Assembly (NCBI GenBank): GCA_965262745.1
Contig: OZ253558.1
Span: 2,015,618-2,079,617, forward strand
Direction: 5' to 3'
Length of the DNA: 64,000 nucleotides
Origin: Chloroflexota bacterium
Lineage (GTDB): Bacteria; Chloroflexota; UBA11872
Part shown: piece after piece, positions 1-64,000 of the stretch
How the letters are laid out: every line of letters begins with the position of its first letter
How positions within the stretch are numbered: the first letter of the stretch is position 1
Notes under the pieces: generated by a model
Told to the model about the DNA's origin: nothing
Databases searched by the model: none
What the model saw: the letters and a program-made list of their open reading frames with translations, nothing else
Translations under genes and position numbers: made by a program

Positions 1-193
1 GGCCGGCTGGCCTCCGCCCGCTCCGCCAAATCTTCGCGCTTCGACGCCCGACCCCCGGGACGCATGCTCACAGCGGCCGAACCACAAGCACCTATTCCTC
101 AGGCCGAGAGACCTACCGACGCACGCACTCGGTTACCCGCCACGCCGCATGCGGTCACCTCAGGCAACCGCCCGTGGCAAAGCTCGTTCTGCA

Positions 194-2449
194 TCAGTCT
201 TCGACCATTCGATCCTCAAGCAGCCCGAGGTTCAGATCGAAATAGTAGTCCAATATATACCGGAAATGATTGACGGAGCTGATAGACGCATATAAACCGT
301 CGCTCGCACCGTCTGGCAAATGGAACGCCGCCACAATACGATGCCGCGCGACCCCCTTTACAATATGACCGTGGTCAGCAGCTATAACAATGACAGGGTC
401 ATTGTTATAGCTGTTCAAGATCCCATCAACCATACTCAACACCAACGAATTTATATAGATAAGTTGCCCAATGAATGCGTTAGGGACGCTGGGGTCATGA
501 CGATCATTAAATGCTAGTTTTGGTTGATCTGGAGTAATATAGTTCCCATGTTGATCGAATGCTGCTGGCAAATGGGGCTTGTTTATGTGTGCAAACACAA
601 ACTTTGCCTGATCCTCCTCAACAGCGCTGGTTAGAAACTCAAACATCTTAAGCGTTCTCTGCGGATAATGAAACCCATACGGAGTGTTTATATCAAACAG
701 CAAATAGTGTCCAGCTATTGGTTTGAGAACTGTCGTTTGAATGAGTTCCCGAACGAAACTCCCCATAAATATCATATCGTGCATCGCCGTATATGGACCT
801 GTGCCTTCTTCCGTGACTTTACTGGCTATAGTGCCTGCCGGTGTAAACGAAATCAAGGTGTCAGCAAGAGGAGATTGGTCAGTGGCAATGAATCCCGAAT
901 CAAGATGTACGTACTTATATCCTAGGCGCTTTAGAATTGCACCGACGGCATGATATTGGGAAATATTGACGAGGACATCTCTCGTTACTGACGTTCGTTG
1001 TCCAAGGCCGTCGAGATACGACATGTTTAGGCTCGATGATATCGACTTGAGTGACGAATCATAGTTGCTGAATGCCTCAGATGCTACGTAGAAACCGCGA
1101 CGCTCGAGCTCACGTAGAAAGCTCGTGTTGTCGTAGTCGCCAAGTGCATCGTGTCGCGAGTACGAATCGAGGATGATGTAGTAGATGTCCGGCTGGTCGC
1201 CGACTACTGTCGGGAGACCCGCTGGCAGCAATCGGTCCACGACATCGTCCACCGCCGCGGTTTGATCCGTTGGCGGGCGGGCAAACGACGCCGCCATTCC
1301 GCCGACAAGGCTTGCGACGGGAAAGGCAAGCAAGACGGCGGCTGTGAGATTGAGGAACTGCGTCGCGCGAGCGGTCGACGCACCGGCTCGTATGGCCATG
1401 ACGGCCGCCGCGGCGCCGAGTACCATCACACCTGCGATGAGCGCTCGTTCGTCCAAATGTCCGTTGAGCACGCGCTCGATGTGGCCATACGCAAAAAAGA
1501 CCACGGTGACGGCGGCCGTGGCCGCGGCCGGCCGGTGCCAATCCTTGAGACCAACTCGCAGGCTAACGACGCTGCCAGTTACCGCGACCAGCGCGATTCC
1601 AAGCGGCACGACGGCCTCGATGGGCGCGAAATGCAGCGAGTTGCTCGTGAGGAAATGCAGGATCGGGATCGCCACGACGGGCCAGGGGTACCAGGGGATC
1701 GCCAGGGCACGCCCAATCATCGTCGGTGAGGCGTGGGCGTCCGCCGCAGCGCCAGACTCGACGCGACGCTGGCCCCAAGTGGCTGGCCAACGAGCCACGC
1801 GACGCCCGGAGGCTCCCGCTCGTTGCAGCGCTGCCGTCGCGCGGGGATGCGCAAGGATTGCCAACACGCTGAATGCGACGGCCAAGCCGAGCCGAAGACG
1901 CTCGGACGGTGCGCCAGCAACCGCAGCACGAAGCCCGCTGCCGGTTTCCAGGTGCGCAAAGGCCAGCGGTCCGCTACCGGAATCCGGGACACCATTCAGC
2001 ATCAGATTGGAGATTCCGGGCTGAGGGCCAGCGAGTCGATAAATCACGTGGGACCGTTCGGATGGGTGCACTTGGAGCTGCAGCAGCAACCGCTGGCCCT
2101 TCGGCACGACATAGCTGGTGAAGATGAGCGTGCGGGGCACGGGGATATACCCCGCCCTGGCGTCGATGTACGTCTGTCGCAGCACCTCGCGGGTGGACGC
2201 GTCAACCAGCGAGGCCCACACAGTCACGTCATCACGCTCGGTCTCGGACGAAACCCAGATCCTGAAGCGGCCCAGCGTCCCGCTCACGGGCCCGAGGTCT
2301 TGCTGCACGCCCCACCCGGGCCAGGCGATGAGCACATCGCCCGCGGGCTCGCCGCTTGAGGCCGACGTAAAGGTGACCTGGGGAAGAAGACTCGCCCACA
2401 GGCCTAGCGCCGCCAGCACAAAGGCCAGCCAGAGCGACCTAGCGAGCAC
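194..2449 (-). CDS. LtaS/sulfatase-family (alkaline-phosphatase superfamily) polyglycerol-phosphate-transferase-like protein, with a ~180-aa N-terminal extracytoplasmic domain ahead of the TM block
   Basis: 751-aa ORF. Central hydrophobic helices are followed by the sulfatase-domain motifs DIYYIILDSYSRHDALGDYDNTSF and VIVIAADHGH. The N-terminal signal-like MLARSLWLAFVLAALGLWA and ~70% protein identity to the 7781..10081 paralog support this start. Confidence 0.8.
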   Translation of the reverse strand: MLARSLWLAFVLAALGLWASLLPQVTFTSASSGEPAGDVLIAWPGWGVQQDLGPVSGTLGRFRIWVSSETERDDVTVWASLVDASTREVLRQTYIDARAGYIPVPRTLIFTSYVVPKGQRLLLQLQVHPSERSHVIYRLAGPQPGISNLMLNGVPDSGSGPLAFAHLETGSGLRAAVAGAPSERLRLGLAVAFSVLAILAHPRATAALQRAGASGRRVARWPATWGQRRVESGAAADAHASPTMIGRALAIPWYPWPVVAIPILHFLTSNSLHFAPIEAVVPLGIALVAVTGSVVSLRVGLKDWHRPAAATAAVTVVFFAYGHIERVLNGHLDERALIAGVMVLGAAAAVMAIRAGASTARATQFLNLTAAVLLAFPVASLVGGMAASFARPPTDQTAAVDDVVDRLLPAGLPTVVGDQPDIYYIILDSYSRHDALGDYDNTSFLRELERRGFYVASEAFSNYDSSLKSISSSLNMSYLDGLGQRTSVTRDVLVNISQYHAVGAILKRLGYKYVHLDSGFIATDQSPLADTLISFTPAGTIASKVTEEGTGPYTAMHDMIFMGSFVRELIQTTVLKPIAGHYLLFDINTPYGFHYPQRTLKMFEFLTSAVEEDQAKFVFAHINKPHLPAAFDQHGNYITPDQPKLAFNDRHDPSVPNAFIGQLIYINSLVLSMVDGILNSYNNDPVIVIAADHGHIVKGVARHRIVAAFHLPDGASDGLYASISSVNHFRYILDYYFDLNLGLLEDRMVED

Positions 2450-2800
2450 AGATCACCAGAAACCGCCGTGAAGCATGGAAAGCTCGATCTGCCGGGGCGG
2501 GGCGGACACGACAGGAGCAAGGCAGACCACCGGAGGTGCTGGTCTGGCACCCCTGGCGAGCGTCGTCCACAGTGGATTGGCAATGCAGGCCATTTGAGTC
2601 CACGACTATAGGGGCGAGCCATGCCCGCGAACGCCCAGCAGCCTCATACGCCGACCTCGAATAGCTCGGTTGACGGCCTGGCCATTGTGGTTCTTGGCCT
2701 TCAGCCCGCGCGGTTGATCTCCGCCCAAGTAGCCGGCCGCAGCTACATCGATCCCGGCAGCGGGAGCTTTGCGATCTTTCTAGATCATCATCGCGGCCAA
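194..2800. repeat. Diverged segmental duplication, copy A (LtaS-like gene plus ~350 bp upstream with small divergent ORF); partner at 7781..10430
   Basis: By-eye nucleotide and protein alignment to the second copy: e.g. ccagccagagcgacctagcgagca is conserved at both gene starts, and cggcagcgggagctttgcgatc is conserved at 2750-2776 and 10385-10411. Homology ends at ~2800 and ~10430. Confidence 0.6.
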
Positions 2801-2866
2801 TTCGGGCGTGAGCGACCCACAGCGTGCAGGTTAGCCCTGAGGCGCCAAGGCGGTCGAGCGCCGTGA
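2621..2866 (+). pseudogene. Decayed copy of the small membrane-protein gene (homolog of 10289..10558); TM helix and downstream coupling lost
   Basis: N-terminal 55 aa (GLAIVVLGLQPARLISAQVAGRSYIDPGSGSFAI) align with the intact copy (GLAILLLGLQAARLISAQLGGRSYIDPGSGSFAI). A 6-nt indel (tttcta at 2777-2782) is followed by unrelated sequence FLDHHRGQFG where the intact copy has the TM segment QIIIAAVLGG. Confidence 0.35.
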
Positions 2867-2961
2867 TGGCCGAAGGAGGTGCCCGACAGTTGCGCGCGTG
2901 GACTAATGCCGCAACCTTAGGTGTATTGCCAGATCTCGGAAACTGGGCCGGCCAGGCAATG

Positions 2962-3038
2962 GCCCGTGTAGCACAATGGGCAGAGGAGCGGTCTTGTAAA
3001 CCGTTAGGTGCTGGGTTCGGGTCCCACGCAGGGCTCCC
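2962..3038 (+). tRNA. Degenerate tRNA-Thr(UGU)-like relic (probable pseudo-tRNA)
   Basis: GCCCGTGTAGCACAATGGGCAGAGGAGCGGTCTTGTAAACCGTTAGGTGCTGGGTTCGGGTCCCACGCAGGGCT aligns along the canonical bacterial tRNA-Thr skeleton. The anticodon stem GCGGT/ACCGT is intact with loop CUUGUAA (anticodon TGT at 2995-2997), and there is a T-arm TGGG-TTCGGGT-CCCA. Only 4 of 7 acceptor pairs and 2 of 4 D-stem pairs form. Confidence 0.35.
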
Positions 3039-3065
3039 GTGCCCTAAAGTTGCGGGCGTATCTGA

Positions 3066-5861
3066 ATGCACATTGATCCGTCCGTAGTTCCAGGGCTGTT
3101 GCTGCTGGCGACGGAACTCCTCGTGCTGGCGGTGGTCGGTTTTGTCGTTGTGCGTGTGGCGCTTGGGCAAACCGACGACCGCCTGGCCCTGGCGCAGGGC
3201 CTGGTGGTCGGAATTGCTCTCTGGGGCCTGATCGTCAACGTTGTCGTTTACGCCATCCCAGGGCCGACCGGGGCCGTTCTAGGTTGGATCCTCACGCTTA
3301 CCATCGGCGCTGGTCTAGTATGGTATGCGCCCCATCCCATCCGGCCGCGGCTGCGCGTTGCAGTGGGGCTTTCGCTCGCGGCTCTGGCGCTGTTTTGGAT
3401 CGTGCTGGCGAGCCGCCAGCTCCTCCCAAACCCGGACGCGGCGACTCATCACGGGCTAATTGCCACCATCCGCGCTGGCGGGCCCCACCCGCCGGAGTTG
3501 CCCTGGAATCCCGGACTGGCCGCGCCCTACCACTATGGGGTTGATTTGTTGATTGCCCTGCTCACTCCACCGGTCGGCCCCGATCCGGCCTTCGTGACCG
3601 AGCTATTGGGCACATACATCTGGGTGGGCTACGCGCTTGTCGTGGGGACGCTGATTCTCCGGCAAGGATCGTGGCCGGTGGCGCTGATTCTTACGCCGCT
3701 CCTGCTTGCGCCCGGTGCGCAAACGCTGCTCTTCACGTCACCGGGTGTCCTCCAGATCCCGGTCCAGGCGGACCTTCCCGCACCCGGTCTGCGCGCCTCA
3801 CTTGCATCTATCTACGTGGAGGGCTTCGTGGAAAGCAAGGCGTCGCCCCCAGATGTTTGGAAGCCGGTCTTCGTGTTGGGCTACGCGCTGGCCTTGGTGG
3901 TGTTGGAGCGAGTTTCAAACCGCAGGGAACAGCGCTGGCTGCACTGGGGCACGCTGGCACTACTGGTCGGTTTTCTGGGTCTGATAAACGAGGCAGTTGC
4001 TCTCGTCGTGCTCACGCTGTGGGGACTTCTCGAGGCAATCTACTTCGTGCGAGCTTGGGGCGAGCGGCCGCTTGGCTGGAAACGGATGCTCGGGTCCGCC
4101 GCGGGGCCGGCCGTTGCCGCGTCCCTTCTGGCCGCCGGCGGTGGCGTCATCACGAGTATCCTAATTGCGGGGTCAGCAGGAACCCTCTCCCTTGGCTGGG
4201 TCCACGATGCGGGCGCACGGCAAGCGCTCGTGTCCTTCACCGGGCTGTCCGGCGGCCTCGGCCTGCTGGGTCTGGGACCTCTCGTCCTGGCCGGCGGCGC
4301 CATGCTGCTGGCATGGCGCAATAGCCTCAGCCTGGCATTCGCCGCTGGCAGCGGCGCGTTCCTGCTCGCCGCGCACACGCTGCAGTATCCATACGGTCAG
4401 CATGATATTACGAGACTAGATGGACACGCGCGCAACTTTGCGCTGCTGGCGTTGCTGCTCGCGCTGAGCTTGCGGCTCCCGGCCCTGCGGCCCCGCTGGC
4501 GCTACGCCGTCGCCGCCATGATCCTGGCCCTAGTGGTCTGGCCGGCCATCGTTTCGCCTGTGCGAACTCTTGGCCTGGCGGTCGGCCGCGGGATTCACCT
4601 CGCCAACGCCGAGCCAGATCAACCAGGGCGTCGGCAAGTGTTCAAGCAGTTAACGTCCGCGCGTGTCGCCGCTTATATCCGCGACTCCACGCCAGCCGAC
4701 GCACGAGTCCTCTCGCCCAATCCGATGGCCATGTCAGTCGCCACCGGCCGTCCCAACGCGGCGGGCTTCACACAAGCGCCACACTACATCTATTCCCACG
4801 GGCCCGAGTACCTCGACGCCATCCGCTATCTTGACCCTGCCGCCGTGCGGCGACTGGGCATAGCCTACGTGCACGCCACCGACGCTTGGATTGCCGGTCT
4901 GCCTGATCGAGCCCAGCGCTGGCTCAATGATCCACGGCTGTTCCAACGTCTGGTCCAGGACGGGCCCGACGCGCTCTTCCGAGTGCGGCCGGCGTACCTT
5001 GCGCTTGAGGCTGCGCCGGAGCCCGAGTCCTACGAGGCCCTGAGGAGGGCCGTACCGCCGTCCGCCAGGGTGTACATGGAGCCCACGGCCGAGGCGCTGC
5101 AATCTCTCCGCGTTGCGTCTGCGCTTGCGCACGCGCAGCTCGTTCGCAAGCTACGCCCCGGCCACTTGCATTTGCTGACCGACTTCGGGATCGAGCCGCT
5201 CGGCGCTGACCTTCCGACGCTCATTGTTGCGCCTCACTGGTTCACACCATCCATGTTCCCGCTTGCGGCGCGGCAGCCAGTTTGGTGGAACGATTTGATA
5301 GCCATCTATGCGCCGGACGGTACGGTTGATCCGATCATGCCCCGCACGCCTGCGGCATCGCCGCCACTCAGCGTGCGGGTGTCCGACGGGCATGTGGTAG
5401 ACGAGAGCGTTATCTTCACCATAACGCTCACTGACCACGCGCCGGGGAGCTGGACCGGCCAGGATTGGCTAGTCGTGCCGACGGACGCGATGCCGTGGGG
5501 TATTCCGCGCCATCCCAGTTTCGGCGGACCTTCCGCCGATCGGTGGTTCGGCGGCCAAATCGCCTCCGGGCAGAACACCACACGCCTGACGTACGAATTC
5601 GGCTTGCGCGAGGCCAGCTTGGCTGTCCGGGCTGATGACGGGAAGTTCACGGCCGTTGGCGGCTCCGGCAATACTCCGCTTGGTCCCGGGCGGTGGACGC
5701 TCGTGCTGCGCCTGACCCGCGCAGTGGATCGACGCACCTACATAGCGTATGAGGACGCCGCGTTCATTCCAGTCATGCATACCGAGTTATCGGAGGCTGG
5801 CGAGCTGTCGCAAACGGTCTATGAGGGCGATCTCAATGCGAAACTGAGGTCTCATCCGTAG
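3066..5861 (+). CDS. Large polytopic membrane protein (~14 TM) with ~350-aa C-terminal extracytoplasmic domain; putative GT-C-like glycosyltransferase or polymerase
   Basis: 931-aa ORF with many hydrophobic helices rich in Leu/Ala/Gly (e.g. LLLLATELLVLAVVGFVVV, ALLALLLALSL). The C-terminal 350 aa is hydrophilic. Amino-acid composition is protein-like rather than R/P/S-rich. No catalytic motif recognised. Confidence 0.55.
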   Translation: MHIDPSVVPGLLLLATELLVLAVVGFVVVRVALGQTDDRLALAQGLVVGIALWGLIVNVVVYAIPGPTGAVLGWILTLTIGAGLVWYAPHPIRPRLRVAVGLSLAALALFWIVLASRQLLPNPDAATHHGLIATIRAGGPHPPELPWNPGLAAPYHYGVDLLIALLTPPVGPDPAFVTELLGTYIWVGYALVVGTLILRQGSWPVALILTPLLLAPGAQTLLFTSPGVLQIPVQADLPAPGLRASLASIYVEGFVESKASPPDVWKPVFVLGYALALVVLERVSNRREQRWLHWGTLALLVGFLGLINEAVALVVLTLWGLLEAIYFVRAWGERPLGWKRMLGSAAGPAVAASLLAAGGGVITSILIAGSAGTLSLGWVHDAGARQALVSFTGLSGGLGLLGLGPLVLAGGAMLLAWRNSLSLAFAAGSGAFLLAAHTLQYPYGQHDITRLDGHARNFALLALLLALSLRLPALRPRWRYAVAAMILALVVWPAIVSPVRTLGLAVGRGIHLANAEPDQPGRRQVFKQLTSARVAAYIRDSTPADARVLSPNPMAMSVATGRPNAAGFTQAPHYIYSHGPEYLDAIRYLDPAAVRRLGIAYVHATDAWIAGLPDRAQRWLNDPRLFQRLVQDGPDALFRVRPAYLALEAAPEPESYEALRRAVPPSARVYMEPTAEALQSLRVASALAHAQLVRKLRPGHLHLLTDFGIEPLGADLPTLIVAPHWFTPSMFPLAARQPVWWNDLIAIYAPDGTVDPIMPRTPAASPPLSVRVSDGHVVDESVIFTITLTDHAPGSWTGQDWLVVPTDAMPWGIPRHPSFGGPSADRWFGGQIASGQNTTRLTYEFGLREASLAVRADDGKFTAVGGSGNTPLGPGRWTLVLRLTRAVDRRTYIAYEDAAFIPVMHTELSEAGELSQTVYEGDLNAKLRSHP

Positions 5862-7248
5862 CCTCCGCACCGGAAAAGCTGGCCGAGCGAATGTCGGACG
5901 CCCGCCGGTTAACTGGCGACGGACGCGACAGTGCGGTTGCCAACAGCAAGGCCGGGCAAAGGACAATTACCGTCAGGGTGATAGCAAGGTCTGTCGCCAG
6001 CACCGGCCAACGCCAGTCGGAGGTGAGAGTTCGCCAGACTGCACGAAGCTTGCTGAGCGTCGGCTCTGGTCTACCGTAGGCCACCAACTCAAGGTTTTGA
6101 TCGGGCCAGGTCAGCTTGCCGTTTACCCAGAGACGGCCCTCCGCGTAGCGGTTCGTCTTCGTCGCGCCAATACGGATATGGGCATCAGGTGCGACATCAG
6201 CGACAAACTGTATCGCGAGGCTCTGACCCGGCGGAACGACGACCGGCTGCTTGAAGTCGAGGGAGACCCAAATCAAGTGATCCCTCCTGGTAGGAACCGT
6301 AAAGCGCCCTTCGCGCAGAATCTCGCGTGACTCGCCGGCCAGAAGGTGCCAGCTGACTACTCCCGAACGACCATTGGGATCATGCATGCCGAGCCGGACA
6401 TCGATCTTCTCGATTGGCACCGTGAGCAGACCCAACTCCTGCATCGCGGATCTCTCGTCTTGGAGATGAACATGAAAAGCACCGACGGAAGAGTGTGCGC
6501 GGGTATCCACGAAAGGGGGTCGGAAGACAGCCATGACCACGAGCCCACCGAGTACGGTCACGGTGGCGATCGATCCAGCGAGCGTCGTGCGCCAGTGGCC
6601 ACCGAACGCGCGAGCTACTCGTGATGAGGCAGGCTCGCCCCGTAGCGCGATGACTGCGCTGAGGACGAGCAGCAGCGTACCGCTGAACTCTAGGGTCTCT
6701 TCCAGCACGACGTCGCGCCCGGGCGCTAGCCTAGCGAACAGGATCGGGGCCGCCACCTCATGCAGCACGGCCAACACCCAGGCCGTGAAGCCAAGCGCAA
6801 ACGGCATGCGCACCGCCTGCCTGCGCAGTCCCTTGCGGACAAAGACCGCCGCCGCAAGCGCGGCTGCCAGGGTCGCCATTCCCGTACTTGCAACCAAGAG
6901 AATGGCTTCGTCAACCGGCACTGCGTCTCTGAACATCAGCCGACTCAAGGCGGCTTGGGCACCGCTGTGTTGGTCCCCGAATTCGCTCCATGCCAGCATT
7001 GCCGCCGTCACGGCCAGGGCGGTCCAGCCACCGATCGTCAGCCATCCAGCAGCCTGCCTTCGACTGTTGAAGGCATTGGTCAGCGCCAAGAGTGCGAGGA
7101 CTGCCAGGGCCGCCCCGGAAACTGCGTTCGCCAAACTGCCTTCAGAATCGGAACTCATATGGCTTGCGATGCCGCTCGGGACGCGCACCTCAGGGAAGAT
7201 CAGCCTCAAAAGTTCTGGGATTACGTAGCCGCCCCACCAGAAGGCCAC
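5833..7248 (-). CDS. Membrane protein with C-terminal copy of the recurrent ~110-aa domain shared with the LtaS-like N-termini
   Basis: 471-aa ORF with N-terminal TM helices. The C-terminal segment VVSWHLLAGESREILREGRF...GQSLAIQFVADV...AHIRI...WVNGKL aligns with VTVWASLVDASTREVLRQTYI...GQRLLLQLQVHPS...HVIYRL...MLNGVP of the LtaS-like proteins. Confidence 0.5.
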   Translation of the reverse strand: MAFWWGGYVIPELLRLIFPEVRVPSGIASHMSSDSEGSLANAVSGAALAVLALLALTNAFNSRRQAAGWLTIGGWTALAVTAAMLAWSEFGDQHSGAQAALSRLMFRDAVPVDEAILLVASTGMATLAAALAAAVFVRKGLRRQAVRMPFALGFTAWVLAVLHEVAAPILFARLAPGRDVVLEETLEFSGTLLLVLSAVIALRGEPASSRVARAFGGHWRTTLAGSIATVTVLGGLVVMAVFRPPFVDTRAHSSVGAFHVHLQDERSAMQELGLLTVPIEKIDVRLGMHDPNGRSGVVSWHLLAGESREILREGRFTVPTRRDHLIWVSLDFKQPVVVPPGQSLAIQFVADVAPDAHIRIGATKTNRYAEGRLWVNGKLTWPDQNLELVAYGRPEPTLSKLRAVWRTLTSDWRWPVLATDLAITLTVIVLCPALLLATALSRPSPVNRRASDIRSASFSGAEATDETSVSH

Positions 7249-7374
7249 CGCAACCAGAAGTAGCAGGCGGCCGGCACATGCCGCCTGGCTACAGAAATCT
7301 TTCAGCAGTCCCGACCGCTTTCAACTGTGTTCTGAGAGCTGGCTCGATGCTACCAACGATGGGGCAGGGGCCAG

Positions 7375-7460
7375 GTCGAGGTGGTGAAACTGGCAGACAC
7401 GCAGTCCTCAGGAGGCTGTGAGCAACCGCTCGTGCGGGTTCGAATCCCGCCCTCGGCACC
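7375..7460 (+). tRNA. tRNA-Leu(CAG), class II with long variable arm
   Basis: GTCGAGG-TG-GTGAAACTGGCAGACAC-G-CAGTC-CTCAGGA-GGCTG, variable hairpin GAGCAACCGCTC, T-arm GCGGG-TTCGAAT-CCCGC, acceptor 3' CCTCGGC, discriminator A, then CC. Fits the cloverleaf and closely matches the E. coli tRNA-Leu architecture. Anticodon CAG. Confidence 0.9.
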
Positions 7461-7780
7461 GCGATCTGGAAGCCGCCCACGCGATGGCACGGCCCAGCAA
7501 CGCGTCCGCCGGCGTGTGCCGGATTTCCCCTTAGTCCAGTTCACCTCAGTGGTCGATCCTACCAATAGCATTCTTGCCGCACCGGCCAGCTAGTCTCCAC
7601 CGGCTGCGTCAAATCTTGGCCCTCTCGCCCACCGCCCCAGACGCATCATCACAGTGAGCGAACTACTGGCGTCTGCGACGAGCACGCGTTCATCGACCCT
7701 TCCGTCCACCGCGCGCTCGACGGGCTGTCAAGGGCGGGGCCCGCAGGACCAACGACACAACGACCGATGCGTATCCACGG

Positions 7781-10081
7781 CTATTCACGGCTTTCTGAGG
7801 TCACCTCGTGAAAATCGAGATTGAATCCGTGGTGTACGAACCTCCGGTCTTTGAGCAAACCCAGGTTAAGGCCGAAATAGAAATCAATGATGGATCGAAA
7901 CTGATTGACGGAGCTGATCGACGGATAAAGAACGCGATCCCCACCATGCGGCAAGTGAAAGGCCGCTAAGATCGCATGCGGCGTCCCCCAGCCATCGAGG
8001 CGACGGCCGTGATCGGCGGTGATCACGATGACGGGGTCGTCGTCATGGATCTGTAGGATCGCATCAACCATTTCTAGAACTCGCGAATTGATATAGATGA
8101 GCTGGCCAATATATGGGCTGGGCACGCTCGGATCGTGATCTTCGCCGAATGCGTCATGGACATTGATACCAGGGACAGCGTTGCCGTGTCGATCGAAGGT
8201 GGCAGGAGGGTGCGGCTTGACGATGTGTGCAAACACAAATTTTGGCCCAGCAACATCGATAGGCTTGGTTAGAAAGTCGAACATCTGAAGGGTCCGCTTT
8301 GGATGCCACCACGCATAGATCGCATCGCTGCCGGGTGCTAAATTATGTCCAAGGAAAGGTCGCAATGCGGTTGTTTGTATAAGCTCGCGTACGAATCTTC
8401 CGGCGAGGATCGATTCGAGCGATCTGGCTGATCTATATCCAGACTTCTCGTCACCTATTAGTACCCCCGATTGGGAAAAATTAACCACGACATCGGCTAG
8501 CGGTGATGCGTCGGTGATCGTGTGTCCAGACGTGAGGTGGACATAGGTGTAGCCGAGTTTCTTCAGGATGGATGCGACGGCATGCTGCTGACCGAGCGGT
8601 ATTACATCCTCGTACCTCGATGGCGTTCTCGGCCCCACGCTGTCGAGATACGACATGTTGAGAAGTGACGCGATTGAATGCTGCGACCACATATAGTTGC
8701 TGGTGGCCTCAGTTGCAATATAGAAACCTCGACGTTCGAGCTCGCGAAGGAAGCTCGTGTTATCGAAATCTACAAGAGCATCGTGCCGAGCATATTCATC
8801 GAGGATGATGTAGTAAATGTCAGGTCGATGATCGCTTGTCGACGGCGGGATCGACGGAAACAGGTGCGTTGTGAGGTCGTCCAGCGCCGCGATCGAGGCT
8901 GACGACGTTCGCCCAGACGAGGCCGCCGCGGCGCTTGCGAGACTAGCTACAGGAAAGGCCAGAAGCACTGCTGCCACGAGGTTGAAGAACGGCGTTTGTC
9001 GCGCAGGCGTGGCATTGGCGCGCACGGCCGCAGCGATAACCACGGCCAGGAAAACGATCGCGGCGGGAAACAGCACACGTTCATCGATCCGCCGGTCGAG
9101 CGCGTTCTCAACGTGGCCATAGGCAAAGACGACCACGGTGATGGCGGTCGTGGCGGCGGCGGATCGGTGCCAGTTCTTGAGGACCAACCAAAAGCCGACG
9201 AAGCTGCCGGTCACGCCGACAAGCGTGACTGCGAGCGGAAATATTGCCTCGCCGGCGGCAAACAGCAGGCGATTACTCGTCAAAAAATGGAGTATGGGAG
9301 CAGCGGCGATCGGCCACGGATACCAGGGGGTCGCGAGCACCCGGCCGAACAGCGTTGGGGATTCGCCGACCTCCCCCTCGGCGTGAGGCCGGACGAGACG
9401 CCGCCTCGACGTCGCTGGCAGCCGAGCGAGGCGCCATCCGGCGGTTCCCATTCGACGCAGCCCTGGCATGACGCGAGGATGCGCCAGGATCGACAGCACG
9501 CTGAACATAACGGCTAGGGCGAACCGGAGACTCCCGGATGGATCACCGAGCCATGCGGCGCGCAGCCCGCTGCCGGTTTCCAGGTGCGCGAATGCCAGCG
9601 GCCCCGCGCCGGAATCCGGGACGCCGTTCAGCATCACGTTGGCGAACCCCGGCTCAGGGGCGGCGAGTCGATAGATGACCGTGTACCGTTCGGGCAGTTG
9701 CACAAGAAGCTGCAACAGCAACCGCTGACCCGCTGGCACGACATAACTGGGAAACGTGAGGGTGCGCGCCACGGGGATATAGCTCGGCGTGGCCTCGATG
9801 AAGGTCTGGCGCAGCACCTCGCGAGTGGAGGCGTCCACCAACGAGGCCTGCACTGTCACGTCGTGTCCAGCAGGCGCGGATGAAAGCCAGATCTGAAAGC
9901 GCCCGACCGTTCCGTTCAGGTGTCCGAGATCTTGCTGCACCCCCCACCCGGGCCAGGCGACCAGCACATCACCCCCGGGCTCGCCGCTTGAGGCCGACGT
10001 ATACGTGACCTGGGGAACGAGACTCGCCCACAGGCCCAGCGCCACTAGTGCGAGAGCCAGCCAGAGCGACCTAGCGAGCAT
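7781..10081 (-). CDS. LtaS/sulfatase-family protein, paralog of 194..2449, same N-terminal domain + TM + sulfatase architecture
   Basis: 766-aa ORF with DIYYIILDEYARHDALVDFDNTSF and VIVITADHG motifs. N-terminus MLARSLWLALALVALGLWA is conserved with the paralog. Confidence 0.8.
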   Translation of the reverse strand: MLARSLWLALALVALGLWASLVPQVTYTSASSGEPGGDVLVAWPGWGVQQDLGHLNGTVGRFQIWLSSAPAGHDVTVQASLVDASTREVLRQTFIEATPSYIPVARTLTFPSYVVPAGQRLLLQLLVQLPERYTVIYRLAAPEPGFANVMLNGVPDSGAGPLAFAHLETGSGLRAAWLGDPSGSLRFALAVMFSVLSILAHPRVMPGLRRMGTAGWRLARLPATSRRRLVRPHAEGEVGESPTLFGRVLATPWYPWPIAAAPILHFLTSNRLLFAAGEAIFPLAVTLVGVTGSFVGFWLVLKNWHRSAAATTAITVVVFAYGHVENALDRRIDERVLFPAAIVFLAVVIAAAVRANATPARQTPFFNLVAAVLLAFPVASLASAAAASSGRTSSASIAALDDLTTHLFPSIPPSTSDHRPDIYYIILDEYARHDALVDFDNTSFLRELERRGFYIATEATSNYMWSQHSIASLLNMSYLDSVGPRTPSRYEDVIPLGQQHAVASILKKLGYTYVHLTSGHTITDASPLADVVVNFSQSGVLIGDEKSGYRSARSLESILAGRFVRELIQTTALRPFLGHNLAPGSDAIYAWWHPKRTLQMFDFLTKPIDVAGPKFVFAHIVKPHPPATFDRHGNAVPGINVHDAFGEDHDPSVPSPYIGQLIYINSRVLEMVDAILQIHDDDPVIVITADHGRRLDGWGTPHAILAAFHLPHGGDRVLYPSISSVNQFRSIIDFYFGLNLGLLKDRRFVHHGFNLDFHEVTSESRE

Positions 10082-10430
10082 CAGTCACCAGCAAGGGCCG
10101 GAAGCCATGGAAACCTCGATGTGGCAGTGGTGGGGCGCGCCGGACCGGATTACAGGGCCGGCGACCGGAAGTGCTGGTCTTGCGCCCGTGGGGAACGTCG
10201 TCCACAGTGTGTCGGCGATGAAGGCCATTTGAGCCCACGATGATAGCGGCGAGCCACGAACGTGACCGGTGAGGAGGCTCGAGCGCCGATGCCGAATAGA
10301 TCAGGTGGAGGCTTGGCCATTTTGCTTCTTGGTCTTCAGGCTGCGCGGCTGATCTCCGCCCAGTTGGGCGGCCGCAGCTATATCGATCCCGGCAGCGGGA
10401 GCTTTGCGATCCAGATCATCATTGCGGCTG
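7781..10430. repeat. Diverged segmental duplication, copy B (partner of 194..2800)
   Basis: See copy A. The gene, its 5' region and the start of the divergent small ORF are conserved. Confidence 0.6.
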
Positions 10431-10558
10431 TACTGGGCGGGCTGCTCTCGGCGCGGCTCTGGTTCCGGTACGTGTTGGGACGGATCATCGGGCTGGTGCG
10501 CCGGTCAACCCCCGCGGAGAATCCCTCGGCTGAGGAGGCCAACCGCGAGGACGGATGA
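10289..10558 (+). CDS. Small (≈89 aa) two-helix membrane protein, intact copy of the duplicated divergent small ORF, translationally coupled to the next gene
   Basis: Start chosen at the ATG conserved with copy A (MP.N...), with GAGGAGG 11 nt upstream. The ORF-track version starts at GTG 10262. Hydrophobic segments are GLAILLLGLQAARLI and AIQIIIAAVLGGLLSARLWF. The stop overlaps the next start (ATGA at 10555-10558). Confidence 0.5.
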   Translation: MPNRSGGGLAILLLGLQAARLISAQLGGRSYIDPGSGSFAIQIIIAAVLGGLLSARLWFRYVLGRIIGLVRRSTPAENPSAEEANREDG

Positions 10559-11946
10559 TCGCCGACCCTGACGCGCGCCTGCCGAGTTCGTTCCGCGACC
10601 CGGCGGGCTTCGTCTTCCAGCGCGACGGCACGATCTTCCGCCAAGTCAACCGGTCCTACGAGGCAACCTTTGCCACCCTGATGGATTCGGGGCTTTACGC
10701 CCGTCTCGTCGAGGACGGCCTCCTCATCCCTCACGAGACCGTCGAGTTGGGCCTCGCCCCCGCGCCCGATGCCGCGGCCGTCATCCGGCCCGCACAACTC
10801 AAGTTCGTTTCCTATCCCTTCGAGTGGTCGTTCGCGCAGCTCAAGGCCGCCGCCCTGGCAACCTTGCATGTGCAGCGGCGGGCGTTGGACTACGGCCTGT
10901 CGCTCAAGGACGCCAGCGCACGCAACATCCAACTGCATGAGGGACGTCCCAGGCTCATCGACACCTTGTCGTTCGAGCGTTACGAGCCGGGCTTTCCGTG
11001 GGTGGGCTATCGCCAGTTTTGCCAGCACTTCCTGGCGCCGCTGGCGGTCATGGCCTACACCGATGTCCGCTTGGGCACGCTACTGCAGAGCCATTTGGAC
11101 GGCGTCCCGCTCGACCTCGCGTCGCGGCTGCTCCCCTGGCGCTCGCGCCTCCGGCCCGGTCTGCTGATGCATCTGCACCTCCACAGCCGCGCTCAGGCGC
11201 GTGCCGCCACATCGACCCGGAAGCGTGCCGACCTGGCCGGCCGCATGAGCCGGCGACGACTTGACGCCTTGCTGGAGAGCCTTGAATCGGCGATAGGCCG
11301 GATTGCCTGGAACGCAGACCGCACGCCATGGGCCGGCTACGGCGACCAGACGAGCTATACGAGCAGTGCTCTGGCCGACAAGAAGCGATTGGTGGCCGAG
11401 CACCTATCCATGGTCTCGCCCGAATCCGTGTGGGACATCGGCGGCAACACGGGCGACTTCAGCCGGATCGCCGCGGCGGGCAGCATCCCGGTGGTCTCGA
11501 TCGACAGCGATCCGGGAGCGATCGATCTGAACTATCGCCGCATGGCGGCAGACGGCGAGCGAAACCTCTTCCCCATCGTGGCCGACGTCACCAGCCCCAG
11601 TCCCGCGCTGGGATGGGACAACGATGAGGTCGCCTCGCTCACGTCGCGGGGGCCGGCCGGGCTGGTGATGGCGCTGGCCCTGATCCATCATCTCGCGATT
11701 GGCAACAACACCGGATTCGACCGCCTGGCGCAGTTCTTTGCGGCGCGCGCACCAATGCTCCTCATCGAGTTCGTCCCGCCCGACGATCCAATGGTCGTGC
11801 GTCTGCTGGCGATGCGGAATCACGCGTTTCCCTGGTACACGCAGCGCGAATTCGAATCGGTGTTCAGCCAGTACTTCCACATCCAGCGGTCGGACGCGAT
11901 CACGGACTCGAACCGCCGGCTCTATCTGATGACGACGGGCAGCTAG
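10555..11946 (+). CDS. Two-domain protein with a C-terminal class-I SAM-dependent methyltransferase fold and an uncharacterised ~260-aa N-terminal domain
   Basis: 463-aa ORF. Motif I of a Rossmann MTase is VWDIGGNTGDFSRIAA, followed by an acidic loop (SIDSDPGAID) and motif-II-like FPIVADVTSP. The N-terminal half has no motif I recognise. Confidence 0.65.
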   Translation: MIADPDARLPSSFRDPAGFVFQRDGTIFRQVNRSYEATFATLMDSGLYARLVEDGLLIPHETVELGLAPAPDAAAVIRPAQLKFVSYPFEWSFAQLKAAALATLHVQRRALDYGLSLKDASARNIQLHEGRPRLIDTLSFERYEPGFPWVGYRQFCQHFLAPLAVMAYTDVRLGTLLQSHLDGVPLDLASRLLPWRSRLRPGLLMHLHLHSRAQARAATSTRKRADLAGRMSRRRLDALLESLESAIGRIAWNADRTPWAGYGDQTSYTSSALADKKRLVAEHLSMVSPESVWDIGGNTGDFSRIAAAGSIPVVSIDSDPGAIDLNYRRMAADGERNLFPIVADVTSPSPALGWDNDEVASLTSRGPAGLVMALALIHHLAIGNNTGFDRLAQFFAARAPMLLIEFVPPDDPMVVRLLAMRNHAFPWYTQREFESVFSQYFHIQRSDAITDSNRRLYLMTTGS

Positions 11947-11950
11947 ACCG

Positions 11951-13291
11951 GTGGCGCGACGATGTGGCGACTCACCGGCCCCCGCAACCCACCTCGGGAA
12001 CCACGAGCGCTGGGCGGTGGTGGCAATCATTGTGTTCGCGACACTCAGCGCGCTGTTGTGGGCGCTCATACGGATTCCGGACGGCGGCGGACCCGACGAG
12101 GCCAGCCACCTGGCCCTGATCGAACGCATTCGCGATGCGGGCGGAATCCCGCAATTCCAGGGGTTTGAGCCCAGTAAGTTCGTTGGGAAACCGGGGCGAG
12201 TCATCAACGCCTTTGAGCTGACGCCAAATATTTCGGCGCTGGCGCTGGCGGGTTTCGCCAGCGCAGCCCACCTAAGCGACCCGCTAGCGACGCTGCTGCT
12301 CGGCAGACTCTACGCCGTCAGCCTCTTTCCAGTGACGCTGCTGCTCGCCTACCTCACACTGCGCCTTCTGATTCCCACGCGGCCCGTGGAACGCGTGTGG
12401 GCGCTCACGGCCCTCGCTACCCTTCCCCAACTCATGCTGGTCCACAGCTACGTGACCAACGACACCCCAAGCATCGCGGCCGCGTCACTGGCGATCTTTC
12501 TGACCGTGCGCGGATGGACGAACGGGTTTCGACGGCGGGACGCAGCGCTGCTGGGCGTCGCGTTGGGTTTGGTTGGCCTGCACAAAGCGAACGGGCTGGT
12601 CATTGTCCCCATGGCGGGCGCCCTGATCGCCTGGCGGCTGCGGCACGACCTGCCCCAGTTAGCCCGAACTCTCGGCACTGTCGCCGTTCCGGCGCTGGCC
12701 GTGGCCGGTTGGTGGTATGTGCGCATGCTCGTCGTCTACGGCGACCCGATAGGTACGGGGACCACCAAGGCAGCGATCGAGGCCGTGGGAACGGCGGTTG
12801 CAACGCCCCATGACCAGGGACTGAGTCCGTGGGAATACGCCCATGTATCGGGATGGGTCGAGGGCGCGTTCCGGTCGTTTTGGGCCGGCTACGGCGTGCG
12901 CAAGATGACCATGCCAGACGCGGCCTACCTGGCCATGCTGGCGCTGCTGGTCGTCGGCGCGGGCGGGCTGGCCGCCAGCGCCTGGCGTACGCGCGGGCGC
13001 GCTGCAAATGATGGCGCGGTTTGGATAGCGTTCGGGCTGGTCGTCACAGGGCTGTGGGGCCTGAATCTCTGGACGAGCTGGACGCTCGACGGCGCCGCCA
13101 TGCATGGGCGATATACGTTTCCCGTGATTGTTCCCTTCGTGGCATTGCTCGCCGCCGGGCTCGGGCGCGCCCTTGCCGTTACGGGCCGTTCCCAATTCAT
13201 GTTGGCGCTGCTGGTCCCGCTCATGGTTGCGGGAAACCTGGCCTATTTCGTCCATGTCGTTATCCCGGACGTGGTGGCGCTTCGTGCTTGA
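11951..13291 (+). CDS. GT-C superfamily membrane glycosyltransferase (PMT/ArnT-like, GT39/83-type) with DE motif in first extracytoplasmic loop
   Basis: 446-aa polytopic ORF. DGGGPDEASHLALIERI lies right after TM1, which is the canonical position of the catalytic DE/DD motif of GT-C lipid-linked-sugar transferases. There are ≥10 further hydrophobic helices. Confidence 0.6.
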   Translation: MARRCGDSPAPATHLGNHERWAVVAIIVFATLSALLWALIRIPDGGGPDEASHLALIERIRDAGGIPQFQGFEPSKFVGKPGRVINAFELTPNISALALAGFASAAHLSDPLATLLLGRLYAVSLFPVTLLLAYLTLRLLIPTRPVERVWALTALATLPQLMLVHSYVTNDTPSIAAASLAIFLTVRGWTNGFRRRDAALLGVALGLVGLHKANGLVIVPMAGALIAWRLRHDLPQLARTLGTVAVPALAVAGWWYVRMLVVYGDPIGTGTTKAAIEAVGTAVATPHDQGLSPWEYAHVSGWVEGAFRSFWAGYGVRKMTMPDAAYLAMLALLVVGAGGLAASAWRTRGRAANDGAVWIAFGLVVTGLWGLNLWTSWTLDGAAMHGRYTFPVIVPFVALLAAGLGRALAVTGRSQFMLALLVPLMVAGNLAYFVHVVIPDVVALRA

Positions 13292-14126
13292 CCGCCTGAG
13301 GCAAGGGCGCGCTGCTCAGCTTGCAGGCGAGGTCTCCGTCATTCTGCTCGCGCTCAGCTGGATCATTTTTCTGCTAGTGCACCCCGTCCACATCCCCGTG
13401 CTATCACCGTCCCAGGAAGTTGAGCCCTACAACGCGCAATCCCTGACCGGCGTGCAGGGACAGACGTTTGTGGCACCGACCAGTAGGCTGAGCCGGATCG
13501 ACCTGGAACTCGACACGCGCATTCCGCCCGGCGAGTGGGTGCACGTGACATTTGAGCTCGCTCGCGGAGTACAGCCCCGTACGACGCTTGCCTCAGCGAT
13601 CGCGATCTTCGACCGTTCCCGCAAAGGCTGGCCCGTCCGCCTGTACCTCGATCCCGTCCTGACCGCGGCTGGCGACCGCCTTTATTTGCGTCTTGAGTCG
13701 GTCGTGAGCTCGCCCCGCGCGGAGGTGTTCTACCGCTACAGCCGCCAAGATTTTTACCCGCAGGGCGCCTATCTCGACCTGGATAAGTTGCGCCCGACCG
13801 ATCTGGACCTGCTCTTGACCGTCTATCGCGCTCCGCGCGTTCCCAAGCCGCTGGCGTGGATTGAAGCGTTCACCGCTCGCGCAGGTCATGCGGCCCAACT
13901 GGCCGCCCTGGCACCGGCGTGGGTGGTGACGCTGCTGAGCGTGCTCGCGCTCGCGTCCGTCCTCATCGCATTCACCGCTGGCGCCCACCTGCTGATTCGT
14001 GTCTCGACGTGGCGTTCAACAGCGCTTACGACCCCGGCGATCATTGCGCTGCTTTGCGCAGCCGCGCTTGCGCTGCTGGCTTGGGGCGAGATTCCAATCG
14101 GAAAGCTAGTTCTGGACCTCACCTGA
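13284..14126 (+). CDS. Membrane-anchored protein carrying the recurrent ~110-aa extracytoplasmic domain (N-terminal TM, domain, C-terminal TM pair)
   Basis: In-frame GTG at 13284 overlaps the upstream stop. The M-start at 13128 in the ORF track would overlap the GT-C by 160 nt. The domain segment QTFVAPTSRLSRIDLELD...VHVTFELARGVQPRTTLASAIAIFD...GDRLYLRLESVVSSPRAEVFYRY aligns with the LtaS-like N-terminal domain. Confidence 0.45.
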   Translation: MLDRLRQGRAAQLAGEVSVILLALSWIIFLLVHPVHIPVLSPSQEVEPYNAQSLTGVQGQTFVAPTSRLSRIDLELDTRIPPGEWVHVTFELARGVQPRTTLASAIAIFDRSRKGWPVRLYLDPVLTAAGDRLYLRLESVVSSPRAEVFYRYSRQDFYPQGAYLDLDKLRPTDLDLLLTVYRAPRVPKPLAWIEAFTARAGHAAQLAALAPAWVVTLLSVLALASVLIAFTAGAHLLIRVSTWRSTALTTPAIIALLCAAALALLAWGEIPIGKLVLDLT

Positions 14127-14148
14127 CCAGACGCGCCCGCTCCGATCC

Positions 14149-15318
14149 CTAGACCGGCGGGGAGAACGTGTAGCGGTAGACGGCGCCTTGCCAGAAGTGG
14201 TCCGCGACCTCGCCGATGCGGGTGAGGTAGATCTCGATATCCAGCGTCTCGCGGTCTTCGAGCACATTGAAGTTCGAGATCTGGAGTTCGGCAGGCTCGT
14301 TCGTGGCGCGGTCATCGACGAGGAGCAGGCTGTCCCGCCGAACGGCCAGGCGATCCTCGTCGATTTCGGCGATGTAGAGCGGATACCGAGGGCTGTTGCC
14401 GTCGGGAGGCTCCGGGGTGATGTTGGCCAGCCAGTACAGCGTGCCGTTGCGCGCCGAGCGGATGAACCGATGCAGGCTGGACGGGGAGTAAAAGCGTGAG
14501 CCGTCGTCGTAGCGAAGCTCTTGCAGGGGCGAGATGCAGCGGCCGCCGTCGTCGGAGACGCTGAACCACTTGCGCCCCGGAGTGGTAGCGGTATTGCTGC
14601 CGCGGACGATGGTGAGCAGGCGGCCATCGCGCAGCACGGCCACCTCCGGCTCGAGCACCCCGCGTGAGGAGCGCTCCGCACCGAGGTATTCGATGTTGGA
14701 TGCTTGCCAGACGCCCGCTGCGGGGTCGCGCCGCATGACGACCAGACCGCCGCTGGTGTGCGGGCTCTCGGGGGAACCGGCGTGCGCCACCAGCGGCAGA
14801 TATGCCGTGCCGTCCGGCGCGAAGGTGATCGACTGTCCGAGATAGGCGCGGTTGGTCGAGCAGAAGTCGGGATTGAAGGGGTTATCGGGATCGAAGTCCG
14901 GTCCCTGCTCGTACCTGAGCAGCGTTTCGGGTCCGTCGTCAACCGTGGCGAAGACGTGGTCGTTGTAGGGGTGCCGGTGCGAGCCCCAGTGGAAGGTATA
15001 AACCGGCATGCCGGGCCAGATGCGTCGCATCCGCATCTGGTAGCGGCGGGTGTGCGGGCGGTCGATAAAGATGCCGGCCGGGTAGCTGACGATGCCGCCG
15101 CCATCAAGCTGCTGCACGATGCCGGAGAGCTCTTGGCGCTCAGTCCAAGTGCGGCCGTTGTCGGGTGAGGTTCGCTCCTCGAATCCGTGGTACTCGTCGG
15201 AAGCGCCGCTGGTCTGAAAGCGTTCGAGGCGCGTGAGCCCGGCGTCGATGTAGCAGACCGACATCCACTGGGCGCGGTCCTCGCCTGCAGCGGGCAGGTA
15301 GCGTTCGCGGTGCAGCAT
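14149..15318 (-). CDS. BNR/Asp-box repeat protein, sialidase (GH33)-like beta-propeller
   Basis: 389-aa ORF with Asp-box motifs SPDNGRTWT and SVSDDGGRCIS and a beta-rich composition. The overlapping 14106..15488 ORF in another frame is R/P/S-rich and was rejected. Confidence 0.7.
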   Translation of the reverse strand: MLHRERYLPAAGEDRAQWMSVCYIDAGLTRLERFQTSGASDEYHGFEERTSPDNGRTWTERQELSGIVQQLDGGGIVSYPAGIFIDRPHTRRYQMRMRRIWPGMPVYTFHWGSHRHPYNDHVFATVDDGPETLLRYEQGPDFDPDNPFNPDFCSTNRAYLGQSITFAPDGTAYLPLVAHAGSPESPHTSGGLVVMRRDPAAGVWQASNIEYLGAERSSRGVLEPEVAVLRDGRLLTIVRGSNTATTPGRKWFSVSDDGGRCISPLQELRYDDGSRFYSPSSLHRFIRSARNGTLYWLANITPEPPDGNSPRYPLYIAEIDEDRLAVRRDSLLLVDDRATNEPAELQISNFNVLEDRETLDIEIYLTRIGEVADHFWQGAVYRYTFSPPV

Positions 15319-15360
15319 GGTTGACGTCCGCCGTGCGGCTTTGGAGAGCCTAGCGGGCGG

Positions 15361-15801
15361 CTAGGCCAGCTCGCCAGCGAGGCGGGTGAGGGCAGCCTTC
15401 CAATAGGCGCGCTTGGCCTCGACATCGGCGCGGTCCGCAAGTTTCGAGTGCTGCACCACGACCTGACTCTTCGATGGGCCTTTCCCATAGAAACTCACGT
15501 CGACGTGCGTCGCGCCATCGACCCAGGTGATGCGGAGCGACTTGTTGGGACGCGCAGTGCGGACGTGCGGCGCGTCGCCGCCGAGCCAGCGCCGGCGGAC
15601 CTCCTCCACCGTCCAGGCCTCATAGAGCGACTCGGTTGCGACAAGCAGCGTCTTGCTCACGCTCACTTGGTAACCGCGCGCGGTCTGGTGCTCCTCGCGC
15701 AGGCCGCGGATGCGCTCATAGCCGACGGTGACCTCCTGGCTCCACCACGCCGGGAGGTTGTGCTGCTCGTGCAGATAGACGGCGATGGCCTGATGGCCCA
15801 T
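15361..15801 (-). CDS. SRPBCC (Bet v1/AHSA1-like) family protein, N-terminus DUF4287-like
   Basis: 146-aa ORF with alternating beta-strand pattern (RITWVDGATHVDVSFYGKG...SQVVVQHSKL) typical of AHSA1/SRPBCC folds. Family assignment is from memory only. Confidence 0.45.
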   Translation of the reverse strand: MGHQAIAVYLHEQHNLPAWWSQEVTVGYERIRGLREEHQTARGYQVSVSKTLLVATESLYEAWTVEEVRRRWLGGDAPHVRTARPNKSLRITWVDGATHVDVSFYGKGPSKSQVVVQHSKLADRADVEAKRAYWKAALTRLAGELA

Positions 15802-16193
15802 GGTCAGGCCGCTCGCGGCGTCTAGGACCTCGCACCATTCGGCCCAGGTCTTGCCGGTCTTGGCGGCGACGGCCGCGTCGCTGACGGGAGGCTTGGCGAT
15901 GTCTTCCCCCGTAGTCGAGGAGCACTTGAGACGGCCGACCGTAGGTGCGTCCTGGCGTAGTCGTCAATGGCTGCCGCGGAGTGGGATTGCGACGCGGCGC
16001 GGGCGCCCACGAGGGGCGCCCCTACGCGGACCGGCAGCCCCGCGCGGCCGAGGTCGCACGTTCTAGATTCCTCACTGCGTTCGGCATGCCAGAGGGGGCG
16101 TTCGGAGTGAGGCGAAGAGGGGCGGATTGACGGCAGGGGCAAGTAGGTATCGAAGCGCGGCCTAGAATCGCCGCAGGTGACGCGCGAGGGAGG

Positions 16194-17156
16194 GTGGCGA
16201 TGGATTACCGGATGGCGGGGGCCACCGGAATCTCGGTGTCCGAGATCGGGATGGGCACGTGGGAATTCGGCGGCCGCGAGTGGGGCGACATTTCGGAAGA
16301 GATCTCCATCGACGTGATGCGCTATGGCTTCGAGCAGGGCATCACGTTTTTCGACACGGCGGACGCCTACGGCCCGGACGGACTGAGCGAGCGCCTGATC
16401 GGCCGCGCCTTCGCGGGACACAGCGAGAACATCGTGGTGGCGACCAAGGTGGGGTATCCGCTCGGTATGGACGGTTGGATTGCGGCAGGCGGCGAGCACC
16501 CGCCGCACGACCTCTCAAGGACACACATCCTCAGCGCCTGCGAAGACAGCCTGCGGCGCCTACAGCGCGAGCGCATCGAGTTCTACAACATGCATCGTCC
16601 ACCGCCGCCCGACGAGTGGGACGAGGCGTTCGGCGCGATGGAAACCTTGAAGCGCCAGGGCAAGATCGCGAACTACGGCGTGGCGCTGGGCGGTGTGGCG
16701 GAAGCCCTGCGAGCCGTGCGCGAGGCCGGGGCGACGGTGGTCATGCTGCCCTACAACTGTCTCGATCAGTCGCGGGCGGGCGATTTGCTGCCGGTCGCGC
16801 TCGAGTTGGGCGTCGCCGTACTGGCGCGGCAGGTGATGGCGCAAGGCTTGCTGGGCGGTCAGCTGACGGCCGAGACGGAGTTCGCCGCGAACGACTATCG
16901 GCGGACATGGGCGCGCGAGGACTATCTGGAAAACCTGCGGCGTGTTGAGCGTTTGCAGTTTCTCGTGCGCAACGACGCGGCGTCGCTGCCCCAAGCCGCG
17001 CTGCGCTTTGCACTGGCGCACCCGGCGATATCGACCGTGGTCACCGGCATGATGCGGCGCGAGGAAGTTGATCAGAACGTGAAGGCGTCGGGTGCGCCGC
17101 TGCCGGAAGCTGACGTGCAGCGGGTGCGCGAGCTGTACCAGGCGGGGTTTGCCTAG
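16194..17156 (+). CDS. Aldo/keto reductase
   Basis: 320-aa ORF with N-terminal RMAGATGISVSEIGMGTWEFGG, DTADAYG and NYGVALGG...PYN motifs of the AKR superfamily. GGAGGG RBS upstream. Confidence 0.85.
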   Translation: MAMDYRMAGATGISVSEIGMGTWEFGGREWGDISEEISIDVMRYGFEQGITFFDTADAYGPDGLSERLIGRAFAGHSENIVVATKVGYPLGMDGWIAAGGEHPPHDLSRTHILSACEDSLRRLQRERIEFYNMHRPPPPDEWDEAFGAMETLKRQGKIANYGVALGGVAEALRAVREAGATVVMLPYNCLDQSRAGDLLPVALELGVAVLARQVMAQGLLGGQLTAETEFAANDYRRTWAREDYLENLRRVERLQFLVRNDAASLPQAALRFALAHPAISTVVTGMMRREEVDQNVKASGAPLPEADVQRVRELYQAGFA

Positions 17157-17209
17157 GGGGACCCCCTCACACCAACCCTCTCCCACGGTGGGGAGAGGGG
17201 GTCGAGGCC

Positions 17210-18169
17210 CTAGATCTGGGACTGCATGATGCGGTCGACGAGGTCCATGGTCTTGACGGCGTCGGCGAACGAGGTGTCCGGTTGGCGACCGGCCTTGATA
17301 GCGTCGATGAAGTGCCGGTTCTCGGCGAAGAAGCCGAAGCGATGGATCGTATCGGACCCGCCGCCGACCTCCGCGGCATCGATCGATTCGCCCTCGTCGG
17401 CGCCGTCGCGATAGACCGTGGCGCGCCATTGATCGTCGGCGAAGGCCGAGACGCCTTGACCGTGCATCTCGAAGTAGTGGTCCCGCCGGCCGGAGCGCCG
17501 CGAGGCGGTGAGGATGGCCACGCAGCCGGTGCTGAAGGTGACGATGGCGTTGTGGTTGTTGACGAACGGCATGTCCACGGCGCGATTGTCTGCGGCGACG
17601 GCCACCACCTCGCCGCCGGCCATCCAGCGCAGTGCATCGACGGCGTGGATGATGTCGGACGTCAGGTGCGAGACGGCGCCGCGGCCGTAGCCGTAGTTGT
17701 CGGGCCCGGCCTCGAACTTGTGGAAGCCGGCGAGGCATTGGTGCAGCGGCCCCCGCTCGGTGATCGCCGCCCGGCAACGGCGCAGCATCTCGATGTACCG
17801 CCGGTTGAACCCCACCATGGTCAGGCGATCGTTGCGGCTCGCGTACCAGGCGAGCGCCTCTGTCTGATAGGTAGTGATGGCGGGTGGCTTTTCCACGAAG
17901 ACGTGCACGCCCAGCTCCAGTAGGTCCACCACGATGTTGTGCAAGTGCTGCGGCGGCATGATCACGTAGACCGCGTCGGGCTTTTCGCGTGCGACGAGCT
18001 CGCGATAGTCGCCATAGCGCCCGGCGACGCCGTACTTGTCGGCGGTCGTTTGCAACCGCTCGGCGTTCAATTCAGCGATGCCGACCAGGTCAACGTCGGG
18101 CATCGCCGCGAGCGACGGGTAGTGGGCGATGTTGGCCAGACCGCCGGCGCCCACCATTCCTATCCGCAC
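17210..18169 (-). CDS. Gfo/Idh/MocA family NAD(P)-dependent oxidoreductase
   Basis: 319-aa ORF with N-terminal MRIGMVGAGGLANIAHYPSL Rossmann motif and EKP motif (VFVEKPPA). Confidence 0.85.
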   Translation of the reverse strand: MRIGMVGAGGLANIAHYPSLAAMPDVDLVGIAELNAERLQTTADKYGVAGRYGDYRELVAREKPDAVYVIMPPQHLHNIVVDLLELGVHVFVEKPPAITTYQTEALAWYASRNDRLTMVGFNRRYIEMLRRCRAAITERGPLHQCLAGFHKFEAGPDNYGYGRGAVSHLTSDIIHAVDALRWMAGGEVVAVAADNRAVDMPFVNNHNAIVTFSTGCVAILTASRRSGRRDHYFEMHGQGVSAFADDQWRATVYRDGADEGESIDAAEVGGGSDTIHRFGFFAENRHFIDAIKAGRQPDTSFADAVKTMDLVDRIMQSQI

Positions 18170-18303
18170 CGTATCGATGAACTCGATCCTCGCAGGCGGC
18201 CAGGCAGCGGCAACGTATCACGGGACGAAGGCGCGGGCGAGACCATCTGCTAGAGTCGCTCGCCGCACCTCCAAGACGTTGGGGCACCCGCACAGGGGCG
18301 ACT

Positions 18304-19830
18304 ATGGCCTTCTCGTTTCCCACGAGCGTCAAGCGGCGCACCGATTGCCTCTCGATGATTCTGGGCGAGGACGTCGCCGAGCAGCACATGCTGGCGTGGC
18401 GGCAGGAGCTGGGCGAGTTGGATCCCAACAACCCCCTGGTGACGCCGGCCATGCCTTGGGACAGCGGCTCGGTGTTCGCTCACGGCACGTTCGCGCACGA
18501 CCCGATCGACGGATTGTGGAAGGCCTGGCAGGTCTCCACGCCGCTGACGGCGGGGTATTTCGAGAACTTCCGGCGCGTGACCTATCTGACCTCGGAAGAC
18601 GGCGTCGAGTGGACACGTCCCGAGCTTGACCTGTGCCCACAGCCCGGCTATCCGCGCACCAATATCTTGCTGGACCACGATTCGGGCGGTCCGAGCATGT
18701 ACAGCTCGGTGATGATCGTCCCGGACGCCGAGCCCGACCGCCGCTACGAGATGTTCGTGATGCGCGATCCGAGCAACACCATCGGCGGGGGACCAGGCTT
18801 CATTCGCGGGCTGCCGCCCCCACCGCCGGGCCAGAAGCAGGCGCGCGGCATGTATCGGTATTTCTCGCCGGACGGCATCAACTGGACGGCGAGCGAAGGC
18901 CCGGTTCTCGAAGTGGCGGTGCCCGGCGTCCGCCTGGTGATTCCCTATGAGAATCCCAAGCACACGGCGGACACCACGTATGTCTTCCGCGAGGCGGACG
19001 GAACGTATATGGCGACGCACAAGCTGGGAGAGCCCGCGCACCCGGGCGGCTTGGTGCCATATGACATTTTCGCCGAGGGCCGCCGGGTGATGGCGCGCCG
19101 CACGAGCCCCGACGGCTCGGACTGGAGCCCCTTCGAGACGATCATCCAGCCGGACGTCTACGACCCGCACGACGTCCAGATCATGGAGCTCTGCGTGACG
19201 CCGGTGCGGAGCGGGTACATCGGCGTAATCGCCATATACCTCAATCGCACGCAGACGATCGAGCTGCAGCTCGGCGGCAGCGCCGACGGGCGAATCTGGG
19301 ATCGGCGCGTGCGCCTACCGGCGGTCGCGACCGGAGCACTGGGCGACTACGGCGGCGGCATGCTGTGGCCCTCGCACAACCTCGTCGAGCACAACGGCCG
19401 GCACTACATGTACTTCTCGGGCACCGAGGGTTTGCACGGCGACCCGGCGTCAAAGAGTCCGTCGATCTGGCCGTTCTTCTCCGCGATTTGCCGCGCGAGT
19501 TGGGCCGTGAACCGGTATTGGGCGGCTGTGTCGGGCCCGGGCGGCGACGTCGTGGGCACACTGACCACGCACCCGTTGCCCGTGGGCGGCAAGCAACTGA
19601 TCCTCAACGCCGCAACCTCGACCGTGACCGAGGGTGAGTTGCACGCGGAGCTGCTGGACCCGGACGGCAACGTGGTGGAGGGCTTCGGCAAGGACGACTT
19701 CATCCCCTGGCAGGGAGACAGCACTGCGGCCCCGGCGCGCTGGACCGGCGGCGCGGCGTGTCCGCTGGAACAATGCGCTGTGCGGTTCCACCTGCGCCGG
19801 TCACGCTTGTACGGGTACGCCTGGGAGTAG
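18304..19830 (+). CDS. BNR/Asp-box repeat beta-propeller protein (second sialidase/glycosidase-like)
   Basis: 508-aa ORF with four Asp-box-like motifs: SEDGVEWTRP, SPDGINWTAS, SPDGSDWSPF and SADGRIWDRR. Confidence 0.6.
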   Translation: MAFSFPTSVKRRTDCLSMILGEDVAEQHMLAWRQELGELDPNNPLVTPAMPWDSGSVFAHGTFAHDPIDGLWKAWQVSTPLTAGYFENFRRVTYLTSEDGVEWTRPELDLCPQPGYPRTNILLDHDSGGPSMYSSVMIVPDAEPDRRYEMFVMRDPSNTIGGGPGFIRGLPPPPPGQKQARGMYRYFSPDGINWTASEGPVLEVAVPGVRLVIPYENPKHTADTTYVFREADGTYMATHKLGEPAHPGGLVPYDIFAEGRRVMARRTSPDGSDWSPFETIIQPDVYDPHDVQIMELCVTPVRSGYIGVIAIYLNRTQTIELQLGGSADGRIWDRRVRLPAVATGALGDYGGGMLWPSHNLVEHNGRHYMYFSGTEGLHGDPASKSPSIWPFFSAICRASWAVNRYWAAVSGPGGDVVGTLTTHPLPVGGKQLILNAATSTVTEGELHAELLDPDGNVVEGFGKDDFIPWQGDSTAAPARWTGGAACPLEQCAVRFHLRRSRLYGYAWE

Positions 19831-19835
19831 ACATC

Positions 19836-22238
19836 ATGGCCATCGACTCGCGCCGGATCCTGCACCAATTGGGCCGCGGTGAGTCGGTTGACGACGTTCG
19901 CGCCGCGGCCGGGCTGACGGAAGCCGAGTTCGAGGCCTGGTGGAACGAGGAGCTTCAGCGTCGGCTGGCGGTGATCGATGGACGGGCGTCGGGCCCTGTC
20001 GGCGCGGCGGTCGAGATCCAGCGGGACGCCAGCGGCCTGCCGCACATCTATGCCGAGACCGAGGCCGACCTTTTCGTGGGGTACGGCTACGCCATGGCCC
20101 AGGACCGGCTGTTCCAGATGGACTATCTGCGGCGGCGGGCGCTGGGGCGTCTGGCGGAAATCCTCGGGGCCGAGGCGTTCGACTACGACGTGCTGGTGCG
20201 AACGGTCGGGCTGCACCGAATCGCGGCTGACGAAACGGCGCGCCTGCCGGCCGAGACGGCGGCGCACTACGAGGCCTTCGCGACCGGCGTGAACGCTTTT
20301 ATCGAGGAGTGCCGCGACCTGCCGCCGGTCGAGTTCGACCTGCTCGACTATCGGCCCGAGGCATGGCGGCCGCTCGACTCGATTGCGCTGCTAGGTGAGT
20401 TTCGCTGGTATCTCACGGGGCGGTTTCCGGTGATTGCCGTGCCGGAGCTGGCCAGGCGCGCCCTGGGCGACGGTCCGCTGTACCGCGCCTTTATGACTCC
20501 CGAGGCGATCGACGAGACGATTCTGCATCCCGGGGAATATGCGAGCGCGGGCAGCGGCACGGATCCCGTGGAGCCGCCACTGGGCGGGATCGACGACGGC
20601 ACCGGCAGCAACAACTGGGTGATCGGCCCGAGCCGCAGCGCTTCCGGCGGGGCGCTCGTGGTCAGCGATCCGCACATCGCCTTCGGCTCGCCGTGCTGCT
20701 GGTATCAAGCCCACCTGGTCGGCGGACAGTTCAACGTGGCCGGGGCCGGGTATGCGGGGGCGCCGGGCATCATCTTCGGTCGCAACCGGCGCGTCGCCTG
20801 GGGCATCACCAACAACATCAGCTCGCAGCGCGACCTCTACCAGGAGCGCACGGACCCGGCGCATCCCGGCGCCTTTCTGTATGACGGGAAGTGGGAGCCG
20901 GCGCGCGAACGCGTGGAAGCCATCAGCGTGCGCGGCGAAGGCGTGCGCGAGGAAGTGGTGCGGTCCTCGCGCAACGGCCCGATCGTCGATGACATCCTGC
21001 CGGGATTTGCGCAAGGCACCGGGCCGGTATCGCTGCGGTGGGCCGGGACGCTGCCCTGCGCGTGGCCGACGGCGATGCTGGCGTTCAATGTGGCCGACTC
21101 GTGCGCCGAGCTCGAGGATGCCTTGCGGGGATGGGTGTCGCCGACGCTGAGCATGGTGTTCGGGGACGTGGACGGCGGCTTCGGCTATCGGGCGACGGGC
21201 CAGGTACCGATCCGAGCGCGGGCGGAACGCGGCTACCGCCGCGGATGGGACCCCGCCGACGCCTGGCAGGGCATGATTCCGTTCGAGGGCATGCCCGCGG
21301 TGCGCGACCCCGAGCGCGGCTGGGTGGCAACCGCCAACAACCTGCCGGCGCCGTCGGACTATCCGTATCCGCTGGCCAACACGTCGCCGAGCGGCTACCG
21401 TGCGCGACGCATCCGGCAGATGATCGAGTCGCGCGATGCGCTCAGCCGTGAGGACATGGCGTCGATGCACTACGACGCGCTTGCGCTGCGGGCGGTCAAT
21501 GCCGTTCAAGCATTGGCGCGGATCCTCGACGGGGGCGATGCGCGATTGCAGGCCGCTGCCGCGGCGCTGCGTGCCTGGGACTGCCGCATGGACAGCGAGA
21601 GCGGCGCGGCGGCGATCTTCGAGGCGTTCCAGCACCAATGGGACGCGGCGGTTGCCGCCGAGCGCTTCTCGGCGGACGCGGCGGCCCTGGCCGCCGGCGA
21701 CTCAGCCGCCTTCGTGGCCGGCGGGATTAGCGGTCTGTCGCTGCGCCTCCTGGCTGACGACGACGTGGGGTGGTTTGCTTCGGCGGAAGCGCGAGACGCG
21801 GCGGTGCGGTCGGCGATGTCCCGCGCCCTGGATCAACTCACCGAGCGGCTCGGCCACGACATGTCCACGTGGAGTTGGGGCGGGCTTCACACGGTGCAGC
21901 TGCCCCACCTGCTGTCGGACCGCGGCGACCTGGGACGCTTGCTGGACCGCGGGGGCGATCCCGCAAGCGGGAACGGCTTCGTCGTAGGCAATACGGGGTC
22001 GTCGCCCGATTTCAGCTCAACCGGCGGCGCCAACTATCGACTGATCGTGGACCTCGCGGAGGCGCCAGCCCGGCTGTGGTCGCTGGACGCGGCGGGGCCG
22101 TCGGGTCAGCCGGGCAGCCCGCACTACGCGAACCAGTTCGGCGACTGGCTGGCCGGCCGCTATCACCAGATCCCCCTGGAACGCGACGACGTGCACGCAA
22201 CGATCAGAACCACGCTGACGTTGCAATCACCGGAGTGA
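19836..22238 (+). CDS. Penicillin amidase / acyl-homoserine-lactone acylase family Ntn-hydrolase
   Basis: The signature EIQRDASGLPHIYAETEADLFVGYGYAMAQDRLFQMDYLRR is typical of the alpha-subunit. GSNNWVIG (Ser nucleophile after the spacer) marks the beta-subunit N-terminus. Start moved to the ATG at 19836 just after the upstream stop (19828-19830). Confidence 0.85.
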   Translation: MAIDSRRILHQLGRGESVDDVRAAAGLTEAEFEAWWNEELQRRLAVIDGRASGPVGAAVEIQRDASGLPHIYAETEADLFVGYGYAMAQDRLFQMDYLRRRALGRLAEILGAEAFDYDVLVRTVGLHRIAADETARLPAETAAHYEAFATGVNAFIEECRDLPPVEFDLLDYRPEAWRPLDSIALLGEFRWYLTGRFPVIAVPELARRALGDGPLYRAFMTPEAIDETILHPGEYASAGSGTDPVEPPLGGIDDGTGSNNWVIGPSRSASGGALVVSDPHIAFGSPCCWYQAHLVGGQFNVAGAGYAGAPGIIFGRNRRVAWGITNNISSQRDLYQERTDPAHPGAFLYDGKWEPARERVEAISVRGEGVREEVVRSSRNGPIVDDILPGFAQGTGPVSLRWAGTLPCAWPTAMLAFNVADSCAELEDALRGWVSPTLSMVFGDVDGGFGYRATGQVPIRARAERGYRRGWDPADAWQGMIPFEGMPAVRDPERGWVATANNLPAPSDYPYPLANTSPSGYRARRIRQMIESRDALSREDMASMHYDALALRAVNAVQALARILDGGDARLQAAAAALRAWDCRMDSESGAAAIFEAFQHQWDAAVAAERFSADAAALAAGDSAAFVAGGISGLSLRLLADDDVGWFASAEARDAAVRSAMSRALDQLTERLGHDMSTWSWGGLHTVQLPHLLSDRGDLGRLLDRGGDPASGNGFVVGNTGSSPDFSSTGGANYRLIVDLAEAPARLWSLDAAGPSGQPGSPHYANQFGDWLAGRYHQIPLERDDVHATIRTTLTLQSPE

Positions 22239-22243
22239 CGCAA

Positions 22244-22699
22244 ATGGATCTGACGTGCGATGTGCCGCGCAGCCCCTACGACAAGCTCGGCGGCATCGTG
22301 TTTCTGCCGCGCAGCATCGACAAGGGGCGCGCGGAGCTGGCGGGGACGCTCGGCGAGTATTTGGCCCGGCACGGACGGTCCGGGCGGTTGTTCAAGTTTC
22401 TGGGCATCTCGGCCAAGGACTTTATCGAAGCGCTGCGAGACCGCCCGACGGACGAGGACGTTTGGGCCTGGGTGGCCGAGCACATGACGCCGCGGACGCC
22501 TGAGGAGATAACCGAATTCAACCAGCAGATGTGGACCGCCGAGCCCGAGGACGGGACGGATCGCTGGACGTGGGCCGGGTTCCGAAAGTATCTGGCGAAG
22601 TGTGGACAGGCGCATCGCACCGACATCACGCGGCACTTCGACCGCCTGGACCTCGACGAGGGACGCGAGGTGCCGATGGGTGGGCGTCAGCTCTGCTAG
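22244..22699 (+). CDS. DUF5069-like small protein
   Basis: 152-aa ORF starting MDLTCDVPRSPYDKLGGIVFLPRSIDKGRAE. The longer ORF 21770..22699 is antisense to the acylase and was rejected. Confidence 0.55.
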   Translation: MDLTCDVPRSPYDKLGGIVFLPRSIDKGRAELAGTLGEYLARHGRSGRLFKFLGISAKDFIEALRDRPTDEDVWAWVAEHMTPRTPEEITEFNQQMWTAEPEDGTDRWTWAGFRKYLAKCGQAHRTDITRHFDRLDLDEGREVPMGGRQLC

Positions 22700-22753
22700 C
22701 GACCGGCCGCCGCCGGCTCTCTAGAATCAACGACACGCGTTAGGAAAGCGCCC

Positions 22754-23971
22754 ATGCGCATTGCCCTGCTGGCCGATACCTATCCCCCCGCGAACCGGGG
22801 CGGGGCGGGGGTGGTGGCGCAGCGCTTGGCGCGCGCCTTTGCCGCGCGCGGCCATGACGTGCTGGTGGTGACCACCTGGCCCGACGCGACCAGTGAGGCG
22901 TCGGACGGTGACGTGCAGGTGCAGCGCTTGCAGTCGCGGTATCCGGAGCGATTCCGCAACACGGTGGCCATGATGAATCCGGTGCTGCTCGGCGGGGTGC
23001 GCCGGGCGCTGGAGGACTTTCGGCCAGACGTGGTGCACGCGCACAACGTGCACCAGCACTTGTCGTTCGCATCGCTCGAAGTGGCGGCGTCCACGGGCGC
23101 TCCGGTGGCTTACACCGCGCACGATTTCCTGCTGTTTTGCTGCATCAAGTTCATCTGCAGCGGCGGACGGGTCGATTTTCGCCAGCGGTGGTTCAACTGC
23201 GCCAAGTGCCAGCGGTTCCGCTGGAACCCGGCGCGCAACGCGGCGATCCGCCGCCAGATGACGACGCACGTGGATCACGTCTTCGTCATCAGCCAGGCGC
23301 TGCAAACCGCGCTGCGGGCCAACGGCTACGGCGGTGCCGAGATCATGCACAACGGCGTTGACGCCGAGTGGTGGTCTCAGGGGGACGGTCCAAGGTTTCG
23401 GGCGAAGATTGGCGTGGACGGCGCGCCGTTGGCGCTGCTGGCCGCCCGGGTGAGCCGCGAGAAGGGGGCCGAAGCCGCGCTGCACGGCATGGCGAAGGCC
23501 CGCAATCCCGAGCTTCGGCTCGTGATCGCCGGCGACAATCCACGCTACGCGCCCAAGCTGCGCGCCCTGGCCCGCGAGCTGGGCGTGGCCGACCGGCTGA
23601 TCTTGCCCGGCTGGATCGACGCCGACACGCTGCGCGATGCCTACCACGCCGCGGACGTCACGCTGGCGCCTTCGACCTATCCGGACCCGTTCAACCTGAC
23701 GCTGATCGAGTCCATGGCCGCCGGCACGCCCGTGATCGCGTCGGCTCTGGGCGCCGGCCCGGAGCTTGTCCCCGACGGCGAGACGGGATTCGCGGTGCAT
23801 CCGGACGACACCATGGGCCTGGCCGACCGCATCTCGCTCATCGTGGAGGACCCGGAATATGGCCGCGCGCTTGGCATGGCTGGCCAGCAGCGCGTGGCGC
23901 GGTATTTCACGCTGGACCGGCAGGTGGACCGGACGCTGGCGCGCTACCAGGCCCTGATCGCCGCCGCATGA
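22754..23971 (+). CDS. GT4-family (GT-B) glycosyltransferase
   Basis: MRIALLADTYPPANRGGAGVVAQRLARAFAARGHDVLVVT N-terminal Rossmann domain and a C-terminal GT1/GT4 EX7E-type region (LIESMAAGTPVIAS). Confidence 0.85.
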   Translation: MRIALLADTYPPANRGGAGVVAQRLARAFAARGHDVLVVTTWPDATSEASDGDVQVQRLQSRYPERFRNTVAMMNPVLLGGVRRALEDFRPDVVHAHNVHQHLSFASLEVAASTGAPVAYTAHDFLLFCCIKFICSGGRVDFRQRWFNCAKCQRFRWNPARNAAIRRQMTTHVDHVFVISQALQTALRANGYGGAEIMHNGVDAEWWSQGDGPRFRAKIGVDGAPLALLAARVSREKGAEAALHGMAKARNPELRLVIAGDNPRYAPKLRALARELGVADRLILPGWIDADTLRDAYHAADVTLAPSTYPDPFNLTLIESMAAGTPVIASALGAGPELVPDGETGFAVHPDDTMGLADRISLIVEDPEYGRALGMAGQQRVARYFTLDRQVDRTLARYQALIAAA

Positions 23972-25167
23972 CGGCCCCGCGCCGAATCGTCCACGTTATC
24001 TCGTCGCTCGCCGTTGGCGGAGCGCAGCGCCATCTGCTGCAGCTGCTCGCGGAGCCCAGGGACAGCGTGCAGCAGGACGTGATCTATTTCCGCGACCACG
24101 ATCTGCGCCGCGACGCCGAGGACCTGGCCGGGCGGGTCCACTACTTGCCCATGGCCGGCGCTTGGGGATGGACGCGGCTGCCCCAACTGACCGCCGCCAT
24201 CATCCGCGGCCGCTACGACGTGGTGCACACGCATCTGCTGCGCGCCGACATGTACGGGGCGCCGGCGGCTCGCGCGGCTCGAGTTCCCGGGCTGGTGGCA
24301 ACCAAGCACAACCTGGAGGCTCGATTGGAGCATCCGGCCTGGCGCTGGCTCCATCGGCGCACCGCCGGGATGCCGGACGCCACCATTGGCATCTCGGACG
24401 CCGTGCGCGCGTGGGCGGTGTCCACCGGCGGCGCACCGGCTTCGAAGACCCGTGTGGTGCTCTACGGGATCGACGCCGCGCCGTTCGCGGACCTGAATCA
24501 ACCGCGCGCCCGTGCCGAGCTTGGCATCGAGCCGCGCGCCCGCGTGGTGCTGTGTCCGGCGCGGCTCGACCCGCAAAAGAACCACGGAATGCTGCTGCGC
24601 GCCTTCGAGCGCGTGCACCAAGAAATGCCGGGCACCGTGCTGCTGCTGGCGGGCGGGCGGCAGCTTGGATCGGCGATCTACGAGCGCGACTTGCGGGCCC
24701 TGGCGGATTTGATCGGCGTTGATGGCGCCGTGCGCTGGGTGGGGGTCCGCAACGACATGAGCCGCCTGCTGGCCGCCTGCGACGTGGTGGCGCTGGCCTC
24801 GGACTGGGAAGGGTTTGGACTGGCGCTCCTTGAAGCCATGGCCGCCGCTCGCCCTGTGGTGGCGACGGCCGTGGGCGGCGTGCCCGAGGTGGTGCGCGAC
24901 GGCGAGAGCGGCATCCTGGTCGAGGCGGGCGACACGTCCGCGTTCGCGGAAGCGCTCGTGCAGGTCTTGCGCAATGACGTCGACCGCAGACGCATGGGCG
25001 CAGCGGCGGCGCGGCGGGCGCGCGACACGTTCACGCTGGACCGCATGAGGGCCGCCACGCACGCCGTGTACGACGAGGTGCTCGGAGCGCGCCCGGCTGG
25101 AGGCACCACCCAGCCGCGCCGATATACTTCCGGGACGGCGCGCGGCAGGCGCGCCCCCTTCACGTAG
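23968..25167 (+). CDS. GT4-family glycosyltransferase
   Basis: ATGA overlap with the upstream stop. Starts RIVHVISSLAVGGAQRHLLQL and has the C-terminal motif LLEAMAAARPVVATAVGGVPEVV. The N-terminal extension in the ORF track (from 23368) is antisense noise. Confidence 0.8.
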   Translation: MTAPRRIVHVISSLAVGGAQRHLLQLLAEPRDSVQQDVIYFRDHDLRRDAEDLAGRVHYLPMAGAWGWTRLPQLTAAIIRGRYDVVHTHLLRADMYGAPAARAARVPGLVATKHNLEARLEHPAWRWLHRRTAGMPDATIGISDAVRAWAVSTGGAPASKTRVVLYGIDAAPFADLNQPRARAELGIEPRARVVLCPARLDPQKNHGMLLRAFERVHQEMPGTVLLLAGGRQLGSAIYERDLRALADLIGVDGAVRWVGVRNDMSRLLAACDVVALASDWEGFGLALLEAMAAARPVVATAVGGVPEVVRDGESGILVEAGDTSAFAEALVQVLRNDVDRRRMGAAAARRARDTFTLDRMRAATHAVYDEVLGARPAGGTTQPRRYTSGTARGRRAPFT

Positions 25168-25176
25168 AGACGCGAG

Positions 25177-26145
25177 ATGTCCAGCAACCTCCCGACCAGC
25201 CTCGTTACGGGAGCCTGTGGCTTCATTGGCTCCCACCTCGTCGAGCGCTTGCTCGCCGAGGGTCATCACGTGATTGGCCTGGACGGCTTCACAGACTCCT
25301 ACGACATTCAACAGAAGCGGGACAACGAGCGGCGGCTGCTGGCGAACCCGGCGTACGAAACCGTCGAGGGCCATCTGATGGACCTGGACCTGCGGCCGCT
25401 GACCGACCGGGCGCAGTTCATCTTCCACCTTGCGGCGCGCGCCGGCGTGCGCGAGGGATGGACCGGGTTGAACTACGGCCGCTACATGCGTGACAACTGC
25501 CTCTCGACGCAGCGGCTGGCGGAGGCGGCCCTGGCCTCGGGCGTCAAGCTCTTCAGCTTCGCATCGACGTCGTCAATCTATGGATTCAGCCCCAAGCTCC
25601 CGACGCCCGAGGGTCACGACCTGAGTCCCCGCGCGTTTTATGCCATGTCAAAGCTGATGGACGAGCACGTGCTCAACGGGTACCGCCAGCTCTTTGGGCT
25701 GCCGGTCGTGATCCTGCGGTACTACACGCTCTTCGGTCCCCGCCAGCGGCCGGACATGCTGGCGCACATTGGTCTGAAGGCCATTGCCGAGGGCCGGCCG
25801 ATAACGGTCTACGGCGACGGCGAGCAGACGCGCGAGCTGACCTACGTGATGGACGCCGTGGAGGCGCAGGCGCGCGTGCTGGACGTACTGCCGATCGGTG
25901 AGATCTACAACATCGGCAGCGGCCCGACGGTCTCAGTAAACGAATTCATCCGCGAGATGGAGGCCGTGGTCGGCCGCCCAGCGGAGTTGATCTACACCGA
26001 CGCCAATCCAGCGGACCAGCTCCACAGCCAGGCCGATATCAGCAAAGCCCGCCGTGAGTTGAACTTCAACCCGACAACGACCGTGCGCGAGGGTCTCGAG
26101 GCCGAGTACGCGTGGCTGCGCGAGTCGATATTGGGAGAAGGCTGA
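25177..26145 (+). CDS. NAD-dependent epimerase/dehydratase (UDP-sugar 4-epimerase-like, short-chain dehydrogenase/reductase)
   Basis: LVTGACGFIGSHLVERLL GxxGxxG motif and YAMSK catalytic YxxxK. Confidence 0.85.
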   Translation: MSSNLPTSLVTGACGFIGSHLVERLLAEGHHVIGLDGFTDSYDIQQKRDNERRLLANPAYETVEGHLMDLDLRPLTDRAQFIFHLAARAGVREGWTGLNYGRYMRDNCLSTQRLAEAALASGVKLFSFASTSSIYGFSPKLPTPEGHDLSPRAFYAMSKLMDEHVLNGYRQLFGLPVVILRYYTLFGPRQRPDMLAHIGLKAIAEGRPITVYGDGEQTRELTYVMDAVEAQARVLDVLPIGEIYNIGSGPTVSVNEFIREMEAVVGRPAELIYTDANPADQLHSQADISKARRELNFNPTTTVREGLEAEYAWLRESILGEG

Positions 26146-26180
26146 CGCCACCGAGCCGTCCCATCCGCGTCCTCCAAGTG

Positions 26181-27293
26181 ATGGAGGCCACCATCGGCGG
26201 TACAAAGCGGCATCTGTTCGACTTGACCACGTCACTGGATCCCGACGCCGTGGCGGTGGAGGTGGCCTGTCCGCTGGTGCGGTCGGAAGCCCACGGCGAT
26301 ACATCCTTCGCGCGCGACCTGAGCGAGGCGGGCGTGACGGTGCGGCCGATCCCGATGGTGCGAGCGCTGAACCCGTGGGCCGATGCCGTGACCATCAAGC
26401 GTCTGGCGCGGCTGATCCGGGCGGGCGGATACGACATCGTCCACACGCACAGCACCAAAGCCGGGCTGACCGGACGGCTCGCCGCGCAGTGGCAGGCGCG
26501 AACCGTGCACACGCCGCACGGCTTCTACTACCTGAACTTTGCCGGCCGCACAGCGCGCGCCATGGCGCGCGGACTCGAGCGAGGCTTGGGCGCCTTGACC
26601 GATCGCGTGATTGCGCTGTCCGACGGCGAGCAACGCGAGGCCGTGGGATTGCTTGGAGCCTCACGCGTCCGGCTGGTGCCCAACGGCTTTGAGCCGTTCC
26701 GAACGCTTTCGAGGGCCACGGCGCGCCAGCGGCTGGGGCTGCCGGCCGACGCGCCGGTGGTGGGCACGACTTCGCGCTTCACCGCCCAAAAGGCCCCGCT
26801 GGACATCGTCGAGGCGTTCCGCGTGATCCATGAAGCGCGGCCGGAGACTCGGTTGCTGTGGATTAACGGCGGCGAATTGCAGACGGCGGTGGAGCAGCGC
26901 CTGGCGGCGCTGGGGCTGTTGGACGCCACGGTGCGTCCGGGCTTCATGCTCGACGCGCGCGCCCTGCTCCCGGCCATGGACGTCTATCTGCACCTGGCGC
27001 GGTGGGAAGGCGTGCCGTACGCCGTGATGGAAGCCATGTGGGCCGGCGTGCCGGTCGTGGGCGCGGACGCCATCGGAACCACCGACCTGATTGCAGACGA
27101 ACACACGGGTCTCTTGGTGAGCGGCGGCGATGGGCCGGCGGCCGGCCACGCGGCGCTGCGCTTGTTGACAGAGGCACGGCTGGCTCGCAACATCACGAAG
27201 GCTGCGGCGTGCAGCATGCAGCGGCGGCAGGATCGCCGCGGCATGGCGCGCGCCACCGAAGCGGTTTACCGCGAAATCGTGCAGACAAACTGA
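26181..27293 (+). CDS. GT4-family glycosyltransferase
   Basis: Starts MEATIGGTKRHLFDLT and has GVPYAVMEAMWAGVPVVGADAIGTTDLI. Start is ambiguous (GTG 26178 or ATG 26181). The M at 26112 would overlap the epimerase by 34 nt. Confidence 0.75.
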   Translation: MEATIGGTKRHLFDLTTSLDPDAVAVEVACPLVRSEAHGDTSFARDLSEAGVTVRPIPMVRALNPWADAVTIKRLARLIRAGGYDIVHTHSTKAGLTGRLAAQWQARTVHTPHGFYYLNFAGRTARAMARGLERGLGALTDRVIALSDGEQREAVGLLGASRVRLVPNGFEPFRTLSRATARQRLGLPADAPVVGTTSRFTAQKAPLDIVEAFRVIHEARPETRLLWINGGELQTAVEQRLAALGLLDATVRPGFMLDARALLPAMDVYLHLARWEGVPYAVMEAMWAGVPVVGADAIGTTDLIADEHTGLLVSGGDGPAAGHAALRLLTEARLARNITKAAACSMQRRQDRRGMARATEAVYREIVQTN

Positions 27294-27294
27294 C

Positions 27295-28710
27295 GTGCTA
27301 AGTCGAACTCGCGCCGTCGGCAGATTCCTCGCGATCGCCGACGTGCTCTTGACCATGCTCGCGCTGCTTGCGGCCGACACGTTGCGTCACGCGCTGCCGT
27401 TCGGGTTCGGACCCGCCGAGCACCTGGACTGGCTGGGCGCGCGCGAGTACATCATCGTGGCGGCGACGTGGGCCTTCTTCCTCCGCTTCGCCAGGGTTTA
27501 CCACCACCGGCGGGTGATGCGCGTGGTGCTCGAAGCGCGCGCAATCATCTTCGCGGTGCTGCTGGCCACCGGCGCGCTCTTCGCGGCCTTCTTCGTCCTC
27601 AAGGTCGAGTTCCTCTCCCGATTGCTGTTCGTGTATTTCGTCGCGCTCGATCTGACGATCCTGATCAACTTCCGCTGGCTGCTCAACCTGGCGCTGCGCG
27701 CGCGGCACCTCTCGCCCACCAATCGGCGGCTGGTGCTGATCGCCGGGGCCGGTCCCGTGGGGGACCGCGTGTCTCGGCTCATCCTCGACCGCCCGTGGTC
27801 CGGCTACGAGGTGCTGGGATTTGCCGACGACGACGTGTTGAAGCAGGGCACGACGCTCAACGGGCGGCCGGTGCTCGGACTGGTGGCGGAGTTGCCTGCG
27901 CTCGTGGACCGCCATGCGCCCGACGAGGTGATGATCGCGCTGCCCCTGCACGCGCACGGCCTGCTGCGCGAGTCGGTGTTGGCCCTTGAGCGCGCCGACG
28001 TGCGGATTCGAGTGGTGCCCGACGTCGTCGACCTGATGCCCGGTCGCACGATGGCCGAAGACATGTGGGGCATCCCGATGATCAGCGTGCGCGCGCCCGA
28101 GATCACCGGCTTCGATCGGGTGGTCAAACGGGTGTTCGACTTGGTGCTGGGGCTCCTGACCTTGGTGGTGATAGCGCCGGTGATGGCGTTGTCCGCCTTG
28201 GCCGTTTGGCTAGAAAGCGGTCGCCCCGTGATCTTCGCCCAGCGCCGGGTGGGGGAAAACGGCCGGCTCTTCACGATGTACAAGTTCCGCACCATGGTCG
28301 CGAACGCCGAGGCCCAAATCGAAGCGGCCCGGCAGCGCGGCCAGCGGCTCGAAGACCTCTATAAGCCGGCAAACGACGCCCGCGTCACCCGGGTGGGTCG
28401 ACTTCTCCGCCGTGCCAGCCTCGATGAATTGCCCCAACTCTGGAACGTGCTGCGCGGCGATATGAGCTTGGTGGGGCCGCGGCCCGAGTTGCCCTGGGTG
28501 GTGGACCAGTACAAGTCATGGCAGCGCCAGCGGCTCTCGGTGCTCCCGGGAATCACCGGCTGGTGGCAGGTCAACGGCCGCGGGGATCTGCCCTTGGTCG
28601 AAAACGTGGAGTACGACCTGTTCTACATCCAGAACTACTCGCCGCTGTTGGATATCTCGATCCTCGCGCGCACCCTGTGGGTGGTGGCGCGTGGGCGCGG
28701 GGCGTACTAG
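27295..28710 (+). CDS. Polyprenyl-phosphate hexose-1-phosphate transferase (bacterial sugar transferase, WbaP/EpsB-like priming enzyme)
   Basis: N-terminal TM helices, a central CoA-binding-like region, and a C-terminal Bac_transf domain ([57 protein letters not shown]...[11 protein letters not shown]). Confidence 0.85.
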
Positions 28711-29468
28711 GTCAGACGACCGGGAATAGCGCCGCTGGGCCGCTCGGCCATGATGACGCGCACCGGCCACGAGAAGCGACGCACACCGGCGTCCGCGCGA
28801 GCCACGAAGGTCGTGGCTGCCGGTGGTGCTGACAGCCGACACCACAGGTCGTTGGCGAGCCGCGGGGTGCCGCCCGAGCGAGCCACCCACTGATCAACGT
28901 CCAGGGGCGAACGGCAATCCCGCTCAGCGGCGACCGTGAGCCCGGCAACGCGGAGATATCCCGCGAGCTCCGCGGCGGATAGGTTGCGCACGTGCGAAGG
29001 ATCGCGAATCGTCTCGATGTCGTTCATCTCCGCCGCCAGGCAGGGATCGTCGGGGCTTTGCGTGTCGGCGATAACCACGCGCCCGCCAGGGCGCACGACG
29101 CGAGCCATCTCGTGAATGGCGGCGAGTGGGTCGCCGAAGTGGTGCAAGGCATGGCGGCACGTGATGACGTCGTACCTGCCGCCACGAACCGGCACCTGAT
29201 CGGCGGCGGCGCGTAGCGCACGCAGCGGCGCCGGAGCGGTTGCTCGGGCATGGCGCAGCATGGGTCGTGACACGTCGAGAGCATCCACGCACGCGCCACG
29301 CTGCACCAGCGCATGCGCCGTGAAGCCAGTGCCCGTGGCGATGTCCAGCACCGAAGCGCCGGCCGATACGCCGGTCAACTCGATCACCAGCGGCAGGCTC
29401 GGCCCGGATTGGTGGCACGGCGAGACGGCATAGGCGGCCACGCGGTCGTCGAACGCGTGCTGGGTCAC
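28707..29468 (-). CDS. Class-I SAM-dependent methyltransferase
   Basis: VLDIATGTGFTAHAL motif I. GTG start chosen directly after the aminotransferase stop. The M start at 29576 would overlap it by 112 nt. Confidence 0.65.
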   Translation of the reverse strand: MTQHAFDDRVAAYAVSPCHQSGPSLPLVIELTGVSAGASVLDIATGTGFTAHALVQRGACVDALDVSRPMLRHARATAPAPLRALRAAADQVPVRGGRYDVITCRHALHHFGDPLAAIHEMARVVRPGGRVVIADTQSPDDPCLAAEMNDIETIRDPSHVRNLSAAELAGYLRVAGLTVAAERDCRSPLDVDQWVARSGGTPRLANDLWCRLSAPPAATTFVARADAGVRRFSWPVRVIMAERPSGAIPGRLT

Positions 29469-30847
29469 GCGGGCCGGTCGAACGCCTCGAGGGTCTCGGC
29501 GATGGAAGCGTCGAGGATTTCCGCCATCTCGTCGATTTCGCCATCGGTCGAGGTGAGCGGCGGGGCAAAGACCCACACATGGTCGCCGGCGCGGCCGATG
29601 AGGCCGCGAGTGCGCGCTTCGGCGCCGACGGCCCGTCCGAACGGGCGTTCGCTCGGAAAGCTGGCACGGGTGGAACGGTCGGCCACGAATTCAACGCCGA
29701 GGAGCAGGCCGTGCCCGTCAACACGCCCGACGACCTCGTAACGGTCGGCCATGTCTTCCAGGTGCCGGCGCAGGCGCTTGCTCTGACGCCGGCAATTGTC
29801 GAGCACGCCGCCGGTGGTGATCTGCCGCAGGGCGGCGAGTCCCGCGGCGCAGGAAACGGGGTTGCCGGAGTAGGTGTGGCCGGCGTTGAAGTGCACGCCC
29901 GCGTCCCGCTCGCCGAGAAACGCTTGGGCAATCTTGCCGTGAATGATCGCCGCCGCCAGCGGCGCATAGCCGCCGCTGATGCCCTTGCCCACCGTCATGA
30001 TGTCGGGATAGGTGCGGTAGACGTCCGCGCCGAAGAGCTCGCCGAGCCGGCCGAAGCCCGTGATGATCTCGTCGAAGATGAGGACCACGTTATGCCGATC
30101 GCAGATTTCGCGCAGGATCGCGAAATACTCGGGCGGCGGCACGACAAACGCTTCCGCGGACATGATGACGGGCTCGGCGATGAAGGCGGCGACCGTGTCG
30201 GGGCCCTCGTTGCGAATCACGTCATCGACGATCTCCGCGCATAGGACGCCGCAGTCGGGATAGGTGAGCTTGAAGGGGCAGTGGTAGCAGTCGGGCGGAT
30301 GGACCTTCACGAATCCCGCGGGTAGCGGCTCGTACTTGGCCTTGCGCGCCGCCCCGCCGGTTGCCGCCAGGGCCCCAAGGGTCGCCCCGTGGTAGCTGCT
30401 ATAGCGTGAGATGACCTTGAACTTGCCCGGGTTGCCGGTCTGCTTGTGGTACTGCCGAGCCATCTTGATTGCGGTCTCGTTGGCCTCGGAGCCTCCGCTG
30501 ACGAACTTGACCGTCGTGAAATCGGACGGGAAGACATCAATGAGGCGCTCGGCAAGCTCGATCGCGGGCTGGTTGGTCGCGTAGATGGGCAGGGTCAACG
30601 CGACGCGCTCGAGTTGCGCCTGCATGGCCTCGATGATGGGGCGGTTGCCATGGCCGAACTGCATCGCGGCGATGCCGGCAATACCGTCGATGTAGGACCG
30701 GCCCTGCGCGTCGGTGAGCCGCACCCCGGACCCTTCGACGATGACGAGCGGATCCTCCATGAAGGCCTGCATCTGATTGAAGTCGATCATCAGGTTGGCC
30801 AGGCCGGGATGCTGGGGACTGCTTGACCGAGAGTCGGGCTCAGGCAT
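29465..30847 (-). CDS. Class-III (omega) aminotransferase, PLP-dependent
   Basis: Class-III aminotransferase fold with a GSEANE-type segment and a conserved-lysine region TVGKGISGGYAPL. Start set at MPEPDS (30847). The 36-codon upstream extension is R/P-rich. Confidence 0.8.
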   Translation of the reverse strand: MPEPDSRSSSPQHPGLANLMIDFNQMQAFMEDPLVIVEGSGVRLTDAQGRSYIDGIAGIAAMQFGHGNRPIIEAMQAQLERVALTLPIYATNQPAIELAERLIDVFPSDFTTVKFVSGGSEANETAIKMARQYHKQTGNPGKFKVISRYSSYHGATLGALAATGGAARKAKYEPLPAGFVKVHPPDCYHCPFKLTYPDCGVLCAEIVDDVIRNEGPDTVAAFIAEPVIMSAEAFVVPPPEYFAILREICDRHNVVLIFDEIITGFGRLGELFGADVYRTYPDIMTVGKGISGGYAPLAAAIIHGKIAQAFLGERDAGVHFNAGHTYSGNPVSCAAGLAALRQITTGGVLDNCRRQSKRLRRHLEDMADRYEVVGRVDGHGLLLGVEFVADRSTRASFPSERPFGRAVGAEARTRGLIGRAGDHVWVFAPPLTSTDGEIDEMAEILDASIAETLEAFDRPA

Positions 30848-30976
30848 GGGACATATTTCGCTGCAGGTGTAACGCGGGCAGCGTACGCGCCGCCTGAAGG
30901 GTTTGTCGCGCGCCGCCGCCGCGGCAGGACGCCGAGTACGCTTGGCGGCAACCACCGTGAGATAAGCGGAGCCGCC

Positions 30977-32176
30977 ATGCCGGACACCGAACGGTTCCTG
31001 GACCTGTCGATTGACGTTGCGCGGCTCATCGCAGCAGCCGCCGAGCCTGACGTCGCCGGGTCACGCTGGCGCACGCGCACGTACTTCGGCGAGGACGCCC
31101 ATGGCACGGACGTGTTCGCGGGCTCCGCCGGTCCGGTGATTCTGCTGGCGAGCCTCTACCGCATCACGGGAGACACTCGGCATCGGGACGTGGCCGAGAG
31201 TGGGGCGCTGTGGATCGAGGCGCAGACGCGCCGCGCGCTCACGGCGCCCGACCGCGATCCGAGCCTTTATTTCGGCGTGGCGGGCGACGGCATGACCTTT
31301 CTGCACCTTTACGAGAGCACTGGTCGCGAGCGCTGGCTGAACCTGGTCGGCACGCGGGTGAAAGCGCTTCGCGGCTTCGCCTATGACGACGAGGACATCC
31401 TGGTGGGAGCGGCCGGCGCCGGGATCTTCCTGCTGCGCGCGCACCAGGTGACGGACGACGACGCCGCGCTGGACCTGGCGGTCGCGGCGGGCGAGCACCT
31501 GCTGCAGCGCGCCAGCGTCGACGACGGTGGTTGGCACTGGCCCTGGCACCGCGGATCGGGAACGTTCAATGGCGTTGGCTTCGCCCACGGAACGGCGGGC
31601 ATCGCGTACTTCCTGGCGGAACTCTCACGCTATACAAGTGACCCACGTCTGCGGGAGTCCACGCTGGGCGCCGCGCACTGGATCGACGTGGATGCCGAGA
31701 CTGGGCCGGCGTGGAGACGCTGGCCCGGCGACGAGCGGCCCGCGCGGGTGCAGTGGTGCCACGGGGCGCCGGGCATCGGTCTGTTTGCGGTCCGCGCATT
31801 TGCGGCGCTGGGGGACGACGCGCTCAAGGACCTGGCGCTGCGTGCCGCCGAAGCAACCTACGCAGCCGGAGACGCCCGGGCGAACCCCAGCCAGTGCCAC
31901 GGACTGGCCGGCAACGCCGAGCTGTTCTTGGAGCTGTGGCGGGTCCTGGGCGATGACGCGTGGCTCGGGCGAGCCGTGGAATTCGGGGAGGCGGCGGCGG
32001 CCTACCGCGAGGAGGGGCCGGACGGCGGTCGGTGGCGGGGGGACGAACCGGGCAATTACAGCCCCGACTTCATGATGGGATCGGCCGGGCTTGGGCACTT
32101 CTTCCTGCGATTGGCCCGTCCCGACGCGGTCGACATGCCCTTGATGGCGGCGCCCGTGCGAGAGGGATCCCAGTAG
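30977..32176 (+). CDS. LanC-like (lanthionine synthetase C-like) domain protein
   Basis: All three Zn-ligand motifs of the LanC (alpha/alpha)7 barrel are present in order: GFAHGTAGIAYFL, VQWCHGAPGIGLF and QCHGLAGNAELFLEL. 399 aa. Confidence 0.75.
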   Translation: MPDTERFLDLSIDVARLIAAAAEPDVAGSRWRTRTYFGEDAHGTDVFAGSAGPVILLASLYRITGDTRHRDVAESGALWIEAQTRRALTAPDRDPSLYFGVAGDGMTFLHLYESTGRERWLNLVGTRVKALRGFAYDDEDILVGAAGAGIFLLRAHQVTDDDAALDLAVAAGEHLLQRASVDDGGWHWPWHRGSGTFNGVGFAHGTAGIAYFLAELSRYTSDPRLRESTLGAAHWIDVDAETGPAWRRWPGDERPARVQWCHGAPGIGLFAVRAFAALGDDALKDLALRAAEATYAAGDARANPSQCHGLAGNAELFLELWRVLGDDAWLGRAVEFGEAAAAYREEGPDGGRWRGDEPGNYSPDFMMGSAGLGHFFLRLARPDAVDMPLMAAPVREGSQ

Positions 32177-32226
32177 TCCGCTGATCATGCGCTAGGCTGC
32201 GGCGCCGGATTCCGCGAGCCAGCCCC

Positions 32227-33375
32227 ATGCGAATCACCGACGTTCACACGATGCACTGCGGCGCGCCGGCCGCTCCCGAGGCACGGCTCGACCGGGTCTG
32301 GACGTTTGTGCGTATCGAAACCGACAGCGGACTCCACGGCGTCGGCGAGTGCAGCGTGTTCAAGCTGAACCAAGCCGTGGCGGAGGTGGTGGATCGGTTC
32401 GCCGCGTTCCTGATTGGACAGGACCCCACCCGCGTTGAGCACTTGTGGCAGCAGATGTATCGCCATCCATTCTTTCGCGGCGGTCCGATCCTGAATGCGG
32501 CGATCAGCGGAATCGACATGGCCCTATGGGACATCGCGGGCAAGGCAGCCGGGCTGCCGGTGTATCGAATGCTCGGCGGTCCGGTGCGCGATCGGATCCG
32601 CGCCTACGCGCGGGCCGACTTGGCGGGATCGCAGATCGACCAGGTGCTGGAAGCCCAGCGGCTGGGATTCACGGGGTTCAAGCTGTCGCCGCCGCACCTC
32701 GAAGGCGGCTTCAACGAATTCGCCACGGCCAAGGCTGCCGTCGAGCTGGTGGCGGCCACACGAGCCGCGGCGGGTCCGGCGCTCGACCTGATGGTGGATT
32801 TCCACGGGCGGCTCTCGCCGGCGGCGGCCGTCCGTTTTCTGGACGGCGTACGCGATCATGGCCTGCTGTTCGCGGAGGAGCTGATCCCGCCGGACAACGT
32901 GCCGGCCTATGCGCAGGTGACGGCCGCGGTGCCCGAGGTTCCCTGCGCCACCGGCGAGCGGCTGTACACGCGCTGGGGCTTCCGCGAGCTGATCGAGTCG
33001 CGCGCGGTGCACGTCATCCAGCCGGATATCTGCTACGCGGGGGGCATCTCCGAGCTGCGCCGCATCGCCGCCCACGCCGAAACGCACTACATCTCGATGG
33101 CTCCGCACAATCCCAACGGCCCCGTGGCCACGGCGGCGAACATCCACCTGGCGGCGGCGACGCCGAACTTTCTCATCCTGGAATACGCGCGCAAGCCGCC
33201 GTATTTCGAGGGCGTCCTGCAGGAGCCGCTGGCGTTTTCGGAGGGGCATTTCGCGTTGCCGGAGGCCCCTGGGCTTGGTGTCGAGTTGGACGAGGCCTAC
33301 GTCGCGGCGAACCCGCCGCATGAGCTGCAGGTTGGGTCCGACTGGTACCCCGACGGCGCGGTGGCTGACATTTAG
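32227..33375 (+). CDS. Enolase-superfamily (mandelate racemase/muconate-lactonizing enzyme-like) acid-sugar dehydratase, galactonate-dehydratase-like
   Basis: MRITDVHTMHCG...VWTFVRIETDSGLHGVGEC capping domain and a barrel region with VDFHGR and EELIPPD motifs. Confidence 0.85.
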   Translation: MRITDVHTMHCGAPAAPEARLDRVWTFVRIETDSGLHGVGECSVFKLNQAVAEVVDRFAAFLIGQDPTRVEHLWQQMYRHPFFRGGPILNAAISGIDMALWDIAGKAAGLPVYRMLGGPVRDRIRAYARADLAGSQIDQVLEAQRLGFTGFKLSPPHLEGGFNEFATAKAAVELVAATRAAAGPALDLMVDFHGRLSPAAAVRFLDGVRDHGLLFAEELIPPDNVPAYAQVTAAVPEVPCATGERLYTRWGFRELIESRAVHVIQPDICYAGGISELRRIAAHAETHYISMAPHNPNGPVATAANIHLAAATPNFLILEYARKPPYFEGVLQEPLAFSEGHFALPEAPGLGVELDEAYVAANPPHELQVGSDWYPDGAVADI

Positions 33376-34478
33376 GGCTGGCTCGGGGACTCGCTTCGAC
33401 CGTAGCCGTAGGCAGCTAGGCAGCGCTTGGCGACGGCGCTCCAGGTGAAATCGCGAATGACGCGCTCGCGGGCGCGCTGACCGCAGGCTGCGGCATGGGC
33501 GGGATCTGACGTGAACGGCAGGAGCGCCGCGCGGATGGCCTCGGAATCTCCCGGAGGCACGACGGCGCCGTAGGCCGGCTCGACGACCTCGGGAATGCCG
33601 CCGACGTCTGAGACGACCACGGCCGTGCCGCAGGCCATGGCTTCGAGCGCGGCCAGCCCGAGCAACTCGGGAAGTCGCTGGTGGTTGCCCTGGTAGTCCT
33701 CGAAGACCGAGGGCATCACCGCCACGCAGGCTCGGCTCAGCGCGCGCACGAGCTGTCGGTCGTCGGCGTCTTCGTGGAAGGTGACGGCCCGTCCCTGGGC
33801 CTCACGTCGCAGAAACGCGGCGTAGGCGGGGTCGGCGGGCCGCCCGTACACCGAGAGATGGGCGTCGTGGGGCAGCGCACGAATGGCGTGCTCGACGCCC
33901 TTGTGCGGCAGCAGGCGACCCACGAACGCGACTTCGCCGCGAGCCTTGGCCTCCAATGGCGCGAACACACGCGGGTCGACGCCGGCGTGAATAATCGTCG
34001 TGCGACGGCCGATGTAGGGCAGCGTGTCGAGCACAAACCGGCTCTGCGCCAGATGGGCGTCGACCCACCGGCCCAGACGCGCGCGGCGGATCCACCCCAC
34101 GCCGCCGCCGCCATGGTCGGTCACGAACACGCGCTTGCCGAGCGGACGCGCCAGCATGGTCGCCAGCGCCGTCAGACCGGTGCGCGCTTGGTGGCAGTGG
34201 ATCACGTCGGCCCACAAGAGGGCGGGTACGAACCCGGGTCCGATGGCGTCAGACTCTCGGCCCCTTAGGTGACGCCAGGTGCGGGAAACTTCGATGGGAA
34301 ATCCCGAGGCTTCCGCGACGGTGGGCGGTCCGCCAAAGGCGACGAGGCGGGTCGGCACGCGTTCCCGCATGGCGCGCGCCAGCTCTAGCGGATAACGCTC
34401 GCCCCCGCCAAGCACGGACGCTTCGCCGAACCACGTCGCGGAGAGGTGGAGCACACGCGGGCGGTCCCGTGCCGGCAT
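33372..34478 (-). CDS. GT4-family glycosyltransferase
   Basis: Starts ...RVLHLSATWFGEASVLGGGERYPLELARAM and has LEAMACGTAVVVSDVGGIPEVV. Start set at the M (34478) 1 nt after the upstream stop. Confidence 0.75.
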   Translation of the reverse strand: MPARDRPRVLHLSATWFGEASVLGGGERYPLELARAMRERVPTRLVAFGGPPTVAEASGFPIEVSRTWRHLRGRESDAIGPGFVPALLWADVIHCHQARTGLTALATMLARPLGKRVFVTDHGGGGVGWIRRARLGRWVDAHLAQSRFVLDTLPYIGRRTTIIHAGVDPRVFAPLEAKARGEVAFVGRLLPHKGVEHAIRALPHDAHLSVYGRPADPAYAAFLRREAQGRAVTFHEDADDRQLVRALSRACVAVMPSVFEDYQGNHQRLPELLGLAALEAMACGTAVVVSDVGGIPEVVEPAYGAVVPPGDSEAIRAALLPFTSDPAHAAACGQRARERVIRDFTWSAVAKRCLAAYGYGRSESPSQP

Positions 34479-34479
34479 G

Positions 34480-35346
34480 CTACGACGCCCCACCGCCGCC
34501 CGGCGCTTGGGCAACGATGAGATATCCGCCGGGATCGTCAACCGGACGGCGGTATGGACGCCAGAGAATGGCCGTCCACGCAGCAATCCAGGCGGCGCGC
34601 GGGACGAGTCGGCGCCGGTGCAGCGCCCGAAAAGTATCGAGGAGGCGGCGCCGACCCAGACGCCGCGTCATGAGTCCATCCAGTCGCTGCCAGGCGCGTT
34701 GCGTGCGGGCGGGCAGGTGGCCGCCGGTGGTGACGATGGCGAGGCCGCAGGCCCCAAGCATCGCGCCCCACTCGTCGAGCGAGTGGTAGTGGAAATGGCC
34801 GAGCCGGTCGTTCGTTGCGCGCAGCTCCGCCTCACCGCCGGGTCCGCCGCGAATCCGCTCGGCGAAGGCCGGCGCCGGCACGGTGATGACCAGCCGGCCG
34901 CCGGGCGCCAGGGCGCGCGCCGCCTCCCGCACGGCGGCCTGGTCGTCGGGAATGTGCTCCAGCACGCTTTGGCTAAAGACGGTGGCGTAGGCGCCCGCGG
35001 CCAGCGGCGCCCGGGTCGCGTCAGAGCGGATCACGCCGCGATAGACTCCCAAGTCACGGGCGGCGCGCGCCTCGCCGGCGAGCAATTCGAGGCCGTCGCG
35101 GGGCCAGTGTGCACGCAGTACAGCCTCGGCGACTGCGCCGCCGCCGCAGCCAAGATCGAGGACCGGCGCGCCGAACGCGACCTCACGCAACATCGCAAAC
35201 TCCGTGGCGCGCCAGAGCGCAATCGCTGGCTGATGCAGGTGCGCCTCGAGCGCCAGCCGCAAGAGCTCCCGGTCGGAGCACACCGCAAGCGCCGTGGGCA
35301 ACGGCGATGACGGACCGCCGGGCACCCTAGGAGGCCGGATCGCCAT
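34480..35346 (-). CDS. Class-I SAM-dependent methyltransferase (Methyltransf_11/25-like)
   Basis: VLDLGCGGGAVAEAVL motif I. The ORF-track N-terminal 79 aa are R/S-rich with no structure, so start set at MAIRPP (35346). Confidence 0.6.
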   Translation of the reverse strand: MAIRPPRVPGGPSSPLPTALAVCSDRELLRLALEAHLHQPAIALWRATEFAMLREVAFGAPVLDLGCGGGAVAEAVLRAHWPRDGLELLAGEARAARDLGVYRGVIRSDATRAPLAAGAYATVFSQSVLEHIPDDQAAVREAARALAPGGRLVITVPAPAFAERIRGGPGGEAELRATNDRLGHFHYHSLDEWGAMLGACGLAIVTTGGHLPARTQRAWQRLDGLMTRRLGRRRLLDTFRALHRRRLVPRAAWIAAWTAILWRPYRRPVDDPGGYLIVAQAPGGGGAS

Positions 35347-36421
35347 GCGCTCGCGCGACGAGCTGCGCCATGCGCACCGCGTAGGTGTGGTCGCGCAAGA
35401 CACGCTGGCGGCCCGCTTCGGCCAGGCGCGCGCGAGCCGCGTCATCGCCCGCGTAGCGGTGGAGGACCTCCGCCAGATCGTCGGGGCCTTCGTAGATGGC
35501 AACCTCGCGTCCGATCTCGAGCAGCTCGCCGAGCCGAGCCTTCGAATCGCAGAGCTGAAAGGCGCCAGCGGCGGGAATCTCAAACGTGCGCATGTTCACG
35601 CCTTCGCGCATCTGCGCATGGTGGGCGTTCAGCGCGATCTTGGCGCGGCGATAGGTGCGCGCGACGGCGTCGGCGGGCAGCAGCGTCAGGCCTTGGTGCT
35701 GCTGCCGCACCGGTGAGTCGGCGTCGAGCGTCTCCCACCCCCGGCCCCAAACGGCCACGCGGAGACCGCTGCGCGCCGCGGCCTCGACCAGATCCACACG
35801 CAGGCGGGTGGATGGCAGATGCCCCATGTTGTGCCGCGCATCGCCCACAAAGACCACGTCCCACTCAGACGGCACATCCGCTTCGCCGGCCGGGGGCCCC
35901 CAGGTTTCAGGATCCGCCGCATGGGTCAAGAATTCCGCCCCCACGCCGCGCCGGGCGAGGTCGGCCGCGTAGGACGGATCGGCGAGGAAGAAACGGTCGT
36001 AGAGATGGGCGGCGGCGATGATGTGGGGAAACCATGAGGGATCGTCCCCACACCATTGCACGACGGGGCCGGCCGTGAGGTCCCGCAGTCGCTCAACGGT
36101 TTCCGGCAGCAGCACCTCGCCCTTGAGGACGACGGTTAGGTCGGGGCGCTGGCGGCGGGCGGCGTCCAGCACGCGCAGGTTGTCACGGCGCATGGCCTCA
36201 AGCACGCGTCCGATGTGAAACCGATGCGGTCCCGAGAGCCGGCGGCGCAGGCGTCCCCTGAGACCAACCGGACGCGCCAGGTCACGGCCATAGAGCACCG
36301 AGACCACCTGGTGACCTCCGGCGGCCAGCCCCGCCGCGCAATAGGCGGTCCACTGGCCGGTGTCCCACTCAGGGCCGATCAGCAGGACGCGCATGCCCGC
36401 TCCAAGGATTGCCAGACGCAC
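35327..36421 (-). CDS. CgeB-family glycosyltransferase (Glyco_trans_1_2-like)
   Basis: C-terminal NMRTFEIPAAGAFQLCD...EVAIYEGPDDLAEVLHRYAGDDAARARLAEAGRQRVLRDHTYAVRMAQL matches the CgeB/YkvP C-terminal signature. Alternative start MRVLLIGPE at 36394. Confidence 0.6.
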   Translation of the reverse strand: MRLAILGAGMRVLLIGPEWDTGQWTAYCAAGLAAGGHQVVSVLYGRDLARPVGLRGRLRRRLSGPHRFHIGRVLEAMRRDNLRVLDAARRQRPDLTVVLKGEVLLPETVERLRDLTAGPVVQWCGDDPSWFPHIIAAAHLYDRFFLADPSYAADLARRGVGAEFLTHAADPETWGPPAGEADVPSEWDVVFVGDARHNMGHLPSTRLRVDLVEAAARSGLRVAVWGRGWETLDADSPVRQQHQGLTLLPADAVARTYRRAKIALNAHHAQMREGVNMRTFEIPAAGAFQLCDSKARLGELLEIGREVAIYEGPDDLAEVLHRYAGDDAARARLAEAGRQRVLRDHTYAVRMAQLVARAHGDPAS

Positions 36422-37536
36422 CGCGCCGTGCGGGTCCAGGTGAACTCCGCCGCCCGCGCAAGACCACGCGCCCGCAGGTCCTCGTGTAGTCGCTCATCGG
36501 TGGTGATGTGCAGCAGGGCCTCAGCGATTTCGTCATGGTTCCGGGGATCAACGCGAATGCCGGCATCGCCGGCGGCGTTGGCCAGCCCGCCCTCACGCGC
36601 GGCAACCACCGGCACGCCTGAGGCCATGGCCTCCAGCACCGGCATGCCGAATCCCTCATCGATCGCGACGCTCACGAAGGCCGAGGCCCCCGCAAGCAGC
36701 GGCGGCAGGTCCTCGGGATCGACGGCGCCCGTGAGTTGAATCCCCTCACTGCTCAGGCCCTTGAGTTCCGCCGCGACATCCGCGTAGCGCCAGCCGGGAG
36801 CACCCGCCAGCACGAGCGTGTGTGAGAGACCCCGCTGCCGCGCCACGGCATATGCCCGAGCCAGCGTGCCCAGGTTCTTGCGCGGCTGAAGCGTGCCCAG
36901 GAACAGCACGTACGGCGCCTTGATTCGCAGACGGCCCAGCGTTGCGGCAACGGACGCAGGATCAGCACCCGCCTGAAAGCGGTGCGGGTCAACGCCAAGC
37001 GGTATCACGTCCAGCCGCTCCGGCGGATAGCCGTAGATCCGCACGACCTCATCCCGCACCCACTCGGAGATCACCAGCAGGCGGCCGGCGCGATGGACAT
37101 TGGTAGCCGTCCAGATATCAAGATAGGCCCGGGTTTGCGGCTCATAGAATGCCCCGGCACCCGGCCGCATGAATGCCACGTCGTAGACCATAGCGACGTG
37201 GGGAGGCCCGGACTTGAACGGTGCGGGTTCGTGGGCGCTCTGCAGGTACACATCGGCGGCGCGCCACGCTCTGGCCAGAGGCACGCGGGCACGGTACCAA
37301 GGGTCGCCGCCAAACGCTTGGGTCAAGAGCCGATTACCGAACCTGAAGGGCGGCAGTACGCGAATCGCGGCATTCGCTCCCTCGAAGCCCGGGAAGCGCG
37401 ACGGGGCGTCCATGAGCAGGTCGAGTTCGTGAGGCGCCGCGGTGGCCACGAGGGCACGTGAAAGGCTGCGCATGCTTTCGCCATGCCCGTCCGGGATCAT
37501 GAGGTTGGCGTTGCGGAGATTGACGGCGGCGCGCAT
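36379..37536 (-). CDS. GT4-family glycosyltransferase
   Basis: LEAMASGVPVVAAREGGLANAAGDAGIRVDP and PYVLFLGTLQPRKN motifs. ATGA overlap with the upstream Wzx stop at 37534-37538. The 167-aa upstream extension is R/P/G-rich noise. Confidence 0.75.
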   Translation of the reverse strand: MRAAVNLRNANLMIPDGHGESMRSLSRALVATAAPHELDLLMDAPSRFPGFEGANAAIRVLPPFRFGNRLLTQAFGGDPWYRARVPLARAWRAADVYLQSAHEPAPFKSGPPHVAMVYDVAFMRPGAGAFYEPQTRAYLDIWTATNVHRAGRLLVISEWVRDEVVRIYGYPPERLDVIPLGVDPHRFQAGADPASVAATLGRLRIKAPYVLFLGTLQPRKNLGTLARAYAVARQRGLSHTLVLAGAPGWRYADVAAELKGLSSEGIQLTGAVDPEDLPPLLAGASAFVSVAIDEGFGMPVLEAMASGVPVVAAREGGLANAAGDAGIRVDPRNHDEIAEALLHITTDERLHEDLRARGLARAAEFTWTRTARCVWQSLERACASC

Positions 37537-39035
37537 CAGGAGCCTTTGCCGGGATCGGGCTCGCGACGCTGGAAGAGCAGGGCCACCTCGCGCCGGATGG
37601 TCTCGCGATCCATCAGGTAGACGAGTCCGGCATAGACAAGGACGACCACTAGCCCTCCCTGGATCAAGAGTACCCAGTCGGTCAGCAGCGGCAGCATGAC
37701 CAGACGCCCGAAGGCCCCCGCCAGCACGGCCGCGGCCAGCGGGCGCGCGAGATGCCGCAGCAGGCGGAAGTCGAAGACATCCCGGGCCAGCGGCAGCAAC
37801 ACGAGCGCGGCGGCGAACTGGGTGACCGCGAGGGTGATCGGGATGGCGAGCACGCCAAGGCCGGCGGCGCCAAGGCCAAGGGCGAGTCCCCAGGCCGCCA
37901 CCGCCCAGACGATGGCGATCACGAGGATCTCGCGCGTCCGGCCGAGGGCAGCGAGCATGGGCGTGAGCAAGCCATTGATGGGCACCAGCACGGCGCTGGC
38001 AGCCAGCGCATAAAGCGCCGGGATGGCCGGCAGCCACTGCTCGCTATAGATGTAGATCGCAATCTCCGGTGCAAAGGCCACCACGGCTGCGAATGCCGGT
38101 AGGGTGACGATGGCGTTCCACTTGAGCGTGAGCTCGGCGCCGCGCCGCACGCGCGCCAGATCGTCCTGCATGCGAGCAAACGTGGGCAGCGTGACCCTTG
38201 ACACCAGCTGCGTCAGCGTGAGCGGCTGCGAGGCGATCTTATCCGCCCAACTCAGCAATCCCGTGCCGTCGACGCCGACCGTTCGGGGCGCCAGGAGCGG
38301 GATCAGCGAGTCCTTGGCCATCAACGCGAGGCGAGCGCCTTGAAACTGCGCCCCGAAGCGGGCGTAGTGCCGCAGCCCCGCAAGCCGCCAGGACGGCAGC
38401 GGCGCCCACGGATGCACGACGAGAACGACCAGGGTGGACACGATGCTCGCGCCGACGTGGGCGATGATCAGGCTCCACGGGCCAAGGGCGCCGATGGCGA
38501 ACCCGATGCCCGCGCCGAAGTACCAGATGGTGCCGGCGATGTCAGCCGCCGCAAGGCGGCCAAACTGCAGGTGTCGCTCGAGCAGGGCCGCCGGCACGAG
38601 CCGCAAGGCCGAGAGCCAAATCGACAGCCCGAAGACCCGGATCATCCAAGGATCGGCCGTCACGCCAACCCACTCCGTCAGGATGGGTGGGCCAGCAAGG
38701 ACCACAATGGCGGTGGCGACGGTCACCAGCCCAAGATGCAATGTGAAAACCGCGCGCAAGTCGGCCGGGCCGGGATCTTCCTTCCGCTGGATCAGGCTGG
38801 GCTGCAGCCCGACATCCGTGAACTGCTTGATAAGCCCGGCGAGGAAGGCAATCGGTACAACTACGCCAAAATCGCCCAGCGTAAGCAGGCGGTAGAGCGC
38901 AATATCTCCGGCGAACGATACGAGCTTCATGCCGCCTTCGCGCACGCCCAGGGCGACCACCCCGCGCACGGCTCGATCCCCCAAGCTCGCCGCCGACTCG
39001 CGTTCGGCCACGGGATCAGGGGGCGCCGACGTCAC
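37536..39035 (-). CDS. Wzx-like oligosaccharide flippase (polysaccharide biosynthesis protein, MOP superfamily)
   Basis: 499-aa ORF with 12-14 TM helices. LVSFAGDIALYRLLTLGDFGVVVPIAFLAGLIKQFTDVGLQPSLIQ is typical of PF01943/Wzx N-termini. Confidence 0.75.
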   Translation of the reverse strand: MTSAPPDPVAERESAASLGDRAVRGVVALGVREGGMKLVSFAGDIALYRLLTLGDFGVVVPIAFLAGLIKQFTDVGLQPSLIQRKEDPGPADLRAVFTLHLGLVTVATAIVVLAGPPILTEWVGVTADPWMIRVFGLSIWLSALRLVPAALLERHLQFGRLAAADIAGTIWYFGAGIGFAIGALGPWSLIIAHVGASIVSTLVVLVVHPWAPLPSWRLAGLRHYARFGAQFQGARLALMAKDSLIPLLAPRTVGVDGTGLLSWADKIASQPLTLTQLVSRVTLPTFARMQDDLARVRRGAELTLKWNAIVTLPAFAAVVAFAPEIAIYIYSEQWLPAIPALYALAASAVLVPINGLLTPMLAALGRTREILVIAIVWAVAAWGLALGLGAAGLGVLAIPITLAVTQFAAALVLLPLARDVFDFRLLRHLARPLAAAVLAGAFGRLVMLPLLTDWVLLIQGGLVVVLVYAGLVYLMDRETIRREVALLFQRREPDPGKGS

Positions 39036-39036
39036 G

Positions 39037-40167
39037 TCACGTCCGTTGCCGGATGGGCCGGTCGAGCGCTTGCTCGTACACCTCGATGAGCCGGGCCGTC
39101 GATTGCTCCCAGGTCATGGCCGCGGCGCGGGCCCGGCCGCCGTCGGCCAACCGCCGACGTTCGTCCGGGGACGTCAGGAGCCTGGCGATCGCCGACTCGA
39201 GCGCCGCTGCATCGCCCGGCGGCACCAGCAAGCCGCTCTCGCCATGCGCCACGATCTCCTCCGCGGCCGAATCGCGCGAGCTGATCACGGGTACGCCGCA
39301 GGCGCCCGCCTCGAGCAGCACCAAGCCGAATCCCTCGAAGTCGCGTCCGACCGATCGGTAGGGCATGACGACCACCGACGCGCGGGAATACCAGCGCAGC
39401 AGCTCATCGTGGCTCACGGCTCCCGTGAGCGTGACGGCTTCCTGTAGACCCAGCGCGCGGATGCGTGCATTGAGCCGGGCAACGAACGGCGAGCGCGGCG
39501 AATACGGCCCGACGATGACGAAGCGCGACTGCGGCAGGCGCGCGTGCACGGCCGCGAATGCTTCCAACGCCACGTCGGATCCTTTGCGCGGCTTGGGTTC
39601 GCCAACCGCGAGCACAAGCCCAGGTTCGCGAGCGACCGGAGGGTCGGGGACCGCAAATTCAGCCGCCCGCACCGCCAGCGGTACGACCGTGGTGTGCGTG
39701 AATCCGGTGTCACGGCGCACCCGCTGCTCGGTATAGCGGCTGATGGCGATCAGACGCCGCGCGCGTCGCATGGCCGCGCGAAGCATGCGCGATTCCAGCC
39801 AGTCGCGGCTGGACGGCACCGCATAGGTGCCGACGAGCGAGACAAAGAGCGGCCGGCGGCCGGCAGCGAGAGCAACGGCGGGGGCGTAGGGCTCGACCAT
39901 GCAATGGACGGCGTCCACGCCCCGCAGCGCGCGCCACAGCGGCCGGACGCTCCGCGCGAGCAAACGCGCAAAATGCGGCGTGCCCCGGCGAAACGAGGGG
40001 ATTGCCGCGTGGTCGGCATGGGCGCGAAGGTCGCCGGGCATCGCGGCGCCAGGGGTCACCAGGCGCACGTCGACGCCCGCCGCGATGAGACCTCGCGCCA
40101 GCTCGCCGGCATAGCGGCCCCACCCATTGCTGGGGTCCAACTCGTCGGCCACGATGGCCAGCTTCAC
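39037..40167 (-). CDS. GT4-family glycosyltransferase
   Basis: VKLAIVADELDPSNGWGRYAGELARGL and LLEAGACGVPVISSRDSAAEEIV motifs. GTG start in GTGA overlap with the YfhO stop. The upstream 130 aa in the ORF track are R/G-rich. Confidence 0.7.
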   Translation of the reverse strand: MKLAIVADELDPSNGWGRYAGELARGLIAAGVDVRLVTPGAAMPGDLRAHADHAAIPSFRRGTPHFARLLARSVRPLWRALRGVDAVHCMVEPYAPAVALAAGRRPLFVSLVGTYAVPSSRDWLESRMLRAAMRRARRLIAISRYTEQRVRRDTGFTHTTVVPLAVRAAEFAVPDPPVAREPGLVLAVGEPKPRKGSDVALEAFAAVHARLPQSRFVIVGPYSPRSPFVARLNARIRALGLQEAVTLTGAVSHDELLRWYSRASVVVMPYRSVGRDFEGFGLVLLEAGACGVPVISSRDSAAEEIVAHGESGLLVPPGDAAALESAIARLLTSPDERRRLADGGRARAAAMTWEQSTARLIEVYEQALDRPIRQRT

Positions 40168-42776
40168 CGCCGCTGCCTCCAGAGGCTCATCGCCAGCAGC
40201 GGTACCAGAAGACCTGTTGCCACCAGCGATGCGATCACGCCCGCCGAATATCCCGGCGGATCGAACCGCATGCTGATGTCGTGTGCGCCTGCCGGCAGCG
40301 CGAGGCCACGCGACACCAGGTTGACGGTCAGAATCTCCGCGGGGCGGCCGTTCACCTCGGCCGTCCAGCCGGGATAGGGCGCCTCGTTCAGCACGAGCAG
40401 ACCCGGGGCCGCAAGATCGACGCTGAGCTCGATCCGATCCGCACCGCGGACTACAGGACCAATGACATCCGTTCCGATCAGGGTTTGCCCGGGTTCGATG
40501 CCCGGATCGCTCGACACCAGCGCACGGTCGGGCCTTGAGGCCACCCATTCGAGTGGCAGCCACACGTCATCAACCGCACCCCACTGGCGTGCAACCCAGA
40601 CGGCCGGGCGCCAGTCCGCGATCTCATAGACGTACAGCGGTTGCTCCACGCCAGCCCATTCGGGCAGCTGGATCGAGCCGGCATGCAGCTCGCGCAGCCC
40701 ATCAATCGGCAGAGGAGTCCCCGACGTGATGTAGCGCACATTGGCCGCCGCAAGCGCGCCCAGACGTGACCGCAAGACGTCCAGACGGGCATCCGCGTCG
40801 AGCGAGGCGTCCGTGGCGAATCCGGGCAGCGTGGCTCGCTCGCTGCCCACAAACGCCAGATACGCCGCCGTGCTTTGCGGCATCAGGTTTTCATAGCCAT
40901 CGATCGTTGCAGGTCCGCCGTCCAGCGCGAGGTTGGGCGCGAGGGTGGCGGTGAGGAATACCCACTCAAGGAGGTCGCGCTGCTCCTGCGACAGGCGGTC
41001 CCCGGTTGCCGTTGACAACTCGAATTTCTGTGCGAGCGGACGATAGGAGAACAGGCGGCCCCCGCGATCATCGGCGGACGCGGTGATCGCCGGCGAAGGG
41101 CGGGCGTGCCACTGGTCCGGGACCGTGGGCACGGTGTGGCCGGGCGCCAAGAGCAGGTCGGCCACAAGTACGGCGCCTAGGCCCATTTGCGCGTGCACGC
41201 CCCGAAGCGCGCCGCGCCGATACCCCCAAATCAGCAACGCACCGACAACGGCCGTGACCAGCAAGAGGCGAGGCGTGGGACCCGCCAAGCTGAACGCTGA
41301 CTCGAGCCTCGCGTAGAGCTGGTCGAACGTTCGGTAGTAGCGCTCGGCGGTGAGAAAGCGATCCTCGGACCCGACAATCACGCGGTCGATGTAGTCGTAT
41401 CCATAAGGCACGACCAAGAACGCAAAGCCGGTGAGCGTGATCGTGGCGGCCAGGGTGCCCGCCGCGATGAGGCCCGCCAGCCACGTCCAGGCACGCACGA
41501 GCCAGCCAACCGCCCGCGCGGCGGCCAGGTCGGGCCGGGGCAGCAGCTCGAATCCGAACGCCGCGAGAAAGCTCAAGCCGAACGTGGCCACCAGACCGAA
41601 CCGCGCGGGCTGTCGGAAGAAGCCGAACAGCGGCAGCTTGTGGAGGAGGGGAAATCCAAGGCTGTACGAGCCCATGGCCAGCACCCAGGCAACGACGACG
41701 AGCACGGCGAGAAAGCGCACGACGCGATGGCGGCGCGCGGCCACGAGGGCCAGCAGGGCGAGCACGGGCGTGAGGATTCCGAGATACAGCAGTTCCTCGG
41801 CGTTGAGCGTTTCGTCGAGCACGCGCGGGATTTCGAACGATGGGTAGAGGTAGCCGAGCACCAGGCTCCAGGGCGGGATCGAGCCCTGCGCCGCGGTGGC
41901 GAATTCGAGGCCTCCCGCGCGGCCTGAAAGCGCCGTGGTTTGGAGCGTCGGCAGGAACCGCACGGCACCGAGCGCAAGGCCCACACCGAGGGCCGCGATC
42001 AGCCAGGCTCCAAGGCAACACGCCGGCGACCGTCCGCTGTCGCGCCACGTCCACGCGAGGCGGAACACGGCGTATACCAGCCACACCGAAGCAAACAGCA
42101 ACGCGATCTGCGGGTGTCCGGCCAGGCCGGTGATGCCGGTGATGACGGCGAGGCCGACGGCCCAATGCCGGCGGCCCTGCGCGATCCGTTCGATGGCGGC
42201 AAGGCCAGCGGGAAGGACGAAGAATATGTCGGCGTAGTTGAGGAAGCGGGACGTGGCGAAGACGAAGGGGCTGTAGGCATAAAGAAACGCCGCGAGAAAG
42301 GCGCTGCGCCGTGACAGGCCCCACACGCGGCCGAGGCCGTAGGCCGCGGCCGCCGCCAGGACCAATCCCAGGGAGGTCTCGATGAAGTAGGCGCGCAGCG
42401 GGTCGAAGACGCGCAGCAGGCCCCACGTCAAGGGATAGAACCAGCCGAACTCGGAGAAGGCCACGGGGAATCCTCCGAGGATCCCGTCCGTCCACAGCGG
42501 AATTTGGCCCTCCGCCAGACCTGCCGCCAGCAGCCGATAGCGCGGTTGGTAGCTGAGGAGCACGTCGAAGTCGAGCCAGGGCTCGCCCGCGACCAGCACG
42601 CCTCGATACAGGATCAGCAGCGGAGCGAGGAGGCCAACGGTCACCAGCAGGCGATGCCAGTTTGCGCCGGCGTGCTCGAGGCGCTCTTCCGCTCGCCCGA
42701 TAAGGGCGGCGGCGCGCGTCAGGCTGGCTGCGGCAGGTCGAGGAAGTCCACGATCCTGGCCGCGCGTCGATTCCAT
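40164..42776 (-). CDS. YfhO-family polytopic membrane protein (GT-C-like lipid-linked glycosyltransferase)
   Basis: 870-aa ORF with an N-terminal block of ~13 TM helices including the YfhO-like segment QIPLWTDGILGGFPVAFSEFGWFYPLTW. The ~300-aa C-terminal extracytoplasmic beta-rich domain ends in GWTAEVNGRPAEI. The 58-nt overlap with the next gene suggests the start may be a little later. Confidence 0.6.
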   Translation of the reverse strand: MESTRGQDRGLPRPAAASLTRAAALIGRAEERLEHAGANWHRLLVTVGLLAPLLILYRGVLVAGEPWLDFDVLLSYQPRYRLLAAGLAEGQIPLWTDGILGGFPVAFSEFGWFYPLTWGLLRVFDPLRAYFIETSLGLVLAAAAAYGLGRVWGLSRRSAFLAAFLYAYSPFVFATSRFLNYADIFFVLPAGLAAIERIAQGRRHWAVGLAVITGITGLAGHPQIALLFASVWLVYAVFRLAWTWRDSGRSPACCLGAWLIAALGVGLALGAVRFLPTLQTTALSGRAGGLEFATAAQGSIPPWSLVLGYLYPSFEIPRVLDETLNAEELLYLGILTPVLALLALVAARRHRVVRFLAVLVVVAWVLAMGSYSLGFPLLHKLPLFGFFRQPARFGLVATFGLSFLAAFGFELLPRPDLAAARAVGWLVRAWTWLAGLIAAGTLAATITLTGFAFLVVPYGYDYIDRVIVGSEDRFLTAERYYRTFDQLYARLESAFSLAGPTPRLLLVTAVVGALLIWGYRRGALRGVHAQMGLGAVLVADLLLAPGHTVPTVPDQWHARPSPAITASADDRGGRLFSYRPLAQKFELSTATGDRLSQEQRDLLEWVFLTATLAPNLALDGGPATIDGYENLMPQSTAAYLAFVGSERATLPGFATDASLDADARLDVLRSRLGALAAANVRYITSGTPLPIDGLRELHAGSIQLPEWAGVEQPLYVYEIADWRPAVWVARQWGAVDDVWLPLEWVASRPDRALVSSDPGIEPGQTLIGTDVIGPVVRGADRIELSVDLAAPGLLVLNEAPYPGWTAEVNGRPAEILTVNLVSRGLALPAGAHDISMRFDPPGYSAGVIASLVATGLLVPLLAMSLWRQRR

Positions 42777-43930
42777 GTGCAGTCCGCTACCTCGTTTCGA
42801 GCCGTGCGCGCCAAACGTGCGGCGAGTTCATGGTCGCTCAACAGGCGCTCGATGGCGGCCGCGAGCGCCGCATTATCGTCGGGCGGCACGAGAAGTGCGT
42901 TGTGCTCGTGGCGCAGCACTTCGCGCAGCGAAGGTAGATCGCTGGCCACGATGGGGACGCCGGCGGCCATGTACTCGAACAGCTTCAGCGGCGAGGTGTG
43001 CTCGCGCGCAATGATCGTAGCGCCGCTGAAGGGAATCACCGCCACGTCCGCCGCGGCGAGGTAGCGCCGGGCCTCGGCCGGTGAGCGGTGGCCCGTGACT
43101 CGCACGTTGCTCATGCCGCGCGCGCGATGGCGCACGCGGTCAAGGTCCGGCGGCACGCCCCCAACGATGGCGAATTGCACCGTGTCGGGAAGCTGGGCTG
43201 CGGCCGCGACGAGCGTGCCGACTCCCTTCCAGGGGTAGAGATGGCCGACATAGCAGACAAGCGGCGCATCCGGCGGGAGATCGAGCGCCCGGCGCGCGGC
43301 GGCCCGCGGCTCGAGGTCAAACGCGGCCGATGGGGCGGCGTCGTGCGCCACGAGCACGCGCTCGGGCGGCAAGCCGCGGCTGAGGTACCAGCGGCGCAGC
43401 GCCGCCGATATCACCACCACGCGATCCACGCGGCGCACCGCCCAAAGATGCAGCCGCTGCGACAACGACGAACGCGGCAGCGTGTGCCCCTCGAAGCACG
43501 TGCGGACGCCGCGGCGCCGGCGCAGGGTCGTGAGCGTCAGCGGAAACAGGTCACGGCTGTAAATGATGCGGCCCTTTAGACGGCGCGTCACCACGAGAGC
43601 GCTGAGCGTGAACGTCACCAGTTGGAGCAGGTGGGCCAGCAAGCGAATGGCGCCGCGGTTGCACACGGGCCAATCGATCGTGACGCGCTTGATCAGATCG
43701 AGGCAGGGCAGGCCGATGATCGCGAACGCAGCCGCGACGCCGTAATAGGCAAAGGGGTTGTCGACGTGCCGCATGGCGTCGGTGTTGTCGCGACGCGCAT
43801 GGAGCACGACCACTTCCAGGCGCTGGGCCGCGAAGGCCTCGGCCATGTGCATGATCTGCAGCGGGTGGGCTTTCTCACTGGGAATGCGCGCATTTGCCAG
43901 GAATATCAGACGCACGGAACCCGATCTCAA
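42719..43930 (-). CDS. GT4-family glycosyltransferase
   Basis: MRSGSVRLIFLANARIPSEKAHPLQIMHMAEAF N-terminus and C-terminal FEYMAAGVPIVASDLPSLREVL. Confidence 0.8.
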   Translation of the reverse strand: MRSGSVRLIFLANARIPSEKAHPLQIMHMAEAFAAQRLEVVVLHARRDNTDAMRHVDNPFAYYGVAAAFAIIGLPCLDLIKRVTIDWPVCNRGAIRLLAHLLQLVTFTLSALVVTRRLKGRIIYSRDLFPLTLTTLRRRRGVRTCFEGHTLPRSSLSQRLHLWAVRRVDRVVVISAALRRWYLSRGLPPERVLVAHDAAPSAAFDLEPRAAARRALDLPPDAPLVCYVGHLYPWKGVGTLVAAAAQLPDTVQFAIVGGVPPDLDRVRHRARGMSNVRVTGHRSPAEARRYLAAADVAVIPFSGATIIAREHTSPLKLFEYMAAGVPIVASDLPSLREVLRHEHNALLVPPDDNAALAAAIERLLSDHELAARLARTARNEVADCTWNRRAARIVDFLDLPQPA

Positions 43931-45708
43931 ATCTCGTAGTGGATTGTCGCCGAGACGCCGGCGCCGAGCGGTCCGAAATGCACCTGGTTGTCCCGCACGC
44001 GCCAGCTCGTCGGCGCGTCAACCTCGAACGACTCGACGCCCCGCGGGTAGCGATACGCGAGACCCGTGATCGGCTGTGCGACGTTCACGCCATCGGCGAC
44101 CAGTAGCCGGTCGTCGCGCCACTGGTATCGCCGCTCGGTGCGGAGGGCGGGATGCGGCTGGCCGTCCCGCCGCGCCAGCCATGAGGCAATCTTGACGCCG
44201 TCGCCCTTGGGCGTTACCCGGCCATCGAGTGCGTGGATCGAGGCGTATTGGGAGGCGGCCGCCCACGCGGGCGGGCCGAGGAAGCGATAGAGCATGCGGA
44301 GGGCATACCAGCGGCGGCCCGCGCGCCAATGCCTCCGCGCAACGCGCACGCGAAACCAGGCGGTCGCGTCGAGTGCGTCCGGCCGCGGCCGATCCGGGGG
44401 CGTGAGCAGCCACGTGCCTTCGGGCATCCAAGGCTCGCAGACTTGCGCCAAGGCATTGGCCCAGCCGCGTTCCGCGTTGCCGACGTAGACGAGCCCGCCT
44501 CCGCCCACCCGACCGCCCACGAGGCCGCTCGCCGGCCGCTTGCGGACGCGCAGCATGGCGCAGGCGCGCCGGGTCTGGATGCGGACCACGCCGGCATCGG
44601 CGCAGTGGATTGGCGGTGTCTGCGCGAGCGATGGGGGATTGGTCGGCAGGTCGTCCAGCTCGGCTGCTGCGTGGGCGCGGGCGAGCCAGGCGAGATCGGC
44701 GGTGTGAACCACGCGGCAAATGGAGGTCGGAGCGGTCGGGCAGGCGTCGACCAGCCCCTCGGGACCCACGGCCTGGGCCGAACGCGCCGCGACGGTCCCC
44801 GCCAGCCGGAGCGCCACCGGGCGCCCATCCGTCGCCAGGGCGTAGGCATCGTATGGCGCCGAGCCGACCTCGGTGTCTGCGTCCCAGCACCAGCGCTGGC
44901 CCTCGAGGGCCAGCGGCTTCACCCCGTCGGGCCGCAGGACATCGATGAGGAAGTCCACTCCTCGTTGCAGCTCGGCCGCGTGCGAATCCGGTTCGCCGAT
45001 GCGGGCCAGGGCGTAGCGGGCGAACGCGAGCATCCGGCCGTGCTCAGAGACCGCGAGGTCGGCGATGCCCTCATGTTCGCCGATGGCCGCTGCATCGGTG
45101 ACGTAGGGAAAGGAGCCGTCAGGACGCATCTCACCAAGCGCGCTGGCCACCGCATCCCGCACGGCGTCGGTCCAGCCGGGTTCTTGGAGGACCGCGGCCG
45201 CGCTGGCGAGCCCCATCGCGCCCCAGAGACGCTGGCTGATGACCGGCGTGCCGAGCACGTTCGGCGCCAAGTAGGTCTGGGCGCAGAGGCGGACCGCCTC
45301 CTCAATGCGCTCGCGATCGATTTCAGGCAGCCGATCGCCAGCCACCTTGAGCAGAGTGGCGAGCGCATCCACGCATTCGCCGCAATCGACGACGTGCGTC
45401 GAGACGTTCTGTGGGTGGTGCGGCCCGGGAAAGAACACCCAGGCCCCGCCCGCCGCGTCATCCTGGCTGAGGCGACCGGTGATGGCGCGCGCCACGCGTA
45501 GGGCGCGTCCGATGAAGCGGTCGTCCTCGGATTCGGAGGCCAGGGCGCAATTGAGCACGATGGCGCGCGCGGTCTTGCCGGTGTGGTCGACGCCATGCTC
45601 GGGGCAGCGGGCATAGCCGTCGCGCCCGAGGAGCCGCTCGAAGGCGTCGGAGGCCCGCTCGATGGCCCAGCGGGCACGGGGTGTGAGGCGCGCAGGCCCA
45701 CTAGCCAT
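43927..45708 (-). CDS. Hypothetical protein; possibly heparinase II/III-like (alpha/alpha-toroid plus beta-sandwich) polysaccharide-modifying enzyme
   Basis: 594 aa from MASGPARL (ATG 45708, 2 nt after the upstream TAG). Helix-rich N-terminal half and beta-rich C-terminal half. Family call is tentative and not motif-based. Confidence 0.4.
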   Translation of the reverse strand: MASGPARLTPRARWAIERASDAFERLLGRDGYARCPEHGVDHTGKTARAIVLNCALASESEDDRFIGRALRVARAITGRLSQDDAAGGAWVFFPGPHHPQNVSTHVVDCGECVDALATLLKVAGDRLPEIDRERIEEAVRLCAQTYLAPNVLGTPVISQRLWGAMGLASAAAVLQEPGWTDAVRDAVASALGEMRPDGSFPYVTDAAAIGEHEGIADLAVSEHGRMLAFARYALARIGEPDSHAAELQRGVDFLIDVLRPDGVKPLALEGQRWCWDADTEVGSAPYDAYALATDGRPVALRLAGTVAARSAQAVGPEGLVDACPTAPTSICRVVHTADLAWLARAHAAAELDDLPTNPPSLAQTPPIHCADAGVVRIQTRRACAMLRVRKRPASGLVGGRVGGGGLVYVGNAERGWANALAQVCEPWMPEGTWLLTPPDRPRPDALDATAWFRVRVARRHWRAGRRWYALRMLYRFLGPPAWAAASQYASIHALDGRVTPKGDGVKIASWLARRDGQPHPALRTERRYQWRDDRLLVADGVNVAQPITGLAYRYPRGVESFEVDAPTSWRVRDNQVHFGPLGAGVSATIHYEI

Positions 45709-46846
45709 GCTCGCCTCCCGTTGCGGCGGACGCGGTCTGTGGGAACGGCGGCTCCCGACGCTCGCGCAAGGCCGTGAACACCTCAACGAGCCGACCCGCC
45801 AGGCGGCTCGCGCCATGGCCGTCGACGACCGTTTGCCGGAGTTGTTCGATGGCGGCAGTGCGCAAGCTTGGATGGAGCGCGAGTGCCCGCCGCAGGCCAT
45901 CCGTCAAGGCCGCCGTCGACGATTGGACCAGGAAGTCGCCGGCGAACGCGCCAAGCGTCGCGCGATAGGCGACGTTGTTGGTAACGAGCAGCGTGCCGGC
46001 GGCGAGGGCTTCCAATCCGGTCTTATCGAGCGAAGTACCGCTGCGCCAGGCGACGAAAGCATCGAGGCCGGCGTAGAACTCCGGCATGTTCGTGCTGGGC
46101 AGGCCGCCCAGAAAGGTGACGTGCTCTGTGAGCTCCGCCTGACGCACGTGCTCGTGAATACCGGCGAGGTAGGCGTGATCCGAGGGATAGAAGGGCTCGC
46201 CGGCGACGCGCAGCTCGACGGGCACGCCGTCGTCGCGAAGCTGCGCGACGGCCTCGATCACCGTGGACAGCCCCTTCAGCGGCGTGATGCGCCCGGCGAC
46301 GCCGATGACCGGCCGCACCGGCGGCGCCGACCGGATGGGCGCGGCCGCGAGCCGGGCCGTGTCGATGCCCTGGCCTAGGATGAACGCTCCCGGCGATCGT
46401 AGCGGGTAGCTCTCCGGAGCCGAGGTGATGGTCGCGCTGGCCAGCCTGACACCGACGCGCAGCGCTCGCGTGCGGCCGTGGCTGGCGTACCAGAGCACGA
46501 GGGGGATCCGCCGGGCGATGCACGCGGGGGCGGCGGCGATGGCATAGGCCGGGACCATGTGCGCCAGCACGCCGTCCACGCGACCTCCGCCGATCAACTG
46601 AAGGCACCGGCCAAGCAGCAGCGACCTTCGGGACGCGCGCCCGCGACCGCGCTCCTTGCCCAGCCCGTGCACGGCGACGTTGCGCGGCAGATCCACGGTG
46701 CCCGTGGCGGTGGCAATGACGTGCAACTGCTCGACCAGCGGCGCAAGCTCTTGCGCCCAAAGATGGGCGAATCCCAGGATGGAACTGTCGGTCGCAAGTT
46801 CCTGGGTGATCATGAGCAGCCGCAGTCCTCGTCCGCCCTCGCTCAC
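45701..46846 (-). CDS. GT4-family glycosyltransferase
   Basis: RLLMITQELATDSSILGFAHLW N-terminus and TGLEALAAGTLLVTNNVA C-terminal motif. Confidence 0.75.
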   Translation of the reverse strand: MSEGGRGLRLLMITQELATDSSILGFAHLWAQELAPLVEQLHVIATATGTVDLPRNVAVHGLGKERGRGRASRRSLLLGRCLQLIGGGRVDGVLAHMVPAYAIAAAPACIARRIPLVLWYASHGRTRALRVGVRLASATITSAPESYPLRSPGAFILGQGIDTARLAAAPIRSAPPVRPVIGVAGRITPLKGLSTVIEAVAQLRDDGVPVELRVAGEPFYPSDHAYLAGIHEHVRQAELTEHVTFLGGLPSTNMPEFYAGLDAFVAWRSGTSLDKTGLEALAAGTLLVTNNVAYRATLGAFAGDFLVQSSTAALTDGLRRALALHPSLRTAAIEQLRQTVVDGHGASRLAGRLVEVFTALRERREPPFPQTASAATGGEHG

Positions 46847-47973
46847 GGCAACGACTCCGCCGCCAGATCGCGATAGGCCCTGGCATAGGCGCTGAGAATC
46901 TTGTCACGGGTGAAGGGCGCGGTTGCCCGGCGCGCAGCCGCGCCGGCGTCGGCCAGGGCGCCGCGATCGGCCCGCACCCGCGCGACCAGGCCCGCGCCGG
47001 CCGAAACGTCCCAGGGCAGGAGCCAGCCATTGACGCCGTGGTCGATGATCTCGGGCATCAGGCCCACCGGCGTACTGAACACCGGTATGCCACAGGCCAT
47101 GGCCTCCAAGCACACGCGGGGACCTCCCTCACTGCGCGACGGGCACACCAAGGCATCCATCTGCCGATAGAGGGCCGCCAGATCGTCGGGGCCGTCGACC
47201 CAAGGGATGCGGTTGACCCGGTCCGCAAGCCCCGCGGCCGATAGTCGGCGCTGCAACGAGCCGGCTTCGGGCCCGTCGCCCACCACTAGGAACCGTGCGT
47301 CAGGCGCGGCAGCCGCGACGGCGGCAAAGATCTTGATTAGATAGTCAAGGCCCTTGTTGGCGACCAAGCGCCCCACAAATCCCAGCGCGTATGACCGGGG
47401 CGCGTCGCTCGGATGGAACACCGCTCGATCGACGTGCGCCGACGGCAGGACCAGGACTTTCTCTCGCGGCACGTCCCACCGCTCCAGCAAGTCGGGCACC
47501 TGCCGGCGATTGACAACCCGGATGGCGCGGGCGCGCTTGGCGGCGAACGTCACGTAGGCCCGGTAGCCGAGCTTGGCCGCCGGCTCCCACCACTGCGCGC
47601 GGCGCGGATGGGCCGGGATGTGATGGATTTCGCTGACGTACGGCACGTCCAACCGCCGGCTGAGGCGCGCGGCGGCGATGCCGTTCGAGAAGATGCCGTA
47701 GTCATGGCTCACGATGAGGTGGTAGCGCCGCTCGGCAGCCAGGGCACCCGCTCGGCGGATGAGCCAGCGCGCGTGCCAGAGTCGGCCGCCCGGCGACGGG
47801 TGGACGTGCACGCCACGATGGAGCGTACGCGGCGAGGCGTTGGCGATGCCAGGCGTCAGCACGTCAATCTGGGCGAACTCCTTCGATAGGCCCTCAAGTG
47901 TGTAGTAGAACGGGCCTTGCCGCCCCGCCGCTACGTCGCGATCGCCGCTGAGCATCAGCAGGCTGGGTTTCAT
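46843..47973 (-). CDS. GT4-family glycosyltransferase
   Basis: MKPSLLMLSGDRDVAAGRQGPFYYTLEGL N-terminus, CLEAMACGIPVFSTPVGLMPEII. ATGA-type overlaps on both sides. Confidence 0.8.
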   Translation of the reverse strand: MKPSLLMLSGDRDVAAGRQGPFYYTLEGLSKEFAQIDVLTPGIANASPRTLHRGVHVHPSPGGRLWHARWLIRRAGALAAERRYHLIVSHDYGIFSNGIAAARLSRRLDVPYVSEIHHIPAHPRRAQWWEPAAKLGYRAYVTFAAKRARAIRVVNRRQVPDLLERWDVPREKVLVLPSAHVDRAVFHPSDAPRSYALGFVGRLVANKGLDYLIKIFAAVAAAAPDARFLVVGDGPEAGSLQRRLSAAGLADRVNRIPWVDGPDDLAALYRQMDALVCPSRSEGGPRVCLEAMACGIPVFSTPVGLMPEIIDHGVNGWLLPWDVSAGAGLVARVRADRGALADAGAAARRATAPFTRDKILSAYARAYRDLAAESLP

Positions 47974-49142
47974 GCGGCCGCGCGGGCGGCTCCCGGCCGG
48001 CGATCAATGGCATCGTGCAGCACGTCGAGCGTCTGATCGACGAGGCGGTCCCAGCGAAAGTGCTCGAGGCCCGTCTGCGCGGCGCCGGCCAGGCGTGCCC
48101 CGTAGGCGGGATCGTTCAGCACGCGATTCACGGCTTGCACGAAGGCGTCATCGTCGCCGAACGGCACCAGCAGCGCGGAGTGCCCGTGGCGCAGAATTTC
48201 GCGGTTACCGCCAATATCGGTCGTCACGATGGGCGTGCCGACATGGCGGGCCTCCACCAGCGTGTGCGAGAGACCCTCGTACTGGGTGTTGAGCACGCAC
48301 ACCTGGGACGCTCGCAAGTATGTCGCCACACGATCGTGCGGCACATCGCCCGTGAAGACCACGCGGTCGGCGACCCCAACCTCCTGCGCCAGGCGCTCCA
48401 ACCGGGGGAGTTCCGGTCCGCCGCCGACGACGAGCAGCGCGGCGGCGTTTTCGAACCGCGGCACCATTCGCACGAGCGCGTCGACGTGTTTCCAGGGGTA
48501 GAGCCGAGAGACGTTGCAGACCACGGGGCCGCGCAGGCCGAGGGACTGCCGTACGGCCTCGGGCTCCTCGTCCGGACGCGGCGTGCTGGTCAGCGCGTTT
48601 TGGATCACCTGCGTCTGTCCGGCGTCGACGCCCCAGCCCGCGACCAGCGATCCCACGTAGGCGCTGGGCACGACAACGACGCTGGCGAGCCGGCAGTAGA
48701 AGCGCTGGATGGCGCGGAACATCCGAGTCTTTACGCCGTGCGCGGCGTTTTGGAACGGCTCGATTCCCAGGGTCGTCAGTTCGCGGCGAATGGCCGATTC
48801 CCAGGCCCAGTCACCTACCACCTTGAGCACGCGCGGACGGCCGGCCAGCAGCGCTCCGATGCTCGCGGGGAGCTCGATGCCGTTGATGTACACGACATCG
48901 GAGCGCAGGGCCGCGCGCCAGGTGTGCCACATGACCCGCAGATAGCGCAGCGGAACGGGCATGCTCCACGACACCCGCACGAGGGGGTAGGGCACCTTGA
49001 CCACGCCCTCGGGATCGTCGGTGCCGGCAACGACGCGCACCGCGTGACCACGCTGATGCAGCGCCTCGGCCAGGTGATACACGTGCGTCGCCGGGCCGCC
49101 GACGGCGGGCGGAAAGATGTTGGACACCAGCGTCAGACGCAT
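47970..49142 (-). CDS. GT4-family glycosyltransferase
   Basis: MRLTLVSNIFPPAVGGPATHVYHLAEALHQRGHAVRVV N-terminus, LVEARHVGTPIVTTDIGGNREIL. Confidence 0.8.
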   Translation of the reverse strand: MRLTLVSNIFPPAVGGPATHVYHLAEALHQRGHAVRVVAGTDDPEGVVKVPYPLVRVSWSMPVPLRYLRVMWHTWRAALRSDVVYINGIELPASIGALLAGRPRVLKVVGDWAWESAIRRELTTLGIEPFQNAAHGVKTRMFRAIQRFYCRLASVVVVPSAYVGSLVAGWGVDAGQTQVIQNALTSTPRPDEEPEAVRQSLGLRGPVVCNVSRLYPWKHVDALVRMVPRFENAAALLVVGGGPELPRLERLAQEVGVADRVVFTGDVPHDRVATYLRASQVCVLNTQYEGLSHTLVEARHVGTPIVTTDIGGNREILRHGHSALLVPFGDDDAFVQAVNRVLNDPAYGARLAGAAQTGLEHFRWDRLVDQTLDVLHDAIDRRPGAARAAA

Positions 49143-49214
49143 GTTCGCGACGCTAGCACCGACCGCTGAGCGCCACAACCAGACCGGTCCAACGACTCCC
49201 GCCCCCGCGAGGAT

Positions 49215-50303
49215 TTATCCAGCGTGGCCGTTCGTGCGACCGTTCTGCAGCACCGGCAGCGGGTCAGAGGTAGCGACCGACCGCGCACCCGCAAAGGCCC
49301 GCCACAGCGGCGTGTCCTCCTGCCACTTGGCGTCGCATCCGGCGCACAGCGGATAGTCCGCCAGCTGGCCTTGGGTGTGCGCCTCGCGAATGGCCCGATA
49401 GGCGTCGCTGTTCCAGACATCTTGGATTGATTGCGTGCGGAGGTCGCCCATGATCTGGTCTTCGGCGAAGTCGGCACAGCACGACGGCACGCGGCCGTCC
49501 CAATAGACCGCCATGGATTTCCACAGCCAGTTGCAGGGGTAGTAGACCGGACCGTGCGGGCGCGCCGTGTAGAAATCGGAGTCCGTAAGCGTGCCCGCCC
49601 ACCCGTGGGCCCAGAAGGTGTCCCACTCGTCGACGGGCAAGCCGGCAAATCGATCCTTGAAGTCCGCGGGGACCACCGGGCGCGCGCCGACGCCAAACGA
49701 CTTCTCCCAGAGCTGAATCACTTGCATGACGACGTAGGGCTTCGGGCCAGCGAGGCGCTTGCGCGCCTCGAGAAACCGCAAGACGCGCTCAAGCACTCGG
49801 TCGAAGTTGGCGCCCTTGCGCATCTGCTCGTAAGTCTCGGGTTCGCCGGAGTCGAAGCTAATGGTCACTTTGGAGGGCCGCGCCTCCAACAGCTTGGCGA
49901 TGGCGTCGTCACGCCACAGTGTGGCGTTGGTGTTGATGTGCGCCGCGATCCCGGCACGCTCGCATATCTCGATCATCTCGTAGATGCCCTGGTGCATGAG
50001 CGACTCGCCGCGGAAGAACAGATTGATCTCCCGGGTGAAGTGGCGGGCCTCGTCGATGATCTTGTTGAACAGGTCCATCTCCATGAACCCGTTGGTGGCG
50101 TTGGCCCCGACGCTCTGCGGGCACATGGGGCAGCGCAGATTGCAGAAGCTGGTGGGTTCCACATGCATCTTGATCGGCCCGTAGGGCAACTCGCTGCTGC
50201 CACGCATCCAGTGGTAGGCGAAGCGCGCCAAGCGAGGGTGCGCCACCGCCTTGTGCCGACGGAAGTTGAGCACCAGGTCCTTGGCTTGCGTAACCGAGTT
50301 CAC
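49215..50303 (-). CDS. Radical SAM enzyme with C-terminal SPASM/twitch-like Cys-rich domain
   Basis: CNLRCPMCPQ (CxxxCxxC radical-SAM cluster motif). A C-terminal auxiliary-cluster Cys constellation runs from YYPCNWLW through PSCCADF to LCAGCD. 362 aa. Confidence 0.8.
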   Translation of the reverse strand: MNSVTQAKDLVLNFRRHKAVAHPRLARFAYHWMRGSSELPYGPIKMHVEPTSFCNLRCPMCPQSVGANATNGFMEMDLFNKIIDEARHFTREINLFFRGESLMHQGIYEMIEICERAGIAAHINTNATLWRDDAIAKLLEARPSKVTISFDSGEPETYEQMRKGANFDRVLERVLRFLEARKRLAGPKPYVVMQVIQLWEKSFGVGARPVVPADFKDRFAGLPVDEWDTFWAHGWAGTLTDSDFYTARPHGPVYYPCNWLWKSMAVYWDGRVPSCCADFAEDQIMGDLRTQSIQDVWNSDAYRAIREAHTQGQLADYPLCAGCDAKWQEDTPLWRAFAGARSVATSDPLPVLQNGRTNGHAG

Positions 50304-50524
50304 GGAGTGGCCTGGGCCGAATCCTGCGGCGAGATTGCCTCATCCCAGAGCATGTTGGGGATGCCGTCCTCAACCGTGTAGGCGTACCCACAGACGGTGC
50401 AGACGAGCGCAGTCCCGGCGATACGCAAAACCCCATCGTCGCGCTCATGCGCGTCGTTCACGCAGCGCAGAATGGCGAGAAAGTCGGCCGGGATCAGATC
50501 AGAATCTGGGGAATCGGACATCAA
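50300..50524 (-). CDS. Trm112-like (UPF0434/YcaR-like) zinc-ribbon mini-protein with degenerate first CxxC
   Basis: 74-aa ORF. LLAILRCVNDAHE....ALVCTVCGYAYTVEDGIPNMLWDEA matches the Trm112 family consensus (LL.IL.CP.C...L.......L.C..C...Y.I.DGIP.ML.DEA), but the first CPxC is RCVND. Its stop overlaps the radical-SAM start (4-nt overlap). Confidence 0.65.
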   Translation of the reverse strand: MMSDSPDSDLIPADFLAILRCVNDAHERDDGVLRIAGTALVCTVCGYAYTVEDGIPNMLWDEAISPQDSAQATP

Positions 50525-50541
50525 TATGCCTCAGTTCGACG

Positions 50542-52818
50542 CTAGAGCATGAAATGGAGCGTGTCAAAAGTGATCAGGACGGCCCCGTAGACGCCGACGA
50601 TGGACATGCGCCACCAGGCGGCATGACGCCCGGCCGGCCAGAGCCGGTGCGCGACCGCGGCGAGCGCCCCGACGGAGATCACTTGCAGCCCGATGAGGAC
50701 CGCGCCGGTCAACGCCAGGACGACCGGATAGGCCAGGTAGTACTCGATCAACGTCATGGACCAGAAGTCGAGACCCAGGCCGTTTTCGGGGCGTTCCGGA
50801 CGCACCTCGATTCCGAAGCGGGACCACGGCGAGCGCGCTAGGGCGTCCTCTAGCAGGTCTGTCCTATCCGGCGCCAGCAGGTTCGTCGCATCGGCGCGCA
50901 GGAGCCAGGCATGCGCTAGTAGGGGAGAGAACTGGTGCGCATAGAGCACGGCGACGAAGTCGCCCTCCGGCTGGATGGACGACCAGGGCTGGTACGCCGC
51001 TCCGCCGTACACGGCGCCGTCCTCGGGGAGCTGCTGGACCACCTGCTGCTGATAGAGATCGAGATACGAGCCAAAGTCCTTGCTCACGCCCATGACCTGG
51101 ACCCCCACGCTGGCCAGGAGCACGACGGCGAATGCCGCCCGCAGTAATGCGCGGCGGCCTTTCCCGGCCAGCCACTCGACCACCGGCGCGGCCATGATGA
51201 CGAGGAACGGCAGCGCCGGCATGAGATAGCGCGGACCCCAGGCATTGCCGCCGTACCAGACTTCTTTCTTGCTGTAGAGCAGCACGTATCCGATGGGGAT
51301 GGCGATGAAGATGAATGCCCGCCATCCGTGGCGCCGGATGAACCAGGGAATCGCGGGAATGGCCACGAAGAGCACGGGGTTGTACCAGAGCAAGCCCTTG
51401 CCCCAGCTTGAAATCAGCCCATGAACCCCAAGCTCGATCGGAAGGCCCAGCCACCCGCGGCTGATTCCCCCCCACAGCTCCCGGACGTAAAGCAGTTGCA
51501 CGTCAAATACGAGCGCGGCCACCACCAGGCCCGCAGGGACCACGGCGATGATGGGCGCGGCGAAGGCGAGCGTCGGCGCGAGGCCCTGACGCGCTACCAC
51601 GCGCCAGGTGCGTCCGGACTTGTGGCTCAGGAATATCGCCGCCACAAGCAGCGGCATGACGATGACGGTGACGTACTTGGTGGCGGCCGCGGCGAGCGCA
51701 ACCATCCCCGCGAGCACCAGATAGCGGCGCATCGGCGTCCGCTGATAGATCAAGAGCAACCACACGCTCGTGAGCACGAGCGCGGTCACCAGCGGTTCCG
51801 CGAAGTCGAAAACGGCGTAAGGCCAGGCCATGGTGGCGAGTGCGTACACGAGACCGATGGCCAGGGCGATGCCCAAGCCATAGTCCAGCCGCCGAACGAT
51901 GCGATACACGACGACCGTGCCGAAGGCGGTGATCAGCGCGTTGACGAGCGGCACCCAAATGCGGCGGAAGAAGTCGACGGTCTGGCGCTCGGACCACAAC
52001 CGGCCAATACCGGGCCCGTCTACCCAGGTCCCGTCAACGCGCCGAGCCGCGACGCCATCAACGTAAAGATTGCCGTCCGGCACCAGGTATTCCAGCCGCG
52101 CCGACGCAAGGTCGACGGGCTCGGCAAAGTCCCAGTCCGCCAGGAAGTAGTACGCCCGCGCGTTGCCGATCTGACGCCCGGCGGGCGGCGGGCGCTCATG
52201 CTGGATCATGGCCCGGACGTCGCCGCGGTCATAGGCCCACTCCGCCGTCTCCACTCCGACGCGCAGGGGTCGCACGACAGCGTCCCCACCGGCAGCCGTA
52301 ACGACGAGTCGCGCCACCTCGAGACCCTGGGGCAGAGCCGCGCTGAGACCCGTGTGGGTGAGCAGCGCAAGCCGGTCATAGCGTCCCGGCTTCAGCCCTA
52401 GGTCCAGCACCTCGGTGGAGTTGGGCTGTGGCATGCCGCCGAGCGGCGCGTAGTTGACGAGCAGAATCTCATGCTCACCGATTGGGATCCGGTCGCGCTG
52501 CGGCGCGAGATGCGCGGACGATTCGGCAGCAGCAACCACCGGCATCAGCGCCAGGGGCAAGCCCACGCCCCAGCGCGAGAAGTTGTGGCCGTGCCGGCGC
52601 AGGTATTTGTGGTCGGGATCGACGACGACGCTCTTGGCCATCTCGAAGGCGAACGTTCCATCGGCGCTGTAGCCGACGCCATTGCGACTCACGCCGGCCG
52701 TGAGCAGATAGACGGTGACAGCGAGGAGAAACAGCGCGAGCGCCGGACGGCGCACGGCCCACGCCGGCATGCGCAGCCGCATCAGACACGCACCGGATCG
52801 AAGCGCTGTAGCGGCCAC
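50542..52818 (-). CDS. Large polytopic membrane protein, putative GT-C-like glycosyltransferase/polymerase, with ~200-aa extracytoplasmic insert after TM1
   Basis: 758-aa ORF with N-terminal TM (ALALFLLAVTVYLL), a soluble beta-rich segment (aa ~60-260), then ≥10 TM helices. Confidence 0.5.
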   Translation of the reverse strand: MAATALRSGACLMRLRMPAWAVRRPALALFLLAVTVYLLTAGVSRNGVGYSADGTFAFEMAKSVVVDPDHKYLRRHGHNFSRWGVGLPLALMPVVAAAESSAHLAPQRDRIPIGEHEILLVNYAPLGGMPQPNSTEVLDLGLKPGRYDRLALLTHTGLSAALPQGLEVARLVVTAAGGDAVVRPLRVGVETAEWAYDRGDVRAMIQHERPPPAGRQIGNARAYYFLADWDFAEPVDLASARLEYLVPDGNLYVDGVAARRVDGTWVDGPGIGRLWSERQTVDFFRRIWVPLVNALITAFGTVVVYRIVRRLDYGLGIALAIGLVYALATMAWPYAVFDFAEPLVTALVLTSVWLLLIYQRTPMRRYLVLAGMVALAAAATKYVTVIVMPLLVAAIFLSHKSGRTWRVVARQGLAPTLAFAAPIIAVVPAGLVVAALVFDVQLLYVRELWGGISRGWLGLPIELGVHGLISSWGKGLLWYNPVLFVAIPAIPWFIRRHGWRAFIFIAIPIGYVLLYSKKEVWYGGNAWGPRYLMPALPFLVIMAAPVVEWLAGKGRRALLRAAFAVVLLASVGVQVMGVSKDFGSYLDLYQQQVVQQLPEDGAVYGGAAYQPWSSIQPEGDFVAVLYAHQFSPLLAHAWLLRADATNLLAPDRTDLLEDALARSPWSRFGIEVRPERPENGLGLDFWSMTLIEYYLAYPVVLALTGAVLIGLQVISVGALAAVAHRLWPAGRHAAWWRMSIVGVYGAVLITFDTLHFML

Positions 52819-52821
52819 GGT

Positions 52822-54420
52822 CTAGGCGGCGGGTGCAGCGGGAAACCCGAGCTCATCAACGAGTGCATTGAGACGCTGAGCAAAGGCTGCGACGTTGAAC
52901 CGCTGGCTCGCGGCCTGCGCGGCCTGGGACATGCGGTGGCGCAGGTCGGCATCGTGCACGAGCGCCAAGGTGTGGGCGCGCAGCTCACCGGTCGTCGACC
53001 AGCCGAAGCCGTCGACGCCGTGGGTGATGATCTCGGGCAACCCGCCTTGGTCAAGCACCACCGGCACCGCGCCGCTCGCCATGGCCTCGACCACGGTGAT
53101 GCCGAAGTGCTCGAATCTGACCGGATTGCGCGACTCGCGCTCGCCATGGCCGGCGGCGTGCCAATAGATGGGGGCTTCTCCGTATAGCCGTTGGAGCTCA
53201 GCGAAGGGCGCGTCCACGTGGAACTCGATGGGGTGTCCGGCAGCCCGACGCTTCAGGTCGCGGGTGTATTCGACGTCAATCTCGCGTTCGCTCTGCTGGC
53301 CCACCAGATGCAGTGTCCAGCCCTCGAGCCCCTCGCGCTGCATGCGGATGAACTGGTCGATCATCACCCGGTGCTTCTTCTCGTGCGTGCCGCGGAAGAA
53401 CCGGCCCACGCCCAGAATCGACTTGCCACGGCGACCAGGCGCCGCCCACGAGGTGTCGACCGGCGGGAACAGCAACGGACCATCCCGGTCCCAGTAGTAG
53501 CGCATCCAGCGTCGGCTGAACTCGGAGATGGGCGCGATGAGGTCGTAAGCCTCCAAAAAGTCGAGCGAGCCATAGGTTGGCAGGCCCTCCAGCCGGATGC
53601 CCGCTTCGGGAAGAAGACGGCGGAACAAGAGCTCATACATGAGCCGGCGCGGGTTGCGCATGCGTACATCGGTGACGGCCAACCCAACCTCGCGGTTGTC
53701 GGCTTCCCCGAGAGTCTCGGCGGGGTTGTAGACGGGCGACTCGAGCGTGAGTTCGAGCGGGCCGTTCGTCCCGGGCGGTCGACTTACGCGCACGGGCCAG
53801 CGCTCGAATTCCCCGGGACGCGGCTCGAAGATGCGCTCGGCAATCAGGTCGCCATCGAGAAGGCACCGGACGGGCAGCGGCACATCGCTGCGGAAGTTTC
53901 CGGCGATGATCTCGACGACCCCCGACGTGCGCCCCGGCGGAAGCGGAACGCCCACGACAGCGCGATCCGTGGTGTACCTGAACCAGCCCCGGCCCAGCGG
54001 ATGCACGTCGTAGAAGCCATCGAGCCATTCCGGCAAGAGAAACTGCCGAATCAGGATTTCCCCGACCTTGCGGCGCAGACGCGCGCGCCAGCCACGATCG
54101 ATGGGCGACGGGAAGAGCACCAGCATCATGCTGCGGTGAGCCGCCGACGGCTGGGAAGTCATGAACGACGCGTTCACGAAGAGATCGAACTGCGAGGTGA
54201 ACTGGGCGAAGCGGTTCGGCGGCAAGGCCGGGATGACCTCGATCTCGACCTGGGACAGGTCGATGTTGAGAGCGGCTTCCAAATCTTCGCGCGCAATGCC
54301 GCGATGGGTGATGAGGCGCGTGTCGTCGAAGCGTTGGGCCAACACGGCGGCGGCCATGGCCGCGTGGCGCTCGCCGCCGCCGCGCTGGTGCAGCCAGCGG
54401 TTGTAGACGGCAGCCTTCAT
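52822..54420 (-). CDS. GT4/GT1-family glycosyltransferase with N-terminal extension
   Basis: C-terminal FGITVVEAMASGAVPVVLDQGGLPEII and HLVGQQSEREIDVEY motifs. 532 aa. Confidence 0.75.
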   Translation of the reverse strand: MKAAVYNRWLHQRGGGERHAAMAAAVLAQRFDDTRLITHRGIAREDLEAALNIDLSQVEIEVIPALPPNRFAQFTSQFDLFVNASFMTSQPSAAHRSMMLVLFPSPIDRGWRARLRRKVGEILIRQFLLPEWLDGFYDVHPLGRGWFRYTTDRAVVGVPLPPGRTSGVVEIIAGNFRSDVPLPVRCLLDGDLIAERIFEPRPGEFERWPVRVSRPPGTNGPLELTLESPVYNPAETLGEADNREVGLAVTDVRMRNPRRLMYELLFRRLLPEAGIRLEGLPTYGSLDFLEAYDLIAPISEFSRRWMRYYWDRDGPLLFPPVDTSWAAPGRRGKSILGVGRFFRGTHEKKHRVMIDQFIRMQREGLEGWTLHLVGQQSEREIDVEYTRDLKRRAAGHPIEFHVDAPFAELQRLYGEAPIYWHAAGHGERESRNPVRFEHFGITVVEAMASGAVPVVLDQGGLPEIITHGVDGFGWSTTGELRAHTLALVHDADLRHRMSQAAQAASQRFNVAAFAQRLNALVDELGFPAAPAA

Positions 54421-55871
54421 TCGGGCTCGAAGAAGGGCTGCAACTCACGCGCGTCCAAGGGCCCCAGGCGTTGTTCAATGCGTCGCAGCCGCAGCGTGGC
54501 CGGCATGGCCCGCAGCGCAGCGCCAAGCGCCGATGCCCGCGCCCGGGCTCGCGCGAGCGCCCGCGCGTCGCCCACGGCCAGACCGCGGCGCATCTCACGC
54601 CCGCCGTGGATCACCGCGAGTGCCGCGTGGTGGCCGGCAAGTTTCCCGGGCGCGTTCTTGGCCAGCATGCGCAGCTTGCCGAATTCGACGTTGCGGATGA
54701 ACGACGGGGACCACTCGCCGCTGAACGCCGCGTGGGCGTGGCGAACAACCGACGCCGGCTCGTACCAAAAGCGCCAGCCGCGGCGGCGGGCGCGCCAGGC
54801 AAGGTCCGCGTCTTCGTAGTACATGAAGATGCCCGGATCGAGGAAGTCAAGCGATTCGAGCATCGAGCGGCGGAAGAGCGCCGCCCCGCCCTTGACGGCG
54901 AACACTTCGCGCGGCTCGCTAAAGTCCGGGCCATCCCACGCCTGCCAGACGTTGCCGTGGGTCACGAAGGTTCCGCGATCGCGCATGGAGCCGTCGGGGA
55001 GCGGCTTGATGCCCGCATTCTCGATGACGGGCCGGGCGAGCTCGCGGACAGCATCCTCAGGGATATCAAGCTCGTGACGAGTGCGATCCGGCGTGACGGG
55101 CAGTGTCGCGAGTTCCCGTCCACCGACGGTGACGGAGAGCTCGACGTCGTCGCGGCCGGGGCCGGCGGCGACGTCGAGCGCCACCCGGGCCTTGCCGTCG
55201 ACGGCGGGAACGGCCAGCGTGGCCGTGGCGGCGGTCCAGCGAAACATCTCGCCTTGCTGGTCGAGCTCCGCGCCATAGGCGCCGCGGTTGATGACGACCG
55301 GCGCTAGTTCAGCCCCGTCGGCATAGAGCCGGACGGCCGGCGCTGCTTCAGCCCCGACGGCATAGAGCCGCACGCCAAGCTCGCGCGCGTCGCCGCCGCC
55401 GGGCACGAAGGTCGGCGCGCGCAGGTCCACGGCAATACGATCATGCAGATACAGAATCTTTGCTGCGGCGCCCCCGGCCACGGGGTCCGCTTGCATGCGT
55501 TCCACCAGTGGCCGCAGCCATCCGGGATCGACCTCCGTGTCGGGATTGAGAAGCGCGACGAGCGGGGCGGTCGCATCCCGCATGGCCAGGTTGTTGCCAC
55601 GCGAGAAGCCGAGGTTTGCCCCAGCCTCCATGAGCGCGACTTCCGGAAAGTCACGGCCCAGGTTGCGTAGGGATCCATCCGTGGAGGCGTTGTCGACGAC
55701 GATGACTTCAAAGCTTGGATAGTCCGTGGCAAGCACGGCGCTGAGACACCGATCAATGAACGCCCCGGGGTTGTAGGTGAGGACGACGATACAGACGCGC
55801 GGCAGACTGCGAGACCGAGGTGCTCGCCGAGCCGGCGGACGCGGCGCCTCGGCCGCGATGGCGTCTGTCAT
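54417..55871 (-). CDS. GT2-family glycosyltransferase (GT-A fold) with internal tandem duplication and C-terminal extension
   Basis: VCIVVLTYNPGAFIDRCLSAVLATDYPSFEVIVVDNASTDGS plus DxD-type and QxxRW-like regions (PDTEV...YYEDADLAWRARRRGW). Confidence 0.8.
   Translation of the reverse strand: MTDAIAAEAPRPPARRAPRSRSLPRVCIVVLTYNPGAFIDRCLSAVLATDYPSFEVIVVDNASTDGSLRNLGRDFPEVALMEAGANLGFSRGNNLAMRDATAPLVALLNPDTEVDPGWLRPLVERMQADPVAGGAAAKILYLHDRIAVDLRAPTFVPGGGDARELGVRLYAVGAEAAPAVRLYADGAELAPVVINRGAYGAELDQQGEMFRWTAATATLAVPAVDGKARVALDVAAGPGRDDVELSVTVGGRELATLPVTPDRTRHELDIPEDAVRELARPVIENAGIKPLPDGSMRDRGTFVTHGNVWQAWDGPDFSEPREVFAVKGGAALFRRSMLESLDFLDPGIFMYYEDADLAWRARRRGWRFWYEPASVVRHAHAAFSGEWSPSFIRNVEFGKLRMLAKNAPGKLAGHHAALAVIHGGREMRRGLAVGDARALARARARASALGAALRAMPATLRLRRIEQRLGPLDARELQPFFEPE
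55301..55378. repeat. 39-bp x2 in-frame tandem direct repeat inside the GT2 gene (duplicates 13 aa: VRLYAVGAEAAPA / VRLYADGAELAPV)
   Basis: gcgctagttcagccccgtcggcatagagccggacggccg followed by gcgctgcttcagccccgacggcatagagccgcacgccaa, ~85% identical head-to-tail. Confidence 0.7.
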
Positions 55872-57583
55872 TCCACGCTGATCGAGCGCACGGCCAGCCC
55901 GAGGACGCGAGTGTCATCGTCGATGCCCGCGGCCGCGGGGACGAACGGCGCGTCAACGGTGATCTCGAGCTGCAACGTCGTGGGCTCGGTCACCGGATCG
56001 AGCGGCACGATCACGTCCTCGAAATCCATTTGCCGCACGGTAAACGTCGCCACGTGCCGCCCGTTGAGACGAACCTGGGCGCTTGCGCCATCGATGTCGT
56101 GGAACGGGCGGCACACCGACAGCCGCACCGCGCCCTGCCCCACGGATTGGGTGACATAGGCCACGGCGCGATCAGTCGTCCAGCGGAGTCGGGGCGGCCA
56201 CTCCTCCGGGGGATGCCAGCCTTCGCCAAGCCAGTCGTCATCTCCCTCACCAAGGCGGAGCTCGGCGGGCGGGTTACGCCAGATCTGGCGCGGCGGCTCG
56301 CTGATCATATCCGGCTGCGCCACCGGAGCATCGCTGCGCTCGAGCGGCGGATGGTCTCGCGAGAGGCCGGCGCGCCATTGGGCCGGGAGCACGACCGCAC
56401 CCCGCTGGAAGGCCGTGAACTTGCCCACGAAGAGCGTCAGCGCATTGTCCCAACAGTGGTAGGGCTGGTGGCGCTTCTGCTCCGGCCATGCACTGAGGGA
56501 GACGTTGTAGGTACCGACGCCGAGTGGCAGCGGCCCGAGGCGGCAGGTGACGACGGTGCGGCCGGGCGCCACCTCCAGCGGGCCGATGGTGGCTTCCGTG
56601 GTCGACTCGGCGACCAGCAGGCCATCGCTGCGATGCAGGGCGCACCCAACGATCACGTCGGTCAAGTGCGACTTGGCTTCCAGCTCGGCCGCCACGGTGA
56701 CGGTGTCACCCGGAAGCACGCTGTACTGCTCGGGTCCATCGGCACTTTCCCGCAAGACGGCCGCCCGAATTCGCAGGTCGGTGGGGCCACGTGCCGCGCG
56801 CTGCGCGGTTGCCACATCGCCGGGCGTCAAGCCGCCCTGCATGTGCTGGACATAGTCTTGAATGACCTTGCGCGGGTCGCCTGCCAGGCGCACCTTGCCG
56901 CGGTCCAGCCAGACCACACGGTCGCAGAACCGTCGCACCTGAATGGGGTCGTGTGAGACGAGCACCATCGTGCGGCCACGGCGCTTGACGCGAGCCAGGG
57001 CTGCGTAGCACTTGGCCGCGAAGCTCGCATCGCCTACGGCCAGGACCTCGTCAATGAGCAGGATCTCGGGGTCCACGTGGACGGCGATGGCAAACCCCAG
57101 CCGCATGAACATGCCGGATGAGTAGTGCTTGACCGGCGTATCGATAAATTTCTCAAGCTCGGCAAAGGCGACGATGTCGTCGTACATCGCTTGAATCGAG
57201 CGCCGGTCGAGGCCGAGAAACGATCCGTTGAGGAAGACGTTCTCGCGGCCGGTGAGGTCCGGATGCATGCCAGCGCCAAGCTCGAGGAGTCCAAACACGC
57301 GGCCGCGGGCGGTGACCTGGCCTTCGGTAGCCTGGATCGTCCCGGCGAGCAACTTGAGAATGGTGCTCTTGCCCGACCCGTTTGGGCCGATGATGCCGAG
57401 CGTCTCACCGGGCGCGACGGACAGATTCACGCCATCGAGCGCCCAGAACTCCTCGTTTTCCATCGGCCGCCGCCCGAGCATAGCCAGGGCCATCCCTTGA
57501 AACGTGCGGGCCGCTTCGTGGCGAATGACAAACCGCTTGCGCACGTCGCGAAGCTCAATGGCGGGTGGCGAGTGGTCAGGCAC
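55868..57583 (-). CDS. ABC transporter ATP-binding protein, Wzt/TagH-like polysaccharide exporter ATPase with ~300-aa C-terminal (carbohydrate-binding-type) extension
   Basis: Walker A GIIGPNGSGKST, ABC signature LSGGM-like and Walker B ILLIDE. The C-terminal half after the NBD is beta-rich, like Wzt C-terminal domains. Confidence 0.85.
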   Translation of the reverse strand: MPDHSPPAIELRDVRKRFVIRHEAARTFQGMALAMLGRRPMENEEFWALDGVNLSVAPGETLGIIGPNGSGKSTILKLLAGTIQATEGQVTARGRVFGLLELGAGMHPDLTGRENVFLNGSFLGLDRRSIQAMYDDIVAFAELEKFIDTPVKHYSSGMFMRLGFAIAVHVDPEILLIDEVLAVGDASFAAKCYAALARVKRRGRTMVLVSHDPIQVRRFCDRVVWLDRGKVRLAGDPRKVIQDYVQHMQGGLTPGDVATAQRAARGPTDLRIRAAVLRESADGPEQYSVLPGDTVTVAAELEAKSHLTDVIVGCALHRSDGLLVAESTTEATIGPLEVAPGRTVVTCRLGPLPLGVGTYNVSLSAWPEQKRHQPYHCWDNALTLFVGKFTAFQRGAVVLPAQWRAGLSRDHPPLERSDAPVAQPDMISEPPRQIWRNPPAELRLGEGDDDWLGEGWHPPEEWPPRLRWTTDRAVAYVTQSVGQGAVRLSVCRPFHDIDGASAQVRLNGRHVATFTVRQMDFEDVIVPLDPVTEPTTLQLEITVDAPFVPAAAGIDDDTRVLGLAVRSISVE

Positions 57584-57589
57584 GTCGCG

Positions 57590-58444
57590 CTACAGCTCCT
57601 CGGCGAAGCGATGGGCATAGCGCCGAAAGATCCACCAACCGAAGCCGAGCGCGACCACCGCGACGACGATGGTGGCGATGGTGTGGCGGATGGGGAAGGA
57701 CCCAAACATGATTGCGTAGCGGTAGTCGGTTGTCAGCGTGGCCATGGGATTGAGCATGAAGACCCAGCGGTGCACATCCAGCCCGAGGAAGGTCACGTTT
57801 GGCACGACCGAAATAGAATAGAACACGGGTGTGAGGAAAAACCAGGCCAGCATGCCAACCTCCACCAAATGCTCCGTATCGCGGAAAAAAACATTGGCCA
57901 TCGCGAGGATGAGACTGAGACCCATCACTAACGTAAGCTGCAATAGCATAATCAGCGGTACCATCAGCATCGCGCGAGTATTACCGACACCAAAAATGAG
58001 ACCGATTACCCAGAATATAAAAAATGCCAGCAGAAAGTTTACAAAGCTCGCCAGCACTGCGCTCATCGGTAGCAATTCACGAGGAAAGTAAACCTTCTTG
58101 ATAAGTTGCGCGTTACTCGTGATGCTCCGCATCGCCGTGGTGAGCGCCTGCTGGGTGAACAACCATGGAACGAGCGCCGCCATGAGAAACAAGGGATACA
58201 GTTGGATATCGTCGTATTGCGCCAAGACCTGAAACACGAGCGTGAACACTGCCATCATGAGCAACGGATTGAGCAGCGACCACGCGAAGCCAAAAATGGA
58301 CCCGCGATAGCGCACCTTGAGGTCGCGAACCACCAGGTTGCGCAACAGGTCGGTGTAGTCCGCGATCTCGCGGACGGCGCCCCACACGCGGCGCAGCATC
58401 AATGGCGAAACCGAGGCGGCGGCACGTGCCATGCGGTGCTCCAT
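57590..58444 (-). CDS. ABC-2 type transporter permease, Wzm/TagG-like
   Basis: 284-aa ORF with 6 TM helices and an N-terminal VVRDLKVRYRGSIFGFAWSLLNPLLMM ABC-2 signature. Confidence 0.8.
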   Translation of the reverse strand: MEHRMARAAASVSPLMLRRVWGAVREIADYTDLLRNLVVRDLKVRYRGSIFGFAWSLLNPLLMMAVFTLVFQVLAQYDDIQLYPLFLMAALVPWLFTQQALTTAMRSITSNAQLIKKVYFPRELLPMSAVLASFVNFLLAFFIFWVIGLIFGVGNTRAMLMVPLIMLLQLTLVMGLSLILAMANVFFRDTEHLVEVGMLAWFFLTPVFYSISVVPNVTFLGLDVHRWVFMLNPMATLTTDYRYAIMFGSFPIRHTIATIVVAVVALGFGWWIFRRYAHRFAEEL

Positions 58445-58554
58445 GCGGGTGCTATGCGGCTCGTGGGCGCATCTAACGCCCGGCCTGCATCCTGCCCCAT
58501 GCTACAATCCGGCGGTCTTGGGGTTGCCCCAAATGCAGGCACCATTGGAGGGGG
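58445..58554. promoter_or_regulatory. Divergent promoter region between the wzm-headed minus-strand operon and the MBL/pyrG/purA plus-strand genes; contains an 8-bp perfect inverted repeat and a TACAAT -10-like box
   Basis: GCCTGCAT (58479-58486) ... ATGCAGGC (58529-58536) inverted repeat. TACAAT at 58503-58508. GGAGGGGGA RBS before ATG 58555. Confidence 0.3.
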
Positions 58555-59190
58555 ATGGACGTCACGTGGATCGGAGGCGGCTGCTTTCGCCTCCGCGGAC
58601 GCGACGCAACCGTCCTCATTGACCCCCACACCAGCGGCATCAGGCAGCGCTCGGCCATTCCCAAGGCCGACGTGGTGACGGTGAGCGGAAGCTCCGGCAG
58701 TCGCTGGACCAATGCGCCGTCGCGTCGCACCGACCCTGACCGCCGAGCCTTCGTCGCCACGGGACCCGGCGAATATGAGGTCGCGGGCGTATATGTCCAT
58801 GGCGTGCCGGCACCCGTCGCCGCCGAACTCCGAACCACGCTGTTTACCGTCGATGTCGACGGCGTCTCGGTGGGACACGTTCCCGAGCTCACCGGCGTTC
58901 CAGTCGATGCGCTATTGGATGATTTAGGCACGATACACGTCCTATTGATTGGCATACCCAGCGGCCCGGATTTCCTTCTCCCTGACCAGATCATCAAGAC
59001 CGTCACTCGCATCGAGCCAAACATTGTCATTCCCTACGGCGAGGACGATGCCGTCGAGGCTGAGGCAGCCTGGCGTCTCGTGGCGCGCGAACTGTCCGGC
59101 ACGGTCCCCGTGGCGGACGGCAACCTTATCGCCAACCGCCGACAGCTGCCCGACCCCATTGACGTGCGTATGCTCGAACGCAGGACCTAG
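58555..59190 (+). CDS. MBL-fold metallo-hydrolase (UPF0173-like)
   Basis: MDVTWIGGGCFRLRGRDATVLIDPH; the start of the HxHxDH region is visible as IDPHTSG. Confidence 0.65.
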   Translation: MDVTWIGGGCFRLRGRDATVLIDPHTSGIRQRSAIPKADVVTVSGSSGSRWTNAPSRRTDPDRRAFVATGPGEYEVAGVYVHGVPAPVAAELRTTLFTVDVDGVSVGHVPELTGVPVDALLDDLGTIHVLLIGIPSGPDFLLPDQIIKTVTRIEPNIVIPYGEDDAVEAEAAWRLVARELSGTVPVADGNLIANRRQLPDPIDVRMLERRT

Positions 59191-59196
59191 GCAATC

Positions 59197-60879
59197 GTGA
59201 CGACCGACGGACCTGTGGGAAGCGCGCGGCCCGTGCACCGCTACGTCTTCGTCACCGGCGGGGTCGTGTCGGCCATTGGCAAGGGCGTGACGGCCGCCAG
59301 CATCGGCCGCATGTTCAAGAGCCGCGGGCTTCGCGTGTCGATCATGAAGCTCGATCCGTACATCAACGTCGACCCCGGCACGATGAGCCCGCTCCAGCAC
59401 GGGGAGGTGTTCGTCACGGTGGACGGCGCCGAGACGGACTTGGATTTGGGGCACTACGAACGGTTTGTGGACGAAAGCCTCACCGGGGCCAGCAATCTCA
59501 CAACCGGCGCCGTCTATGACCGCGTGATCACGCGTGAACGGCGAGGGGATTTCCTCGGCGGCACGATCCAGGTGATCCCGCACGTGACCGACGAAATCAA
59601 GGCGCGCATCCGGGCCGTCGGCGACCGGAACGACCCCGACGTGGTGATCGTCGAGGTGGGCGGCACCGTGGGCGACATCGAGAACATCCCATACCTGGAG
59701 GCGCTGCGACAGATGCGCCGCGAGGTCGGCGTGCGCAACGTGCTGTTCGTGCACGTGACGCTGGTGCCGCGGATTGGGTCCACGATGGAGCTCAAGACCA
59801 AGCCCACCCAACACAGCGTGCGAGAGCTGCGGAGCATCGGCATCCAGCCCGACGTGGTGGTCTGCCGATCGGATGAGCCCCTGCCACCGGAGCTTGTCGA
59901 CAAGATCGCCCTCTTTGCCGACGTCGACCGGCGAGCCGTGATTTCAAACCCGGACGTGGAATCGATCTACGAAGTTCCCCTGGTGCTGGAGGAGGCGGGG
60001 CTCGGCGCGTTTATCAACCAGCACTTCGACCTGGGCGACGTGACGCCGGATCTTGACGAGTGGCAGGACACCGTGGATGCGCTGCTGAACCCATCCTTGC
60101 CCGAGCTTGAGATTGCCATCGTGGGCAAGTACATCTCCCTGCCCGACTCCTATTTGAGCGTCATCGAGGCCGTGCGCCACGCGGGCATCGCGTGGCAGGC
60201 GCGTCCAGTCATCCGCTGGGTTGATTCGGAAGAGCTCGAAGATCGCGACCCGCATGACCTGCTCGCGGGCGTCGCCGGCATCATCGTGCCGGGCGGGTTC
60301 GGCCCGCGGGGTATCGAGGGCAAGATCATGGCGGCGCACTACGCCCGAACGCAAAGAGTTCCCTATCTGGGACTCTGCCTGGGCATGCAGGTGGCCGTGA
60401 TCGAGTTCGCGCGGAAGGTGCTGGGCACCGACGACTGCACGAGTATCGAGTTCAACCCAGACACGGCGCATCCGGTGATCCATCCGATGCCCGAGTACTA
60501 TGACGTGGCCAACAAGGGCGGATCGATGCGCCTAGGGGCATGGCCCTCCGATCTGGTGGCCGGCACGCAGGCGCGGCGTGTGTACGGTGCCGCCAGCATC
60601 GAAGAACGCCACCGCCACCGCATGGAGGTCAACAACAAATACCGCGATATCCTGCGCTCGCAGGGCATGACCCTGAGCGGTCTCTCGCCGGATGGGGCAC
60701 TGGTGGAAATCGTGGAGTTGGATCACCATCCGTGGTTTGTTGGGTGCCAGTTCCACCCCGAGTTCGCCTCGCGGCCGACTCGCCCGCATCCGCTGTTCTG
60801 GGGCTTCCTGGAAGCTGCGGTGCGGCACGTCGAGGGGCGGCTGCCGGTGCCCGAATCCGTGCCCGAGGTGACTGGTTGA
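59197..60879 (+). CDS. pyrG: CTP synthase
   Basis: YVFVTGGVVSAIGKGVTAASIGRM synthetase-domain motif and a C-terminal glutamine-amidotransferase domain with GLCLGMQ (catalytic Cys). Confidence 0.9.
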   Translation: MTTDGPVGSARPVHRYVFVTGGVVSAIGKGVTAASIGRMFKSRGLRVSIMKLDPYINVDPGTMSPLQHGEVFVTVDGAETDLDLGHYERFVDESLTGASNLTTGAVYDRVITRERRGDFLGGTIQVIPHVTDEIKARIRAVGDRNDPDVVIVEVGGTVGDIENIPYLEALRQMRREVGVRNVLFVHVTLVPRIGSTMELKTKPTQHSVRELRSIGIQPDVVVCRSDEPLPPELVDKIALFADVDRRAVISNPDVESIYEVPLVLEEAGLGAFINQHFDLGDVTPDLDEWQDTVDALLNPSLPELEIAIVGKYISLPDSYLSVIEAVRHAGIAWQARPVIRWVDSEELEDRDPHDLLAGVAGIIVPGGFGPRGIEGKIMAAHYARTQRVPYLGLCLGMQVAVIEFARKVLGTDDCTSIEFNPDTAHPVIHPMPEYYDVANKGGSMRLGAWPSDLVAGTQARRVYGAASIEERHRHRMEVNNKYRDILRSQGMTLSGLSPDGALVEIVELDHHPWFVGCQFHPEFASRPTRPHPLFWGFLEAAVRHVEGRLPVPESVPEVTG

Positions 60880-60972
60880 GGGTCGCCGCCGCTCGACCCC
60901 GCTAAGACAGCCCATGCATTGCAGGACCCGGCGCTCGTGGCATGGCGCGCGCCGCCCGCGAGAGGACACTCG

Positions 60973-62271
60973 ATGAGCACCATGGCAGTGATCGGCGCGC
61001 AATGGGGCGACGAAGGCAAGGGCAAGATCGTTGACCACCTGGCCGAGGGCGCCGACCTCGTCATTCGATTTCAAGGCGGCAACAACGCCGGCCACACGAT
61101 CGTCAACGACTACGGCACGTTTGCCCTGCACCTGCTGCCGGCCGGCATCTTCCATGCCGGGACGGTGAACCTGCTGGGGCCGGGCACGGTCGTGAATCCA
61201 CCGGCGCTGCTCGCCGAAATGCAGGAGATCGGCACGGCGACCGGCATCACGTTCGAGACCTTTAAGATCGCCGAGCGCGCGCATGTGGTGATGCCCTATC
61301 ACCTCGCGCTCGATGCCGCCGAGGAGCAGCAGCGCGGCGATCTGGTTCAGGGCACGACGCTGCGCGGCATCGGGCCGGCCTATGCCGACAAGGCCGCGCG
61401 ATCCGGCGTGCGGGTCGGCGACCTGCTGAATGCCGACTACCTGGCGACGTGGCTTCCGAGCATCCTCGAGCCGAAGAATCGGCTGCTGACCGAGGTCTAC
61501 GGTCTGCCGTCCATGGATCCGAGCGCCCTCGTCGAGCAGGCCCTTGCATGGGGCGAGGCCTTACGCCCCCACGTGGTGGACTCGCTGCCGCTGGTATCCG
61601 AAGCGCTGCGCGAGAAGCGCAACATCGTGCTCGAAGGGCAACTGGGCGTGATGCGCGACCTGGATTGGGGTCACTATCCCTACGTCACATCGTCGAGCCC
61701 ATCAGCCGCGGGCGCCTGCATCGGCGCGGGGATTCCCCCGCAAGCGCTGGACAAGGTGCTGGGCATCGCGAAGGCGTTTACGTCATCGGTCGGCGAGGGT
61801 CCGTTCCCCACGGAACTCACCGACAGCACCGGCGACCGCTTGCGCAACGTCGGCGCCGGCGAATACGGCGCGTCCACCGGCCGTCCCCGGCGCTGCGGCT
61901 GGTTCGACGCGGTGCCGGTGCGCACCGCCGGCGCCTTGAGTGGGGTCGACGCTCTGGCGCTGACCAAGATCGACGCGCTCGACGGGTTCGAGCAGCTCCG
62001 CGTCTGCGAGGCATACATGGTCGATGGCCGGCGCGTCGACTTGGCGCCGGACACCCACGCCCTGGACCGTGCGCGCCCGATCTACCGAGACGTGCCCGGC
62101 TGGCTGTCCTCGACCGCCGGCGTGCGCGACTACGATGCGTTGCCGCCGAACGCCCAGCGGTACGTGCGCACCATTGAAGAGATCACGGGCATTCCCGTGG
62201 CGCTGGTGGGCACGGGCCAACATCGGACGGCCGTCGCCGCGCGCGACGCCGCGTTCAGTCTGTCGCGCTAG
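60973..62271 (+). CDS. purA: Adenylosuccinate synthetase
   Basis: AVIGAQWGDEGKGKIVD P-loop, GGNNAGHT and TKIDALDG motifs. Start at the ATG with a GAGAGGA RBS. The ORF-track start at 60919 is 18 codons longer. Confidence 0.9.
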   Translation: MSTMAVIGAQWGDEGKGKIVDHLAEGADLVIRFQGGNNAGHTIVNDYGTFALHLLPAGIFHAGTVNLLGPGTVVNPPALLAEMQEIGTATGITFETFKIAERAHVVMPYHLALDAAEEQQRGDLVQGTTLRGIGPAYADKAARSGVRVGDLLNADYLATWLPSILEPKNRLLTEVYGLPSMDPSALVEQALAWGEALRPHVVDSLPLVSEALREKRNIVLEGQLGVMRDLDWGHYPYVTSSSPSAAGACIGAGIPPQALDKVLGIAKAFTSSVGEGPFPTELTDSTGDRLRNVGAGEYGASTGRPRRCGWFDAVPVRTAGALSGVDALALTKIDALDGFEQLRVCEAYMVDGRRVDLAPDTHALDRARPIYRDVPGWLSSTAGVRDYDALPPNAQRYVRTIEEITGIPVALVGTGQHRTAVAARDAAFSLSR

Positions 62272-62329
62272 GCAACGCACAGCCCGGCGACGATCTCCGC
62301 AGCGGTCCTCGGTCCGGAGCAGGCTATAC

Positions 62330-62430
62330 TCAAGGGCCCTTTAATCCGTTCCAGCGAGACGGAAAGCGGCATACCGTCGGCACCGTGGGTGTCGAGCACG
62401 GACATAGGGCCCTCTGAGGCCCTTTTTTTG
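62330..62430 (+). ncRNA. PyrR-binding pyrimidine attenuator leader (anti-antiterminator/antiterminator/terminator)
   Basis: A PyrR binding-loop-like hairpin CCGT-UCCAGCGAG-ACGG (62347-62363) resembles the conserved UCCAGAGAGG loop. The upstream self-complementary GGGCCC (62334-62339) can pair with the terminator 5' arm GGGCCC (62407-62412). Lies immediately upstream of pyrR. Confidence 0.6.
62407..62429 (+). terminator. Rho-independent terminator of the pyr attenuator (GGGCC-CUCUGA-GGCCC + U7)
   Basis: GGGCCCTCTGAGGCCC followed by TTTTTTT at 62423-62429. Confidence 0.65.
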
Positions 62431-62478
62431 TGCCTCGGGAACGCGGGGGCCGGAGGATGAAGACATAGGGAGGTTGTC

Positions 62479-63054
62479 GTGGCAGCGGCGCAGCGCCGCT
62501 TGGTGATGTCCGCGGCCGACATGGGCCGCGCGTTAACCCGCATCACTCACGAGATCATCGAGCGCAACCGCGGCGCGGCGACGCTGGTTCTTGTCGGTGT
62601 GCCGCGGCCGGGCCCGGTGCTCGCACAGCGCCTGGCCGGGCTGATCGAAAAGATCGAGGGCATTCAAGTGCCGACCGGGGCCGTGGACACCACGATGCAC
62701 CGTGACGATCTGGACCGCCGGTCGATCGGTCCGCCGGTGCATCCCAGCCACATTCCGGTCGACGTGACCGATCGCAACGTCGTCTTGGTGGACGACGTGC
62801 TCTATACCGGCCGCACGCTGCGCGCGGCTCTGGATGCGCTCAACGACTTCGGCCGACCTCGCACGATTCAATTCGCGGTGATCGTCGACCGGGGCCATCG
62901 CGAGCTGCCGGTGCGCGCCGACTTTGTCGGCAAGAACCTTCCGACCGCGGATGACGAACGGGTGATCGTGCAGCTCCAGGAACTCGACGGCGAGGATGCC
63001 GTGCATATCGAGCGCATGACGCTCGGCGCGCAGGGGGCCACGACTGCAGCGTAA
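62479..63054 (+). CDS. pyrR: Bifunctional pyrimidine operon regulator / uracil phosphoribosyltransferase
   Basis: [22 protein letters not shown] and [23 protein letters not shown]-binding motif. GTG start with GGGAGG 7 nt upstream. Confidence 0.9.
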
Positions 63055-63061
63055 ACACCTC

Positions 63062-63982
63062 TTGGACGTGAGCGACTTCACGCGCGACGAGTTCGCGGAA
63101 GTCCTGGACACCACCGAGAAAATGCACGCGGTGCTGGAGCGACCGATCCGGCGCGTTCCCACGCTGCGCGGGACCACGATTGCCAACGTGTTCTACGAGC
63201 CAAGCACCCGAACGCGCGTGTCGTTTGAGCTGGCCGGCAAGAACCTGAGCGCGGACGTTGTGAACATCGCCGCCTCGGGCAGCAGCGTGGAAAAGGGCGA
63301 GTCGCTGATCGACACCTTCCAGACGATTCAGGCGCTTGGCGCGGACATCGTGGTGGTGCGCCACTCGCGCGCCGGCGCGCCGGAGCTGGCGTCACGGCAT
63401 CTCACCTGCGGCGTGATCAACGCGGGCGACGGCGCTCGCGGTCACCCCACACAGGCCCTGCTGGACCTCTATACGGTCCAGCGCCGCCTGGGCAGCGTGG
63501 AAGGCCGCACGATCGTCATCGTGGGGGACATCCTGCACAGCCGGGTGGCGCGGTCGGGCATCTGGGCGTTCGCACGCATGGGGGCGCAGGTGGTCTTGAG
63601 CGGTCCGCCGTCGCTGCTGCCCGACACCATGGCAGCCATCACCAACGGCACCGGCGAGGTGCGCATTGTGCATGACCTTGATCGCGCCATCCGTGGCGCC
63701 GACGTCGTGATGGCCCTGCGCGTGCAGCGCGAGCGCATGCAGGCCGGCCTGCTGCCCGACCTGCGGGAATACGCCCGTCGTTGGTCGATTACACCCGCGC
63801 GGCTGCAGCACGCACAGCGCCACGCCCTGGTGATGCACCCTGGACCAATGAATCAGGGTGTCGAAATCTCACCGGCCGTGGCCTACAGCGAGCAGTCGGT
63901 CATTGAAGAGCAAGTCGCCAATGGCGTGGCGGTGCGCATGGCCGTGCTCTATCTCTTGCTGTCTGGGGAGGGTCGACGATGA
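63062..63982 (+). CDS. pyrB: Aspartate carbamoyltransferase catalytic subunit
   Basis: STRTRVSFE carbamoyl-phosphate-binding motif, HPTQALLD, and HPGP near the C-terminus. TTG start as given by the ORF track (start uncertain). Confidence 0.9.
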   Translation: MDVSDFTRDEFAEVLDTTEKMHAVLERPIRRVPTLRGTTIANVFYEPSTRTRVSFELAGKNLSADVVNIAASGSSVEKGESLIDTFQTIQALGADIVVVRHSRAGAPELASRHLTCGVINAGDGARGHPTQALLDLYTVQRRLGSVEGRTIVIVGDILHSRVARSGIWAFARMGAQVVLSGPPSLLPDTMAAITNGTGEVRIVHDLDRAIRGADVVMALRVQRERMQAGLLPDLREYARRWSITPARLQHAQRHALVMHPGPMNQGVEISPAVAYSEQSVIEEQVANGVAVRMAVLYLLLSGEGRR

Positions 63983-64000
63983 GCGGCTATGCGGGATCGG
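63979..64000 (+). CDS. 5' end of next pyr-operon gene (likely dihydroorotase-like), truncated by window end
   Basis: ATGA overlap with the pyrB stop. Only 7 codons are visible (MSGYAGS). Confidence 0.3.

Follow-up and report, generated by a model that had tools for sequence, protein, structure and literature searches.

A Trm112/UPF0434-family mini-protein gene adjoining a BtrN-like radical-SAM gene in a Chloroflexota surface-glycan operon

The gene pair and its operon

The window analyzed here is a 64,000-nucleotide stretch of a Chloroflexota contig (OZ253558.1), and on its minus strand lies an operon whose gene content is that of an ABC-transporter-dependent (Wzm/Wzt) surface-glycan pathway (Table 1). 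Within it sit two adjoining genes, one for a mini-protein, here called T, and one for a radical-SAM enzyme, here called R. Both had been called by the first-pass annotation, made by a model from the sequence letters, and both are real minus-strand genes lying where it placed them, the small one reaching the 74 aa it was given only with a TTG start. Its reading frame runs over 50300..50524 when taken from that in-frame TTG at 50524; the ATG at 50521 is more likely to be the true start, because GAGG stands 7 nt upstream of it. T is under purifying selection: of the 47-49 bases that differ between the window copy and those of loci L001-L004, 27-32 are in third codon position, and the codon changes in the core are 18-20 synonymous against 5-6 nonsynonymous. 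Close homologs of T number 37 and measure 73-77 aa, and a search of the window for a second Trm112-like ORF found none.

The two genes share a 4-nt overlap, which had been taken as a sign of translational coupling. The overlap is real, and the same G/ATGA arrangement is found in 17 of the 25 loci with T described below, but it is not special to the pair, since the window operon has 4-nt start/stop overlaps at 6 of its junctions. The pair had further been described as lying between GT4 and GT-C genes. The GT4 side of this description holds; on the other side, the 758-aa polytopic membrane protein is probably a GT-C-type glycosyltransferase, a label drawn from weak matches only (DUF2079 at 6e-3, NF047440 putative GT at 8e-8 and a local similarity to the PMT_2 region of protein P0230). 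This membrane protein is syntenic in L001-L011, L083 and L088.

Table 1. Features of the T-R locus, in window coordinates.
Feature	Position	Strand	Detail
Enclosing operon	40164..58444	minus	Wzm, Wzt (with Wzt_C), GT2, GT4, GT-C-like, T, R, GT4 x3, 657-aa unknown, GT4, YfhO-like
GT4a glycosyltransferase	47970..49178	minus	immediately downstream of R
R, radical-SAM enzyme with BtrN-like twitch domain	49215..50303	minus	362 aa, GTG start
Twitch region of R, C257-x12-G270-x4-C275 ... C320-x2-C323	49335..49535	minus	four Cys, single auxiliary cluster predicted
CX3CX2C of R (C54, C58, C61)	50121..50144	minus	ligates SAM-binding [4Fe-4S] cluster; from homolog alignments
GTGA overlap	50300..50303	minus	R GTG start on T TGA stop; read from sequence
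T, Trm112/UPF0434-family mini-protein	50300..50521	minus	73 aa from ATG start
GAGG, Shine-Dalgarno-like motif	50529..50532	minus	upstream of T ATG; read from sequence
758-aa polytopic membrane protein, probably GT-C-type glycosyltransferase	50542..52818	minus	immediately upstream of T

Family assignment of the two proteins

R scores 67 bits with Pfam Radical_SAM (PF04055, cut-off 29.5) and 59.5 bits with SPASM (PF13186), both above the cut-offs. In two alignments of R homologs, C54 of the CX3CX2C motif never varies, and conservation reaches at least 90% for C58 and C61. Concerning the C-terminal domain, which had been labeled as SPASM/twitch-type, it is the twitch part of the label that stands. 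A full SPASM domain carries the seven-Cys motif CX9-15GX4C-gap-CX2CX5CX3C-gap-C (PMC6231123); in R only C257, C275, C320 and C323 are conserved among 59 homologs, i.e. 4 of the 7 SPASM cysteines, and the CX5CX3C...C half of the motif is missing. Since no more than these four are conserved, a twitch domain with one auxiliary cluster is predicted and R is, as judged from its cysteines, a one-cluster twitch enzyme and not a full SPASM enzyme.

The best PDB sequence match of R (phmmer, 3e-10) is BtrN, over an alignment that spans the twitch region, and in a HMMER alignment of the two proteins C275, C320 and C323 pair with BtrN cysteines. BtrN (4m7t) is also the top Foldseek match of the AF2 model of R (pLDDT 89.7), with E 3e-14 and a TM of 0.74 normalized on BtrN. 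An identity as an anaerobic sulfatase-maturing-type enzyme (anSME), which the first-pass annotation had raised as a case against its own proposal, was rejected: with only four conserved C-terminal cysteines the full two-cluster SPASM domain is absent, the 25 best NCBIfam matches of R include no anSME model and all lie far below their cut-offs, and anSME ranks 14th among the fold matches, with a TM of about 0.5. Similarity-based prediction of function is unreliable within the SPASM/twitch enzymes (PMC6231123). The R family comprises several hundred 50%-identity clusters.

For the mini-protein, the proposed resemblance to Trm112/UPF0434 is real, weak for the window copy taken alone and firm through its orthologs and the family profile. 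Window T scores 18.4 bits with PF03966 (E 2e-3), below the Pfam cut-off of 22, and 30.9 bits with NCBIfam Trm112_arch, which does not reach the cut-off of 77. Its syntenic orthologs exceed the PF03966 cut-off (L008 37.8, L012 27.9, L090 32.7 and L089 36.6 bits), and the T of L083 has a precomputed match to the same family. The AF2 monomer of T (H12-17, strands 32-35, 38-41 and 47-51) has a mean pLDDT of only 55, too low for a fold search, in place of which the PDB was searched with a profile of the syntenic orthologs and family. This profile matches SCO3027 (2kpi) at 8e-19 and 2jny at 2e-14, further bacterial UPF0434 NMR structures (2hf1, 2pk7, 2jr6 and 2js4), archaeal Trm112 in methyltransferase complexes (6zxw_H at 4e-8, 6f5z_C at 1e-6) and, at about 6e-3, yeast and human Trm112. 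By these profile comparisons, T is a member of the Trm112/UPF0434 family.

The conserved core of T consists of I17, L18, C20, L39, Y48, I54, P55, M57 and L58. Its first CxxC knuckle had been read as degenerated to RCVND, and the replacement is correct, but simple decay does not describe it: five residues are inserted behind the first Cys in the window subfamily, and the residues found instead of the four-Cys zinc site, C20, H25, C41 and C44 (C20-x4-H25 ... C41-x2-C44), are invariant among 30 close homologs and could form a Cys3His site. Across the orthologs the metal ligands range from 4 Cys (L015, L083) and Cys3His to C/H/C (L008-L011) and a single Cys (L012-L014), although the Trm112 core and the C-terminal strand are invariant; that Trm112 proteins can lose zinc is well established (PMC6144793). 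Varying ligands beside an invariant core and strand fit a structural rather than a redox role of T. The T copies of L083, L089 and L090 are generic 4-Cys UPF0434 proteins, very like SCO3027, and look ancestral. The N- and C-terminal tails are variable and hold no conserved Cys, Tyr or Trp-type target residue, while the architecture ranges over 57-83 aa, with a 27-residue helical insertion in one lineage.

Conservation of the pair and its glycan context

Adjacency was followed through the R clade, defined as the loci with an R at least 47% identical to that of the window, 29 in number and not phylogenetically independent. T adjoins R in 25 of these, in seven gene contexts: GT-C-T-R-GT4; MTase-GT-C-T-R followed by heme genes; GT2-GT4-MTase-GT-C-T-R-GT4; GT-C-YfhO-T-R-GT4; Uma2-T-R-GT4; IMDH-T-R-GT4; and CAAX protease-R-T, with the order inverted and no GT nearby (L012-L014). 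Only R adjoins T in all seven. Trm112-like ORFs thus do co-occur with radical-SAM genes, and the case envisaged by the first-pass annotation, in which the small ORF would have no conserved homologs beside such genes elsewhere, does not apply. Four clade loci (L037, L081, L093 and L094) have no T, and the R homologs of 41% identity or less have none beside them either, so an R gene can occur where no T adjoins it. About 140 R homologs that are more distant likewise lack any T-like ORF.

After T, the most constant neighbor of R is GT4a, which is the very next gene in 16 of the 26 clade loci whose downstream sequence could be read, three T-less loci included; in L081 a GT4 lies one gene further downstream. 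No T-R fusion was found among the listed R homologs, nor any Trm112 fusion in the best 150 R representatives. Two kinds of candidate were rejected, long R homologs (394-457 aa), whose extra length consists of low-complexity C-terminal tails only, and P0129 (612 aa), which looks like a frameshift artefact.

Both gene neighborhood and natural fusions link the wider R family to glycosyltransferases. A 41%-identical R homolog lies in a GT/NDP-sugar cluster, distant homologs without T sit in polysaccharide clusters, and natural fusions join R to PMT_2 (GT-C), on two independent assemblies, and to GT4. The 96 immediate neighbors of R homologs at 28-38% identity are heterogeneous (other radical-SAM and B12 enzymes, methyltransferases, KsgA and a few GT4s), and this census was therefore not used as strong functional evidence. 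On the comparative data, T and R make up a two-gene module that is conserved in an uncultured Chloroflexota lineage and set in a Wzm/Wzt surface-glycan operon.

Possible roles of T and comparison with known systems

Our preferred reading, to which we assign a probability of roughly 0.45, is that R modifies a sugar of the Wzm/Wzt-exported glycan and that T is its non-catalytic binding partner. R would be a cytoplasmic BtrN-type twitch enzyme whose CX3CX2C cluster cleaves SAM to a 5'-deoxyadenosyl radical, and this radical would take a hydrogen from a carbon of a sugar that is either nucleotide-activated or already on a lipid-linked oligosaccharide. The single auxiliary [4Fe-4S] cluster would accept an electron, leaving a keto sugar in a BtrN-style oxidation, or else the substrate radical would be re-quenched to give an epimer. 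T would be a small non-catalytic subunit binding R as Trm112 binds its methyltransferases, its 'DGIPxML' C-terminal strand and hydrophobic face adding onto an exposed beta edge of R, which would thereby be stabilized or activated. We infer here the T-R complex, its geometry, and the reaction and substrate of R. Trm112 binding consists mainly of main-chain beta-zipper hydrogen bonds plus buried hydrophobic surface, and local structure counts for more than sequence (PMC5372719), which makes a non-methyltransferase alpha/beta client plausible.

A Trm112-like protein as obligate partner of a radical-SAM sugar enzyme was one of two possibilities offered by the first-pass annotation. The adjacency (25/29 loci, seven contexts, one inversion), the likeness of R to BtrN and the GT links favor it, and the four clade loci with R and no T count against it. 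That a Trm112-family protein is here a dedicated, obligate subunit of a glycan-tailoring twitch radical-SAM enzyme, the family then not being restricted to class I methyltransferases, is put forward tentatively, with the odds somewhat against it.

The main rival takes T as an ordinary Trm112-type activator of a class I SAM methyltransferase, be it a glycan methyltransferase of the operon or one encoded elsewhere, or as a general Trm112 hub, its place beside R reflecting shared pathway or co-regulation only. We regard this as unlikely, although precedent is on its side: all experimentally known or predicted Trm112 clients are class I methyltransferases (PMC6144793, PMC5372719; preprint 10.64898/2026.07.15.738315). 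In L008-L011 and in L083 (MTase-GT-C-T-R), which represent two contexts, a class I methyltransferase does belong to the same operon, two genes from T; Trm112-methyltransferase fusion proteins occur near distant R homologs in L045, L117 and L123; and the generic, ancestral-looking T copies also speak for it. Where a methyltransferase is present, however, the GT-C gene separates it from T, which overlaps or abuts R. No class I methyltransferase was found in the window operon or, within the flanks that were fetched, in five of the seven contexts, nor was any homolog of the catalytic domain of the L008 methyltransferase found in the window. Moreover, in L012-L014 R and T moved together, in inverted order, to a locus without GT or methyltransferase, and a genome-wide hub has no reason to follow one non-client gene through seven rearrangements. 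Were T to serve a methyltransferase, the finding would shrink to an ordinary operon neighbor.

Improbable, in our judgement, is a role of T as an adaptor that tethers R to the glycosylation machinery at the membrane (the GT-C-like protein and/or GT4a) and replaces the GT-C-R and GT4-R fusions of other lineages. Such PMT_2+R and GT4+R fusions do exist in nature, and in the window, L001-L007, L083 and L088 the genes are arranged as GT-C - T - R - GT4a; but the T-R pair occurs without any GT neighbor in L012-L014 and without GT-C in L015-L018, R-GT4a is kept in the T-less L037 and L094, and T is very small for bridging two proteins.

The other possibility offered by the first-pass annotation, that the mini-protein is itself the substrate of R, as a RiPP-like precursor or as a small protein given a radical-SAM post-translational modification, found no support and appears highly improbable. 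A small ORF followed by a radical-SAM gene with a SPASM-family domain does resemble RiPP clusters, the pair stands alone in L012-L014, and peptide maturases exist among twitch enzymes, e.g. SkfB (PMC6231123). The conservation of T, however, is confined to the Trm112 fold core, with the variable tails, lengths and helical insertion described above, and R has an incomplete SPASM motif. Pfam at E up to 0.01 gives only Radical_SAM and SPASM in R and no RRE/PqqD domain, the 45-residue N-terminus being modeled by AF2 as three short helices. There is no peptide-specific protease or exporter, and T-less R homologs, which have no such peptide, occur in glycan clusters and as fusions with glycosyltransferases. 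Taking comparative genomics alone, T is probably a helper subunit of R rather than a peptide modified by it.

Finally, a rubredoxin-like or Dph3/Kti11-like metal-binding T that donates electrons to the R clusters would agree with a small Cys-knuckle protein beside an Fe-S enzyme and with the four putative ligands kept in the window subfamily, but it was rejected as scarcely credible, the ligands not being conserved among syntenic T orthologs and their loss being familiar in Trm112 proteins.

If T is indeed an obligate subunit of R, Trm112 would gain in R its first client that is not a methyltransferase, R would be without precedent among radical-SAM carbohydrate enzymes in needing a small protein activator, and the client range of a universal small activator would widen from methyl transfer to radical SAM chemistry. 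The pairing, if it holds, would also flag an uncharacterized BtrN-like clade, in a family with some members fused to GT-C or GT4, as glycan-tailoring enzymes, and in practice such R enzymes should be co-expressed with the T mini-protein. The function of bacterial Trm112/UPF0434 proteins was reportedly described in the field in 2018 as wholly obscure, and the proposals made since then that we are aware of concern methyltransferase clients only. Literature searches joining Trm112 and radical SAM returned only tRNA-modification papers in which each is mentioned separately; those on Trm112 with LpxK returned nothing, and those on twitch domains with polysaccharide and on UPF0434/YcaR nothing relevant.

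Among known systems, the RiPP radical-SAM/SPASM maturases (AlbA/SboA, PqqE/PqqA, MftC/MftA, SuiB/SuiA and SkfB/SkfA) share with T-R a small ORF directly before a radical-SAM gene with a SPASM-family C-terminal domain. Unlike in those pairs, R has neither an RRE nor the seven-Cys motif, T has no leader/core organization and belongs to a folded domain family, and the context is a glycosyltransferase operon. Dph3/Kti11 is a small Cys-knuckle protein that assists an Fe-S enzyme cleaving SAM, Dph1-Dph2 or Elp3. Dph3 binds iron, carries electrons and depends on its Cys4 site, whereas T belongs to another fold family and does not conserve its metal ligands.

BtrN, the 2-deoxy-scyllo-inosamine dehydrogenase of the butirosin pathway and founding twitch enzyme, combines like R a CX3CX2C motif with a four-Cys twitch domain for one auxiliary [4Fe-4S] cluster, and a carbohydrate or cyclitol pathway is common to both, for R by gene context. 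Identity is only about 20%, and R is about 110 residues longer, with a basic, aromatic-rich N-terminal extension of 45 residues and, ahead of the twitch domain, a conserved insert (GLPVDEWD..WAHGWAG). R lies in a surface-glycan operon without an aminotransferase whereas BtrN belongs to an aminoglycoside cluster, and no small partner is known for BtrN whereas T adjoins R.

With the known Trm112/UPF0434 proteins (COG2835, PF03966; SCO3027 2kpi, Cgl1405 2jny, H. volcanii Trm112 6f5z, yeast and human Trm112), T shares, by profile comparison, a family of predicted small zinc-knuckle fold, the pattern L-x-I-L-x-C ... Y-P-I-x-D-G-I-P-x-M-L, a size of 57-83 aa, the variable loss of zinc ligands, a stand-alone small gene and a putative action with a SAM-using enzyme. 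The window subfamily differs by its remodeled first knuckle (C-x4-H with the 5-residue insertion) and its sub-cut-off Pfam score, and while the known or predicted clients are class I Rossmann-fold methyltransferases, the constant neighbor of T is a radical-SAM partial-barrel enzyme. Mycobacterial ML1347/Rv1684 (UPF0434), predicted to act with MtrP and MenG (bioRxiv 10.64898/2026.07.15.738315), is like T a bacterial Trm112-like protein computationally assigned to a cell-envelope biosynthetic enzyme; there the partner is a class I methyltransferase and the genes lie apart, whereas the candidate partner of T is a radical-SAM enzyme whose gene overlaps its own.

Gene calls and the surrounding operon

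The first-pass annotation had placed a Trm112/UPF0434-like mini-protein (T) directly upstream of a radical-SAM enzyme (R), and both frames exist as described, with three points corrected (the decay of the zinc knuckle, the SPASM label and the meaning of the overlap). In the ORF listing and raw sequence the two share the tetranucleotide GTGA. The ATG at 50521, giving 73 aa, is the more likely start of T, as it has a GAGG motif 7 nt before it; 37/37 database homologs, 73-77 aa long, begin "MS/MT/MA..." at this position. Long chance ORFs are frequent in the window, since its G+C is 67%, but T is coding despite this background: against four relatives whose R gene is 93-94% identical (L001-L004), third codon positions take 27-32 of 47-49 base differences, and codon changes in the T core are 18-20 synonymous versus 5-6 not.

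The operon is ordered Wzm, Wzt (Wzt_C), GT2, GT4, a 758-aa polytopic protein with weak GT-C-type signals only, T, R, three GT4 (a to c), a 657-aa unknown protein, GT4 and a YfhO-like protein; it contains no class I methyltransferase, aminotransferase or nucleotide-sugar enzyme. The 4-nt T/R overlap, previously read as translational coupling, is real, but it is typical of the operon and not special to the pair, because six of the 12 junctions overlap likewise (Wzt/GT2, GT2/GT4, T/R, GT4a/GT4b, GT4b/GT4c, 657-aa protein/GT4). The 657-aa protein keeps its operon position in L001-L007 (46-73% identity); its called start runs 200 nt into GT4c and was therefore probably called too far upstream. Just past the operon lies a second polysaccharide gene set.

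Coordinates of the features discussed (locus positions for loci outside the window)
Feature	Sequence	Position	Strand	Remarks
Enclosing operon	window	40164-58444	minus	~18 kb
T ORF	window	50300-50524	minus	74 aa, TTG start
R ORF	window	49215-50303	minus	362 aa, GTG start
657-aa unknown	window	43927-45900	minus	no Pfam or NCBIfam match
Second polysaccharide set	window	33372-39035		Polysacc_synt_3 flippase-like, GT4, Glyco_trans_1_2 protein
Wzt C-terminal part	window	55871-56422
Operon methyltransferase	L008	4134-5489
Post-R genes	L008	9408-11221		also in L009-L011
Trm112-like fusion	L045	5668-7971		768 aa, Parcubacteria
Trm112-methyltransferase	L117	1631-2554		metagenome
Trm112-methyltransferase	L123	477-1385		metagenome
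P0230	L085	3136-5376		PMT_2 (GT-C) + Radical_SAM + SPASM
P0230	L086	2956-5196		second, independent assembly
P0219	L087	571-2766		GT4 + Radical_SAM + SPASM

Conservation of the pair and the metal site of T

A species-level scan (one genome per GTDB species) gave 19 loci with R 48-94% identical, all in Chloroflexota MAGs, the nearest from sponge-associated bins; scanning metagenomes and looking up three contigs brought ten more clade loci, 29 in total. According to an HMM of T, the mini-protein adjoins R in 25/29, so that conserved T-like ORFs do stand next to radical-SAM genes elsewhere, although the 29 loci represent perhaps seven independent arrangements and not 29 independent events. The sole gene adjoining T in every context is R.

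Gene contexts of the T-R pair
Context	Order	Loci	Remarks
a	GT-C-T-R-GT4a...	window, L001-L007, L088
b	Wzt-GT2-GT4-MTase-GT-C-T-R, then heme genes	L008-L011
c	GT2-GT4-MTase-GT-C-T-R-GT4	L083
d	GT-C-YfhO-T-R-GT4a	L090; probably L089, L092	L095 ends after R
e	Uma2-T-R-GT4a	L015, L016, L018
f	IMDH-T-119 nt-R-GT4a	L017
g	CAAX protease-R-45 nt-T	L012-L014	inverted order; 17-kb locus without glycosyltransferase

The same HMM finds no T in four clade loci (L081, Thermoflexus L037, L093, L094); the last three share an IMDH-R-GT4a arrangement, where the absence looks like lineage-specific loss or relocation, and the L093 sequence stops 194 nt past R, so that a T farther downstream may have been missed. 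No free-standing T occurs in ~140 loci of distant R homologs (≤41% identity). The post-R genes of context b encode a siroheme decarboxylase-like AhbA/B fusion and a chlorite-dismutase-family (ChdC/HemQ-like) protein, with no glycosyltransferases.

The window T scores 18.4 bits with PF03966, under the 22-bit Pfam threshold that positional orthologs pass (L008 37.8, L012 27.9, L090 32.7, L089 36.6 bits); for L083 a match is precomputed in the database. A profile of the syntenic T family (A5), searched against solved structures, matches best SCO3027 (2kpi, E 8e-19), other bacterial UPF0434/Trm112-like proteins (2jny, 2hf1, 2pk7, 2jr6, 2js4) and archaeal Trm112 chains solved in complex with methyltransferases (6zxw_H, 6f5z_C); its matches to the yeast and human Trm112 proteins are weaker. 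Residues I17, L18, C20, L39, Y48, I54, P55, M57 and L58, conserved in all syntenic copies, are the generic core of Trm112 together with its C-terminal strand.

RCVND does replace the first CxxC, as had been read, but "degenerated" does not hold: C20, H25, C41 and C44 are invariant among 30 close homologs, and five residues are inserted after the first Cys, so that a Cys3His zinc site is possible in this subfamily, formed by the RCVN(D)xHxRDDG loop and C41/C44. The loop, invariant at residues 20-30, is 5 residues longer than the canonical CPxC(x)G. Ligand sets differ elsewhere: four Cys in L015, L083 and L090, C/H/C in L008-L011 and, in L012-L014, a single Cys together with a helical insertion of 27 residues; zinc-ligand loss is on record for the Trm112 family (PMC6144793). 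The AF2 model of T (pLDDT 55) is too uncertain to use.

Class and candidate substrate of R

Pfam assigns R Radical_SAM (67 bits) and SPASM (59.5 bits) domains, and all curated NCBIfam models score far under their cut-offs (best 104 bits versus 380). Alignments of 17 and 59 homologs both conserve the CX3CX2C triad (C54, C58, C61) and otherwise only C257, C275, C320 and C323, in a CX12GX4C ... CX2C pattern. Because this is only the first half of the seven-Cys SPASM motif (definitions in PMC6231123), R is predicted to carry a twitch domain with a single auxiliary cluster; of the earlier "SPASM/twitch-type" label, twitch stands and full SPASM does not. BtrN is the nearest solved protein by sequence (E 3e-10; C275, C320 and C323 align with BtrN cysteines) and the top Foldseek match of the AF2 model (pLDDT 89.7, pTM 0.90; E 3e-14, TM 0.74 normalised on BtrN), followed by SuiB, DesII, BlsE, SkfB and anSME. 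In the AF2 model the 45 residues that extend the N-terminus form three short helices, and neither Pfam nor the model reveals an RRE/PqqD domain.

NF049973, "Rv1681 family radical SAM", matches R weakly (E 6e-9, far under cut-off). A 2026 preprint identifies the UPF0434/Trm112 homolog of M. tuberculosis as Rv1684, three locus tags from Rv1681; the region is a possible second Trm112-radical-SAM neighbourhood.

The neighbourhood, the glycosyltransferase fusions and the similarity to BtrN, DesII and BlsE support a sugar or glycan as the probable substrate, acted on at the glycosylation machinery of the membrane; the chemistry may be oxidation, epimerisation or another reaction. Among the long members of the R family are two natural glycosyltransferase fusions: P0230 lies in an O-antigen-like cluster (DegT, methyltransferases, GT2, Wzy_C, AsnB) and P0219 adjoins GH10, Wza-like and Wzx-like genes, while a 41%-identical homolog sits amid GT4, GT2, WbsX, RfbT-like methyltransferase, nucleotidyltransferase and epimerase genes. 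Immediate neighbours of 28-38%-identity homologs are heterogeneous, hence function is not extrapolated from them. At E ≤1e-30, a library of 1.84 billion representatives contains 563 R-family members; the T-linked clade makes up only one to three of these 563 50%-identity clusters. A further candidate radical-SAM-GT4 fusion, P0129 (612 aa), was rejected: an Arg/Gly/Pro-rich stretch replaces its twitch domain, and the apparent fusion most likely arose by frameshift or misassembly across R and GT4a.

Possible roles of T

The first-pass annotation had left T as either partner or substrate of R. We favour the partner, at a probability of roughly 0.45: T would bind R as a structural or activating subunit, since it retains precisely the Trm112 binding elements even as the metal site changes, and stays with R across seven rearrangements. 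Trm112 holds methyltransferases by a main-chain beta-zipper of its own C-terminal strand, burying hydrophobic surface on both partners, with local structure outweighing residue identity; without it these enzymes are often insoluble (PMC5372719).

The main rival, in which a class I methyltransferase is the client of T, is less likely; every known Trm112 family member has such a client. Contexts b and c contain one, and Trm112-methyltransferase fusions occur near an R homolog in three distant loci: the L045 protein (N-terminal Trm112-like, class I methyltransferase, B12-binding and radical-SAM domains) directly upstream of it, and shorter ones in L117 and L123, 1.4-2.6 kb away. However, the fetched DNA of five contexts, the window among them, encodes no methyltransferase, and where one occurs, it does not adjoin T. 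The C-terminal ~185 residues of the L008-L011/L083 operon methyltransferase, which the window lineage lacks, resemble the C-terminal part of the Wzt ATPase in the window (E 6e-8, 28% identity across 196 aa), recalling the pairing of chain-terminating methyltransferase and Wzt carbohydrate-binding module in ABC-dependent O-antigen systems.

That T is an adaptor between R and the GT-C/GT4 proteins is improbable. T as substrate of R, a RiPP precursor, is very unlikely: R has neither an RRE nor the seven-Cys motif, T varies in architecture and in its tails, with no conserved target residue, and the R family elsewhere works without T. An electron-donor role is the least credible, the ligands of T not being conserved.

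The open-access literature yielded no link between Trm112 and a radical-SAM partner. In the module two known kinds of protein come together: an accessory protein of the Trm112 family and a twitch radical-SAM enzyme of the BtrN type.
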